NCBI RefSeq assembly: GCF_000698785.1
Contig: NZ_CP007536.1
Span: 2,070,001-2,102,000, forward strand
DNA: 32,000 nt
Source: Nitrososphaera viennensis EN76
GTDB lineage: Archaea > Thermoproteota > Nitrososphaeria > Nitrososphaerales > Nitrososphaeraceae
Reading direction: 5' to 3'
The notes under the pieces were generated by a model. It made no database searches. It was not told the DNA's origin and saw nothing but the letters and a program-made list of their open reading frames with translations. Within the stretch, counting starts at the first letter, position 1. Each line of letters opens with the position of its first letter. Positions 1-32,000 of the stretch are shown piece after piece. Position numbers and translations under genes: made by a program.

Positions 1-28
1 GCCTAGCCGACGGCAAATTAACAGAGCC
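1..28. repeat. 28-bp copy of the transposon-end repeat family (possible right end of an element lying upstream of the window)
   Basis: GCCTAGCCGACGGCAAATTAACAGAGCC is identical to 21415-21442. It is related to the right-end units of element A at 21299-21323 and 21335-21362. Confidence 0.6.
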
Positions 29-167
29 GAGGCGAGCAAGGTTCAAAATATTGGAGACAGTCTCTTGAAGGGCGGGGTTCTCGAGATGTGGATAAACCAG
101 AGCATGACAACTAATCCTCCGTGTGGGGTATTAGGACAAATCAGAAGCATTGGATTGCAGCAGAACT

Positions 168-201
168 AAAAAAATAGAAATGAGCACAAATATGCTCATT
201 T
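168..201 (-). terminator. Hairpin plus T7 terminator candidate for the 74-aa ORF
   Basis: Inverted repeat AAATGAGCA (178-186) / TGCTCATTT (193-201) overlaps the stop codon. On the minus strand it is followed by a T7 run (A7 at 168-174 on plus). Confidence 0.35.
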
Positions 202-420
202 CATTTTAAGCAAGTCTTTTAGCATCTTTGCATGCTTCTCCTCGTCAGCCTTGATCTGCTTGAAAACCCGCACGCATTCCTGGTTTCCTTCTTTATCGGC
301 ATCTTTTATGTACCCATCAACATGCCAGAGGAACTCCATCTTCTTCTCCAGTTGCTTGGCAATATTGTACTGGCAGTCAGTCAGGATTTGCTCAGACTTT
401 TGCATTTGCCGAGAAATCAC
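196..420 (-). CDS. Small all-helical hypothetical protein (ferritin/rubrerythrin-like E..H flavour, unverified)
   Basis: 74-aa ORF with balanced composition. C-terminal ADEEKHAKMLKDLL resembles helices of ferritin-like proteins. A terminator-like hairpin sits at the 3' end. Confidence 0.5.
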   Translation of the reverse strand: MISRQMQKSEQILTDCQYNIAKQLEKKMEFLWHVDGYIKDADKEGNQECVRVFKQIKADEEKHAKMLKDLLKMK

Positions 421-544
421 CTAGTTAAGATAGAACGTCGTCACTATTAAGAACAGCGATCGAAAGTTCTGGCAACTTACTTATTGTCGGCTGTCAAGTT
501 GCTCGGCCAATTTATTATCTGACGAAGAATCACCAATGTACCTT

Positions 545-711
545 TCAGGGCTGTCCAGACGGCACTTCAATGCTGAGCCTGTGCGCGTCAGGTTCGCCGC
601 TACTAAGCTGCCGCTCGCTTGCGTCTGAAAACGCGTAATACGCGACAAACACTGAAAACAGGAACGCAATGACTGCCGGTATGACTACCAGGAACAGTAT
701 GGCAGACATGA
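545..711 (-). CDS. Possible small single-pass membrane protein
   Basis: Internal Met of the 122-aa track ORF gives MSAILFLVVIPAVIAFLFSVFVAYYAF (one clear TM helix) plus a polar tail. The longer version would overlap the acyl-CoA synthetase start. Confidence 0.25.
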
Positions 712-797
712 CAACATAGTAATGCCGCGCGTACAATAAAAGTTCACCTCGATGCGCACATGCATTTATAACCATCCTGACACGCATTTTCCCCCAA

Positions 798-2903
798 ATG
801 TCCAGTAATTCCATCTTCTTCTCGCCAAAGTCGATAGCAGTCATTGGAGCTTCAGAAAAGCCGGGCGTAGGCAAGACGATATTTACAAACATTGCCAAGC
901 ACTTCAAGGGCAAGATCTACCCTGTCACCCCGTCAAACCCGACGGTGGGCGGCCTGACGGCGTACAAGAGCGTGCTGGACATTCCTGAAAGCGTGGACCT
1001 TGCAGTGGTGGCCGCGCCAAGCAGGTTCACTCCCGCGGTGATGGAAGAGGTGGGCAAGAAGGGGATAAAGGGCGCAATAATTGTTTCAGCAGGTTTCAAG
1101 GAAGTTGACGACGAAGGCGCCCGACTCGAAAGGGAGGTGGGCGAGATTTCCAAAAAGTACGGCATCAGGGTGATCGGCCCCAACTGCCTTGGCATCATGA
1201 GCCTGTCGAAGGACAACATGATGAATTCCACGTTCTTGAAGATAACGCCCAGCTACGGCGGGATAGCGCTCGTCTCGCAGAGCGGGGCCATCTGCGCGGC
1301 GACCGTGGAGGACGCAGGCGCGCAGAACATCGGCTTTTCCAAGGTGATAAGCATGGGCAACAAGGTGGACATGGACGAAAGCGACGTGCTGGAGCTGCTC
1401 GCGGAAGACGAGGACACCAAGGTGGTGGTGATGTACCTCGAGGACATACGCAACGCAAGGCGCTTTATGGACATTGCAAAGCGCATAACGACAGAAAAGA
1501 GAAAGCCGGTGATCGTGCTAAAGTCTGGCAGGACCGCGGAAGGCGCAAAAGCGGCCGCGTCGCACACCGGCGCGCTTGGCGGCTCTGACGCAAACTATGA
1601 AGCCGCGTTTGCGCAGTGCGGCGTAATTCGAGTAGACACGATGGGCGAGCTGTTCGACCTTGCCACCGCGTTTTCCAAGCAGCCGCTGCCAGAAGGAGGC
1701 GTGGTCATTGTATCCAACGCCGGCGGCCCGGCAATCATATCCACCGACGCCTGCTCAAAGTACGGCCTGAAGATGGCCGACATCTCTTCTATTCGCGACG
1801 ACATTGCCAAGGTCATACCGGCGTACGGCTCGCCGAGGAACCCCGTCGACATTGTGGGCGACGCGGACTATAACAGGTTTGAAAAAGTGCTCAACCTCGT
1901 CCTTGCGCACCCCAGCGTGGGCTCTGTCGTGACGATGTGCACGCCATCGGCGACCCTGAACTACGACGACCTTGCGAGGGTGCTGGTCAAGATGTCAAGG
2001 CAGTTCCCGAACAAGACGATGCTTGCGTCGCTCATGGGGCTTGCAGAGGGCGTGGAAAACAGGGCGATAATGTCTGAAGGCGGCGTCCCGTACTACCTGT
2101 ACGCCGAGCCGGCGATAAGGACGCTCAAGGCCGTCTATGATTTCAAGAGCTGGGTCGACAGCGCCAGGGCCAAGGCCGGCACGCTCTCGTTTGCCAAGGA
2201 CACCGCCAAGGTCAAGGAGATATTTGCAAGCGTAAAGAAGCAGGGCCGAAACAACCTGCTTGAAGAGGAAGGCTATGAAGTCCTCCGGGCGTACGGGTTC
2301 CCGACGCCAAAGAGCATCCTCGGCGCGACAGAGGACGAGTGCGTAAGGGCCGCAAAAGAGATTGGCTATCCCGTGGTCATGAAGATAGCCTCGCCTGACA
2401 TCATCCACAAGTCAGACGCCGGCGGAGTCAAGGTCGGGGTAAAGAGCGACGACGAGCTGCGCGCCGCATTCAGGGCAATAATCGAAAATGCCAAGAAGTA
2501 CAAGTCTGATGCGAAGATAAAGGGCGTCCTCGTGCAGGAGATGGTCAAGTCTGCAAAAGAAACCATACTTGGCGCAAGCCAGGACCCGACGTTTGGGCCG
2601 GTCATAATGTTCGGCCTTGGCGGCATCTATGTTGAAGTATTGAAGGACGTGGTGTTCCGCGTCGCGCCCATCGACGAGCGCGAAGCCGCCAGGATGGTCG
2701 AGTCTATAAAGACGATAAAACTGCTAAAGGGGGTCAGGGGAGAAAGGCCGTCCGACCTGAAGGCCATTTCCGACTCGCTCCAGAGGCTGTCGCAGCTTGT
2801 CACCGACTTTCCGGAAATAAAGGAGTTTGACATCAACCCGCTCCTCGTGCTTGAAGAAGGCAAGGGCGCAAGGGTGGTCGACGCCAGGATAATACTGAAA
2901 TAA
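798..2903 (+). CDS. ADP-forming (NDP-forming) acyl-CoA synthetase, fused alpha/beta type
   Basis: 701 aa. N-terminal CoA-binding motif (SIAVIGASEKPG), phosphohistidine-type loop AASHTGALGG, and a C-terminal ATP-grasp part (GYPVVMKIASPDIIHKSDAGGVKVG). Confidence 0.9.
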   Translation: MSSNSIFFSPKSIAVIGASEKPGVGKTIFTNIAKHFKGKIYPVTPSNPTVGGLTAYKSVLDIPESVDLAVVAAPSRFTPAVMEEVGKKGIKGAIIVSAGFKEVDDEGARLEREVGEISKKYGIRVIGPNCLGIMSLSKDNMMNSTFLKITPSYGGIALVSQSGAICAATVEDAGAQNIGFSKVISMGNKVDMDESDVLELLAEDEDTKVVVMYLEDIRNARRFMDIAKRITTEKRKPVIVLKSGRTAEGAKAAASHTGALGGSDANYEAAFAQCGVIRVDTMGELFDLATAFSKQPLPEGGVVIVSNAGGPAIISTDACSKYGLKMADISSIRDDIAKVIPAYGSPRNPVDIVGDADYNRFEKVLNLVLAHPSVGSVVTMCTPSATLNYDDLARVLVKMSRQFPNKTMLASLMGLAEGVENRAIMSEGGVPYYLYAEPAIRTLKAVYDFKSWVDSARAKAGTLSFAKDTAKVKEIFASVKKQGRNNLLEEEGYEVLRAYGFPTPKSILGATEDECVRAAKEIGYPVVMKIASPDIIHKSDAGGVKVGVKSDDELRAAFRAIIENAKKYKSDAKIKGVLVQEMVKSAKETILGASQDPTFGPVIMFGLGGIYVEVLKDVVFRVAPIDEREAARMVESIKTIKLLKGVRGERPSDLKAISDSLQRLSQLVTDFPEIKEFDINPLLVLEEGKGARVVDARIILK

Positions 2904-2941
2904 TGCAAGTCAAGTCAAGGCAAGCAGGTCGCAGGCCGTCG

Positions 2942-3442
2942 TCACAATTGCACGTTGGACCAGAACTGTTCGTAACTGTGGGAGTAAATTTCGATTACGT
3001 TGCCGAATGGATCTTCGCAGAAGCAGATCTTCCTGCCACTTGAAGGTGCAAGTTCAAGTATGCCCGTTCGTTGCCTTCCGCCGGAACTCGCAATCCTTTG
3101 CGCCAGTTTTTCAATATCTGGCTCCGTCACCGCGATATGGTAAAACCCCGTTTTCCAGTATTCAAAATTGTTCTCCCTGCGTACTCCTTTCGGTTCAATG
3201 AATTGAAATAGTTCTACGCCCACGCCATTGGCAGAACTTAGGTGGCATAACTTGAACTTCCCAATATTAGGGCCAAACACATTCTTCACGACGTTGACAA
3301 GAGCAGGATCGGTTGTAGCGGAGGATGCAGAGATTTCCACAGGTCCCAGCAGGACTGTCATGTCCATTACATCTCTGTACCATGCCACTGCGACATCCAT
3401 GTCGGTGACAGAGATTGCAACATGATTAAACGCTCTGGGCAA
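2942..3442 (-). CDS. VOC/glyoxalase-bleomycin resistance family protein
   Basis: 166 aa. FNHVAISVTDMDVAVAWY and FYHIAVTEPD are the typical paired beta-alpha-beta-beta-beta module motifs. Confidence 0.8.
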   Translation of the reverse strand: MPRAFNHVAISVTDMDVAVAWYRDVMDMTVLLGPVEISASSATTDPALVNVVKNVFGPNIGKFKLCHLSSANGVGVELFQFIEPKGVRRENNFEYWKTGFYHIAVTEPDIEKLAQRIASSGGRQRTGILELAPSSGRKICFCEDPFGNVIEIYSHSYEQFWSNVQL

Positions 3443-3536
3443 CGCGTACTGTTACCATGGCTTCAGGATATAAAAGAAATATGGCGCACATTGCAGTTTC
3501 CAGTGGAAACATACGCGCACACACACATAGAGAATT

Positions 3537-4271
3537 TTACAGCTTGGCGCCGCACTCTTCGCAGAATGCCGCGCCAGCCTCGTTCTGGTAGCCGCACGAC
3601 GGGCACTTGCCTGCTTGCGCCGGAGCGCCAGCCGCCTTTAGGAGCACAATGTCTCCTATCTTTGAAATGCCGTCCCACTGCACTTCCTTCTTTTCTCCAG
3701 CGTTAGAAACTATTTTGACTGATATCGTCGCCCTGCCACCCTGCTTTCTCAGGCCGACCTCCTCTATCTTGCCCACGAGCATCGCCTCGCCGTCGTACGC
3801 GGACATGCCCACAAGCTGGCTTATCGAAACAAAACCCCCATCCTGCGTCGGCGAAATGACTGCGGCCGGCACCGGCGTGATCGCACTTTCTGGCGCGGGG
3901 GCTATCTCTGCCTTTGGCGCCACCTGCGGCGGCGCCTGCGCCGGCGCGCTGAACTTGCGGTACTGCGCGATGGTCGCGCTGCACGCCCTGCACTTGTACT
4001 CGCCCTTTTCCACGAGCGTCACGCCCTCGCCCAGATCCTCGTTGGGGTTGTCGTAGCTGAGGGTGGGCGCGCCCTCAAAGTCGCGCTCGCACTTGTTGCA
4101 GAAATATTTTACAAACCTGTCAGCGTCAAGCCTGCCGATGCCGGCAAGGAACAACTCCGGCCCGCCGAGGTTGGCCATCTTTTGCTCGTCGTCGCTGACC
4201 TTTGCAATAGCGTAACCTCCAGAGCCGCGCAATTTTTTCTCGGCCATGTCCTCTTCTCCTGCTGCCATCAT
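3537..4271 (-). CDS. PRC-barrel-like protein with internal and C-terminal zinc ribbons
   Basis: 244 aa. Contains CNKCERDF...CRAC, a Pro/Ala linker, a PRC-barrel-like segment (LVGMSAYDGEAMLVGKIEEVGL) and a C-terminal CPSCGYQNEAGAAFCEECGAKL. Confidence 0.7.
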   Translation of the reverse strand: MMAAGEEDMAEKKLRGSGGYAIAKVSDDEQKMANLGGPELFLAGIGRLDADRFVKYFCNKCERDFEGAPTLSYDNPNEDLGEGVTLVEKGEYKCRACSATIAQYRKFSAPAQAPPQVAPKAEIAPAPESAITPVPAAVISPTQDGGFVSISQLVGMSAYDGEAMLVGKIEEVGLRKQGGRATISVKIVSNAGEKKEVQWDGISKIGDIVLLKAAGAPAQAGKCPSCGYQNEAGAAFCEECGAKL

Positions 4272-4405
4272 ATTCGATAGCTTTCACCGCGTCGGTTTGT
4301 TATTTAAATCGTGCACGTGCCAGTTTCCGTCCTTACAGTAGCTGTAGCGGCGGATACTCGACCACTTAAATAGTTTCCTTAGTAAACTAATGAAGAGGTG
4401 AAACA

Positions 4406-4498
4406 ATGAAGGCACAAGAGGGCGCGGAAAAAGAAGAGGACAAGTGCTGCACAGATTCATGTTGCGAGTCAGAGCCGTGCGGATGCGGCTGCTGCTAG
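4406..4498 (+). CDS. 30-aa Cys-rich metallothionein-like peptide (candidate)
   Basis: ATG at 4406 and TAG at 4496-4498. Translates to MKAQEGAEKEEDKCCTDSCCESEPCGCGCC, with 8 Cys in the last 17 residues. GAGGTGA lies 5 nt upstream of the ATG. It is too short for the ORF track. Confidence 0.4.
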   Translation: MKAQEGAEKEEDKCCTDSCCESEPCGCGCC

Positions 4499-4564
4499 CA
4501 AAACCTCGCTTATTTCTTGTTTGCATCTTTATGATTAATATACCAAAAACCGCTGCAAGACGGC

Positions 4565-5332
4565 GTGAACGCCGTCGCGGTCCTGCTCTACCGGAACCTC
4601 GTCGCCTCGATAGACAAGGTGTTCCTGATATGGCAGGTGGTGTTTCCCATAATCTACATCTTTATCGCCGGCTACTCGTACGCGGGGCTCCTGGGCGGGC
4701 AGGGAGTCGCAATAGGGAGCGCAAGCGTCCCGTACCCCGCGTACCTTGCCGCCGGCATGATCGGCTTTAACATGATGAACTCTAGCACGGTGGCCGGCAG
4801 CATCATCTGGAACGACAAGAAGAACGGCATGTTCAAGCAGATACTGGTGATGCCTTTTGCGCGCATGGAGTACGTCCTTGGCAACATAGTGACCATAATG
4901 CTGATGGGCCTTGCAAGCGCCAGCCTGATACTCCTTGCCGGCTCGCCCACGCTCATTGGGAGCGCGCAGCCGACGCTCGTAGGCTCGCTGTACGTGCTCT
5001 ACGCGCTAATCGTGGGCGCGATATTCTTTGGCTCGATTGCGATCATAATATCGACGCGGCTGAAGAGCAGCGAGGGCTTTAACGTGATCGTAAACAGCGT
5101 GTTTCTGTTCTTCTCGTTTGTCAGTTCCGCGTTCTACCCGTCAGAAGGGGTGCCTGCGGAACTTGGGGCCGCCTTTTACGCAAACCCTCTGACCTACATC
5201 GTCGACATCACCCGCGCCGGCGTCTTTAACCAGGTAACGTTCTTTACAAACGTCGAGGTGGGCGTGATATCCGCCGCGACTGCCGGCACGTTCCTGCTTG
5301 CGACGATGTCGATCCTCAGGATGAAGATCTAG
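4565..5332 (+). CDS. ABC-2 type transporter permease
   Basis: 255 aa with about 6 hydrophobic helices and the typical ABC-2 exporter permease size and layout. GTG start, so the true start is uncertain. Confidence 0.8.
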   Translation: MNAVAVLLYRNLVASIDKVFLIWQVVFPIIYIFIAGYSYAGLLGGQGVAIGSASVPYPAYLAAGMIGFNMMNSSTVAGSIIWNDKKNGMFKQILVMPFARMEYVLGNIVTIMLMGLASASLILLAGSPTLIGSAQPTLVGSLYVLYALIVGAIFFGSIAIIISTRLKSSEGFNVIVNSVFLFFSFVSSAFYPSEGVPAELGAAFYANPLTYIVDITRAGVFNQVTFFTNVEVGVISAATAGTFLLATMSILRMKI

Positions 5333-6296
5333 CGCCATCGCCGCCGCTGTTTACCACGGTCAGGAAAACTTCTTCAAGCGTCGGCGGGTTGACAGACACC
5401 ATTTCCATCTGGACGCCGTTTCTTGCAAGCGCCTCTATCGCCCTGACAAGCACGTCCTGCGCGTCCTTGGAGCTTATCCTTACCGTGTCCTTTGCAGGGA
5501 CTTCGATGACCGACTGGCCGCCATCATTGGCTATCGAGCTTATGATGCTCATGGCCGACTGCGCGGTTACGTCCTTCAGTTTGATCTCGACTGCCTTTAT
5601 CCCGCCGTACTTTTGCTTCAGGCCCGCCGGCGTGTCTATCGCCATCATCCTGCCCTTGTTGATTATCGCAATCTCGTCGCACAGGTATTCCACCTCTTCC
5701 ATGATGTGCGTCGTGAAAAACACGGTCAGGCCGCCGTGCACGTGCCTCTTGACGTAGTCGAGGAGCAGGCGCCTTGCCGCAGGGTCGAGTCCGACCGTGG
5801 GCTCGTCCAAGAACAAGAGGTCCATGTCGTGCATGAACTCCCTTGCGACCTGCACGCGCCTCCTCTGGCCTATCGAAAGCTCGTCGTTCTTCATGCCGCG
5901 GATCTCGGACAGGTCAAACTGCTCCAAAAGCTCGCGCACCCTGTCGCGCCTCTTTTCGCCCGGCACGCCCCACATCATGCCGTACAGGTCGAGGGACTTT
6001 TCCACGGTCACGTTTCCCTCAAAGCTTGGCTCCTGAAGGACTACCCCTATTCGCTTTTTTATCTCCCTTGCGTGTTTCACGACGTCCCTGCCAAATATCT
6101 GGACGTCGCCGGAAGTGGGGTGCACAAGTGTTGTCAGCACCTTGATGGTGGTGGTCTTGCCTGCGCCGTTTGGGCCGAGGAACCCGAACACCCTGCCATA
6201 GCCGACGTCAAACGACACGCCGTCCACGGCCCTTACGCGGCCATAGTCCATGCGCAGCTGCGAAACGCTGATGCAACTATTGTTGTTGTTTTCCAT
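5316..6296 (-). CDS. ABC transporter ATP-binding protein (DrrA/ABC-2 exporter type)
   Basis: Walker A GPNGAGKTT, signature LSIGQRRRV, Walker B LLFLDEPTVGLD, and an H-loop TTHIMEE. A C-terminal extra domain is present. Confidence 0.9.
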   Translation of the reverse strand: MENNNNSCISVSQLRMDYGRVRAVDGVSFDVGYGRVFGFLGPNGAGKTTTIKVLTTLVHPTSGDVQIFGRDVVKHAREIKKRIGVVLQEPSFEGNVTVEKSLDLYGMMWGVPGEKRRDRVRELLEQFDLSEIRGMKNDELSIGQRRRVQVAREFMHDMDLLFLDEPTVGLDPAARRLLLDYVKRHVHGGLTVFFTTHIMEEVEYLCDEIAIINKGRMMAIDTPAGLKQKYGGIKAVEIKLKDVTAQSAMSIISSIANDGGQSVIEVPAKDTVRISSKDAQDVLVRAIEALARNGVQMEMVSVNPPTLEEVFLTVVNSGGDGARSSS

Positions 6297-6404
6297 CGGC
6301 TCGCGTTAATAAAAGTGGGCCGGCTAATATGATATTCTCCCTTTTTATTTCTGAATATATATTAGCAAGTTCTCCAAGATGTCTCTTGGGCTGAGGAAAT
6401 TCGC

Positions 6405-7850
6405 TTGTCGCTAAGCTTCATTGACATGGTAAACGTGCTGCTGAAACAAAAGCCAGAGCTGACGGCAGAGGCAATCCGCGACATGGTTGACGAAAAAAAG
6501 CGCAAGGTGGGCGCCGGCTACCTGACCGACCAGGGCGCGCTGTTCCTCGTCGCGGCCGACCTTGGCATCTCTTTTGACAGCATGCCCAAGGTGCAGTCCG
6601 GGTTGAAAGACCTGTACGTCGGGGCCAAAGACGTAACAATCACGGGCCGCATCATGAACATCTACCCGCCTTACAAGTTTACCAAGAAAGAGACCAACGA
6701 GCAGTCGTCGACGCGCACGCTTGTCATCTACGACAAGGGCGCCAGGGTGAAGGTCAAGCTGTGGGACAAGCAGGTGGGCGTGCCTGACGAGATGGGCCTG
6801 CAGGCAGGCGACCTCGTGAAAATAATAAAGGGCTACGTCCGCGCCGGCCTTGACGGCAAGCCCGTCGTCAACCTTGGCAGCTACAGCGCAATTGAGGTGG
6901 CGCAGGGCGACTCGGACATCCCTCCTATAGACTCGCTTGCCATGGCGGTAGACGATGTAAAGGAAGTGCAGGACTCTGCAGTAATCACAGGCGTCGTGAA
7001 CGCAAACCCAAGGATCTCTGACTTTGTGAACCAGCGTGGCGAGGCAAGCAAGTCATTGCAATTACAAATATCAAACGAGGCAAATACGCGCACGTTGCGG
7101 GCGGTTGTATGGAACGTCGACGAGTCGAGGGTGCCCAAGGTCTTCAAGACCGGCTCGAAGGTCAGGCTGGTCGGGGTCAGGATAAAGCAGGGCAACCCGC
7201 AGTTTGGAAACGGCGACTTTGAGCTGCACGGCGACGAGGGCACCATCCTTGAATTTTCCGGCTCGCAGCAGGACGTGGACGTGATGCCCCTGCGGATAAT
7301 ATCGGTGGGAGAAGAGACGGGCCGGGGAAGCTTTCTCTGCCTTGCAGTCGACAGGGCGGCAAGGGCGCTCACGCTGACCATAGACAACGGGGTGGCAAGC
7401 CAGAATCAACTGTCCACTGGTGCGATGATAGAGTGCGTGCCAAGCAGGATTTTCGGCAACGCAGTCACGCTTTCAAAGGAGGACTCGTACCTGCGCGTCA
7501 CGGACGAGGACCCGTCGTTTCCGTCGCTTGACAAGTTTGAGGCCAAGATAAAGGACATCGTCGCTACAAGCGAGCCTGCGCCAGTCGTGCTTGAAGCCAT
7601 CGTCTTGCAGGCCCCTTCCACTTCTGATGTTAATCTAAAGTCGGGCGAGACCGTGCCTGTCACTTCGACGCTTCTTGGCGACGACACGGGCCAGATCCGC
7701 CTGGTGGGCTGGCGCAACCAGAGCTCTGCGGTAAACAAGCTGGCGGTGGGCGACAGGGTCAAGCTGGTAGGCGTGACTGCCGGCGCGGGGAGGGAAGGCA
7801 CCACGGAACTGACGCTGCGCCCGTATTCCTCAGTTATCCACCTGGGGTAG
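6405..7850 (+). CDS. RPA-like ssDNA-binding protein with multiple OB folds
   Basis: 481 aa with repeated OB-fold-like blocks (VTITGRIMNIYPP...VKVKLWDKQ; AVITGVVNANPRI...LRAVVWN; LEAIVLQAP...IRLVGWRNQ). The track start is TTG 6405, but ATG at 6426 (MVNVLLKQ) is a likely alternative. Confidence 0.75.
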   Translation: MSLSFIDMVNVLLKQKPELTAEAIRDMVDEKKRKVGAGYLTDQGALFLVAADLGISFDSMPKVQSGLKDLYVGAKDVTITGRIMNIYPPYKFTKKETNEQSSTRTLVIYDKGARVKVKLWDKQVGVPDEMGLQAGDLVKIIKGYVRAGLDGKPVVNLGSYSAIEVAQGDSDIPPIDSLAMAVDDVKEVQDSAVITGVVNANPRISDFVNQRGEASKSLQLQISNEANTRTLRAVVWNVDESRVPKVFKTGSKVRLVGVRIKQGNPQFGNGDFELHGDEGTILEFSGSQQDVDVMPLRIISVGEETGRGSFLCLAVDRAARALTLTIDNGVASQNQLSTGAMIECVPSRIFGNAVTLSKEDSYLRVTDEDPSFPSLDKFEAKIKDIVATSEPAPVVLEAIVLQAPSTSDVNLKSGETVPVTSTLLGDDTGQIRLVGWRNQSSAVNKLAVGDRVKLVGVTAGAGREGTTELTLRPYSSVIHLG

Positions 7851-7892
7851 AAGAAACCCAGAAAGAGCGCGAGACGTATATATATTGATCTC

Positions 7893-9134
7893 TTGGCGCG
7901 CTCGAAAATCTTCAAGCAGGCAGACGAGCTCAAGTCGCGCATCAGGAGGCACGCCGGAAGGCGCGACGAGACTTTTCGCGTCGGAGTCGAGATCGAGATG
8001 TGCCTGCTCGACGGAAAAGACGGCAGGCCGGCAAACGCAGCCCCCGTGATAGAGCACCTGTCGCGCCGGCACCTGATAGACTATGAGTACGGCATCTGCC
8101 AGCTTGAATTCAAGACCGGCCCCGTGTCGATGGGCGAGATCGAGGGCCTGAACCTGCAGTTTGAGGAATTCATCGAGCACCTTGAAAGGGCGGTGAAAAA
8201 AGCCGGCAGGGACGTGATACCTGTATTCCTCGGCGCAAACCCGTCGCCCTTTGCCCTTGCCGACGGCCTGATAACTCCCAAGCCCCGCTACGCAAGGCTT
8301 GCGCGCTGGCAGAAAAAGCTTCCCGACATCGAGATGGACGGGCAAAAGTTCAGGGCGGTGCACGTCGCGTCGGCCATCCAGGGCTTCCACCTCCGCCTGC
8401 AGGGCAGAAACCCGCATTTCACGGCAATGATGTTCAACCACATCCTCAACCTGATACCGTCCGTGATACTGCTTGGCGCAAACAGCCGGCTCTTTGCCGG
8501 CAGGGTGTTCTCGCTCCACGAGCCGCGTCTGTTCATGTACGACCAGTCCGAGCAGCAGAACTCTGGGTTTCCCGGCATACCGCGCTACCTTGCAGGCGTG
8601 GAGGACTACATCGACTACATCATTTCAAGAAAGCCCGTCATTGCCAAGGATTATCTCGAGATGGAAAAGGAGCGGCACGACGACTGCCGCATACGGCTGA
8701 ACGCCAGCTCGTACAGGGTCGAGACGAGGGTCATGTCGGTCCAGCCGACGCCCCGGACCATGATGGCCATGATAGAGCTCTTTATCGGCTACCTGCAAAA
8801 GGCGATACACGAAGAGCGCGAGCTTCGGCCGCTTGCCGCACTCAGGGAGGAGCGCCAGTCGGTGGTGAGGTCGGGCTTTGGCGCCAAGACGCACTTTGAC
8901 GTCGCCCAGACTGCCAGGCACCAGATAGAACTTGCGAAAAAGGGGCTTGCAGACCTTGGGATAAAACCCGCGTTTCTCAACATCCTTGAGAGCAGGATTG
9001 AAAACAGGACCACCGCCGGCGAGTACGTGGCACATTTGTGGCAGACAAAGTTTAATGGTTCCATTGAAAAGACGCTTGCAGAAGTGATTGCAGACGTGTG
9101 GGAAAAGACGCGGAACAACAGGCCGATATTCTGA
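7893..9134 (+). CDS. Glutamate-cysteine ligase family 2 (YbdK-like carboxylate-amine ligase)
   Basis: 413 aa. FRVGVEIEMCLLD acidic strand near the N-terminus, with length and layout typical of GCS2. TTG start. Confidence 0.75.
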   Translation: MARSKIFKQADELKSRIRRHAGRRDETFRVGVEIEMCLLDGKDGRPANAAPVIEHLSRRHLIDYEYGICQLEFKTGPVSMGEIEGLNLQFEEFIEHLERAVKKAGRDVIPVFLGANPSPFALADGLITPKPRYARLARWQKKLPDIEMDGQKFRAVHVASAIQGFHLRLQGRNPHFTAMMFNHILNLIPSVILLGANSRLFAGRVFSLHEPRLFMYDQSEQQNSGFPGIPRYLAGVEDYIDYIISRKPVIAKDYLEMEKERHDDCRIRLNASSYRVETRVMSVQPTPRTMMAMIELFIGYLQKAIHEERELRPLAALREERQSVVRSGFGAKTHFDVAQTARHQIELAKKGLADLGIKPAFLNILESRIENRTTAGEYVAHLWQTKFNGSIEKTLAEVIADVWEKTRNNRPIF

Positions 9135-9164
9135 CCCAGTATGTGTGCTGGCTAACTTCTCCAC

Positions 9165-9437
9165 TCACTTTTTGTCGTCCTCCTTCTTGTCCTCAGTCTT
9201 CACATCCTTTGCAGCTTGCTCTGCCAAAGTCGAAAGTATCGAACTAGGGAACAACCCCGCAGTCTCCGCACGCCTTGGACGTATTGAAACTGGTGCCAAT
9301 AGGTGTGTGATCCTGTTTGATGCCGCCTTTTCTCGCTCGTCCAGTAGCCGCTTAAGGACATCTTCAAAACTGTCCCTATTGCAACTTTCGGATGCTTGCT
9401 CTGCCATTAGCGGCAAATGTTTCATTTCTTCTATCAT
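9165..9437 (-). CDS. Hypothetical small charged protein
   Basis: 90-aa ORF with a Lys/Glu/Asp-rich tail and no recognisable motif. It competes with an overlapping plus-strand ORF (9088-9561) whose N-terminal part is Ser-rich low complexity. Confidence 0.3.
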   Translation of the reverse strand: MIEEMKHLPLMAEQASESCNRDSFEDVLKRLLDEREKAASNRITHLLAPVSIRPRRAETAGLFPSSILSTLAEQAAKDVKTEDKKEDDKK

Positions 9438-9640
9438 TCAGGGTCTCAACATTCCTGCTGCCGGCACGCATGTAATGATCATAGGTTCGTACGTTTTGGA
9501 TCAAGGTCATTTTGACTGGGCGGAAATCCATCCAGTCACATCGATAACCCCTACGAACTGACTGTACCACTTTCTAGCACACTGTCATTCTTTTCAGAGA
9601 AGGTTTTAGTACGAGCGTCATCTTTAGACCGCTCGGAAAA

Positions 9641-9898
9641 ATGAGGGAATCTCCAGAGAGCCTCATACTGCCATTCGAAACTGAAGAGCTCTACCCGACC
9701 ATCATTCTGGAACTTTGTGACAATTGCAAGTGGTCTTGTTCCTGTCTAAGCACAAAAGACACTATTGAATCATGCCCAGTGTGCAAGGCGGCCATCAGAT
9801 CCCATGTCCCAATGACGTCAGAAGAGGTCAGTCGCATCGAAATCGACAGCGAGCGCGGGATGATTCTACAGTTTAGCAGGCGAGCGCTGGTGCAATGA
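9641..9898 (+). CDS. Small Cys-rich (putative zinc-binding) protein
   Basis: 85 aa with CDNCKWSCSC ... CPVCK, a plausible treble-clef or zinc-ribbon arrangement. Confidence 0.35.
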   Translation: MRESPESLILPFETEELYPTIILELCDNCKWSCSCLSTKDTIESCPVCKAAIRSHVPMTSEEVSRIEIDSERGMILQFSRRALVQ

Positions 9899-10353
9899 TT
9901 TTCTAGCGCTGCAGACATAATAACACTCACAAAGTGTAAATCTCTACACACGCATCAGCCATAGTCTTGAGAAATAGTTGGCCCCGCCGATTATGACCAC
10001 AAATGGCTGGGTCCGGAAAAGGGGTTTACGGTGTCAAACGGGTGTTGCTTACGTCTGGCACCCGATGAAACTATCTACGATTGTGCTGACTACTACTACC
10101 ACCACCATTGCCTCGCCAGGCTTGCCATCCAAGTGGGGAACAACTTTGCTTAGAACCCCTCGTTTAATGTTCTTGGCGTGTTGCCTAGCATGCAGAGGTT
10201 GCTCTCTCTCCAGACTCTCTCTGTTCTGAAGGGTTGAAGCTTCCTAATGCCATTCCTGATAAACCCACACGTAGGATCAACCAACATTTTCCTTGTGCCT
10301 TACCTTTGGGTGTGTGTGTACATGTGCGAGGGTGTGGCTGGAGCGGGGGAATT

Positions 10354-10812
10354 CTATTGTGCCAAGAGAGGAAATTGCGACATGTACATTAGCTCGGGAT
10401 CTTCTCTTCTTGATTTCTCGTACATTTTCTTGCCAAGGTCCTTCAATGTTACTATGCCAGTCAGCCTGTTATCTACAACTATTGGCAGCCTCCGTATGTT
10501 GTATTTCGCCATTATTAGCGAGGCTTCAGAAACGTGCACTTCAGGTCCTACTGTGACAAGAGGTTGCGACATGACATCTGATGCCCGCACGTTTTTCGGA
10601 TCCTTGTATTCTGCCAGTACCTTTCTAACAATGTCTCTTTCTGTAATTATCCCAATGGGCTTGGCATCGTCATCGACTATTATTATTCCTCCTCTGCCCT
10701 TTTCTTTCATCTGAATTGCAATATCTTGGATGGATTTTGAGGGGCCAGCAGTGTCCAACGGGGGGCGCGTCATTATCGATTCTACTGTTGTGAGAGCGCT
10801 CTCTTTATCCAT
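10354..10812 (-). CDS. CBS-domain pair protein
   Basis: 152 aa with two CBS repeats (IMTRPP...GIITERDIVRKV and VMSQPLVTVGP...RRLPIVVDNRLTGIVTLKDL). Confidence 0.85.
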   Translation of the reverse strand: MDKESALTTVESIMTRPPLDTAGPSKSIQDIAIQMKEKGRGGIIIVDDDAKPIGIITERDIVRKVLAEYKDPKNVRASDVMSQPLVTVGPEVHVSEASLIMAKYNIRRLPIVVDNRLTGIVTLKDLGKKMYEKSRREDPELMYMSQFPLLAQ

Positions 10813-11026
10813 TCTGAATCATCCTTCTCTCCCAACTATCGAGAGATTCTCAGATGTTTTCATAACTAATATACGACTGTCTCTAATAAAAGAGAATACC
10901 TTTAGTTCTTTAACCTGACTGTCATTACACAAGACACGCAAGGCAAGTTGCTTCAGGTTAGCGTTTGGGCCGACGTACACACACTGCCCGCAATCCAATA
11001 AGCACTAAAAATAGCCGTTCTTCCTT

Positions 11027-11054
11027 TTTTCTCTTTTCTCTTTTCTCTTTTCTC
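11027..11054. repeat. Heptamer microsatellite (TTTTCTC)x4
   Basis: Four tandem TTTTCTC units read directly from the sequence, inside the 850-bp gap between the CBS and helicase genes. Confidence 0.6.
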
Positions 11055-11540
11055 TTTACAAATTTTCCTTGTAAAACGCAAGGCGCATCTAACCCCCGCT
11101 CGAAGGATTGTACGCTCCGCAAATCGAGTTTCCTTATCAATCATGCCGGCGAGAGGGAAAGGTTGTTACACCAATCAAGCGATAGCTAAGAGAACTAAAG
11201 ATGAAGCAAAGAGGAAGACCTTCTAAGGTTTGCATACTCTGAGAATATTTGCTATCAGATGATGGTACAGAGTGGCACCCACGCGACATATACATCCGCG
11301 CCTCCTTTATCCGCATATAGAGGTCCTGCTTCGGATGTCCAGTTCAGTCCAAGTCCTTCAAAAGCTATTTTTTCTTGTACTCTTCGATCAAAAACTGTAT
11401 AATATCCTCAAAGGAGGCACAAACCCAACCTTAAATTAGTTCCTTAATACCTGACGCGCCAACAATACTTGATGATGCCAGCTAGCGCAAGCCGTGTCCA
11501 AAACATGTGCGGGAGCGTTTCTTTTGAACGCATTTCATGC

Positions 11541-11560
11541 GGGGGGGGGGTGGTTGGGGG
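11541..11560 (+). repeat. G10 homopolymer followed by TGGTTGGGGG (G-quadruplex-prone tract)
   Basis: GGGGGGGGGGTGGTTGGGGG read directly from the sequence. It is followed by four TTATGCA(C) motifs at 11563, 11584, 11592 and 11615. Confidence 0.7.
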
Positions 11561-11659
11561 TTTTATGCACGGCCGTGCTCATTTTATGCATTTATGCACG
11601 CTCAAAATTTGGCCTTATGCACGCGCCTTGTATACGGCACATAAAACATGCGCAATATT

Positions 11660-14503
11660 CTAATCATTCCAAAAGCCGCGGGTGATCACGTACTGCTTTT
11701 CTGCCTCGTATATGCTGCGGTACACCTGGTCGTCGTCGATGTAGTTGCGCAGTATCCTTGCTGCCGTGTCGGCGCCGACGCCGTGGCCCGCAAGGACGAC
11801 CAGCGCCTTCCTCCCAAAGTTGTTGACAAGCGACGCCACCTTCCACGCACGCTCAAACCGGTGGTTCTCCTCCTCTGACAGCTTGCCGCCTGCAAGCCTG
11901 CGCTGGATTATCTTTGACATGTCATAGTCCGACCAGAAAGTGGCAGTCACCAGCTTTGACCTGCACGACGGGCACGCTATTTCCTCCGGCGCCTTCCTTG
12001 TCTCCATCACGCGCTCCCATTTCCCGCACCGGATGCAGACGAGCCTGTGCTTTGTCTTTTCCAGCCTTTCCTTCACGAGCTCTATCGCCCCCTTTTCGAT
12101 GCTCTGGGGAGCCGCGGCAGATTTTGCAGAGTGCTCCATTATCGGCCTTGCAAGGTCCGAGAATTTCGTGACTTCAAGCCAGTGCATCTTTATTGAGCCC
12201 TCCTTGATGTCTGCAAGGACTTTTCTTGTCTGCTCGATGTCGTACTTGTCGTGGATGAGCTCCCTTATCGACTCGGAGCTGACAGGCGTCTTTGAATAGC
12301 GGTCATAGATCATGCGCGCCGCCTTTTTGTCATAGACTGCCTCCCTTGCAATCATCCCAAACCTCTTGGCGACCATCCACACCTTCCAGTTTATCTGGTG
12401 CGTGCCGGCAAGCGACGCGATTATGACCGGCTCCAGGTCGTAGACGTCGTTTAGCGCAGCTTCAATCCTGCCCTTTGCCATCCTTGCGCTTGACGTGAGC
12501 ATGATGCGGTATGCGTCAGAGCGCGACTCTACCACGTAGCCCAGCTGCGACGAAAGTATCGTGGAAAGCAGGGACGCAAGGGTGTTGTTCACCTTCGACC
12601 CAAAGGCCGAGTGCATCACGAGCATGTTCCTTGCAGTGAAACTTTCGACCACGACGTTTTTTGCGTCCGGGATGACGCCAAGCTGCTGCCTGGCATTTTC
12701 TATGAGGTCGGTCGACAGTTTTACGACTCCTTTTGCCGCCCTGTTGCGGATGCCGCCGACCTCCTCTGCCGTCCTTGCGTCGACCGGTATCATCTCGCCG
12801 ACCCAGTACGGTATGTTTATCGCCGCGCCGTGCAACGGCTCGACGTTGACGACCATCCTGCCCTCGTCCACCGAAAGCACGCGCCACTGCGAGCCCTTTA
12901 GCACAAAGACGTTGCCGCGCTCGCCATAGTCTCCTACAAACTGCTGGTCTAGAGTCCCTATCCTGCGCTTGCTTATCGTGTCGATGACCTCGAACTTTAA
13001 GACGTGGGGTATCATCGAGAGGTTCTCAAAGTAGTACTTGTACGCCTTGACTTTTCGCGTGTACGTGCGGTTTTCCCTGTCGAATTTTATCACGTTGTGG
13101 CCGGCAAGGATGTCAAGGCAGCTTTCAAGGTCAAAGAGGCTGACGTTCCGGAACGGGTGCGCCCGGGTCACAAGCTCGTACGCGTCTTCCACCTTGACGG
13201 GGTCGCGCTTCTGCATCGCAAGGCCGACTAGGTGGTGCGCCATCGCGTCAAGCGCGCCCTCGTGCATCTTTTGCTCCTCCATCGAGCCCTGCTTCATGCG
13301 GTTGATTATTGCAAGCGCCTCTATCTCGTCGTCGGCGTTGTTCGTGACTATCAGACCCTTGGCAAAGGTGCGCTGCTTGTGCCTGCTGCGCCCTATCCTC
13401 TGCATCAGTTTTGAAACCTGCCTTGGCGAGCCGTAGTGTATCACAAGGTCGACAGAGCCTATGTCAAGGCCAAGCTCCAGAGAGCTCGTGCACACCACTA
13501 TCCCTGCCTCGCCTGCGCGCAGCGTATGCTCTGTTTCTTCGCGCATCTCCTTTGACAGCGAGCCGTGGTGGATGTCCACCTTGACATCAGACTGGTTTTT
13601 CAGCATCGTGCCCAGGTACTCTGCCTCGTCGCGGGTGTTTGTAAACAGAAGGACAGAGCCTTCCACCCTGCTTTCCTTCACGTACTGGACCACGAAATGG
13701 GCGACGTTGTTGAGCGAGCCCTTTACATATTTCACGTCAATGTCATAGCCCCTTGCCGAGCCGTCCACCAGCACCGCGTGTTTCCTGCCTGCGCCTGACA
13801 CAAACTGCGCGGCCTCCTTCAGGTTTCCTACGGTGGCAGAAAGCCCTATCCTCGAAACCTGCCTCTGCGACACGGCCTGCAGCCGCTCCAAAGATATTGA
13901 CAGGTGCGACCCGCGCTCGGAAGGCACGAGCTCGTGCACCTCGTCGATGATGACGTATTCAAGCCCCTTAAGGGCGGCAAGCATCTTGTCGCTTGTCAGG
14001 ACCACTGCAAGCGACTCGGGCGTGGTTATCAGGACGTCGGGCGGGTTGTCCACTATTTTCTTTTTTGCCGCCGCCGTGGTGTCGCCGTGCCGTATCTCCA
14101 CCCGCAGGCCGTCTGACTCTGCGTATTTCACGATCCTGCGGAGCACGTCGTTGTTGAGGGCGCGCAGCGGCGTTATGTACATCGCCCTGATTGTGCCCTT
14201 CTCGCCCTTTGCGTGCGACAGCATCGAAAACACGGGCATAACCGCCGCCTCGGTCTTGCCTGAGCCGGTGGGCGCAACCAGCAGGCAGTTTATCTTTCTG
14301 GAAATGACTGGGAGCGCCTTTTTCTGGATCGCGGTTAGCTCTGTAAAGCCTTCCCTGGAAAACTTGGCGTGGATTACCTGGTCAAGAGCTGCTACTGCTA
14401 CTACGCTTGTCGTCGGCATCTGCAGCTGCGCGCTGCTGCTGTTGCTGCTTGGACTTGCTGCTTGATTTTTCATAAACCATGACTGCGAAAAGCCCGACCA
14501 CAA
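11660..14503 (-). CDS. lhr: Lhr-type superfamily-2 ATP-dependent helicase
   Basis: 947 aa. Walker A APTGSGKTEAA, DEVH box (IIDEVHEL), LSATV, motif VI QRIGRSRH, and a C-terminal CIRCG...CPSCRS zinc ribbon. The true start may be an internal Met (for example the codon at 14417-14419). Confidence 0.9.
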   Translation of the reverse strand: MWSGFSQSWFMKNQAASPSSNSSSAQLQMPTTSVVAVAALDQVIHAKFSREGFTELTAIQKKALPVISRKINCLLVAPTGSGKTEAAVMPVFSMLSHAKGEKGTIRAMYITPLRALNNDVLRRIVKYAESDGLRVEIRHGDTTAAAKKKIVDNPPDVLITTPESLAVVLTSDKMLAALKGLEYVIIDEVHELVPSERGSHLSISLERLQAVSQRQVSRIGLSATVGNLKEAAQFVSGAGRKHAVLVDGSARGYDIDVKYVKGSLNNVAHFVVQYVKESRVEGSVLLFTNTRDEAEYLGTMLKNQSDVKVDIHHGSLSKEMREETEHTLRAGEAGIVVCTSSLELGLDIGSVDLVIHYGSPRQVSKLMQRIGRSRHKQRTFAKGLIVTNNADDEIEALAIINRMKQGSMEEQKMHEGALDAMAHHLVGLAMQKRDPVKVEDAYELVTRAHPFRNVSLFDLESCLDILAGHNVIKFDRENRTYTRKVKAYKYYFENLSMIPHVLKFEVIDTISKRRIGTLDQQFVGDYGERGNVFVLKGSQWRVLSVDEGRMVVNVEPLHGAAINIPYWVGEMIPVDARTAEEVGGIRNRAAKGVVKLSTDLIENARQQLGVIPDAKNVVVESFTARNMLVMHSAFGSKVNNTLASLLSTILSSQLGYVVESRSDAYRIMLTSSARMAKGRIEAALNDVYDLEPVIIASLAGTHQINWKVWMVAKRFGMIAREAVYDKKAARMIYDRYSKTPVSSESIRELIHDKYDIEQTRKVLADIKEGSIKMHWLEVTKFSDLARPIMEHSAKSAAAPQSIEKGAIELVKERLEKTKHRLVCIRCGKWERVMETRKAPEEIACPSCRSKLVTATFWSDYDMSKIIQRRLAGGKLSEEENHRFERAWKVASLVNNFGRKALVVLAGHGVGADTAARILRNYIDDDQVYRSIYEAEKQYVITRGFWND

Positions 14504-14605
14504 ATAGCCCTATGGCGACGCCGACGTAGGGATCGAAATTTGCAATCGCTTCGCCCACCATCCCTATCAACTTTGACGTGCATCAATAAATACATTCGTT
14601 TTGTC

Positions 14606-14663
14606 CGGAAAAAAGGGAAAAGAAGGAAGGAGGCCCGTCCGGGGACCCGGACAGGGCTTTTTT
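14606..14663 (-). terminator. Hairpin with flanking T-rich tracts downstream of the 571-aa gene
   Basis: GCCCGTCCGG (14633-14642) / CCGGACAGGGC (14647-14657) form a stem. T6 follows on the plus strand (14658-14663). A pyrimidine/T-rich run follows on the minus strand (complement of 14606-14630). Confidence 0.4.
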
Positions 14664-16377
14664 ATGCAAGCGCCTGCTCTGCCTGTTCGATCTTGTCGAG
14701 TATGGTGGCGACGTGGGCGTTGAGCTGGTCAGCCGGGACCTTGTCGCGTATCAATTCCCTCAGCTGGACCCTCATCAACTGCTCGATCTCTTCCATGAGC
14801 TCTCTCTGGCCTGCGTCAGCGAGCGGGCCCTCGACGTGCTCAAAGTTGTCCAGGTACGCCTCTACCGCAAGGCTGTCTGCCTTGGCATAGTTGCCTGCCG
14901 CGTATTCTTGCTTGAGCTCGCCCATCAAGGCCTCGATCTTGGCGATAAACTCTGCAGAGGTCGGCTCGTGGTGCCCTGCCTGCGCCTTGATGCCTGCGCC
15001 TTCCTGGATCTCGTGGATGGCTCCCTGCACGAGGGTGTTGATTGCCGCCGGCTCTTGCGCGTTTCTCATGCCTGCCTTGAGGTCTGCAAAGATCTCCTTT
15101 GCTTCCTGCGCCTCGTGCGCCGGAATCTGGGCCTGGAATGTCCTGAACAGGACGTTTGCCCTGGCCGCAAATGCCTCTGCGTCCTGGTACTCTACCATCT
15201 GGGCAATCTTGCCGCCCTGGATGGCCTCTGCATACTCTTCCTGCACGGTGGACAGGAGCGAGTTGGCCACCGCCGCCCTGAACTTAAAGTCTGCCCATGT
15301 TTCTTTAGTGACGACGTCTGACGTTGCCATGTTGAGCAGCCTTGTTACCTTGACCACCTGCATCCTCGTCTCGTCCGCAGACATGCTCTTGATCTTGGCC
15401 GCAAAGTCTGTCAGGGCTGTTTCCAAGCTGCCGTCAAGGGCCTGGTTGTGCTCGCTGACCTCCGTCTTTAGCAGCGCATAGTGCTCTGCTATCGGGTGGC
15501 CTGCGTGCGCGGCCGCAAGCTCGTAATTGTTGTTCACGACGTTCTTGATCGCCTGGGACATGTGGCCCTTTATCATCTCGACGTTGGCCGCAAAACTGGC
15601 CTTCTCAGAGTCGACGGCCGTGCCGCCAAGCTCGAACGCCTCCTCGAACCCGTGGTTGATGCCGCCTACTACGGTCTCTACCTGCTCAGGGTCCGCCTTT
15701 GCCGCCGTCAGCTCGTTCAGGTTGCCAAAGAACTCCTCGACTTCCTCCGCCTCGTGCGCCGGCATGCTTGCCTTGATGCCGCCAAAGATCACCTCCGCCC
15801 TGTGGATGAAGGCGTTTGCGTCCTGGTATTCTATCATCAGAGTGATGGTGCCGTTTGACACGCCTTCCTTGTATTCCTCTACAGAAGTGTTAAGCAGGCT
15901 CATCGCAACCTGAGCCCACAGGGCCGTGTTGTTGCTGCTGCTTTCCTGGCCGACCACCTTGGTCACTGCGCTGTCCAGGCTGGTGTTGATGTCTGCCACC
16001 TTGGCCTCGACGTCCGTTGCAGTCATGTTCTCTATCTGCCCAAAGAGCGCGTTCAGGTCGCCTTCAAGCTTGGTGTTGAGGGCCGCATCGTCTCCCTGTA
16101 TGTCTGCCCTGACGAGGGTATAGACCTCTTCCACCGGGTGGCCCGCGTGGGCCGTTGCCAGAGTGTTGTTGCCTGCTTTCTTGTTCTCTATGGCCTTTTC
16201 AAGATGGCCGCGGATATACTCGATGTTGGTAATGAAATCCACCGGATCGTCTGTATGGGCAAATGCTCTTGTCGTCGTCATAGCCGGTCCTGCGACGGTA
16301 GCTATTGAACCTGCAAGCATTGCCAGAAGAACCAGTGGCACAACCTTTCCTACCTTTACGTATGCCATGCCGGGCAA
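14662..16377 (-). CDS. Secreted or membrane-anchored all-helical protein with a tandemly duplicated ~205-aa His-motif domain (putative metal-binding)
   Basis: 571 aa with an N-terminal hydrophobic signal and an AFA-H site. Two homologous halves each carry GH(L/M), AHAGHP, EYQDA.AF and PAHEA.E motifs, followed by a third C-terminal helical module. A TATA-like TTTATAA (complement of 16393-16399) suggests a leaderless start at the second Met (codon 16366-16368). Confidence 0.85.
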   Translation of the reverse strand: MPGMAYVKVGKVVPLVLLAMLAGSIATVAGPAMTTTRAFAHTDDPVDFITNIEYIRGHLEKAIENKKAGNNTLATAHAGHPVEEVYTLVRADIQGDDAALNTKLEGDLNALFGQIENMTATDVEAKVADINTSLDSAVTKVVGQESSSNNTALWAQVAMSLLNTSVEEYKEGVSNGTITLMIEYQDANAFIHRAEVIFGGIKASMPAHEAEEVEEFFGNLNELTAAKADPEQVETVVGGINHGFEEAFELGGTAVDSEKASFAANVEMIKGHMSQAIKNVVNNNYELAAAHAGHPIAEHYALLKTEVSEHNQALDGSLETALTDFAAKIKSMSADETRMQVVKVTRLLNMATSDVVTKETWADFKFRAAVANSLLSTVQEEYAEAIQGGKIAQMVEYQDAEAFAARANVLFRTFQAQIPAHEAQEAKEIFADLKAGMRNAQEPAAINTLVQGAIHEIQEGAGIKAQAGHHEPTSAEFIAKIEALMGELKQEYAAGNYAKADSLAVEAYLDNFEHVEGPLADAGQRELMEEIEQLMRVQLRELIRDKVPADQLNAHVATILDKIEQAEQALA

Positions 16378-16615
16378 GCTTTTCTGGAGCGCTTATAAAC
16401 CAAGTCGCGATTTTCGGCATTGAGAATAGGCAGACGTTATGAGACTTTTTTCCGTAAAAGGCATCTATGATGCTGCTTTTGCAAAAGTTTGGCAGTTATC
16501 CAGCTACCGTACTATAAATCAACATTTGATTCTCTGGCGAGAGTCTCCCGATTGATAATCAGCATGGAAAAACCTTCATACCTTAAAATCCAGAGAAATT
16601 TTACAAGCAGACCTT

Positions 16616-17200
16616 GTGTTAAAATCTGAAACATTAACCGCAACCAGGTCAATGCTCATACTGACGGTTTTTGGAACCGTAGTCGTATCGCTGGGCATAA
16701 TGGTGCTTGGCCAGCTTGTGGACAAAAAGCTGGAAAGCGTCATGATACTGCACGACTACTTTACGGTCTTTGCCGTAATGTCTGGCGCAGGTTTCATCGG
16801 GCTTTTGGCCTTCAGCAGCGAGAGGCAGCAAGGAGCCGTCAACATGCTCAAGATCCTCTCCATAGCAGCGGCAGCTTCGGTGTTTCTTATAGACCTGACA
16901 GGGACGATAGGATACATCGAGTACAGGCTGCCTGATCCAGACAGCGCCAAGTCAAAGATAAGGCAAACCTTCCCGTTTGCCCACGAGCCGATGTTTGAAT
17001 CGATGGAGTACATGGGGCTTCTGGGCCCGATGTGGGCAGGGCTCATCGCGTACCTTGCATGGCACTACAACGACCGGATGTTCACAGACAGGGCTGTCAA
17101 GAGTGTGCTGATGGTAATGATCTCGCTTGCAATAATGTATGCTCTTTTCATTTCGCTCATGGGCATAGTCCCGACCAAGATCGCGTCGGTGCAGGGGTGA
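16616..17200 (+). CDS. Integral membrane protein, unknown function
   Basis: 194 aa with about 5 hydrophobic helices. GTG start, with ATG at 16652 as an alternative. Confidence 0.6.
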   Translation: MLKSETLTATRSMLILTVFGTVVVSLGIMVLGQLVDKKLESVMILHDYFTVFAVMSGAGFIGLLAFSSERQQGAVNMLKILSIAAAASVFLIDLTGTIGYIEYRLPDPDSAKSKIRQTFPFAHEPMFESMEYMGLLGPMWAGLIAYLAWHYNDRMFTDRAVKSVLMVMISLAIMYALFISLMGIVPTKIASVQG

Positions 17201-17210
17201 AGAAGAACAA

Positions 17211-17555
17211 ATGACGACAACAACAACACGCATCGGCATGTCTGTGGCAGTTTCGGGCAAGGTCGCCGCGGCGTTTCTCTCTGCCTCGGTAGCGATGGTG
17301 GTGATGGGCGTGCTCACATTTGTCCGCAAGGACCAGCAATGGCTTGTCCCGTATGGGCCGGCGGCGCAATATGGGGGCATATTCATGTACAGCGAGATAA
17401 CGTGGGCCGTGCTGTGGGTGGGCCTGTACATTGCAATGCGCAACAAAGAACGCGTCGGCACCATGAAGCTGTGGCTGGCGCTCTTTCTGGTATCGCTTGC
17501 TGTGGCAACAGGGCTTGCGGAATCAAGCCTCAAGTGGTTCCCGCTTCCGTGGTGA
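17211..17555 (+). CDS. Integral membrane protein, unknown function
   Basis: 114 aa with 3-4 hydrophobic helices. It starts 10 nt after the previous stop, so an operon is likely. Confidence 0.6.
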   Translation: MTTTTTRIGMSVAVSGKVAAAFLSASVAMVVMGVLTFVRKDQQWLVPYGPAAQYGGIFMYSEITWAVLWVGLYIAMRNKERVGTMKLWLALFLVSLAVATGLAESSLKWFPLPW

Positions 17556-17699
17556 CGCGCGTGTCCTCCCTCCCCTCTTTTTACAGGGGCAGCATCGCAA
17601 AAACAGCATATAGGCAACGGCCGCTGCGAACGCTATGGCGATTGCAGCCCTTGCCTTGAGGCTGACGTACAATAGAAAAATAATGAAAAATATAGTGGG

Positions 17700-18074
17700 C
17701 TAAAAAGTTGCCTGCTGCTTCATCGCGTTTACCAGAGCCGACATGTGGATGTCGTTCTTTTCAAACTGGAGGAGTATCTGGTCGCGGGAAAGGTTGAACT
17801 CCATCGACTTTATCCTGCTCCTGTAATAGACGACCTTCTTGCCCTTGCCGTCCAGCTCTATCTTCTCGATAAAGAGTATGCCCACGTCCTGCAGCTTCTT
17901 TATCTTTTTGTACGTCGAGCTGAGCGGGAGGTTGTTTTCGACGGACACCTGCGCGGCCGTCTTGGGCGTGTCTATGGTGGACATTATCAACCTGTACGAG
18001 ATGCCGTCAACAAGCTCCTGGAGGAGGGGCATCGCGGTGGCATGGCTGTCAAACGTGAGCGCGTTCATCGTCAA
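17700..18074 (-). CDS. ArsR/winged-HTH family transcription regulator
   Basis: 124 aa. ISYRLIMSTIDTPKTAAQVSVENNLPLSSTYKKIKKLQDVGIL is a typical wHTH followed by a beta wing (KGKKVVYY). The likely true start is ATG at 18066-18068. Confidence 0.7.
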   Translation of the reverse strand: MTMNALTFDSHATAMPLLQELVDGISYRLIMSTIDTPKTAAQVSVENNLPLSSTYKKIKKLQDVGILFIEKIELDGKGKKVVYYRSRIKSMEFNLSRDQILLQFEKNDIHMSALVNAMKQQATF

Positions 18075-18111
18075 TTAGGCAGGCCTAATTAGGTAAGCCT
18101 AAGTATTTAAA
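18073..18111 (-). promoter_or_regulatory. Promoter region of the wHTH gene: TATA-like box plus palindromic operator candidate
   Basis: TATTTAAA at 18104-18111 lies about 35-40 nt from the start codon. A perfect inverted repeat AATTAGGC-AG-GCCTAATT at 18073-18090 lies between the TATA box and the start. Confidence 0.4.
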
Positions 18112-18190
18112 CAGTCTTGCGGGGTTCTGTTACGTTCTCGTGGGTTGTGCGCGTGTACGGGTCGTGTTAACTTTCGTGGGCTCACAAAAA

Positions 18191-18610
18191 TCAATACGCG
18201 TTGTTTTCCTTCCAGATTCTAACGCGCCACCATGCAACATAAACAGGTGCGCTAATAATCAGCCAAAGCAAATACACTAGATTGCTGTTAGCCGACCCTA
18301 TTACCGTCAACACTAGCGCGAGCGAGCCGTATCCTTTAGCACCGAAAAGTTGTTTGAGGTTTTGGTGTTCAGGCACAAGTGCTACAATGATTGAAAGAAG
18401 CAAGTACATGCCAAGGAATCCCGCCCATTCCGCAAGTTCGATAGTGGCAAGCATGACAATATACGGAACTACATTGAAGATGATCGTCCATCTGCTAACA
18501 AACCACGATTCGACAATGATGCCCCAAAAGATAGTGAAAATCGCTACCAGTATAGCGCCTTGCGTCGGGTCAAGAATGGGCACTGTAATTTGTTCTAGAA
18601 AACTTGTCAA
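18191..18610 (-). CDS. Integral membrane protein (about 4 TM), passenger of element A
   Basis: 139 aa and strongly hydrophobic. The stop lies 9 nt inside the left subterminal repeat. Confidence 0.6.
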   Translation of the reverse strand: MTSFLEQITVPILDPTQGAILVAIFTIFWGIIVESWFVSRWTIIFNVVPYIVMLATIELAEWAGFLGMYLLLSIIVALVPEHQNLKQLFGAKGYGSLALVLTVIGSANSNLVYLLWLIISAPVYVAWWRVRIWKENNAY

Positions 18611-18819
18611 TTAGCGCACTAGATAAGTTTGATGTTGATATGGAGATATTCCTGAACAAGCACATTCTAAGAATGAGCGCTGAGGATAATCTAAGGTCAA
18701 CCATCAAACTATTCGGCAAGTACAAACCGCATTGCGTGCCTTACATTCTAAAGAAATTCAGGAAAAGAAAATGCGATTGCTGCAATGGCACTGGTTTTCT
18801 TGATGATCACTCATCTTGA
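18604..18819 (+). CDS. Possible small protein with a single DnaJ-type CxxCxGxG motif
   Basis: 71-aa ORF (TTG start, internal ATG possible) ending in KCDCCNGTGFLDD. It overlaps neighbouring ORFs at both ends. Confidence 0.25.
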   Translation: MSISALDKFDVDMEIFLNKHILRMSAEDNLRSTIKLFGKYKPHCVPYILKKFRKRKCDCCNGTGFLDDHSS

Positions 18820-18992
18820 GTAGCAGTACCTGCCTCAATCTCAATATGTTTGTTCTTGACGATAAACTTGATTGTTTCAGGTTGTCCGAGAGCGTCATAC
18901 ACGGGTTTAGGGATAGAACTCTGTGCTCCGCGTCCTTCGCTAAAGTTAACCCCCACTTCAAATTCAGTAGCGTCTTTCTTCCACTTGGGCAT
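18807..18992 (-). CDS. AbrB/SpoVT-like small DNA-binding protein (candidate element regulator)
   Basis: 61 aa. SSIPKPVYDALGQPETIKFIVKNKHIEIE fits the swapped-hairpin AbrB pattern (xIPkxxxxxLG...). It is divergent from the transposase across the operator-like array. Confidence 0.5.
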   Translation of the reverse strand: MPKWKKDATEFEVGVNFSEGRGAQSSIPKPVYDALGQPETIKFIVKNKHIEIEAGTATQDE

Positions 18993-19018
18993 TACTCACC
19001 ATCCACCTTACAAAGCGG

Positions 19019-19095
19019 TATCTTCGTATATAACGGTATCTCCGAAGATAACAAAAGGTATTTATATCTACGAAGATATCGTATCTACGAAGATA
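19019..19095. promoter_or_regulatory. Array of four quasi-palindromic TATCT-NCGA-AGATA sites upstream of and overlapping the transposase start
   Basis: TATCTTCGTATA at 19019-19030, TATCTCCGAAGATA at 19037-19050, and TATCTACGAAGATA at 19065-19078 and 19082-19095. Confidence 0.5.
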
Positions 19096-20231
19096 TGACA
19101 CCACCGCCAACAGCTCCGACACGACAACTAGACCGCAACGAAAAGGCGCAAAAGATTGTATGGACTAAAGGCCAAATCAAGCGTTACAACGAGAACCACT
19201 ATGTTGTACAGTCGCAGTCTGGCCGCGGTGCGTACGTTGTCATATCCACAGAAGCAGGCTGGAATTGTACGTGCCCTGACCACAGCTACCGCCAAGTGAA
19301 ATGCAAACACATCCTTGCAGTCGAGTTTTCGATAGAGCTGCGCAAGCAGGTGCAGTCATATGTAAACGTCATTCCAGAAGTCGCGGTAAACTCCTGCAAG
19401 TACTGCGCTTCTGAAAACATCAAGAAGGACGGCCTGCGCCACAACAAGTACGGCGACATTCAGGTATTCCTTTGCAAAGACTGCAACAGGCACTATACCG
19501 TAAACATCGGCTTTGAAGGAATGAGAGCAACCCCGCAGATGATTACAACAGCAATGCAGCTATACTTTTCTGGGGAAAGCCTGCGCTCGGTGCAGAAGTT
19601 CCTTAGACTGCAAGGTGTTAACATGAGTCATGTCGCGGTGTACAAGTGGATAAAGAAGTACGTCGCTCTGATGCAGGGCTATCTCGACAAAATCACTCCA
19701 AAAGTGTCTAGCACTTGGCGCACGGACGAAATGTATGTGAAAGTGCAAGGCAACATGAAGTACCTCTATGCCCTAATGGACGACCAGACAAGGTTCTGGA
19801 TTGCGCAGCAGGTCAGCGAAAGCAAGTACGTCCAAGATGTTAGGCCGATGTTCATTGACGGCGCAGCTACGGCAAAGAAAAAGCCTCGCGTACTAATCAG
19901 TGACGGCGCGCAGAACTTCCACGTTGCATGGAAAAAGGAGTACAAGGATGAAAAAGCCGTACACATCCAGCACATCCACATCAAGGGCGACAACAATAAC
20001 AACAAAATGGAACGTATGAATGGAGAGATCCGCGACCGTGAAAAGGTCATGCGCGGCCTAAAGAAAATCGACACTGCAATCTTGCAAGGGTATCAACTTT
20101 ACCACAACTACTTCCGCGAACACGAAGGGTTAGATGGCAAAACACCAGCAGAAGCAGCGAACATCCAGATTAAGGGAGCTAACAAGTGGATTACTGTGAT
20201 TCAGAACGCATCAAGAGACCTGATCAACTAA
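19095..20231 (+). CDS. IS6/IS26-like DDE transposase with N-terminal SWIM zinc finger and zinc ribbon
   Basis: 378 aa from ATG 19095. The track ORF upstream extension overlaps the AbrB-like gene and is rejected. SWIM CTCPDHSYRQVKCKH, ribbon CKYC...CKDC, and DDE blocks WRTDEMYVKVQGNMKYLYALMD, LISDGAQNF and NNNNKMERMNGEIRDREKVMRG resemble IS26 DETYVKV, TD and NNRIE..H..K.R. Confidence 0.9.
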   Translation: MTPPPTAPTRQLDRNEKAQKIVWTKGQIKRYNENHYVVQSQSGRGAYVVISTEAGWNCTCPDHSYRQVKCKHILAVEFSIELRKQVQSYVNVIPEVAVNSCKYCASENIKKDGLRHNKYGDIQVFLCKDCNRHYTVNIGFEGMRATPQMITTAMQLYFSGESLRSVQKFLRLQGVNMSHVAVYKWIKKYVALMQGYLDKITPKVSSTWRTDEMYVKVQGNMKYLYALMDDQTRFWIAQQVSESKYVQDVRPMFIDGAATAKKKPRVLISDGAQNFHVAWKKEYKDEKAVHIQHIHIKGDNNNNKMERMNGEIRDREKVMRGLKKIDTAILQGYQLYHNYFREHEGLDGKTPAEAANIQIKGANKWITVIQNASRDLIN

Positions 20232-20237
20232 GAGAAG

Positions 20238-20468
20238 TTGAGAGCCATAGAACAACTCATGGACGTACTCAAGATAATAGGAAAAGTTTCACCAATCATA
20301 TTGCTTTTAGGACTTGTCTTGTTCGAGGTATTAGTCCTATACGAGCATAGAGCAGACAATCTATTGCCAATCATTTTCTTGACATCATTCGTGATGATCA
20401 TGGTGGGAATAATTGGTACTTTGTGGACATATGTGATGTACCCAAGATTATTTTCTCGGACTGGTTAA
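20238..20468 (+). CDS. Small two-TM membrane protein, conserved passenger
   Basis: 76 aa with two hydrophobic helices, immediately downstream of the transposase. A positional counterpart sits at 27415-27612 in element B. Confidence 0.45.
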   Translation: MRAIEQLMDVLKIIGKVSPIILLLGLVLFEVLVLYEHRADNLLPIIFLTSFVMIMVGIIGTLWTYVMYPRLFSRTG

Positions 20469-21182
20469 GATGGGAATGAGTGAGATGGCTGCACCGATTA
20501 CTGCAAGAGGAATTGCTAGATATACCGCTGCGCGCCCAAGTTCAACCTGCTGAGAATCCTCAAGAGACACTATGTTTATGAAAGCAGAATTGCTAGCTAT
20601 GACGTTCGCAGTACCACTAGTCTCATTGAAGTTTGTTCCCAAAAGTATACCAAATTGGCCGCCCGTAGCATACCGTATGGTTCCTGTTCCCTCATAATTG
20701 AAACCATTTGGATTATGCACTTTATCTTTAACATTGACTTTTTGCAGGAGAATGGCGCAGGCATTTTGCGAACCGTACTTATCAACAGTACCTTGCGGAC
20801 AAAAAGTACCGTCAAATGTCAACAAGAAATATGAGGGTAGATCGGAATAGCCTAATCCTCCCTCTCCTCTCAGTTGATGGTTTGGAGCTAAGCGGCTGTA
20901 TACTGTGATATTTTTTTGTGCGGCGATCGAACCTTGAGACTCTAGATTTACTGTGATGTACATCGTTTCGTTGAGTTTAGCAGGATTCGAGATGTTGAGA
21001 AAATATGGAGCAAACGTACTCTCCCTTGACACAACTTGGTTAATTTGCAGGATAACAAAGCCTGATGAGATGCTAATTGCGAAAATTATCGCACCGGCGA
21101 TGGCTAGTCGTACCTTTAGACTAGGCTCAAGAGGAGAATTTGGATTAATAGGCGGTCTTTTATCGGGATTCCTTCTTACCAT
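20448..21182 (-). CDS. Doubly membrane-anchored extracytoplasmic protein, conserved passenger (paralog of 26695-27465)
   Basis: 244 aa with N- and C-terminal TM helices. Shared blocks with the element B protein are NITVYSRLAP/NITAFAKLQP, YFLLTFDGTFCPQGTVDKYGSQNAC/YFLWFDGSYCPTRPVDVYSSIPQC and IRYATGGQFGILL/IRYATAGVYGVAL. Confidence 0.7.
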   Translation of the reverse strand: MVRRNPDKRPPINPNSPLEPSLKVRLAIAGAIIFAISISSGFVILQINQVVSRESTFAPYFLNISNPAKLNETMYITVNLESQGSIAAQKNITVYSRLAPNHQLRGEGGLGYSDLPSYFLLTFDGTFCPQGTVDKYGSQNACAILLQKVNVKDKVHNPNGFNYEGTGTIRYATGGQFGILLGTNFNETSGTANVIASNSAFINIVSLEDSQQVELGRAAVYLAIPLAVIGAAISLIPILTSPRK

Positions 21183-21370
21183 GAGGAATTGCGGCCACCC
21201 AAGCTGCGGTCTGACGATGCCAATTTCACCAGCTTAACCATTGCCAAGCTCACGAGAGTGTCATAAAAAGGTGATCTGTGTACAGAAAAATCTTCCATGC
21301 CTAGCCCACGAAAGTTAACGGCCTTTCAAAATCAGGCTAGCCCACAGTAAGTTAACAGAACCTCTTGCGG

Positions 21371-21442
21371 GGTTCTGTTAACTTATCGTTTGCTCAATGA
21401 TATATGAGACAGATGCCTAGCCGACGGCAAATTAACAGAGCC
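21371..21442. mobile_element. 72-bp MITE-like remnant made of two abutting element ends
   Basis: It starts with GGTTCTGTTAACTTATCGTTTG (left-end type) and ends with CCGACGGCAAATTAACAGAGCC (right-end type). The ends are inverted relative to each other at about 15/22 by eye. No clean TSD was seen. Confidence 0.4.
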
Positions 21443-21706
21443 TGCGGCCAAATTCCGAAGCAGTCTTTAGTTTATCAGAGGCCCGTTTCGTCTTCAGACA
21501 TCCTGAAAACATTCGGCTGCAAAAGGTCAACTGCTATCCTGTTATCGCTACCGGCAGTTATTTTCACTATCGGTTAGCCTGCAAAATCAATTGCGATCAC
21601 GCCCGATCTTGCAGCCTTTAGCATCTTGCCCAGCCAGCTACCTCGTCGCCTTGGCCTATGTGCAGATGCTTGTTGTCTAACATGGCTGCTGCATAAAATG
21701 CGACTA

Positions 21707-22009
21707 TTAGGAGGTTGAAGCTGCTAACGTTCTCTGCCTATCTTCTTCCTCTTCTGCAATCCTGTGCGCCTCCGCAGTGACTACAACCTTGCCATTGACG
21801 GTCCATCTTGCCGCTCCCAGGTCCTGTCCGTCTGGCCCTTGAGCCTTTGGCATGTCGATAACAAGGTTGTCGAAGGTGTACGTCACAGAAGCGCCTTTGC
21901 CCTTGAGCCTGTCAAAAAGCTGACCAATTATTTCTGCCCATTGCGACGACATTTGGTGCGTGCCACTATCCTTGTCCTTCTGGCTCGCATCCCGCCTGCT
22001 GTTACTCAT
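21707..22009 (-). CDS. Hypothetical small protein (possibly amphi-Trp-like, unverified)
   Basis: 100-aa ORF with a charged N-terminus, a helix (WAEIIGQLFDRLKG), then a beta-rich segment (VTYTFDNLVIDMP...WTVNGKVVVTAE). Confidence 0.5.
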   Translation of the reverse strand: MSNSRRDASQKDKDSGTHQMSSQWAEIIGQLFDRLKGKGASVTYTFDNLVIDMPKAQGPDGQDLGAARWTVNGKVVVTAEAHRIAEEEEDRQRTLAASTS

Positions 22010-22142
22010 ATACGAGAGAGGTATGCGTGGCTTTCAATTAAAACAGTTTACTTTGCAGTCTCTCTATTCCAAAACCGCAAAGATGTGGGTCTCTGCATCT
22101 GACCTTCAAAAACACAGAGAAATCCGCTGAGTGAACAGAGAA

Positions 22143-22673
22143 TTAGCGTCGGACCCTTCTAATCCTGATGAAGAGTGCGTTTTCTGTAATCTGGGTTTCA
22201 GGTTTGATGTTCATGAATCCTGATGCAGCATGTTCCATAAGCCGACTGAGATAGTGGGACCAATTCTCTCCCATGTTGTGCTGGATTATAAGAATACGGC
22301 TATCCTCGCTTATTTCGTGGCGATAGTTAAAACCCGAGACCCTTATCCATCTCTCAAAAAGCTCAAAAATCGATTCTTCCGTACGCTCTTTTGTCATGAT
22401 CATCATGGTTTCATCCGTCAAGCCTCTGGCGACATCCTCCGCCAGCGCATCTACCTGCTCTTTGGTCAGCGAATCAAACAGCCTCTTGATCACTCCCTTG
22501 CGTATCGGGATAAATCCTGCTCTTGCGGCGTTTGCGTACCATTCAATATGGGATCTTACAATCTGATTCAATAACGTGTTGAGGTTGATTTGTTTCTGCT
22601 CAGCCTCTAGCCTGAGTTGGTCAAGCATTGCTTTATCAAACCTGAATGTGGCGGCTTCAGTATGATTGGTCAA
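22143..22673 (-). CDS. Ribbon-helix-helix (CopG/Arc/MetJ-type) regulator with a C-terminal domain of unknown function
   Basis: 176 aa. The N-terminal ATFRFDKAMLDQLRLEAEQKQINLNTLLNQIV fits the RHH strand-helix-helix pattern. Confidence 0.7.
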   Translation of the reverse strand: MTNHTEAATFRFDKAMLDQLRLEAEQKQINLNTLLNQIVRSHIEWYANAARAGFIPIRKGVIKRLFDSLTKEQVDALAEDVARGLTDETMMIMTKERTEESIFELFERWIRVSGFNYRHEISEDSRILIIQHNMGENWSHYLSRLMEHAASGFMNIKPETQITENALFIRIRRVRR

Positions 22674-23380
22674 GTCTAGTTGACCTAGAACGCATTCTTC
22701 GGTCTTTTATTATTTTTGGAATATTTAATGTTAATATCCTATTTCTTGTAGAAAATATATGATACAAAATTATGTAATTTGCATTGAATGTGGATGTCAT
22801 ATGAATAAAACACGAAAATATTGTGCAATATGGCTGACTGATGTGCACATTTTGTCCCAATATTTGGGTCCGCCATGTTAGATATTTTACACAAAGTACA
22901 CAATGTACTCATATTGCTTATAGCAAGGTTTTGTAACAAAAGACGTGCATATACCCCAAAGAAAGCCACCGCCCCTCTCCTCGTCAGTTAAAGGTGCGTC
23001 TTCTGTTGATGAGCTGGGGCAGGCTTCGTGTTTAGGTTGTTTACGCGGATGGTGGCGACCATGTATACAAGAGAACACGATAGATATGATGATGACGATC
23101 TTGTGTGTTCCCGCATGATGCAATAGCCGCCGTCTGACAAAGAACATCATCATGACGCGACGGCCGGTAACGCAAACAGGAGCGCGCGTGTGCATGTGAA
23201 AAAAGCCAGGGTGAGCCGCCACACCGCCACTGCCCTCGATAGAGGGAGAAGGAGATCATCCCTCCTCTTTTTTCTGTTGTTCAACAAACGCCGAGGCAAA
23301 ACCTTAGCTGGTTCAGGATCTATTGAAAATTAATTATTCCCTGTTCTGTTGAAGAATTCTCAAGTTACCCTTCTCAACGC

Positions 23381-23386
23381 TTTAAA
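23381..23386 (+). promoter_or_regulatory. TATA-box candidate (TTTAAA) for the 144-aa secreted protein, leaderless geometry
   Basis: CTCAACGCTTTAAAGCC lies about 29 nt upstream of ATG 23412. The context CTCAA(C/T)GCTTTAAA is shared with the paralog promoter at 24116-24132. Confidence 0.45.
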
Positions 23387-23411
23387 GCCATAGGGACCTG
23401 ACCGGCCCTTG

Positions 23412-23846
23412 ATGTCAAGCATAAGGCACAACAGGACGGCGATGCTATCATTTGTGATGGTAGGTGTCGCACTTGCATCATTATTCATCTTTGTTGCTTC
23501 GACCCATGCGTTTGCCCAAGGAGGCCAAGGTGGCGAGGGCGCCGCAGGCTCCGGCGGGAACGAGACTGCCGCGCCTGAAGTTGCTCCAGAAAGACTAAAG
23601 TTCTTTGACAAGCACGACCCTGCGCACACATGGAACGAGACTGCGCTTTCATACTTTGATTCAAAAGGAACAGAGCTGATGTGCGACAAGGTGTACAACG
23701 GCACCATCTACTATCAGATCAATGAAAACTTGTTCAAGTGCGACGACTTTGGCCTCTTTATAGCTGGCGACGAACAGGCCATGACGACAAACGGCAAGGA
23801 CGGACAGGACGGGCAAGATGGACAGGACGGCAAGGATGGAGTCTGA
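23412..23846 (+). CDS. Secreted Gly-rich protein with a collagen-like (G-x-D) tail and a conserved Cys-containing domain
   Basis: Signal peptide ending HAFA-QGG, followed by GGQGGEGAAGSGG. The domain FFDKHDPAHTWNE...MCDKVYNGTIYYQ...FKCDDF is shared with the 291-aa paralog. The tail is GKDGQDGQDGQDGKDG. ATG 23412 is preferred to TTG 23409. Confidence 0.75.
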   Translation: MSSIRHNRTAMLSFVMVGVALASLFIFVASTHAFAQGGQGGEGAAGSGGNETAAPEVAPERLKFFDKHDPAHTWNETALSYFDSKGTELMCDKVYNGTIYYQINENLFKCDDFGLFIAGDEQAMTTNGKDGQDGQDGQDGKDGV

Positions 23847-24126
23847 CTCCTTTTTTCTTTGCAGCAGCAACAACGGTATTTTATTGTCGTCATCCCTGCA
23901 CATCTGTTCGCGACTTAAGCCGCGGCCAAAGGGAAACTCTGGATATCGGTCTTTTGAGCTAGAAAATACCATTGACGACTGAATTAAGGCAGCGGTGCGA
24001 GATGCCATTGCCTTCACATCATCCAACATTGTAAATCACATAGCCGATACATTTTACATAATGACATAAAATCTCCCTCTAGAATTAATGGTTATAATCA
24101 CATTATGAGTTCAGGCTTCTCAATGC

Positions 24127-24132
24127 TTTAAA
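24127..24132 (+). promoter_or_regulatory. TATA-box candidate (TTTAAA) for the 291-aa secreted protein, leaderless geometry
   Basis: CTCAATGCTTTAAAACA lies about 28 nt upstream of ATG 24157. Confidence 0.45.
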
Positions 24133-24156
24133 ACATTGACAGCATGGTAACGCAAG

Positions 24157-25032
24157 ATGTCGAATAACAACAACATCATCAAAAACAAAACGGCACTCCT
24201 ATCAATGCTGATAGTAGGTGCCGCAATAGCATCATACGCCTTTGGCGCGCCAGCCAACGCGTTTGCTGCCGGCGACGGCGGAAACGGGGGTAACGGCGGA
24301 AATGGCGGCGACGGCGGCGATGGAGGACTCCTCATTGGTAACGGCGGCGACGGCGGAAACGGGGGTAACGGTGGAGATGGCGGCGACGGCGGAAATGGCG
24401 GCGATGACGACAGCGAATACAAGAAGCACTGGAAGAACGATGACGCTGAAGACCACGTATACAAGAAACACTGGAAGACCAATCATGACGACGATGACGA
24501 TGACAGCAACGATGAAGATGAAGACTATGGAAACAAGAAGCACTACAGCAACAATGATGATGACGACTATGACAGAAAGTACAAGAGATACTACAACGAC
24601 GACGATGACAAATACTATGGCCCAAAGCACTTCAAGTACAAGGAGAAGTTCAGTGACGACGATGACGACGGGTACTACTACAGCGAGCACTGGAAGAAGA
24701 AGTTCAAATATCACCACGACGAAAGCTACTACAGCAACGTAAAGATCATCATCCACAACAACTACTATAACGACTATGACGCAGGCTCATTCTATGTGCA
24801 CTTTGACAACGAGGACTATGACAACGACGACAGCACAACGGTCTTCAAGTTCTACGACCAGCACTTTGAAGAGCATCAATGGGATGAGGAAGGCAAGTTC
24901 TACTACGACGAGGACGGAAACGAGTACCAGTGTGATGACTTTTACATGGGAAGCGTCTACTACGACTTTGACGGTGCCTTCTACAAGTGCGACGACCTGA
25001 CGTTCAGCGAAGACTTTGAAGAAGGCTACTGA
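24157..25032 (+). CDS. Secreted low-complexity protein: (GGN/GGD) repeats, then an Asp/Tyr/Lys/His-rich region and a conserved C-terminal domain
   Basis: 291 aa. Signal peptide ending NAFA-AGD, then GDGGNGGNGGNGGDGGDGG twice (a DNA tandem repeat of about 63 bp at 24281-24393). Poly-D/Y/K stretches follow. The C-terminal FYDQHFEEHQWDE...QCDDFYMGSVYYD...YKCDDL is homologous to 23412-23846. Confidence 0.8.
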   Translation: MSNNNNIIKNKTALLSMLIVGAAIASYAFGAPANAFAAGDGGNGGNGGNGGDGGDGGLLIGNGGDGGNGGNGGDGGDGGNGGDDDSEYKKHWKNDDAEDHVYKKHWKTNHDDDDDDSNDEDEDYGNKKHYSNNDDDDYDRKYKRYYNDDDDKYYGPKHFKYKEKFSDDDDDGYYYSEHWKKKFKYHHDESYYSNVKIIIHNNYYNDYDAGSFYVHFDNEDYDNDDSTTVFKFYDQHFEEHQWDEEGKFYYDEDGNEYQCDDFYMGSVYYDFDGAFYKCDDLTFSEDFEEGY

Positions 25033-25312
25033 GAGTGACCTTCTCTCCCTCTCCTTTTTTTCTTTTCTTTCCTATCTTATCATATAGAGCAATCGCATGC
25101 CATTGGCACTGTGCGCAGATTGCCGTGCAGCCGGCGCAGTAGTCTTTTCCTTCTCTTTCTATATGTCCTATAACGTGAATGCGGCATGATACACGAGTCT
25201 GCTCATTTGGCGTTTTGCGTTAATAACTGACGAACATATTTTTCAATCGAGATTGACTGCAAAAGGGACACGTGCCTGAAAACTGCTATCTTGGTATTTC
25301 TTTTTCTTGTCG

Positions 25313-25519
25313 CTACTGACTCTCAACCGGCCAGTTGCTCCTCCGGTGCTTGCCCACGAGAGGTTTAAGGTGGAGAAGGAGATCCTGGAGTTGATGCAAA
25401 GACGGGTTTATCTCTCGCATCGCGCCGACATTTACTCCAAGTGCAGCAAGTCCCTCATACGTCTCTGCGATCGTCTCTTTTTCTCTTTCTTTTTCCCTAG
25501 ATGCGTACGTCATTGCCAT
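25313..25519 (-). CDS. Hypothetical small protein, translationally coupled to the upstream zinc-ribbon gene
   Basis: 68-aa ORF whose ATG overlaps the TAA stop of the 74-aa ORF (TAATG at 25517-25521). It competes with a plus-strand ORF at 25307-25573. Confidence 0.3.
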   Translation of the reverse strand: MAMTYASREKEREKETIAETYEGLAALGVNVGAMREINPSLHQLQDLLLHLKPLVGKHRRSNWPVESQ

Positions 25520-25743
25520 TATCTGCTACTACCCCCGCCTCCAGATACCTCTGGAATATTTGGAAGTTCATAGTTTGCGCTGGACAAGCACCTGGCGCAG
25601 AGCCTCTGCATGATGATTACCGTCCCTTGATCCACTTCAAATAGCGCCTCGGCAGTTGCGACATCTCCACATGTATTGCAGTAGTAGGGTTTCGACTTGT
25701 TCTTTCTCTGACCTAGGGGTTTAATGTCATAGTGTCTTAACAT
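25519..25743 (-). CDS. Small zinc-ribbon protein
   Basis: 74 aa with CNTCG...CARC (two CxxC pairs). Confidence 0.55.
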   Translation of the reverse strand: MLRHYDIKPLGQRKNKSKPYYCNTCGDVATAEALFEVDQGTVIIMQRLCARCLSSANYELPNIPEVSGGGGSSR

Positions 25744-25865
25744 ACTATCGTCAAGCAGCGACTCATTGATACTTAAGCCGTGCTCACCGGCGGAGCAGTG
25801 TGATCATTCGCTGGAATAGTTATTCACTTTTGTACTCTGTCCAAGATAGATTACAATCTGAGGTA

Positions 25866-25885
25866 ATCATAATCATGATTATGAT
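25866..25885. repeat. Perfect 20-bp palindrome ATCATAATCATGATTATGAT
   Basis: Self-complementary when read directly. It lies about 125 bp upstream of the 74-aa zinc-ribbon gene. Confidence 0.7.
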
Positions 25886-26072
25886 GCCAAGATGCCTGAT
25901 AATCTTTTAAACAGACACGCTTCTCCCGCCTGCCTGTCATGCGCGTAAAAAGTTTTTCTTCTAAAGCACAACAGCTGCAAAATCGATCCAGCCAAATTCC
26001 ATGCTTGGTTTATATGCGATTTTTTATCTGGTTAGTGGCCAGAAATAGAAATTTTGTGTACATAGAGATTCG

Positions 26073-26133
26073 GGTTCTGTCACGTTGACGGGTGATACCA
26101 CAAAATTTTCTGCCTGTAACAGCGCGGGTGATG
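26073..26133. repeat. Left terminal inverted repeat of element B (61 bp, two internal sub-repeats)
   Basis: GGTTCTGTCACGTTGACGGGTGATACCACAAAATTTTCTGCCTGTAACAGCGCGGGTGATG. The sub-repeats are CTGTCACGTTGACGGGTGAT (26077-26096) and CTGTAACAGCGCGGGTGAT (26114-26132). Confidence 0.9.
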
Positions 26134-26136
26134 AGC

Positions 26137-26679
26137 TTATTTTGTCCATTCTTGGATTATCTCAAATCGTCTGTTTCCAGCACCTAACTTTGCAATCATG
26201 CCATACTCGCCTTGCTTCCCACCTGCATAGGTATATTCTACAACATAACCAAAAGACAGTATTTTCTTATGAGGATCATCAGAGAGCTCCATGATATAGA
26301 ACTTTTCACTATTCGGCATGATGGTGCCCATTGTATTTTTATCATCTTGTCCTTTCAAATCAGCGATTGTTAGTACTTTGTCAGAAAGATCACTTTTCCC
26401 CACTGCGGATAGCGCAGGTAATCCACCATAGTTTGTTAACACCACTTCAATCTTATCTTGCGCGATCATGATTTCTTTTGTACCTATCCAAGGTCTTAAC
26501 CTACTATCTATCTGTTGTTTGGTCATCTTAGATTGCCAAACTGCAACACCCGCCGCAACTGCTGCCGCTGCTGCCGTAGCTATTTGCGCCAAGTCCAAAG
26601 CCGTCTGGAACTCGCTCAATTGATGAAATTGGCGTGCATACAAGCTCATTAAGCTAATGCTTTTATGGTGCCCTAACAA
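26137..26679 (-). CDS. N-terminally anchored beta-rich hypothetical protein, passenger specific to element B
   Basis: 180 aa from the TTG start, or 170 aa from ATG at 26647-26649. It has an Ala-rich TM segment (LAQIATAAAAAVAAGVAVW) and then a soluble domain. The stop lies 4 nt from the left IR. Confidence 0.6.
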   Translation of the reverse strand: MLGHHKSISLMSLYARQFHQLSEFQTALDLAQIATAAAAAVAAGVAVWQSKMTKQQIDSRLRPWIGTKEIMIAQDKIEVVLTNYGGLPALSAVGKSDLSDKVLTIADLKGQDDKNTMGTIMPNSEKFYIMELSDDPHKKILSFGYVVEYTYAGGKQGEYGMIAKLGAGNRRFEIIQEWTK

Positions 26680-26694
26680 GCTTGAGCTGGCTAT

Positions 26695-27465
26695 TTGGCA
26701 AATTCAAGACCGCTCATAGAGACAGTGGCAGTTCTCGCCTTCATATCTCTCATAGTTGCTGAAGGTGTCTTGGCTATCTTGAGCGTTAGTATAATTGTCA
26801 AAGCCGTAGAGCCTAGAGGTTATCCAATTGCATATCAAAGTCATGATATAGAATTGATAGATCCATCCATGCCTACCAACAACCTTCAACTGCATTTGAC
26901 TATGGCTGCGTTTGTTATTGGAGCGCAAAGCAACATCACGGCTTTTGCGAAACTCCAACCTGTAGGAGAAGATAGGGCATTGTACTCTGAACAAAACCGC
27001 ACTATTCCAGAACAATACTTTCTTTGGTTTGACGGTAGCTATTGCCCAACTAGACCAGTTGACGTTTATTCCTCCATACCCCAATGCAAACTTGAACTTG
27101 ACAGGTATCCACAAGATGACGCTGACTGGTCGAATGTGTACTGGCAAGGTACCTATAGCGACTTTCCAGATGAGTTTAGGTACAGCACAATAGGCATAAG
27201 ATATGCTACGGCTGGCGTGTACGGTGTCGCATTAACTGATTCGCCTGATCGTGTGAATCCTTCGCTATCAGAACCTTTCATTACAATATCTGATCCCAGT
27301 GTTACACATACATTCTTTCTTGGCATTGAAGCGAACCAACTTTCCCTAACCAATCTCGGACTTTCATTCTTGATTTTACTACTAACCATTGTGCCAATAC
27401 AGTTGAAGCTATTTTCATTTCTCCGACGTAAGGGCGTCTTTGGCAAGCATGACAATGCTACCTAA
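26695..27465 (+). CDS. Doubly membrane-anchored extracytoplasmic protein, conserved passenger (paralog of 20448-21182)
   Basis: 256 aa with N- and C-terminal TM helices and the shared sequence blocks listed for 20448-21182. TTG start, so the exact start is uncertain. Confidence 0.7.
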   Translation: MANSRPLIETVAVLAFISLIVAEGVLAILSVSIIVKAVEPRGYPIAYQSHDIELIDPSMPTNNLQLHLTMAAFVIGAQSNITAFAKLQPVGEDRALYSEQNRTIPEQYFLWFDGSYCPTRPVDVYSSIPQCKLELDRYPQDDADWSNVYWQGTYSDFPDEFRYSTIGIRYATAGVYGVALTDSPDRVNPSLSEPFITISDPSVTHTFFLGIEANQLSLTNLGLSFLILLLTIVPIQLKLFSFLRRKGVFGKHDNAT

Positions 27466-27612
27466 TAACCCGATTACTAGCAGGTAGATTACTATCGGCT
27501 CGCGCTGACCTGAAACGACACTATAAACCAACCACAATATGCCAATATTCAGAAGTAAGAGCATACACGCAGCAATTCCACCTTCAATTAAATCACGAGT
27601 TTGTTTCTGCAA
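27415..27612 (-). CDS. Small two-TM membrane protein, conserved passenger
   Basis: 65 aa with two hydrophobic helices. Its ATG lies 1 nt after the transposase stop. It overlaps the 3' end of the 256-aa gene convergently, as in element A. Confidence 0.45.
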   Translation of the reverse strand: MQKQTRDLIEGGIAACMLLLLNIGILWLVYSVVSGQREPIVIYLLVIGLLGSIVMLAKDALTSEK

Positions 27613-27613
27613 T

Positions 27614-28735
27614 CTAGTTTTGCAATTTGGTTGCGTTTTGGATCACGGTGATCCACTTGTTGGTGCCCTCAATCTTTATTCCCGCTTGGCTCGCTGGCGT
27701 GTCGCCGTTCAGACCTTCATGCGGTCTAAAGTAGTTGTGGTACAGCTGGATGCCTTTCAGAATTGGCGTATCGGATTTTTTCAGACCGCGCATAACCTTT
27801 TCTCTATCGCGAAATTCACCGTTCATCCTCTCCATCTTATTGTTGTCGTGCTGGTTCTTTGTCATGACACTTACCTCATGGATGGTACGCGGGTTTGCTA
27901 TTGTGAAAAATTCCCTCTTGTACGCTTCTTTATATGACCACAAGCCGTCAGTGATTATCTTCGCTGGTCTTTTGCCAGCTACTTTTTTGCCCTTTGCAAA
28001 TAGTCCTCTAGCATCGTGGCGTTCTTTGCTGTCTGCAACTTCCTGAGCCATCCAGAACCGGGTTTCGTCATCCATCATGGCGAAAAGGTACTTCAGGTTG
28101 CCCTTTACCTTGACATATACCTCGTCAGCTCTCCAAGTATCTGAAACATTCGGTGTTATCTTTTCTAGGTATTCGTTCATCAGGCTCGTGTACTTGGCGA
28201 TCCAGCGATAGGTGCTCATGTGGCTTTTCTGGATTCCCTGTAATGCTAGGAATTTCTGTATGCCGCGCAGACTTTCGCCTGAGAAGTACAACTGCATACA
28301 GGTTGTTATTACCTGCGGAGTTGCGCGCATCTTTTCAAATCCAAGATTGAACGAGAACCTTTTGCCACAGTCGCGGCATCTCCATCTCTGAATTTCACCA
28401 TGCTTTGTTTTGCGCTTGGCATCCTTTACAATGTGTGTAGAATTGCAGCTAACACAAGCCTGAGCGTCAATTGGCTTTATGGTGGCAACAACCTTTTGAA
28501 CAGTGGCGCGCAGTTTTTGGCTAAATTCAACCGCGAAAATGTGCTTGCACTTTTGACCGCGGTACATGTGGTCAGCACATGAGCATAGCCATCCGAGCTC
28601 GCTAGCAAAGATGTGGTATTCGCCGTTGCCGCTTTGCGACCTTACGTAATAGTTGGTTTCGTCAACACGCCTTACCTGACCTTTCAATTGCGCTATCGTC
28701 AAACCCTTTTGTTCGCGATTGTTGGTTGCTTGCAC
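27614..28735 (-). CDS. IS6/IS26-like DDE transposase with N-terminal SWIM zinc finger and zinc ribbon
   Basis: 373 aa with a GTG start (an in-frame stop lies just upstream). SWIM CSCADHMYRGQKCKH, ribbon CVSC...CRDC, and DDE blocks WRADEVYVKVKGNLKYLFAMMD, IITDGLWSY and NNKMERMNGEFRDREKVMRG. It is clearly homologous to 19095-20231 but substantially diverged. Confidence 0.9.
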   Translation of the reverse strand: MQATNNREQKGLTIAQLKGQVRRVDETNYYVRSQSGNGEYHIFASELGWLCSCADHMYRGQKCKHIFAVEFSQKLRATVQKVVATIKPIDAQACVSCNSTHIVKDAKRKTKHGEIQRWRCRDCGKRFSFNLGFEKMRATPQVITTCMQLYFSGESLRGIQKFLALQGIQKSHMSTYRWIAKYTSLMNEYLEKITPNVSDTWRADEVYVKVKGNLKYLFAMMDDETRFWMAQEVADSKERHDARGLFAKGKKVAGKRPAKIITDGLWSYKEAYKREFFTIANPRTIHEVSVMTKNQHDNNKMERMNGEFRDREKVMRGLKKSDTPILKGIQLYHNYFRPHEGLNGDTPASQAGIKIEGTNKWITVIQNATKLQN

Positions 28736-28736
28736 T

Positions 28737-28790
28737 TATGGCACCATAATGTATTATGGCACCATACTATATATTTGTTATGGTGCCATA
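28737..28790. promoter_or_regulatory. Three copies of the 12-bp quasi-palindrome TATGG(CA/TG)CCATA between the transposase and AbrB-like genes
   Basis: TATGGCACCATA at 28737-28748 and 28755-28766, and TATGGTGCCATA at 28779-28790. Further copies lie at 29010-29021, about 29037-29047 (GTGGTGCCATA) and 26664-26675 (TATGGTGCCCTA). Confidence 0.5.
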
Positions 28791-28792
28791 AA

Positions 28793-29020
28793 CTAATGGC
28801 GTTTAGGTGCTTGAGAGCGTTCCTTGAAAACCAGCTTGTGATCCTCGACCTTAGGCTCAAGCTCCTGCTTTTCCTTCCATCCAAGCTCGTTGACGATTTC
28901 TTCTGGAATTGTAACAACATACTTGAAGTGGTCTTTATCGTTGTAGGTGTAGGCAAATCGCTTTTGCAGTTTGACGATTCCCTTTTCTCCTTTGACCATG
29001 ACGCTCCAGTATGGCACCAT
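28793..29020 (-). CDS. AbrB/SpoVT-like small DNA-binding protein (candidate element regulator)
   Basis: 75 aa. YVVTIPEEIVNELGWKEKQELEPKVEDHKLVF fits the AbrB swapped-hairpin pattern. The start codon lies inside one copy of the palindromic motif. Confidence 0.55.
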   Translation of the reverse strand: MVPYWSVMVKGEKGIVKLQKRFAYTYNDKDHFKYVVTIPEEIVNELGWKEKQELEPKVEDHKLVFKERSQAPKRH

Positions 29021-29090
29021 AGGTTAGATAAGCGTTGTGGTGCCATAAGTTAGAAGATATTTTGCGGACGCTGCGACCGCAAAATTCGCC

Positions 29091-29151
29091 CATCACCCGC
29101 GCTGTTACAGGCAGAAAATTTTGTGGTATCACCCGTCAACGTGACAGAACC
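29091..29151. repeat. Right terminal inverted repeat of element B (61 bp)
   Basis: Exact reverse complement of 26073-26133. Confidence 0.9.
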
Positions 29152-29249
29152 GAGATTCGCTATGGTTATATTTTGTAAGGTTATCCCTTAAAAACCACTA
29201 TGAATAATTATTACCACAGCCTTAAGTGTCACGTTTTTCATAAGGACAT

Positions 29250-29822
29250 ATGAGGACAACTAGGATTGCAGGCGTAAAATCACCTACGTGGGTAAGGGCC
29301 CTGCAAATCGGAATAGGCGCTATTGCCATCGTGCTATCACTTGCTGCAATAATCTACCCTGTTCTCACGGTCGTGGCAACCTTGACAGTAGCAGCAATAA
29401 TCCTGCTTTTGTTTGGTATTGAAAATATAGTTGCGGGGATATTCGTATACAAACAAGCCCGGGCCGCTCACATTGGTCTTGGAATACTGGTCATAATACT
29501 TGCAGTTCTCGTCATGGCGTTTCCTCTAGGCGCCGCCATGTTTGTAGCGATACTGGCAGGCGTTGCCTTGATGTTTAGCGGTTTTGCAAGCATAGTGGCA
29601 GGTCTTATGGGAGTAAGCGAAAGAGCTACTGACACTACTCCGAGCAGAGGTGCCAGGATATTCAGCGTCATTGCAGGAGCGCTAGCCGTTGCATTGTCTG
29701 TTATGATACTTGCATTTCCAGCATTTGGAATAGAACTTGTGGCTATTGTGATCGGGATAGGGCTCTTGGTTTATGGCATCAGGCTGGTCGTCACGGGAAT
29801 CAGCGGCAGGGGGCAGGCCTGA
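29250..29822 (+). CDS. HdeD/DUF308-like membrane protein
   Basis: 190 aa with six predicted TM helices in repeated pairs. GIENIVAGIF and LVVTGISG are motifs typical of DUF308 repeats. Confidence 0.75.
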   Translation: MRTTRIAGVKSPTWVRALQIGIGAIAIVLSLAAIIYPVLTVVATLTVAAIILLLFGIENIVAGIFVYKQARAAHIGLGILVIILAVLVMAFPLGAAMFVAILAGVALMFSGFASIVAGLMGVSERATDTTPSRGARIFSVIAGALAVALSVMILAFPAFGIELVAIVIGIGLLVYGIRLVVTGISGRGQA

Positions 29823-30385
29823 GCGCCCGCATCATCTTCCTCCTCGTCGCATAACACCATGGCAAGCTGAAATGAAGAAGCAGCCGCCAAGGCAGGGTGA
29901 TCTGGATACTTGAAAGTCTGGAAGACTCTCTTCTTCTTTTTCAAGTTGCCCGCCGTGGCTTTACTTCCTTTTTTCATTTCTTCTGGCGCGGAGTCCATGT
30001 CCGCGTAAAAAGGCTTCCAAATGTGTCCGTTTATGTCCTGGAAGGCGCGACCGTACATCCAGCCATAGTCTTGCGCTTCTCTGTATTCAGAGCCTCCGGC
30101 TGCCACGGCTTTCTTGATCATCTCGTCAACTTTTGCACGACTTTCAAGGGACAGCGCAACTAACGACTCGGTGCTTTTGCTAGAGTCGCAGATCTCTCTG
30201 CCCGGTATGAAGCTCTTGAAGAACTTTTCAGTCAACAGCATGGCGTAAATGTCCTCGCTGATCACCATGCAGGCGGCGTTCTCGTCGGTAAACATTGGGT
30301 TGAACCCGAATCCCAGATTGCCAAAAAACTCCATCGTCTTTTTGAGGTCTTTGACTGGCAGGTTGACGAATATCTTGGTACTCAT
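29771..30385 (-). CDS. VOC (glyoxalase superfamily) protein with an unusual ~70-aa C-terminal extension
   Basis: MSTKIFVNLPVKDLKKTMEFFGNLGFGFNPMFTDENAACMV...QDYGWMYGRAFQDINGHIW matches the common ~140-aa VOC family. The ORF continues for 204 aa and overlaps the convergent HdeD-like gene by 52 nt. Confidence 0.8.
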   Translation of the reverse strand: MSTKIFVNLPVKDLKKTMEFFGNLGFGFNPMFTDENAACMVISEDIYAMLLTEKFFKSFIPGREICDSSKSTESLVALSLESRAKVDEMIKKAVAAGGSEYREAQDYGWMYGRAFQDINGHIWKPFYADMDSAPEEMKKGSKATAGNLKKKKRVFQTFKYPDHPALAAASSFQLAMVLCDEEEDDAGAQACPLPLIPVTTSLMP

Positions 30386-30419
30386 ATGTTCCCTGTAGCA
30401 AATAGCCTAAAAGCAATTG

Positions 30420-30428
30420 CCCCCCCCC
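30420..30428. repeat. C9 homopolymer (G9 on the minus strand), 35-43 nt upstream of the VOC gene start
   Basis: Read directly from the sequence: TTGCCCCCCCCCAC. Confidence 0.7.
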
Positions 30429-30613
30429 ACAAGGAGAGGCTCTTCCCGTAAAACACGTCGTTTATCTTCCAGAAAGTACGTCACTATCAACCCGGTCGTG
30501 CACATAGACAAGGAGAGCAATAACTTGGAAGAGGCCGAGGTACTTGGCGTGCAAAAGGATGACTATGTTATCTATGGCAGCGCAGTTGAACAACATAAAA
30601 AGGGAGAAGGGAA

Positions 30614-31015
30614 CTAGGCACGGAAGAGTTGGCACGTCTTATCTTTGTGCATATCTCTCAGCCAATCTACGTGGGCCTTGTTTGTTATCTTGTTGCCGTC
30701 CAACACAGTTTTCTTGCCATCGGTCAGCTTGCTTCCGACCAGAATCTCCTCTTTTCGGATAGACTCGTCTGGACCGAACTCCACAGTTAACCTGAGGAAA
30801 TTCTTCCGATTGTCATATATGTTCACAAGCTCGTATTCTGTAAAGTCGGCATCGTGCTTCTTGTCGTGAATTGTGGATATTTCCTTGAAGATTAGTCTTG
30901 ATTTTGGAGGCATTTTTGTCCGCGCCAATTCGCTCAAGAGTGATGCGTTCTTTTTCCAGAATGGTCCTAGTTCCATTCGACGAACTTTCTGGGTTGTTAT
31001 CGCTGCAGAAGACAT
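30614..31015 (-). CDS. Hypothetical protein
   Basis: 133-aa ORF with balanced, Lys-rich composition and no recognisable motif. Confidence 0.5.
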   Translation of the reverse strand: MSSAAITTQKVRRMELGPFWKKNASLLSELARTKMPPKSRLIFKEISTIHDKKHDADFTEYELVNIYDNRKNFLRLTVEFGPDESIRKEEILVGSKLTDGKKTVLDGNKITNKAHVDWLRDMHKDKTCQLFRA

Positions 31016-31093
31016 GCAATATTATACTCAGGCTTTGATTTAACCGATTTGTCTGCAGTGGCTTTTCAAAAAGTCAGAAGTCTCATAAGATGG

Positions 31094-31318
31094 CTAATTC
31101 GAGCTGCGCATGTCTACATAGGCCACTCTGACAGTCTTTATCTTGTACTTCATCAATCTAGATCTGGTCCGCAGCCGATAGTTGCAACATGGACGATTAG
31201 GACCCATCCATGTAATGAATATGTCGCATATCCTGCAGCGCTTTTGCCCTGCTGCATATCTTATCCCATCCGTAGGCCTAGTCGCCCTGTGCCGAACACA
31301 GATATTCCTGCAACTCAT
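31094..31318 (-). CDS. Small zinc-ribbon protein (C..C / CxxC / CC...RLR type)
   Basis: From the internal Met: MSCRNICVRH...RYAAGQKRCRICDIFITWMGPNRPCCNYRLRTRSR. Its ATG overlaps the TGA of the upstream 105-aa ORF (ATGA at 31315-31318). Confidence 0.55.
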   Translation of the reverse strand: MSCRNICVRHRATRPTDGIRYAAGQKRCRICDIFITWMGPNRPCCNYRLRTRSRLMKYKIKTVRVAYVDMRSSN

Positions 31319-31632
31319 TGCCAGTAAGGGTAGACCTCGCCACCAAGCCACTTTATGTCTCTGTCAGCAGCTATAGCCATTACCGTTTCTAGGTCAGATT
31401 GCAGATCTATCTGATAGTGGCCGTGTCCATGATTGTTTGGAAATCTGCCTACAAGATAGTGCATCTGTTTCGACTTGCCATCTTTATTGATCCCCTGAAT
31501 GTAATGGATTTCAAGAAAGAACCTCTGTTTTCTCTCGCGGGGTATTTTCTTTTCAGCATCGAGGACTTTATGAGCAGGAACGGGTCGATGTTCTGCCACC
31601 TTCTCTGAAGCGACGCTACAATGCTGTCGCAC
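31315..31632 (-). CDS. Hypothetical protein, first gene of a coupled pair with the zinc-ribbon gene
   Basis: 105-aa ORF with a GTG start and a His/Gly motif (NNHGHGHY). It has an ATGA overlap with the downstream gene. An overlapping alternative-frame ORF (31449-31703) leaves the 5' end uncertain. Confidence 0.45.
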   Translation of the reverse strand: MRQHCSVASEKVAEHRPVPAHKVLDAEKKIPRERKQRFFLEIHYIQGINKDGKSKQMHYLVGRFPNNHGHGHYQIDLQSDLETVMAIAADRDIKWLGGEVYPYWQ

Positions 31633-31769
31633 TCTTGTGTCACGTGTTCTACAGACATGGGCAAGGTGGATAGATCACATATTTTCAAGAGGTAGGATTG
31701 CACTGTACCTCATTGCACGCAATATTTGGCAAGATGAAGGGTGTACGGGAAACAGAAAACCCTAGACGG

Positions 31770-31880
31770 CTACAGGGTTAAAGGATGGACACCGTCTAAC
31801 TGCAGCCGTTGCAGGCCTGACTTGGACCCTTAAAGGCCTGCGACGGCTGACCGGAACCCTTGCAAGGGCAACCCTGTAAG
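31770..31880 (+). ncRNA. Candidate structured RNA (unclassified)
   Basis: This stretch has no track ORF. A 16-bp stem pairs 31803-31818 with 31834-31849 and contains one T-G position that is a G-U wobble only on the plus strand. It is enclosed by ACAGGGTT (31772-31779) / AACCCTGT (31870-31877). There is also a small hairpin CCCTTGCAAGGG (31857-31868). Confidence 0.2.
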
Positions 31881-32000
31881 CTGCAGGTATACAGTGCATT
31901 GCAAAACCTGCCAACATGCATTAGCTGCAAAACCTTCCGCGGACCTGATTTGTCATGCAGTGCAGACATATCATATATACTTGAAAGGGGTCTCTGTCAG

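Follow-up and report, generated by a model that had tools for sequence, protein, structure and literature searches.

[quoted passage not shown]

The window, a stretch of 32,000 nucleotides corresponding to positions 2,070,001-2,102,000 of the N. viennensis EN76 genome, carries two related transposons, designated elements A and B, together with one complete and one partial copy of a miniature element (M1 and M2, respectively). Neither the Rfam scan nor the tRNA scan revealed any RNA gene in the window, so no tRNA-linked integration is indicated. The features to which the analysis refers are as follows (coordinates within the window, strand, description):

1-28, +, right 28 nt of the MITE M2, whose full copy lies in L109 at 9160-9231 (window -43 to 28)
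17700-18074, -, winged-helix regulator gene, with weak HTH_20 and TrmB matches
18115-18122, left 8-bp target-site duplication TCTTGCGG, single copy in relatives
18123-21362, element A, 3240 bp, with terminal inverted repeats and an outer and an inner site at each end
18123-18144, +, left outer site, terminal inverted repeat (GGTTCTGTTACGTTCTCGTGGG), with the GGYTCTGT tip common to 27 other bounded elements
18166-18182, +, left inner (subterminal) site GTTAACTTTCGTGGGCT, offset inward by about 37 bp relative to the outer site
18191-18610, -, passenger ORF, 139 aa (130 aa in one public annotation)
18807-18992, -, small 61-aa gene occupying the "regulator slot" and oriented away from the transposase gene
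19019-19095, four operator-like palindromes TATCTACGAAGATA in the 102 bp that separate the 61-aa gene from the transposase gene
19095-20231, +, IS6-type transposase, 378 aa, with SWIM zinc finger, zinc ribbon and DDE domain
20238-20468, +, small hydrophobic ORF, 76 aa (69 aa as publicly called), just 3' of the transposase gene
20448-21182, -, passenger gene, 244 aa, with predicted N-terminal helix, beta-sandwich and C-terminal helix
21303-21319, -, right inner (subterminal) site
21341-21362, -, right outer site, terminal inverted repeat
21363-21370, right 8-bp duplication TCTTGCGG, at the same time the 8-bp spacer that separates A from the resident end to its right
21371-21442, +, MITE M1, 72 bp (GGTTCTGTTAACTT...AATTAACAGAGCC), ORF-less, the ancestral end that was already resident when A inserted directly beside it
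26065-26072 and 29152-29159, 8-bp duplication GAGATTCG on both sides of element B
26073-29151, -, element B, sister of A, 3079 bp, with a 72-bp near-perfect inverted repeat, inverted relative to A

A catalogue from 2019 had already assigned both transposase genes to IS6 (ISDsp3-like), the ORF of A being entered there as EN76 2089095-2090231 with a value of 53.2% (PMC6563490 Table S3); the structure of the elements is absent from that description (PMC6563490). Element A is present in single copy, all public contigs with the exact transposase mapping to one site, and in exact-protein look-ups with both window transposases every contig obtained matched the window at 100% identity and so came from the same strain. 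No movement of A was detected across three assemblies of the EN76 strain (EN76 from 2014, CP103305 and CP104300), in which it occupies the same position. The Logan contig L088 carries 24 unmatched bases at its end, at position 21228.

The initial annotation had described a 3.24-kb element with paired sites at each end, and on re-examination all its coordinates for A were borne out. The terminus GGTTCTGTTA occurs at 18123-18132 (+), 21353-21362 (-) and 21371-21380 (+). The 22-nt outer repeats, 18123-18144 and 21341-21362, are 77% complementary (17/22), while the left inner site is the exact reverse complement of the right one over all 17 positions and has no further occurrence in the window (0.03 matches expected by chance). 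Each two-site end spans about 60 bp, and 38 of 64 positions agree between the two ends when these are aligned. Statistical support for this alignment, on which the annotation depended, was obtained: the end-to-end global score of 18 was reached by none of 5000 random window pairs (mean -10.9, sd 4.9, maximum 11). The terminal 10-mer, with at most one mismatch, occurs eight times in the window against 1.5 expected, a count attained in 0 of 100 shuffles. The 8-bp direct repeat TCTTGCGG is perfect, and the identity between the two flanks extends, as had been noted, to 18 nt (18115-18132 and 21363-21380), with 24 of 27 positions shared over 18115-18141 and 21363-21389.

In several respects these ends conform to the IS6 family: GGTTCTGTTA at both ends of A has the GG start, the G at position 7 and the cTGTt motif of IS6 inverted repeats, and the 8-bp target duplication typical of the family is found for A, for B (GAGATTCG) and, as perfect 8-mers, in 27 more elements. 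The "caaa" motif that follows cTGTt is absent, the ends at the A locus reading GGTTCTGTTACGTT and GGTTCTGTTAACTT. A compact IS of about 0.7-0.9 kb has one ORF and 15-20 bp inverted repeats, whereas A measures 3240 bp and contains five ORFs; owing to this size, the number of ORFs and the two-site ends, A is better regarded as a passenger-carrying "tIS" than as a simple IS.

The deduced transposase of A combines a SWIM zinc finger (C58, C60, C70 and H72, with the CxCxnCxH signature; PF04434, 24.8 bits against a cut-off of 19.6), a zinc ribbon (C101, C104, C127 and C130) and a DDE domain (D211, D270 and E306, followed by R313), the last matching PF13610 DDE_Tnp_IS240 with E = 4.5e-17 over model positions 2-139 of 139. 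R313 provides the K/R seven residues past E that accompanies the D, D, E triad in IS6 transposases, and all of these residues are kept in at least 26 of 27 relatives. The NCBIfam IS6 equivalog NF033587 was matched with 116.5 bits by A and 118.1 bits by B, both just under its cut-off of 125, and the alignment spans the full model (positions 1-201 of 202). A PDB sequence search yielded no solved relative of the A transposase. At the sequence level the gene is intact, with all conserved catalytic and zinc-binding residues present.

The remaining genes of the element are less readily classified. The 61-aa protein is 50-66% identical in ten related loci; it has no Pfam match, its similarity to AbrB/MazE is weak, as is its hhalign match to the B-type family (probability 22%, E = 9.5e-4), and a single-sequence AF2 model (pLDDT 63) found no match in a fold search, so that its assignment as a DNA-binding regulator is weak. 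The palindrome pattern is concentrated in the 102-bp gap upstream of the transposase gene, which holds eight of its nine matches in the window (0 of 100 shuffles reach nine); the end of the last palindrome is the first base of the transposase ATG, and A and B have different, element-specific palindromes. The 139-aa ORF is hydrophobic and membrane-like by eye, with no family assigned and no homologue in related loci. The position of the 76-aa ORF is occupied in B by an ORF at 27415-27612, with no detectable sequence similarity. The 244-aa passenger had no match in Pfam, NCBIfam, PADLOC or PHROGs; it is a member of a small family that adjoins this transposase type in all six cases examined, and its AF2 model (pLDDT 64.5) retrieved from the PDB, by Foldseek, only generic Ig-like sandwiches with TM-scores of at most 0.40. 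The passengers travel with element A and include a predicted membrane-anchored beta-sandwich protein.

That A and B are diverged members of one family, as the initial annotation proposed, is supported by the 55% identity of their transposases over 365 aa, both of which match PF13610 and NF033587, and by the common GGTTCTGT start, two sites per end and 8-bp duplications; the regulator-slot protein of B passes PF04014 (25.3 bits against 24.7). The family extends well beyond the window, with 306 relatives in GTDB species genomes, mostly of Nitrososphaeria and Bathyarchaeia; 27 further elements, of 2031-6126 bp, are bounded by GGYTCTGT ends and perfect 8-bp duplications. In 27 of the 29 bounded elements, the transposase gene has immediately upstream of it a small divergent gene, which is AbrB-like, ribbon-helix-helix-like (by motif) or of zinc-ribbon type. 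Among 58 ends, the inner site is offset by 26-29 bp at 29 and by 36-37 bp at 16, and its element-specific half covaries with that of the outer site; since inner-site matches in gap-free scoring are only modestly above shuffles, the argument for this site is drawn from the clustering of the offsets. Viral contigs hold only two relatives, and viruses are therefore not an evident vehicle.

Comparison with related genomes established the history of the locus. The empty site predicted for related strains, AAGTATTTAAACAG-TCTTGCGG-GGTTCTGTTAACTT, was found letter-exact in Ca. Nitrososphaera evergladensis SR1 (L193) and in the metagenome locus L107, both of which are syntenic with the window on the side of the regulator, with 86-91% of nucleotides identical there, and contain one TCTTGCGG followed directly by GGTTCTGTTAACTT. 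Consequently A is an insertion, 18123-21362 being absent from these orthologous loci, and it is recent relative to N. evergladensis. The initial annotation had cautioned that the direct repeat might partly reflect insertion beside a pre-existing solo end: such an end does stand to the right of A and is present in all relatives examined (L101-L107 and SR1), yet the repeat is a true duplication, because the relatives hold a single copy of the 8-mer. The 8 bp that A duplicated hence lie immediately beside the end of an older relative, which is ancestral at this position and is now reduced to a 72-bp MITE. In loci L101-L106 a C-terminal transposase remnant persists, its protein 79% identical to that of A, and L102 also retains a homologous passenger gene; these remnants indicate that an IS6-type element did occupy the same position in the common ancestor.

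The neighbouring winged-helix regulator has orthologues 51-96% identical across Nitrososphaera. The left end of A does lie close to its TATA-like box (18104-18111), as proposed, at a distance to be corrected from 4 bp to 3 nt for the duplication and 11 nt for the first base of A at 18123. Insertion left the sequence upstream of the TATA region the same as before over 18 bp (TCTTGCGG plus GGTTCTGTTA), and the suggested influence on the promoter therefore looks weaker than proposed; A has probably left the core promoter undisturbed, and an effect of the insertion on control of the regulator is unproven.

The resident M1 is short, ORF-less, bears both ends of the transposon family (inverted repeat 18/24) and exists in more than one copy, as expected of a MITE; M2, 21.4 kb away, differs from it at two positions. 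M1 is flanked by TCTTGCGG and TGCGGCCA, and M2 by CGCGGCCA and GAGGCGAG. No 8-bp duplication of its own was found at either copy, only the outer flanks of the pair, CGCGGCCA and TGCGGCCA, matching at 7 of 8 positions. Between the two copies, which are in direct orientation, lies a 21.5-kb block of housekeeping genes, and this arrangement gives only an indirect hint of cointegrate (copy-in) transposition. A TyrRS homologue search returned proteins of N. evergladensis and of MAGs, with no recognisable N. viennensis entry.

The arrangement of A against M1 recurs elsewhere. Scanning of 868 kb from 80 independent loci for ACAGWRCC-N(n)-GGYWCTGT, with n from 0 to 40, revealed abutting ends of two elements in 8 of the 80 loci, with n = 8 in every case and none at other spacings; a lone match at n = 32 is a second reading of the L041 site, starting from an additional end motif upstream. 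The abutting ends always belong to different, diverged elements, and in four cases (the window, L050, L065 and L074) the spacer doubles as the target duplication of a complete element. An IS26-type conservative insertion, which leaves neither duplication nor spacer, does not describe the case of A: the element duplicated its target, and one copy separates it from the resident end.

Taken together, these results are very probably best explained by A being an intact, single-copy IS6-family transposon of a long zinc-finger lineage. In the proposed mode of movement, the transposase would bind bipartite sites, two per end, each composed of a GTTAAC-type half and an element-specific CGnnnnnT half; the transposase, or an incoming transpososome, would be recruited to a related resident end, and strand transfer on the 8 bp beside that end would generate the recurrent end-N8-end junction. 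By analogy with IS26, A probably copied itself in via a cointegrate that was later resolved, and the product of the small divergent gene probably binds the four palindromes and controls expression of the transposase.

Other explanations of the locus fare considerably worse. Were the junction a by-product of transposition, such as the IR-IR product of a tandem dimer or circle (as in IS30, IS21 and IS911), or of recombination between neighbours, the recurrence of abutted ends with a duplication-length spacer in 8 of 80 loci would be accounted for, and such junction geometry is a reactive intermediate in other IS families (PMC7986276). This is nevertheless unlikely, given that the two ends never come from the same element, that outgroups fix the order of events in the window (resident end first, A second), and that the repetition of the spacer beyond a complete element in the four cases is what normal insertion into that 8-mer yields.

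Still less probable, and already disfavoured, is that A itself is ancestral and the "empty" sites of SR1 and L107 are precise excisions or deletions across the 8-bp repeats. The transposase remnant of L101-L106 and the passenger gene of L102, at the same position, speak for this possibility; the remnants, however, are inverted relative to A, with the right end rather than the left facing the regulator, their DNA is only about 72% identical to A against 86-91% for the flanking genes, the ancestral end survives separately in the window as M1, and precise loss in every sampled relative would be needed. A flip of the ancestral element in place was likewise rejected on the divergence of the remnant and the persistence of the ancestral end. 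Finally, the imperfection of the outer repeat (17/22) is what could be expected if chance repeats in ordinary chromosomal DNA surrounded a degenerate transposase gene. That reading is refuted, its probability being negligible in view of the exact 17-mer in the same register at both ends, the alignment score unmatched in random pairs, the perfect duplication, the intact transposase, the empty site in relatives and an architecture common to 27 other elements.

For the A locus itself the outcome is a correct annotation. In a wider sense, the locus and its 27 bounded relatives reveal that IS6-type transposons of 2-6 kb form a large clade in soil archaea, including ammonia oxidisers relevant to the nitrogen cycle; these transposons have accessory genes, two sites per end and a tendency to land exactly beside resident ends. 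They offer natural sequences in which end-targeted insertion, of all properties of IS26 the one least understood, can be studied, and they may serve as a tool and as a marker for rearrangement of genomes in organisms that lack genetics. We tentatively suggest, at somewhat less than even chances, that the ISDsp3-like elements of Nitrososphaeria and Bathyarchaeia form a distinct, undescribed cargo-carrying group of IS6 type. Such a group may be marked by a transposase that joins a SWIM finger to a zinc ribbon, by a small regulator gene that can be swapped, and by paired binding sites at each end; it may choose as target the 8 bp next to a resident relative's terminus, which would build end-N8-end arrays; and it may move chromosomal DNA by an IS26-like cointegrate/translocatable-unit route, of which the 21.5-kb block may be a trace. 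If this is true, the N. viennensis block would be the first indication of such a mechanism in archaea.

IS6 elements have been studied mainly as 0.8-kb bacterial IS that assemble antibiotic-resistance regions. Of these, IS26, IS257 and IS1216 resemble A in the DDE_Tnp_IS240 domain, the 8-bp duplication, inverted repeats with a GG tip, G at position 7 and a CTGT motif, and a preference for insertion beside a resident copy; their direct copies bracket segments flanked by an 8-bp repeat, to which the block between M2 and M1 is similar. Unlike A, they are about 0.8 kb long, with one ORF and 14-20 bp inverted repeats containing the "caaa" motif that A lacks, and are devoid of subterminal sites, zinc fingers and cargo. 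Targeted insertion of IS26 is conservative, makes no duplication and involves an incoming unit that shares the resident IS, whereas A made a duplication and its end stays 8 bp apart from the resident one.

The long clostridial IS6 elements (clade h/VII, for example ISCpe7; clade i/VIII, for example ISTet2) have, like A, an N-terminal CxxC zinc-finger extension, placed before the HTH and DDE domains of transposases of 340-450 aa, but they are bacterial, 1.2-1.8 kb long and without passengers, no SWIM finger being reported for them and most of their inverted repeats lacking the GG start (PMC6807381). Short archaeal members (ISPfu, ISMja1 and ISNamo12-like, the last with six copies in N. viennensis) come from the same domain of life as A and partly agree with it in the motif that follows the E, E-x6-(K/R)-x-R, represented in A by E306...R313 and R315; they differ in belonging to another clade and in consisting, within 0.7-0.75 kb, of a single short transposase without zinc fingers or cargo. 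Harmer and Hall considered that the long and archaeal "IS6" groups may not belong with IS26 (PMC6807381), and no thaumarchaeal members are entered in two reviews of the family (PMC6807381, PMC7986276).

ISDsp3 of Dehalococcoides sp. BAV1 is the closest ISfinder relative of the two window transposases (53.2 and 50.5%; PMC6563490 Table S3) and the only one of the IS6 family for which a passenger gene is on record (PMC6807381 Table 4, PMC7986276). Compared by its published description, it shares with A the 8-bp duplication and a long inverted repeat (28/36 in ISDsp3), and differs in its size of 1456 bp and in a 319-aa transposase without an intact zinc finger, against the 3240 bp, the 378-aa transposase with complete SWIM and zinc-ribbon motifs, the regulator-slot gene and the three passengers of A. 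ISDsp3 is, moreover, a phylogenetic singleton in a bacterium, whereas A stands within a large archaeal radiation of 306 relatives.

Element A is an intact, passenger-carrying, ISDsp3-like transposon of the IS6 family, and the coordinates proposed for it in the initial annotation all hold on reading of positions 17900-21600 and in repeat and pattern searches. The first bases at either end are GGTTCTGTTA, and the two ends, aligned in register, are identical at 38 of 64 positions. Among 5000 pairs of segments drawn at random from the window, none equalled their alignment score of 18 (mean -10.9, sd 4.9, maximum 11), which provides statistical support for the inverted-repeat alignment. The inner 17-mer has no further copy in the window. 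The features of the element are as follows:

18115-18122 and 21363-21370, direct repeat TCTTGCGG flanking the element
18123-21362, element A, 3240 bp
18123-18144 and 21341-21362, outer arms, 17/22 complementary
18166-18182, inner 17-mer GTTAACTTTCGTGGGCT, with an exact inverted copy at 21303-21319
18191-18610, minus strand, hydrophobic 139-aa ORF at the left end
18807-18992, minus strand, 61-aa gene, divergent, upstream of the transposase gene
19095-20231, plus strand, transposase of 378 aa
20238-20468, plus strand, hydrophobic 76-aa ORF downstream of the transposase gene
20448-21182, minus strand, convergent 244-aa gene

The identity of the two flanks runs past the duplication to 18 nt because a third GGTTCTGTTA starts at 21371. 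The caution attached to this in the initial annotation, that the element might have inserted beside a pre-existing end, proved real, and the resident end was also found in relatives. Orthologues of the winged-helix regulator gene adjoining the left end of element A (17700-18074) are common in Nitrososphaera. Loci L101-L107 (with regulator orthologues of 96% and 92%) and Ca. Nitrososphaera evergladensis SR1 (L193) keep the gene order of the window downstream of the regulator, namely a 565-aa gene, Lhr helicase, GCS2 and aminoacyl-tRNA synthetase at 86-91% DNA identity. In the window, the GCS2 and Lhr helicase genes are separated by a 2.5-kb low-G+C segment (9135-11659; 0.46) with a CBS-domain ORF; L101-L107 lack this segment and have the two genes side by side.

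Insertion, rather than an ancestral origin of the whole 3240 bp, is established by SR1 and the metagenome relative L107. Their junction reads ...GCAGCAAGTTAACAGAACC-CCGCAAGA-CTGTTTAAATACTT; on the opposite strand this is, also in alignment, the empty site that had been forecast, AAGTATTTAAACAG-TCTTGCGG-GGTTCTGTTAACTT. These two loci thus lack element A and have one copy of the 8-mer, so that the duplication seen in the window stems from A. An IS6-type terminus abuts the 8-mer in all these relatives (L101-L107 and SR1). In L102 it is part of a decayed element that still has a C-terminal piece of the transposase, a small ORF, an inner and an outer site, and a 226-aa gene homologous to that of 244 aa. 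A transposase fragment is left in L101-L106 (79% protein and ~72% DNA identity to that of element A), and ~16 nt of the resident terminus in SR1 and L107. The remnants have their right end toward the regulator, in the orientation opposite to element A, and in the window the resident end persists as the 72-bp MITE M1 (21371-21442). Since the terminus abuts the 8-mer in the relatives and M1 persists in the window, element A inserted into the 8 bp immediately beside an older relative. The original observation is thereby confirmed, and its interpretation, caveat included, is supported.

The TATA-like box of the regulator was correctly placed at 18104-18111, but not at 4 bp from the left end: 3 nt separate it from the duplication and 11 nt from element A. 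Upstream of the regulator, the ancestral TCTTGCGG followed by GGTTCTGTTA(AC...) now reads TCTTGCGG followed by GGTTCTGTTA(CG...), and therefore the first 18 bp upstream are unaltered. Any putative effect on the regulator would have to involve DNA farther upstream or read-through of the leftward genes of A. Between the box and the regulator start codon lies a palindromic repeat, TTAGGCAGGCCTAATTAGGTAAGCCTAA (18075-18102), kept in relatives and untouched by the insertion, which may be a candidate autoregulatory operator.

The transposase of element A matches PF13610 (DDE_Tnp_IS240; E = 4.5e-17) and, above the cut-off, PF04434 (SWIM), and aligns end to end with the NCBIfam IS6 model at 116.5 bits, slightly below the 125-bit cut-off. 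The SWIM ligands C58, C60, C70 and H72, the four cysteines of a second ribbon (C101, C104, C127, C130), and residues D211, D270, E306 and R313 are each kept in at least 26 sequences of the 27-relative alignment. The palindrome TATCTACGAAGATA occurs in four copies in the 102 bp separating the 61-aa gene from the transposase ATG; its pattern has nine matches in the window, eight of them in this stretch, and 0/100 shuffles reach nine. The 61-aa protein could tentatively be viewed as a regulator. In a public short-read contig of the same strain (L088, 3201-3224), the last 24 bases differ from the window next to 21228, inside element A, which may be an assembly artefact.

Element B (26073-29151), inverted with respect to A, has a 72-bp near-perfect inverted repeat and the duplication GAGATTCG. 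The two are members of one transposon family, as initially proposed: their transposases are 55% identical, and the 256-aa gene of B is homologous to the 244-aa gene of A (33% over 107 aa, E = 4e-15), with equal position and orientation relative to the transposase gene. With one genome scanned for each GTDB species, 306 relatives were found, mainly from Nitrososphaeria and Bathyarchaeia and in a few cases from Asgard MAGs. The whole IMG/VR collection yielded two; one, a full-length relative of the transposase (54% identity), lies on a 55-kb viral contig (L194 5001-6086). In 79 fetched loci, 27 elements of 2031-6126 bp carry a GGYTCTGT inverted-repeat pair and a perfect 8-bp duplication. A small gene, mostly divergent, directly precedes the transposase gene in 27 of 29 bounded elements, its product being AbrB/SpoVT-like, zinc-ribbon or ribbon-helix-helix-like by motif. 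Element B has a palindrome, TATGGTGCCATA, unlike the TATCTACGAAGATA of A, with three copies ahead of the start of the transposase gene and a further two upstream of a 75-aa MazE/AbrB-type gene (28737-28790 and 29010-29047); of the two small proteins, only that of B passes the Pfam cut-off. The differing small proteins and palindromes fit a candidate element-specific regulator.

The remaining cargo varies among members. The 244/256-aa protein family is rare (45 cluster representatives among 1.84 billion) and adjoins this transposase type in 6/6 cases examined (A, B, L025, L102, L191 and L192); its genes, of 220-260 aa, lie at 20448-21182 and 26695-27465 of the window, L102 7084-7764, L191 6001-6678 and L192 1129-1899, and the products contain two conserved cysteines and are predicted to form a beta-sandwich with helices at the termini. 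A large passenger gene of 630-785 aa is common to three longer members of 4.2-6.1 kb (L004 526-2883, L026 904-3240, L057 1064-2959).

The initial description of an outer and an inner site is borne out by inner repeats at fixed offsets across family ends. At 58 ends, terminal positions 5-24 were matched to their best internal repeat; the offset was 26-29 bp at 29 ends and 36-37 bp at 16, the latter class including A and B. Two sites per end are thus a family trait. An element-specific half-site (e.g. CGTGGGCT, CGGGTGAT, CGTTTGG, CGGCGCAT) covaries between outer and inner copies, which argues for a putative sequence-specific binding by the transposase.

A second MITE copy, M2 (window -43 to 28; L109 9160-9231), lies in direct orientation to M1 and differs at 2 positions; its left flank CGCGGCCA and the right flank of M1, TGCGGCCA, match at 7/8 positions. 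The 21.5 kb between them hold housekeeping genes in an order conserved among relatives, plus element A, and synteny with ~35 related loci is broken in N. viennensis at both edges. On the far side of the regulator, relatives have aldo/keto reductase, TyrRS and TopoVI genes, and a conserved ~460-aa gene precedes their ACS; none of these was found within the 50 kb of EN76 examined. G+C is 0.45-0.47 outside the block versus 0.57 for its housekeeping genes. This X/M-block-M/X pattern is of the kind left by an IS26-type cointegrate or translocatable-unit insertion, which may hypothetically be its origin. From 21443 to 32000 and on to ~34800 (L108), low-G+C sequence (0.45-0.47) with small hypothetical genes, including element B, is missing beside the regulator of relatives; this possible strain-specific island does not figure in the EN76 list of integrated elements (PMC6563490).

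Both transposase genes were previously catalogued as IS6. For EN76 (CP007536), Krupovic et al. 2019 (PMC6563490, Table S3) give IS6 ORFs at 2089095-2090231 (+) and 2098687-2097614 (-), with 53.20 and 50.54% to ISDsp3, which coincide with the genes of A and B at a constant offset of 2,070,000, so that the window spans EN76 positions 2,070,001-2,102,000; the table is confined to ORFs and omits termini, target duplications and passenger genes. ISDsp3, a singleton of 1456 bp, has a transposase of 319 aa, a 28/36 inverted repeat and an 8-bp duplication, and is the sole IS6 member noted with a passenger (PMC6807381, PMC7986276). IS6 reviews describe elements of ~0.8 kb with inverted repeats of 15-20 bp and list no thaumarchaeal members. 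Element A is a new structural variant within a known family, its transposase being already listed for this genome. The specialist value lies at family level, in the two sites per end, the swappable regulator slot, the linked cargo and the abutment to resident ends across 8 bp.

The latter arrangement recurs. A search of 868 kb (80 independent loci) for right and left ends in succession (ACAGWRCC-Nn-GGYWCTGT, n = 0-40) found eight cases at n = 8, each joining two different family members (L013 4997, L022 1948, L041 12004, L050 8061, L065 4829, L074 3861, L075 3405 and window 21355), and none at other n, a lone n = 32 match being the same L041 site. The spacer doubles as the duplication of the complete element in the window, L050, L065 and L074; in L013, a full element adjoins an 85-bp MITE that has a duplication of its own. 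These abutments suggest that the flank of a resident end is chosen as target. They are reminiscent of how the IS3 and IS30 families target TIRs, and IS26 likewise favours sites next to another IS26 (PMC7986276); unlike the conservative IS26 reaction, the abutting insertion here makes a duplication.

Follow-up and report, generated by a model that had tools for sequence, protein, structure and literature searches.

The soil archaeon Nitrososphaera viennensis EN76 carries two intact transposons of about 3 kb, elements A and B, within the window analysed here (the whole stretch of 32 kb, in whose coordinates all positions are given). Each holds five genes inside long inverted repeats (IRs) and is flanked by a target-site duplication (TSD). 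Judged from sequence, both are complete and probably active IS6-like (ISDsp3-type) transposons carrying passenger genes. Next to the transposase, each encodes a two-transmembrane (2-TM) hairpin protein and a large membrane-anchored protein, a cassette that is found almost only in IS6-like transposons, which suggests an undescribed transposon-borne membrane system. For the cassette we tentatively favour a role as an envelope-level conflict or exclusion module, and the small protein may repress through palindromes.

Boundaries and ends of the two elements

Element A spans 18123-21362 (3240 bp) and element B 26073-29151 (3079 bp). The 4.7-kb interval between them belongs to neither unit, and their flanks are unrelated. 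Both target duplications are perfect 8-mers (TCTTGCGG for A, GAGATTCG for B), and the IRs of both elements are long (60-72 nt), bipartite and start with GGTTCTGT (Table 1). All four ends show the GG start and internal cTGTt (GGTTCTGTTACGTT, GGTTCTGTTAACTT, GGTTCTGTCACGTT) of the IS6 terminal consensus (PMC7986276). The 8-bp TSD typical of IS6 surrounds A, B and 56 further related elements; IRs with a perfect TSD bound 58 of 90 related transposase copies, against 0 of 270 in a control with shuffled flanks.

A previous sequence-only reading had listed eight open reading frames, all of which lie at the positions that it gave, and had proposed that the genes are transposon passengers, as their location inside IR- and TSD-bounded units confirms. 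It had missed the boundaries themselves: the bounded units hold all five genes of A and of B, including those it called unique. Both elements qualify as tIS, insertion sequences that carry passengers, since the IRs enclose the large ORF, the 2-TM ORF and the gene specific to each element. Neither resembles a simple IS, which has a single transposase gene in 0.7-1.8 kb and IRs of 15-20 bp. A compound (composite) transposon is ruled out, since the passengers of A and of B lie within a single IR pair, not between two IS copies, and a separate TSD flanks each element.

Table 1. Features of elements A and B and their immediate surroundings, in window coordinates
Feature	Position	Strand	Basis or remark
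Left TSD, element A (TCTTGCGG)	18115-18122	.	Same 8-mer at 21363-21370
Left IR, element A; bipartite, outer site GGTTCTGTTACGTTCTCGTGGG and inner site GTGTTAACTTTCGTGGGCT	18123-18182	+	IR search
Element-A-specific cargo, 139-aa polytopic membrane protein (AIC16745.1, hypothetical)	18191-18610	-	ORF inside IRs
'PKWKK' small protein, 61 aa (AIC16747.1), putative regulator A, divergent from tnpA	18807-18992	-	Homologues adjoin related transposases
Four-palindrome array TATCTNCGAAGATA, divergent promoter region of A, putative operators	19019-19095	.	Motif count
Transposase A, 378 aa: SWIM, zinc ribbon, HTH, IS6-type DDE	19095-20231	+	PF13610 62.9 bits, PF04434 SWIM 24.8 bits, NF033587 116.5 bits
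2-TM hairpin protein A, 76 aa, starts 6 nt after tnpA stop codon	20238-20468	+	ORF; homologues in L001, L002
Large protein A, 244 aa (AIC16750.1): beta-sandwich ectodomain holding two invariant Cys, between two TM helices	20448-21182	-	dN/dS 0.06 vs L091
Right IR, element A	21303-21362	-	IR search
Right TSD, element A (TCTTGCGG)	21363-21370	.	Copy of left 8-mer
Miniature element, 72 bp, two outer IR sites back to back, abuts element A	21371-21442	.	Same end sequence at window 1-28
Left TSD, element B (GAGATTCG)	26065-26072	.	Same 8-mer at 29152-29159
Left IR, element B, 72 nt; bipartite	26073-26144	+	96% complementary to 29080-29151
Element-B-specific cargo, 180-aa protein, one N-terminal hydrophobic segment	26137-26679	-	ORF
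Operator-like site TTATGGTGCCCTAA, between unique-B and large-B start codons	26663-26676	.	Motif search
Large protein B, 256 aa (NVIE_024930 / WP_144239710)	26695-27465	+	Homology to large A
2-TM hairpin protein B, 65 aa, starts 1 nt after tnpB stop codon	27415-27612	-	ORF
Transposase B, 373 aa	27614-28735	-	PF13610 68.6 bits, NF033587 118.1 bits
Three palindromes TTATGGYRCCATAA, AbrB-B stop codon to tnpB start codon, putative operators	28736-28791	.	0.22 expected by chance
AbrB/MazE/SpoVT-type small protein B, 68 aa (WP_144239711; 75-aa version reaches 29020), co-directional with tnpB	28793-28999	-	PF04014
Two further operator-like palindromes, at and upstream of AbrB-B start codon	29009-29048	.	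Motif search
Right IR, element B, 72 nt	29080-29151	-	Pairs with left IR
Right TSD, element B (GAGATTCG)	29152-29159	.	Copy of left 8-mer

Transposases and their place in the IS6 family

Both transposases have an IS6/IS240-type catalytic domain preceded by an HTH, with PF13610 scores above the cut-off of 27, and the SWIM motif of transposase B (CxC...CxH) aligns with transposase A. Their NF033587 scores fall just below the IS6 equivalog cut-off of 125 bits. The two are 55% identical over 365 aa (E = 6e-157), in agreement with the earlier view that they have diverged and that this is no recent copy. Identity between the window transposase and the clostridial 'long' IS6 members ISCpe7 and ISCbo1 is only ~27%. 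Published thaumarchaeal IS6 copies, several of them from N. viennensis, are 48-66% identical to ISDsp3, the N. viennensis copies 48-56% (PMC6563490 Table S3); by these published identities, no curated reference is closer to thaumarchaeal IS6-type transposases than ISDsp3.

ISDsp3, an outlier of the IS6 family from Dehalococcoides sp. BAV1 listed in ISfinder, is the only IS6 member recorded with a passenger gene; it measures 1456 bp and encodes a 319-aa transposase, said to be without an intact zinc finger, and one hypothetical passenger (PMC7986276, PMC6807381). Set against this published description, A and B are alike in the 8-bp TSD, the relatively long IRs (28/36 in ISDsp3) and the carriage of passengers. 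They differ in their length of 3.1-3.2 kb, their 373-378-aa transposases with SWIM and zinc ribbon, their 60-72-nt bipartite IRs, their regulator with putative operator arrays and their three further passengers. With classical IS6/IS26 elements (IS26, IS257, IS6100 and the archaeal ISH14/ISPfu type) they have in common the DDE_Tnp_IS240 domain, the HTH, IR tips with GG then cTGTt and the 8-bp target duplication, but the classical elements are single-gene units of 0.7-0.9 kb with 14-20-bp IRs and no passengers.

The large protein and its hairpin partner

The large proteins of A and B are homologous (33% identity over 107 aa, E = 4e-15), as had been claimed, and the motifs FDG..CP..D.Y.S..C and IRYAT.G are present. 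The AF2 model (pLDDT 89) shows a disulfide-bearing beta-sandwich between two TM helices, one at either terminus, in line with the double anchoring read from the sequence. The family is rare, its members 200-300 aa long: a collection of 5.8 billion proteins yielded 7 clusters, and one of 1.84 billion yielded 42 representatives. Two Cys occur in every one of 28 aligned members, and across all 44 there is almost no variation at P67, C128, C142 and G175; the conserved Cys, P67 and G175 all fall in the ectodomain of ~150 aa, which displays N-x-S/T sequons together with the conserved disulfide. Comparison of large protein A with the copy in a related locus, L091, indicates purifying selection at short range. 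The large protein has no Pfam match and no fold match, and a Foldseek search of solved and viral predicted structures returned no match (best E = 0.013-0.027, TM-score <0.4).

The 2-TM proteins, 58-94 aa across loci, keep their position and topology but not their sequence. In four elements the start codon lies 1-6 nt past the transposase stop codon. The convergent 3' overlap with the large ORF measures 21 nt in element A and 51 nt in element B, and its proposed conservation extends beyond the window: of 13 loci, 11 have a 2-TM ORF that converges on the large ORF and overlaps it by 7-87 nt. The exact sequences of 2-TM proteins A and B are both absent from the protein collection, and these two proteins have no detectable homology to each other (BLASTP E = 4.3, hhalign probability 0.5%), so they do not count as the shared gene that had been supposed. 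The large and 2-TM proteins of both elements are without a match among PADLOC, PHROG, Pfam and NCBIfam models. A class II holin (65-95 aa, two TM segments, N-in and C-in) was considered for the 2-TM protein and rejected: the protein has a suitable size and two hydrophobic segments, but neither Pfam nor PHROG gave a holin match.

Small putative regulator genes and palindromes

The sequence-only reading regarded the small genes of A and B as an AbrB-like pair. This holds for small protein B, an AbrB/MazE-type protein with a marginal PF04014 score (25.3 bits against a cut-off of 24.7); the best PDB matches of its 12-sequence profile are AbrB chains (E = 0.015-0.024), and its RefSeq name agrees. 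It is 88% identical to the copy in locus L085, with a dN/dS of 0.055. Small protein A bears the UniRef label 'SpoVT-AbrB domain-containing', and its 'PKWKK' family has no Pfam match in any of 12 members and no PDB match; homologues adjoin the transposase in 13 of 80 related loci and in L002 and L085. Between small proteins A and B there is no detectable homology (BLASTP E = 3.5; hhalign with 12-sequence profiles, probability 3%). They also differ in orientation relative to the transposase, divergent in A and co-directional in B, so that of the common layout once proposed only the gene order remains. What had been described as a conserved four-gene module is therefore conserved in its transposase and large proteins, which are homologous, and in gene order; the 2-TM and small-protein pairs correspond in position only.

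A small gene of DNA-binding type adjoins the transposase in 50 of the 58 bounded elements of the wider family, and the small regulator is thus not specific to cassette-bearing elements. Palindrome arrays are confined to promoter regions, and the palindromes are element-specific. All four TATCTNCGAAGATA sites of the window (8 strand-matches, where 0.40 matches are expected by chance) lie in the array of element A. L026, L054 and L085 also have the triple TTATGGYRCCATAA array, directly upstream of the transposase gene, and in L001, L085 and L091 the TTATGGTGCCCTAA motif precedes the large gene; this latter motif has a half-site in common with the palindromes of the transposase promoter. The small protein could repress the transposase promoter through these putative operators and, in element B, would repress the cassette promoter as well.

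Association, divergence and other cargo

The neighbourhood survey bears out the association of cassette and transposase: the large-protein family adjoins an IS6-like transposase in 11 of 12 informative contexts, so that the refuting condition set in the sequence-only reading, homologues lying mostly away from such transposases, does not apply. Cassette-bearing transposases span three clades that are only ~30% identical, and three gene arrangements, from unrelated metagenomes, keep the large/2-TM pair together. To this extent the passengers are retained across diverged transposons, as had been argued, but the cassette is absent at 79 of 80 related transposase loci. Because of this absence we regard it as lineage-specific cargo and not as part of the transposition core; on this sequence comparison it is dispensable for transposition. 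Two exceptions stand out: in L087 the large gene lies beside an integrase-like gene, with neither transposase nor 2-TM ORF, and in L091 it is without a 2-TM ORF. The cassette was not found among phage or plasmid records.

Both cassette proteins diverge much faster than transposase and regulator. Between L054 and L085 the transposases are 80% identical and the large proteins 30%; between L089 and L090 the values are 66% and 28%. Locus L085 holds two units side by side. Neither the 139-aa protein specific to A nor the 180-aa protein specific to B has a homologue in the fetched loci or a Pfam or NCBIfam match. Bounded elements of the wider family measure 2.1-6.1 kb, against 1.1 kb for the transposase gene, and cargo elsewhere in the family includes restriction-modification genes and others of that kind, among them DNA methylases, Mrr, GmrSD, HNH, a MazF/PemK toxin, DUF4145 and a nucleotide cyclase.

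Possible functions of the cassette

The reading that we favour, although with less than even confidence, is a role in genetic conflict at the cell envelope. The ectodomain protein would face the cell exterior and, together with its hairpin partner, might act on incoming viruses or mobile DNA by blocking or sensing them, as superinfection exclusion or abortive infection; a host so protected would have cause to retain the transposon. The argument for defence draws on guilt by association, including the restriction-modification and toxin genes carried elsewhere in the family, on topology and on evolutionary rate. It has to contend with the lack of PADLOC, PHROG, Pfam or NCBIfam matches for either cassette protein and of any match among solved and viral predicted structures, with the failure to find the cassette in phage or plasmid records, with L087 and L091, which break the pattern, and with the consideration that a defence gene has no obvious need for tight co-regulation with a transposase. 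Superinfection- and surface-exclusion membrane proteins of prophages and plasmids (the Sie, Imm and TraT types) act at the envelope and are likewise small, fast-evolving membrane or surface proteins borne by mobile elements; they differ in residing on viruses or conjugative plasmids, whereas the carrier here is a simple transposon, and in showing no sequence or fold similarity to the cassette proteins. We know of no archaeal precedent.

With the same reserve, the large/2-TM pair may represent an unrecognised, polymorphic, transposon-borne membrane system of ammonia-oxidising archaea that either serves exclusion or abortive infection at the envelope or pairs a membrane toxin with its antidote; a small AbrB-type repressor would co-regulate it with the transposase, and it would be exchanged as a cassette among deeply diverged IS6-like transposons. 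On a wider view, ISDsp3-like elements would form a large archaeal family of cargo transposons, 2-6 kb long with bipartite ends and a regulator of their own, that shuttle conflict genes. If true, this would be at odds with textbooks, which describe IS6 elements as simple one-gene units.

The main rival, which we consider unlikely, is an addiction cassette in which the 2-TM protein, made with the transposase, would be a membrane-damaging toxin and the large protein its antidote, acting through contacts between TM helices or through the 3' end of the convergent mRNA as antisense to the toxin mRNA, so that loss or silencing of the element is penalised. Type I toxin-antitoxin (TA) loci with convergent, 3'-overlapping transcripts include txpA/RatA and bsrG/SR4 of B. 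subtilis; there, too, the gene of a small hydrophobic membrane protein, borne by a mobile element, is overlapped at its 3' end by a convergent transcript, but the partner is a small RNA, whereas here it encodes a conserved ectodomain protein of 200-300 aa, and the small protein here differs in having two TM segments within 58-94 aa. An addiction role would account for a small hydrophobic ORF that keeps position and topology but not sequence, for an overlap that persists even where the pair has another orientation or place with respect to the transposase, and for the fast divergence of both partners; wherever an A-type 2-TM protein occurs, its large protein is A-type too, a hint that the pairs co-evolve, and a TA toxin (PemK) is cargo elsewhere in the transposon family. 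However, conservation in the large protein is highest at two Cys, P67 and G175, all within the ectodomain, which neither an intramembrane nor an RNA antidote would need. There is also no match to a TA, holin or PADLOC model or to a known toxin family, the 2-TM proteins exceed the typical length of type I toxins, and in L091 the large gene is intact and under purifying selection without a 2-TM ORF. Host-beneficial surface cargo free of genetic conflict (adhesion, modification of S-layer or envelope, binding of metals or nutrients in soil) strikes us as distinctly unlikely; the 2-TM protein would then be an assembly or anchoring partner, and the transposon would merely spread the cassette. The extracytoplasmic beta-sandwich with its conserved disulfide and sequons would suit this, as would the membrane proteins among the other cargo of A, B, L001 and L002 and an occurrence that appears limited to soil Nitrososphaerales. 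Such genes should have become fixed in chromosomes away from transposases, though, and among 12 contexts L087 is the only possible case; the family is, besides, extremely rare, and divergence above that of the transposase is typical of conflict genes and not of housekeeping surface functions.

We give little credence to a membrane sensor that controls transposition, in which the cassette would perceive contact with viruses or vesicles, or stress, and signal to the small repressor, thereby inducing the transposase at times when a vehicle for horizontal spread is available. The cassette is always directly beside the transposase, often in the same operon; in one gene arrangement (iii) an AbrB-type gene directly precedes the large gene on the same strand, and the half-site upstream of the large gene fits as well. 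Many of the 79 related loci without cassette nevertheless have the same regulator types, the cytoplasmic parts of both membrane proteins, of only ~5-25 residues, leave little to contact a regulator, and no known signalling domain was found with Pfam. An incidental association, through repeated transposase insertion beside a chromosomal pair or as remnants of an old segmental duplication, is scarcely credible. In its favour, elements of the IS6 type are known for inserting close to other copies, a miniature element lies directly against element A, and L085 has two adjacent units; but the IR and TSD data contradict it, the genes being internal to the IRs and whole units being flanked by perfect 8-bp duplications. 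The unrelated flanks of A and B speak against it too, as does the recurrence of the association with three transposase clades, in three gene arrangements and in unrelated metagenomes.

Two IS6-like transposons with passenger genes

The window, from Nitrososphaera viennensis EN76, carries two intact ISDsp3-like IS6-type transposons with passenger genes, elements A and B, each with a resident regulator gene and operator-like arrays. Every open reading frame (ORF) named in the earlier sequence-only reading was found where that reading had placed it; large protein B corresponds to NVIE_024930, and the other products of the window match AIC167xx entries. Both gene sets are enclosed in units bounded by inverted repeats (IRs) and target-site duplications (TSDs), which had not been visible to that reading. 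It had set aside one unique extra gene in each element; there is indeed one per element, and both are enclosed by the IRs of elements A and B. The IR and TSD evidence excludes an incidental adjacency of transposase and passengers, and segmental duplication as the origin of the two gene sets is rejected on the same grounds.

Coordinates of the two transposons, of neighbouring features and of features in related loci (window positions unless a locus is named; L- and P-numbers designate loci or contigs from other genomes or metagenomes)
Feature	Position (strand)	Description
Element A	18123-21362	ends start GGTTCTGTTACGTT and GGTTCTGTTAACTT; TCTTGCGG on both flanks
Element B	26073-29151	IR arms of 72 nt, 96% complementary; GAGATTCG on both flanks
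PKWKK gene, element A	18807-18992	small regulator gene
AbrB-B gene, element B	28793-28999	small regulator gene
2-TM ORF, element A	20238-20468	76 aa
2-TM ORF, element B	27415-27612	65 aa
Miniature element	21371-21442	72 bp; two outer IR sites back to back (GGTTCTGTTAACTT...AAATTAACAGAGCC)
Terminus identical to that of the miniature element	1-28	28 nt
Low-complexity protein	23409-23846 (+)	145 aa
Low-complexity protein	24157-25032 (+)	291 aa
L085, single-TM small ORF	242-454 (-)	MQLPPPPxDP motif
L086, single-TM small ORF	113-289 (-)	MQLPPPPxDP motif
L085, second partial unit	3858-4443	
L085, PKWKK-type gene	3858-4043 (+)	first gene of the partial unit
L085, large-protein homolog	4072-4443	cut by the contig end
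L087, region of the large-protein relative	79-1999	

At each end of the elements, an outer site is accompanied by an inner direct copy of the same ~20-nt motif, so the ends are bipartite; in element A, a second 17-nt block with a perfect match lies ~40 nt inward from each end. Elements A and B share hallmarks of the IS6 family, namely tips with GG followed by cTGTt and an 8-bp duplication (PMC7986276), and differ from it in IR length and in their five genes. The transposases, described earlier as substantially diverged, are 55% identical over 365 residues. Both contain PF13610 (DDE_Tnp_IS240), nearly reach the NCBIfam IS6 equivalog cut-off and start with a zinc ribbon; a SWIM finger is matched by Pfam in transposase A, and its CxC...CxH signature aligns in transposase B. 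We rate the elements as insertion sequences with passenger genes.

Neither the transposase family nor its placement in IS6/ISDsp3 is new: Krupovic et al. reported thaumarchaeal IS6 copies, several of them in N. viennensis, for which the closest ISfinder reference is ISDsp3 (48-66% identity), and described thaumarchaeal insertion sequences as typically one- or two-gene elements (PMC6563490). ISDsp3 (1456 bp, IRs 28/36, 8-bp TSD) is an IS6 outlier from Dehalococcoides sp. BAV1, and the 2021 review of the family records a passenger gene for no other IS6 member (PMC7986276). Nothing in the literature searched describes the boundaries of the elements, their long bipartite IRs, the operator-like arrays with the resident regulators or the range of cargo.

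Resident regulators and operator-like palindromes

The sequence-only reading had presented the large proteins, the 2-TM proteins and the small "AbrB-like" proteins of the two elements as shared counterparts. Homology holds for the large proteins (244 aa in A, 256 aa in B; 33% over 107 residues, E = 4e-15), in which the motifs quoted at the time are also found; for the other two pairs, neither pairwise nor profile comparison detected any similarity. The AbrB label itself suits the B protein, through a marginal but consistent AbrB/MazE match. The A protein, which starts MPKWKK, had no match in Pfam and PDB searches and is labelled SpoVT-AbrB in UniRef. Its gene is divergent from transposase A, and the B gene is co-directional with transposase B.

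The palindrome TTATGGYRCCATAA is present in six copies in element B and in none in the rest of the window (0.22 expected by chance). Two copies are located at the AbrB-B start codon or upstream of it, three occupy the 57 nt from the AbrB-B stop codon to the transposase start codon, and one lies between the divergent start codons of the unique B gene and the large B gene. The triple array directly upstream of the transposase recurs in L026, L054 and L085, and a related motif, TTATGGTGCCCNA, precedes the large gene in L001, L085 and L091. Element A has a different palindrome, TATCTNCGAAGATA, whose four copies all fall in the 102 nt that separate the divergent PKWKK and transposase genes; an exact search did not find this A-type motif conserved in other loci. 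We infer from these sequences that the small proteins are putative element-specific repressors of the transposase promoter and, in element B, also of the cassette promoter.

A widespread family of bounded elements

The usual view of IS6-type elements is that of minimal insertion sequences with a single gene. A transposase profile scan of one genome per species retrieved 524 related loci from Nitrososphaeria, Bathyarchaeia, Asgard archaea and methanogens, the best 80 of which (56-66% identity) belong to Nitrososphaeria, Bathyarchaeia, Asgard archaea, Methanocellaceae and a few MAGs labelled bacterial. GG...CC IRs with a perfect 8-bp duplication flank 58 of 90 transposase copies, versus 0 of 270 shuffled-flank controls, and delimit elements of 2125-6126 bp (median 3.27 kb), compared with only 1.1 kb for the transposase gene. 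A gene of 45-90 aa stands right beside the transposase in 50 of these 58 bounded elements and belongs to one of eight recurrent families, which resemble AbrB, ribbon-helix-helix, zinc-ribbon or PKWKK types; with eight families filling that position, the small upstream gene is rejected as specific to the module. Larger cargo across the family includes DNA methyltransferases, Mrr, GmrSD, HNH and HsdR-N nucleases and a PemK/MazF toxin, as well as DUF4145, proteasome-like proteins and a nucleotide cyclase. The nearest relatives of the sole passenger-carrying IS6 member thus form a widespread archaeal radiation of 2-6 kb IR- and TSD-bounded transposons with complex ends, a resident regulator and variable cargo, restriction-modification and toxin genes included.

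The proteasome-subunit-like passenger (PF00227, 249-336 aa) lies upstream of the transposase in five of the bounded elements among the 80 loci (L003-L082) and is an unusual recurrent cargo. Four predicted viral contigs from IMG/VR (L092-L095) also encode transposases of the family (54-59% identity), and two of these contigs have elements with IR and TSD boundaries, 2.6 and 2.9 kb in size; the large protein is found on none of the four.

A membrane-protein cassette specific to these transposons

The gene pair encoding the large protein and the 2-TM hairpin protein forms a conserved cassette of membrane-protein genes, specific to transposons of this kind. The proposed tie between the large protein and this kind of transposase was borne out by a neighbourhood survey, in which an IS6-like transposase is directly adjacent in 11 of the 12 contexts that can be judged (elements A and B, L001, L002, L054, L083, L085, L089, L090, P0010 and P0015). 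The transposase is absent nearby only at L087, where the large gene lies beside an integrase-like gene; L086, L088 and L091 are too short to judge. The cassette-linked transposases fall into three clades only ~30% identical to one another, one of which lacks the SWIM domain. As the cassette occurs in just one of the 80 related-transposase genome loci (L054), it is cargo rather than core machinery.

In 11 of 13 loci, the large gene shares 7-87 nt of its 3' end with a convergent 2-TM ORF of 58-94 aa; L087 and L091 lack this ORF. Three arrangements were found: (i) regulator, then forward transposase and 2-TM genes and a reverse large gene (both window elements, L002, L054, L083, L085); (ii) forward transposase and large genes, then a reverse 2-TM gene (L001); and (iii) forward AbrB and large genes, a reverse 2-TM gene and a forward transposase gene (L089, L090, P0010). 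In arrangement (i), 1-6 nt separate the transposase stop codon from the 2-TM start codon that follows it, a spacing which implies that the two genes would be co-transcribed.

The large-protein family is very small: a search of 5.8 billion proteins found seven 90% clusters, and a search of 1.84 billion found 42 representatives at E <= 0.001; a word-indexed protein search with a 28-sequence profile added only two distant members. Its members have an N-terminal TM segment after basic residues and a C-terminal TM segment followed by basic residues, and share NP and (F)xAQ motifs, a conserved Gly and two Cys (C128 and C142 in A) that are invariant in 28 aligned members and nearly so in all 44. An AlphaFold model built from 44 sequences (pLDDT 89, pTM 0.76) comprises a helix (22-50), a beta-sandwich (55-205) and a second helix (207-240). 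The large protein had no match among Pfam, NCBIfam, PADLOC and PHROG models or among solved and viral predicted structures, and none was found in narrow-alignment metagenome DNA scans or in phage and plasmid collections. The literature searched contains no mention of NVIE_024930 and no description of the cassette family or of its near-exclusive link to IS6-like transposons.

Purifying selection acts on the large protein at short range: large protein A and its L091 homolog share 82% amino acid identity (pN 0.10, pS 0.66, dN/dS 0.06). Divergence between elements is far greater for the large protein than for its neighbours. L054 and L085 have transposases that are 80% identical and large proteins that are 30% identical, the corresponding figures for L089 and L090 are 66% and 28%, and element B shares with L085 88% identity in AbrB, 71% in the transposase and 33% in the large protein. 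A-type large proteins are invariably accompanied by A-type 2-TM proteins. This pattern is compatible with cassettes that diversify rapidly or with variants that are often swapped, either of which is typical of conflict loci.

Several observations concern individual loci. The exact sequences of both window 2-TM ORFs are absent from a 15-billion-protein collection that contains every neighbouring product, so public N. viennensis records appear to lack an annotation of these ORFs or to give them another start codon. At L085, a second partial unit adjoins the complete B-type element, so A-type and B-type units cluster there as they do in the window, where they lie 4.7 kb apart. The single-TM small ORF lies upstream of the large gene in L085 and L086, two distant loci, and may be a third recurrent membrane component. 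L087 holds the sole large-protein relative with neither an IS6-like transposase nor a 2-TM partner nearby; its large gene adjoins a 331-aa gene with a weak phage-integrase match, and the family may therefore also ride on another type of mobile element.

Possible roles of the cassette

The ectodomain, the disulfide and the sequons point outward, which suggests that the cassette would act at the cell envelope. The cassette is restricted to mobile elements and evolves fast, and sister elements carry conflict-type cargo, which leads us to favour, tentatively, a role in the exclusion of viruses or other mobile DNA or in abortive defence against them, the most likely of the readings considered. Its main rival, a membrane toxin-antidote module, is favoured by the 3' antisense geometry of the two genes, but the conserved ectodomain speaks against it, and we consider it rather unlikely. 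A surface function outside any conflict appears less likely again, and a sensor controlling transposition would be improbable.

The elements carry a plausible candidate for a new functional system. Within the radiation, soil ammonia oxidisers carry a rare, fast-evolving membrane-protein pair, almost never found outside these transposons and without known relatives. Should this pair serve in defence, exclusion or addiction, it would represent a new kind of system and show how small transposons buy persistence in archaea. Ammonia oxidisers of this group are important for the nitrogen cycle, and to our knowledge almost none of their conflict systems have been characterised experimentally.

Surroundings of the two transposons

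The miniature element abuts element A directly after its right target duplication; no matching 8-bp flanks of its own were found. Since its 28-nt terminus also opens the window, it probably belongs to a family of MITEs that these transposases mobilise. The interval between elements A and B encodes two low-complexity, secreted-looking proteins with GGNGG and Asp/Tyr/Lys-rich repeats and a common C-terminal motif, YY..F.CDD, in a region covered by the DNA repeat families D1-D6. The G+C content steps from 54-59% at 1-9 kb and 12-16 kb to 42-54% at 16-32 kb, the part in which both transposons sit, and this step suggests that 16-32 kb is a variable or island-like region.

Follow-up and report, generated by a model that had tools for sequence, protein, structure and literature searches.

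Insertion sequences of the classical IS6 type are 0.7-0.9 kb long (long clades reach 1.76 kb), encode one transposase of 220-250 aa between inverted repeats of 14-20 bp, and move through cointegrates only. Their tips follow the rule GG...cTGTt, and they are flanked by an 8-bp duplication (PMC7986276). ISDsp3 of Dehalococcoides sp. BAV1, which ISfinder places in the "solo" branch of IS6, is the closest ISfinder reference for the element reported here (via Table S3 of Krupovic 2019) and the only IS6 member recorded with a passenger gene. According to the published description, by which it was compared, ISDsp3 measures 1456 bp, makes an 8-bp duplication, has repeats of unusual length (28/36 bp), and encodes one passenger gene and a 319-aa transposase, reportedly without an intact zinc finger. 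The ISCpe7 group, a long clade of clostridial IS6 members, was named clade h by Varani et al. and clade VII by Harmer and Hall; ISCpe7 makes an 8-bp duplication and measures 1274 bp, with one gene, 12/15-bp repeats and neither a regulator gene nor cargo. Outside IS6, repeat-bounded units with genes unrelated to transposition (transporter IS) are found in subgroups of IS1595. Several transposase-binding sites per end are present in Mu, Tn7 and IS21.

The window analyzed here is a 32,000-nucleotide stretch of the genome of the soil archaeon Nitrososphaera viennensis EN76 (NZ_CP007536.1, positions 2,070,001 to 2,102,000). The element under study, element B, occupies positions 26073-29151 of it (3079 bp). 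Element B is very probably an autonomous DDE transposon of the IS6 superfamily, on the branch nearest ISDsp3 and ISCpe7, and a transporter IS that moves five genes as a unit. It differs from ISDsp3 in its length, its 373-aa transposase, its two intact zinc modules, its 61-bp repeats and its four extra genes. Compared with classical IS6 members it is four times longer and has five ORFs, putative multi-site ends and its own predicted DNA-binding regulator; the greater length and longer repeats had been pointed out in an earlier reading of the sequence alone (the sequence-only reading), and both hold. The same reading had not recognized the architecture as a described type, which was overstated. 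The ISfinder-based Table S3 of Krupovic 2019 lists CP007536 2097614-2098687, which is the element B transposase, as IS6 and ISDsp3-like (50.54%), and the transposase of element A at 53.2% to ISDsp3, and ISDsp3 also carries a passenger gene. The ends, duplication and cargo of element B are not given in that table, and no published description of the full architecture of the archaeal group was found.

Ends and target-site duplication

The left terminal inverted repeat (26073..26133, forward strand) and the right one (29091..29151, reverse strand) are perfect over 61 nt. Each is the exact reverse complement of the other (61/61 nt), with extended similarity over 72 nt at 96% (26073-26144 / 29080-29151), and the 32-kb window contains no other inverted repeat of 25 nt or more. 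With up to three mismatches allowed, the 27-nt tip is confined to these two places, as compared to 0.00 occurrences predicted by shuffles; the tip of the element is GGTTCTGTCA, and that of the left repeat is given as GGTTCTGT. Directly outside the ends, the 8 bp GAGATTCG at 26065..26072 are identical to those at 29152..29159. The duplication is exactly 8 bp long because base nine does not match. Repeats, duplication and transposon as proposed by the sequence-only reading were thus all reproduced. The G+C content of element B is 0.447, as compared to 0.54-0.59 in the first ~9 kb of the window. A 21.4-kb part of the window is enclosed by two direct copies of a related 72-bp miniature element; the copies lack duplications of their own, and their outer flanks agree at 7/8 bases.

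Each end contains two copies of a motif. On the left, putative transposase-binding site 1 is located at 26077-26096 (CTGTCACGTTGACGGGTGAT) and site 2 at 26114-26132 (CTGTAACAGCGCGGGTGAT); on the right, site 1 is located at 29128-29147 and site 2 at 29092-29110. Within the repeat, CTGTCACGTTGACGGGTGAT (positions 5-24) and CTGTAACAGCG-CGGGTGAT (positions 42-60) match at 16/20 positions with one gap. Across the relatives described below, the terminal and interior motifs align with a mean local score of 19.3, as compared to 13.5 +/- 0.29 in a control in which the terminal motif was swapped from another element. The motif pair of each end is thus element-specific in sequence and its terminal and sub-terminal copies covary; the spacings between them cluster at 27-28 and at 37-38 nt. 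This covariation gives family-wide support to the suggestion of two transposase-binding sites per end, and we infer that the paired motif would serve in this way. A terminal site plus an internal copy of its motif, spaced in a way compatible with the helical repeat, would be analogous to the ends of Mu, Tn7 and IS21. These systems, however, have unrelated transposases and accessory ATPases (MuB, TnsC, IstB), and no accessory ATPase was found among the element B ORFs in Pfam and NCBIfam searches.

Transposase

[quoted passage not shown] The combination of an N-terminal Cys-rich zinc finger, an HTH and an IS6 DDE domain is that of the ISCpe7-like clade. The catalytic region matches Pfam DDE_Tnp_IS240 (PF13610) with 68.6 bits (cut-off 27, E 7.7e-19, model positions 2-137/139). 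NCBIfam IS6 (NF033587) is a near miss, with 118.1 bits over 1-201/202 model positions and a curated cut-off of 125. By tblastn, the best annotated relatives are IS6 transposases of the ISCpe7 family (~30% identity over residues 94-360, E 1e-22), and more than 5000 plasmid records with IS6-family genes were matched. The alignment with ISCpe7-family genes begins with the first ribbon Cys (residue 94) and takes in the zinc ribbon, the HTH, the DDE domain and a C-terminal RPH motif, whereas the N-terminal SWIM finger region (~residues 20-80) is without counterpart in ISCpe7. The triad residues align with the DDE blocks of ISCpe7 and of IS26. In a family alignment of 32 sequences, the element B transposase retains all invariant residues, including the DDE triad and the eight zinc ligands. 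Residues 7-16 are conserved in the family, and the true start of the protein is therefore upstream of that in the 357-aa annotation. Public records name these transposases only "DDE-type integrase/transposase/recombinase". The AlphaFold model of the transposase is poor (mean pLDDT 63) and provides no structural support.

The family consensus of the tips, GGTTCTGT(T/C/G/A)A, fits the IS6 rule, including the GG tips and the cTGT core, and the ends of ISCpe7 contain TCTGTTAAGTT, as do the tips of the element B family. With the PF13610 score, the ISCpe7-type relatives and the DDE alignment, these tips bear out the affinity to IS6 that the sequence-only reading had proposed. Two other families were considered and rejected. 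Members of the Tn3 family have a 5-bp duplication, ~38-bp repeats, a TnpA of ~1000 aa and a resolvase with res, whereas element B has an 8-bp duplication and a 373-aa IS6-type transposase; no recombinase was found in its ORF list or by Pfam and NCBIfam searches. For IS1595, the zinc ribbon passes the NCBIfam model "IS1/IS1595 N-terminal zinc-binding domain" (30.7 bits, cut-off 28), but no IS1595 transposase model was matched and the best match of the catalytic region is IS6.

Putative regulator gene and palindromes

The transposase gene is preceded by a co-oriented gene for a small AbrB/MazE-like DNA-binding protein (28793..29020, reverse strand; 75 aa, or 68 aa from the second ATG). The protein matches Pfam PF04014 with 25.3 bits (cut-off 24.7) and PHROG 661 with an E-value of 2.6e-9, and an in-family HMM connects it to 30 other elements. 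Six of the seven matches to TATGG-N2-CCATA in the window are located inside element B, where 0.44 are expected. Three exact copies (28737-48, 28755-66 and 28779-90) lie directly upstream of the transposase start and flank an A+T-rich, TATA-like stretch; two more belong to the AbrB-like gene, where they lie at its start and further upstream (29010-21, exact, and 29036-47, one mismatch). The sixth, TATGGTGCCCTA with one mismatch (26664..26675), is located in the spacer between two divergent cargo genes. The six copies lie at promoter regions and are probably operators for the AbrB-like protein. In element A the corresponding spacer likewise contains a palindrome array of its own; for elements besides A and B, exact palindrome arrays were not above shuffled controls.

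Cargo genes

Besides the transposase, four ORFs of 75, 65, 256 and 180 aa are present, the number given by the sequence-only reading; the ORFs of the element were also called by gene callers on public assemblies, some with shorter starts. Three of them are membrane-protein passengers that lie within the repeats and the duplication. For the 180-aa ORF (26137..26679, reverse strand; 170 aa from ATG 26649) a single membrane span is predicted, and searches of Pfam, NCBIfam, PADLOC and PHROGs gave no known domain. The 256-aa ORF (26695..27465, forward strand; NVIE_024930, annotated with 246 aa) is hydrophobic at both its N and C termini, which suggests a surface-anchored protein, and is homologous to a 244-aa ORF of element A. 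The 65-aa ORF (27415..27612, reverse strand; 49 aa in public calls) has two predicted membrane spans and is located directly downstream of the transposase gene; a 76-aa two-span ORF is found at the equivalent position of element A. Pfam, PADLOC and PHROGs searches gave no recognizable link of the three genes to transposition.

Archaeal relatives

Eighty related loci were compared from other archaeal genomes. In sixty of them, GGxxCTG tips are directly adjoined by a perfect 8-bp repeat, and at displaced control offsets no locus has such a repeat. Dozens of relatives are thus bounded in the same way at unrelated sites. With lengths of 2129-8093 bp, the 60 delimited relatives all enclose additional genes within the duplication, and there is no one-gene IS among them. 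In 57 of 62 elements the transposase gene is preceded by a small AbrB-, RHH- or Zn-ribbon-like ORF, with Pfam support for only 30 of the 50 small ORFs scanned. Cargo of the relatives includes N6 methyltransferase/restriction fusions, N4/N6 methyltransferases with an Mrr domain, DUF3800, DUF4325, a proteasome-like subunit and surface proteins. A close relative elsewhere has a transposase 78% identical to that of element B and the same first 24 nt at its ends; its duplication (TGCTTTTT) and its cargo both differ.

Alternative explanations

The copy count of element B is one, and every public contig holds it at the same site; no second copy, empty site or insertion polymorphism was found among public assemblies and contigs that would speak for the recent, probably still active insertion proposed by the sequence-only reading. 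Sequence and site are identical in all assemblies and metagenome contigs with element B, among them the genome of 2014 and two complete genomes of later date, and the next-closest transposase in the protein collection (78% identical) comes from another sample. Element B could accordingly be a fixed, immobile relic, a transposon by origin that is now a resident gene island in EN76. We consider this rather unlikely, given that repeats and duplication are perfect and that the transposase ORF is intact with all family-invariant residues in place; moreover, the absence of polymorphism says little because all samples appear to be the same laboratory strain. A mobile element B, in turn, might use a route other than that of IS26, either cut-and-paste or copy-out/paste-in via a circle (IS3, IS30, IS256), and not a replicative cointegrate. 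The transposase has a C-terminal YNxxRPHxxLxGxTP motif that is common to ISCpe7 and absent from the IS26 sequence used. This motif is also present in retroviral-integrase-like IS3/IS481 enzymes, and secondary NCBIfam matches of the transposase include the IS481 and IS3 models. Harmer and Hall argued that the mechanism of IS26 may not extend to the long "IS6" groups and the archaeal ones (PMC6807381). On the other hand, IS6 is the best family match, and the pair of 72-bp copies resembles what an IS6-type cointegrate or pseudo-compound transposon would leave behind, a likeness that is suggestive only. We regard such a route as possible, with some doubt.

The small gene upstream of the transposase might encode, in place of a transposase regulator, the antitoxin of an addiction (toxin-antitoxin) module that stabilizes element B. 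Proteins encoded at this position belong to classic antitoxin folds (MazE/AbrB, RHH/CopG), one weak PHROG match is to an antitoxin family, and 31 of 57 relatives have, shortly after the small gene, an ORF of 85-300 aa in the same direction. In element B, however, the small gene is followed by the transposase gene, there is no toxin-like partner, and none of its ORFs matched a toxin family in Pfam, NCBIfam, PADLOC or PHROGs, so that a type II toxin-antitoxin module was rejected in spite of the PF04014 fold. The downstream ORFs of the relatives are highly diverse, mostly coiled-coil-like and without toxin family matches, and the palindromes sit at the transposase promoter region. The antitoxin role is thus improbable; as antitoxins also autoregulate, it would be compatible with that of a regulator. 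It is far less credible still that a small IS, consisting of the AbrB-like gene and the transposase gene, came to lie beside unrelated host genes and was enclosed by a stray second end. Such an accidental composite would agree with the lack of a recognizable transposition link in the three membrane-protein genes, but the duplication abuts the outer ends of the whole 3079-bp unit, no internal copy of the end sequence is present, and the low G+C content is that of the whole unit. Furthermore, all 60 delimited relatives (at least 2.1 kb) carry extra genes inside the duplication, and homologues of two cargo genes occupy the same positions in element A.

Proposed mechanism and significance

With element B taken as an autonomous transporter IS, its transposase would bind two sites per end, the terminal one and one 37 nt inward, which fits the extra DNA-binding modules of the protein (SWIM finger, zinc ribbon, HTH). 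It would then synapse the ends and join them to the target, whose two strands would be cut 8 bp apart. The AbrB-like protein would bind the six palindromes in three promoter regions; the resulting repression of its own gene, of the transposase gene and probably of the cargo genes would hold transposition at a low level. Both binding steps are deduced from sequence patterns. The three membrane-protein genes would be cargo without a role in movement.

Whether element B is one member of a very large undescribed group, the IS6-superfamily unit transposons of Nitrososphaerota, Bathyarchaeia and Asgard archaea with shared defining features, is in our view an evenly balanced question; a few MAG contigs labelled bacterial would also fall into the group. 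Its members may share a transposase in which three DNA-binding modules (SWIM finger, zinc ribbon, HTH) precede the DDE domain, bipartite ends in which a pair of putative sites 27-28 or 37-38 nt apart covaries, and an element-encoded putative repressor of the AbrB, RHH or Zn-ribbon type. Extra genes would be obligatory, since no delimited member is a one-gene IS. If the group is real, these archaea would have in it a major, overlooked means of spreading genes for restriction-modification and the cell surface as well as defence-associated genes.

Ends and gene content of element B

Element B is a transposon of 3079 bp at window positions 26073-29151. The inverted repeats described in the sequence-only reading were confirmed over 61 nt: 26073-26133 is the perfect reverse complement of 29091-29151, and the similarity extends further, to 72 nt at 96%. 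No other inverted repeat of at least 25 nt is present anywhere in the window. The 27-nt tip has no further occurrence in the window at up to three mismatches, and shuffled sequence yields none. The 8-bp target duplication was likewise reproduced, with the octamer GAGATTCG at 26065-26072 and 29152-29159 touching both outer ends and a match of exactly eight bases. Each repeat contains, as had been proposed, a motif of about 20 nt twice (CTGTCACGTTGACGGGTGAT at repeat positions 5-24 and CTGTAACAGCG-CGGGTGAT at positions 42-60); in an alignment of the two copies with a single gap, 16 of 20 positions match. The element is filled by five ORFs in total, the transposase (373 aa) and the four non-transposase ORFs already recognized (75, 65, 256 and 180 aa), and the same genes were also predicted by gene callers on public assemblies. 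Neither Rfam families nor tRNA genes were detected in or near the element.

Transposase

The affinity to IS6 that had been read from the catalytic blocks is borne out by Pfam, where DDE_Tnp_IS240 matches the transposase of element B over the full model with 68.6 bits. The NCBIfam model "IS6 family transposase" scores 118.1 bits, narrowly below the cut-off of 125, and the NCBIfam models of the IS1/IS1595 N-terminal zinc-binding domain give passing matches. In tblastn searches of plasmids, the best annotated relatives are IS6 transposases of the Clostridium ISCpe7 family (30% identity, residues 94-360, E 1e-22); hits extend to more than 5000 plasmid records with ordinary IS6 genes. The catalytic blocks were aligned with ISCpe7 and with an IS26 sequence. 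D204 (WRADEVYVKV), D263 (IITDG) and E302 (NNKMERMNG) line up with both, and a C-terminal RPH motif is shared with ISCpe7 and absent from the IS26 sequence used. Invariant in 32 family members are C51, C53, C63 and H65 (SWIM type), C94, C97, C120 and C123 (ribbon), and the DDE triad. The Pfam SWIM model is passed by the transposase of element A, the second, related transposon in the window.

Residues 7-16 of the 373-aa reading (GTG start at 28735) are conserved in at least 90% of the 32 homologues, which places the real start upstream of that of the annotated 357-aa version. The public annotation (start at 28687) is thus probably too short, and 28688-28735 would be coding. Sequence comparison with the PDB returned no meaningful relative of the transposase. 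An AlphaFold model built from the 32 homologues is poor (pLDDT 63, pTM 0.33) and confident only at residues 10-80, approximately.

Distribution and architecture of the family

The protein collection contains 5173 relatives of the transposase at E below 1e-5, nearly all of 360-390 aa, originating from Nitrososphaeria, Asgard archaea and many metagenome proteins; a genome scan adds Bathyarchaeia. The scan, restricted to one genome per species, provided 80 loci, each of which was searched for paired GGxxCTG-tipped ends flanking the transposase gene. An end pair was found in 72 of the 80, and in 60 of these a perfect 8-bp direct repeat touches both tips; at control displacements of 8, 16, 24 or 40 nt no such repeat was detected. 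Lengths of the 60 elements span 2129-8093 bp (median 3164 bp), and none is near the approximately 1.3 kb of a one-gene IS. The uninterrupted repeat has a median length of 24 nt and reaches at least 57 nt in five of the 60, so that the 61 nt of element B fall in the top tenth. Whole multi-gene units of this family are mobile and have inserted at many unrelated sites.

No near-identical copies were present among the 62 delimited elements, the best pair being 85% identical over about 1.3 kb. An element from another sample (L106, 167-2846) encodes a transposase 78% identical to that of element B. Its cargo and its perfect 8-bp duplication, TGCTTTTT, both differ from those of element B. One of its ends shares the first 24 nt with the repeat of element B and the opposite end diverges after 11 nt; with the duplication perfect, a single element can evidently have ends that differ considerably. 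Five family members (L027, L077, L086, L064 and L066) lie on MAG contigs labelled as bacterial (Limnocylindrales, Saccharibacteria, "bacterium"), which could reflect true inter-domain spread or mis-binning.

The arrangement of two motif copies per end was analyzed in 124 ends of the 62 elements. The terminal and interior motifs of the same end have a mean local score of 19.3. Substituting the terminal motif of another element lowers the score to 13.5 +/- 0.29, and shuffling the interior lowers it to 11.9 +/- 0.23, so that terminal and interior copies covary within each element. Such covariation is the pattern expected of two sites read by the same protein and points to two putative transposase-binding sites per end. 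Ungapped motif spacings cluster at 27-28 nt and at 37-38 nt, one helical turn apart, and the 37-nt class includes elements A and B.

Small DNA-binding gene and palindromes

The 75-aa ORF of element B narrowly passes the Pfam MazE/AbrB model and matches PHROG 661 (E 2.6e-9). AbrB-like ORFs were identified with an in-house HMM in 31 of the 62 elements, usually about 100 bp upstream of the transposase gene and oriented away from it, and 26 further elements have a ribbon-helix-helix (RHH)-like or zinc-ribbon-like ORF in the same position. When 50 of these small upstream ORFs were scanned with Pfam, 18 were assigned to MazE/AbrB, about 10 to RHH families and two to zinc ribbons. The AbrB-like gene of element B is co-directional with the transposase gene, a layout shared with a relative whose transposase is 72% identical.

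With up to one mismatch allowed, the window contains seven copies of the palindrome TATGG-N2-CCATA; element B accounts for six, compared with an expectation of 0.44. Three copies surround an A+T-rich, TATA-like stretch in the gap that separates the AbrB-like gene from the transposase start, two are located where the AbrB-like gene begins, and the remaining copy lies in the spacer of the divergent cargo genes. The equivalent spacer of element A contains four TATCT-N4-AGATA sites. The palindromes of both elements are candidate operators for the small protein, and the AbrB-like protein would act as a repressor. Exact palindrome arrays were also considered as a family-wide trait and rejected: only elements A and B exceed shuffled controls and the other 60 elements do not, so the arrays may be specific to these two. 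A few relatives have palindrome pairs close to the transposase start.

Cargo

The three remaining ORFs of element B all encode predicted membrane proteins, and element A has homologous or analogous ORFs at matching positions. No match to them was found in Pfam, NCBIfam, PADLOC or PHROGs, and the 256-aa ORF (NVIE_024930) has just two relatives among 5.8 billion proteins. The cargo of the relatives includes N6-methyltransferase/restriction fusions (seven elements), an N4/N6 methyltransferase with an Mrr-type nuclease domain, DUF3800, a DUF4325 STAS-like protein, a proteasome-like subunit, and other doubly anchored surface proteins. Roughly half of the relatives have a diverse, coiled-coil-rich ORF directly behind the regulator gene. 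This position was considered for a third core gene of the family; with an ORF in only 31 of 57 elements and phmmer clusters of at most three, it was taken as variable and not conserved. In transposition the cargo would be passive.

Mobility and genome context

Element B is single-copy and occupies an identical position in all available sequences, which apparently stem from one strain. Searches for exact protein matches to the transposase and to the flanking DUF308 gene yielded only this insertion, in that strain. Exact scans of JGI metagenome contigs found neither the 22-nt end nor the reconstructed empty site TGTGTACATA-GAGATTCG-CTATGGTTAT, and a transposase scan of IMG/VR found nothing. Everything that the element needs for movement looks intact, and it is a reasonable guess that the insertion is recent and active. 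Between the three complete assemblies with the locus, length varies by as much as 6.6 kb (CP007536, 2,527,938 bp; CP103305.1, 2,521,342 bp; CP104300.1, 2,522,325 bp), which could result from copies of IS or of transporter IS (tIS, insertion sequences carrying passenger genes) moving between culture lines.

Element B combines an IS6-type DDE enzyme, IS6-type tips and an 8-bp duplication. IS26 moves exclusively via cointegrates (PMC7986276), and Harmer and Hall raise the question of whether IS26 should be grouped with the long and the archaeal members at all (PMC6807381). A 72-bp miniature element with family-type ends is present in two direct copies 21.4 kb apart, one at 21371-21442 and the other ending at window position 28; the latter (window 1-28) is completed in the sequence L101 at 9160-9231. 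Each copy is without a duplication of its own. The outer flanks, CGCGGCCA and TGCGGCCA, match at 7 of 8 positions (chance of at least 7/8 about 4e-4), and joined without the intervening segment they would read GTGCG(C/T)GCGGCCAAATTCC. The pair is suggestive of the footprint of an IS6-type cointegrate or pseudo-compound transposon enclosing window 29-21370, and as such would favour an IS6-like route.

Element A (18123-21362, 3240 bp; 18115-21370 with its 8-bp duplication TCTTGCGG) has ends of about 60 nt with two motif copies. It encodes a SWIM/IS6-type transposase of 378 aa (19095-20231), 55% identical to that of element B, a divergent 61-aa AbrB-like ORF, and membrane-protein cargo in part homologous to that of element B. 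The G+C content is 0.42-0.50 over window positions 18000-32000, approximately, versus 0.54-0.59 in the first 9 kb or so, the upstream part being mixed (0.46-0.59). As this low-G+C stretch contains both transposons and otherwise mostly hypothetical genes, it probably represents an acquired island. A 291-aa ORF at 24157-25032 (+) has a signal-like N-terminus followed by GNGGD-type repeats, derived from tandem repeats of 9-nt periodicity, and long Asp-, Tyr- and Lys-rich runs; it has no Pfam match.

Comparison with known elements

Elements of the IS6/IS26 type are known as tiny one-gene insertion sequences, with cargo moved only by paired flanking copies. ISM1 of Methanobrevibacter smithii (about 1.4 kb, 29-bp repeats, 8-bp duplication) is a possible relative. 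By catalytic domain, duplication and tips, element B is a member of the IS6 superfamily, closest to ISDsp3 and the ISCpe7 clade. It departs from classical IS6 in size, repeat length and gene number, and narrowly misses the curated NCBI score. ISDsp3, from a Chloroflexota bacterium, is the sole IS6 tIS on record and has 1456 bp, repeats of 28/36 bp and one passenger gene. The ends of ISCpe7 contain TCTGTTAAGTT, as do the tips of the family of element B. The SWIM finger region (residues 20-80, approximately) has no equivalent in ISCpe7 in the alignment.

The statement in the sequence-only reading that the architecture is not a described type was too broad. Table S3 of Krupovic et al. 2019 (PMC6563490) assigns both transposase ORFs of the window to family IS6 with ISDsp3 as best ISfinder reference, at 2089095-2090231 for element A (53.2%) and 2097614-2098687 for element B (50.5%); window coordinates are CP007536 coordinates minus 2,070,000. 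[quoted passage not shown] As the table gives ORF coordinates alone, the transposase of element B was already catalogued and its ends, duplication and cargo were not. Published catalogues cover the transposase ORF only, and thaumarchaeal IS were characterized as one- or two-gene elements. No description of the architecture, in which covarying bipartite ends occur together with a small resident regulator and obligatory extra genes over a wide range of archaea, was found in the literature searched.

The IS6-type catalytic domain is found here in single units of 2-8 kb with their own regulator, multi-site ends and a variable gene load. Since the catalogues record the transposase ORF only, the size, cargo and gene-flow contribution of such elements have probably been underestimated. 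With more than 5000 related transposases in public data, relatives are abundant in soil and sediment archaea, on which genetic work is difficult. N. viennensis, an ammonia oxidizer, is available in culture, and the intact, self-contained element B, with its defined ends and a likely repressor/operator pair, could become a starting point for genetic tools.
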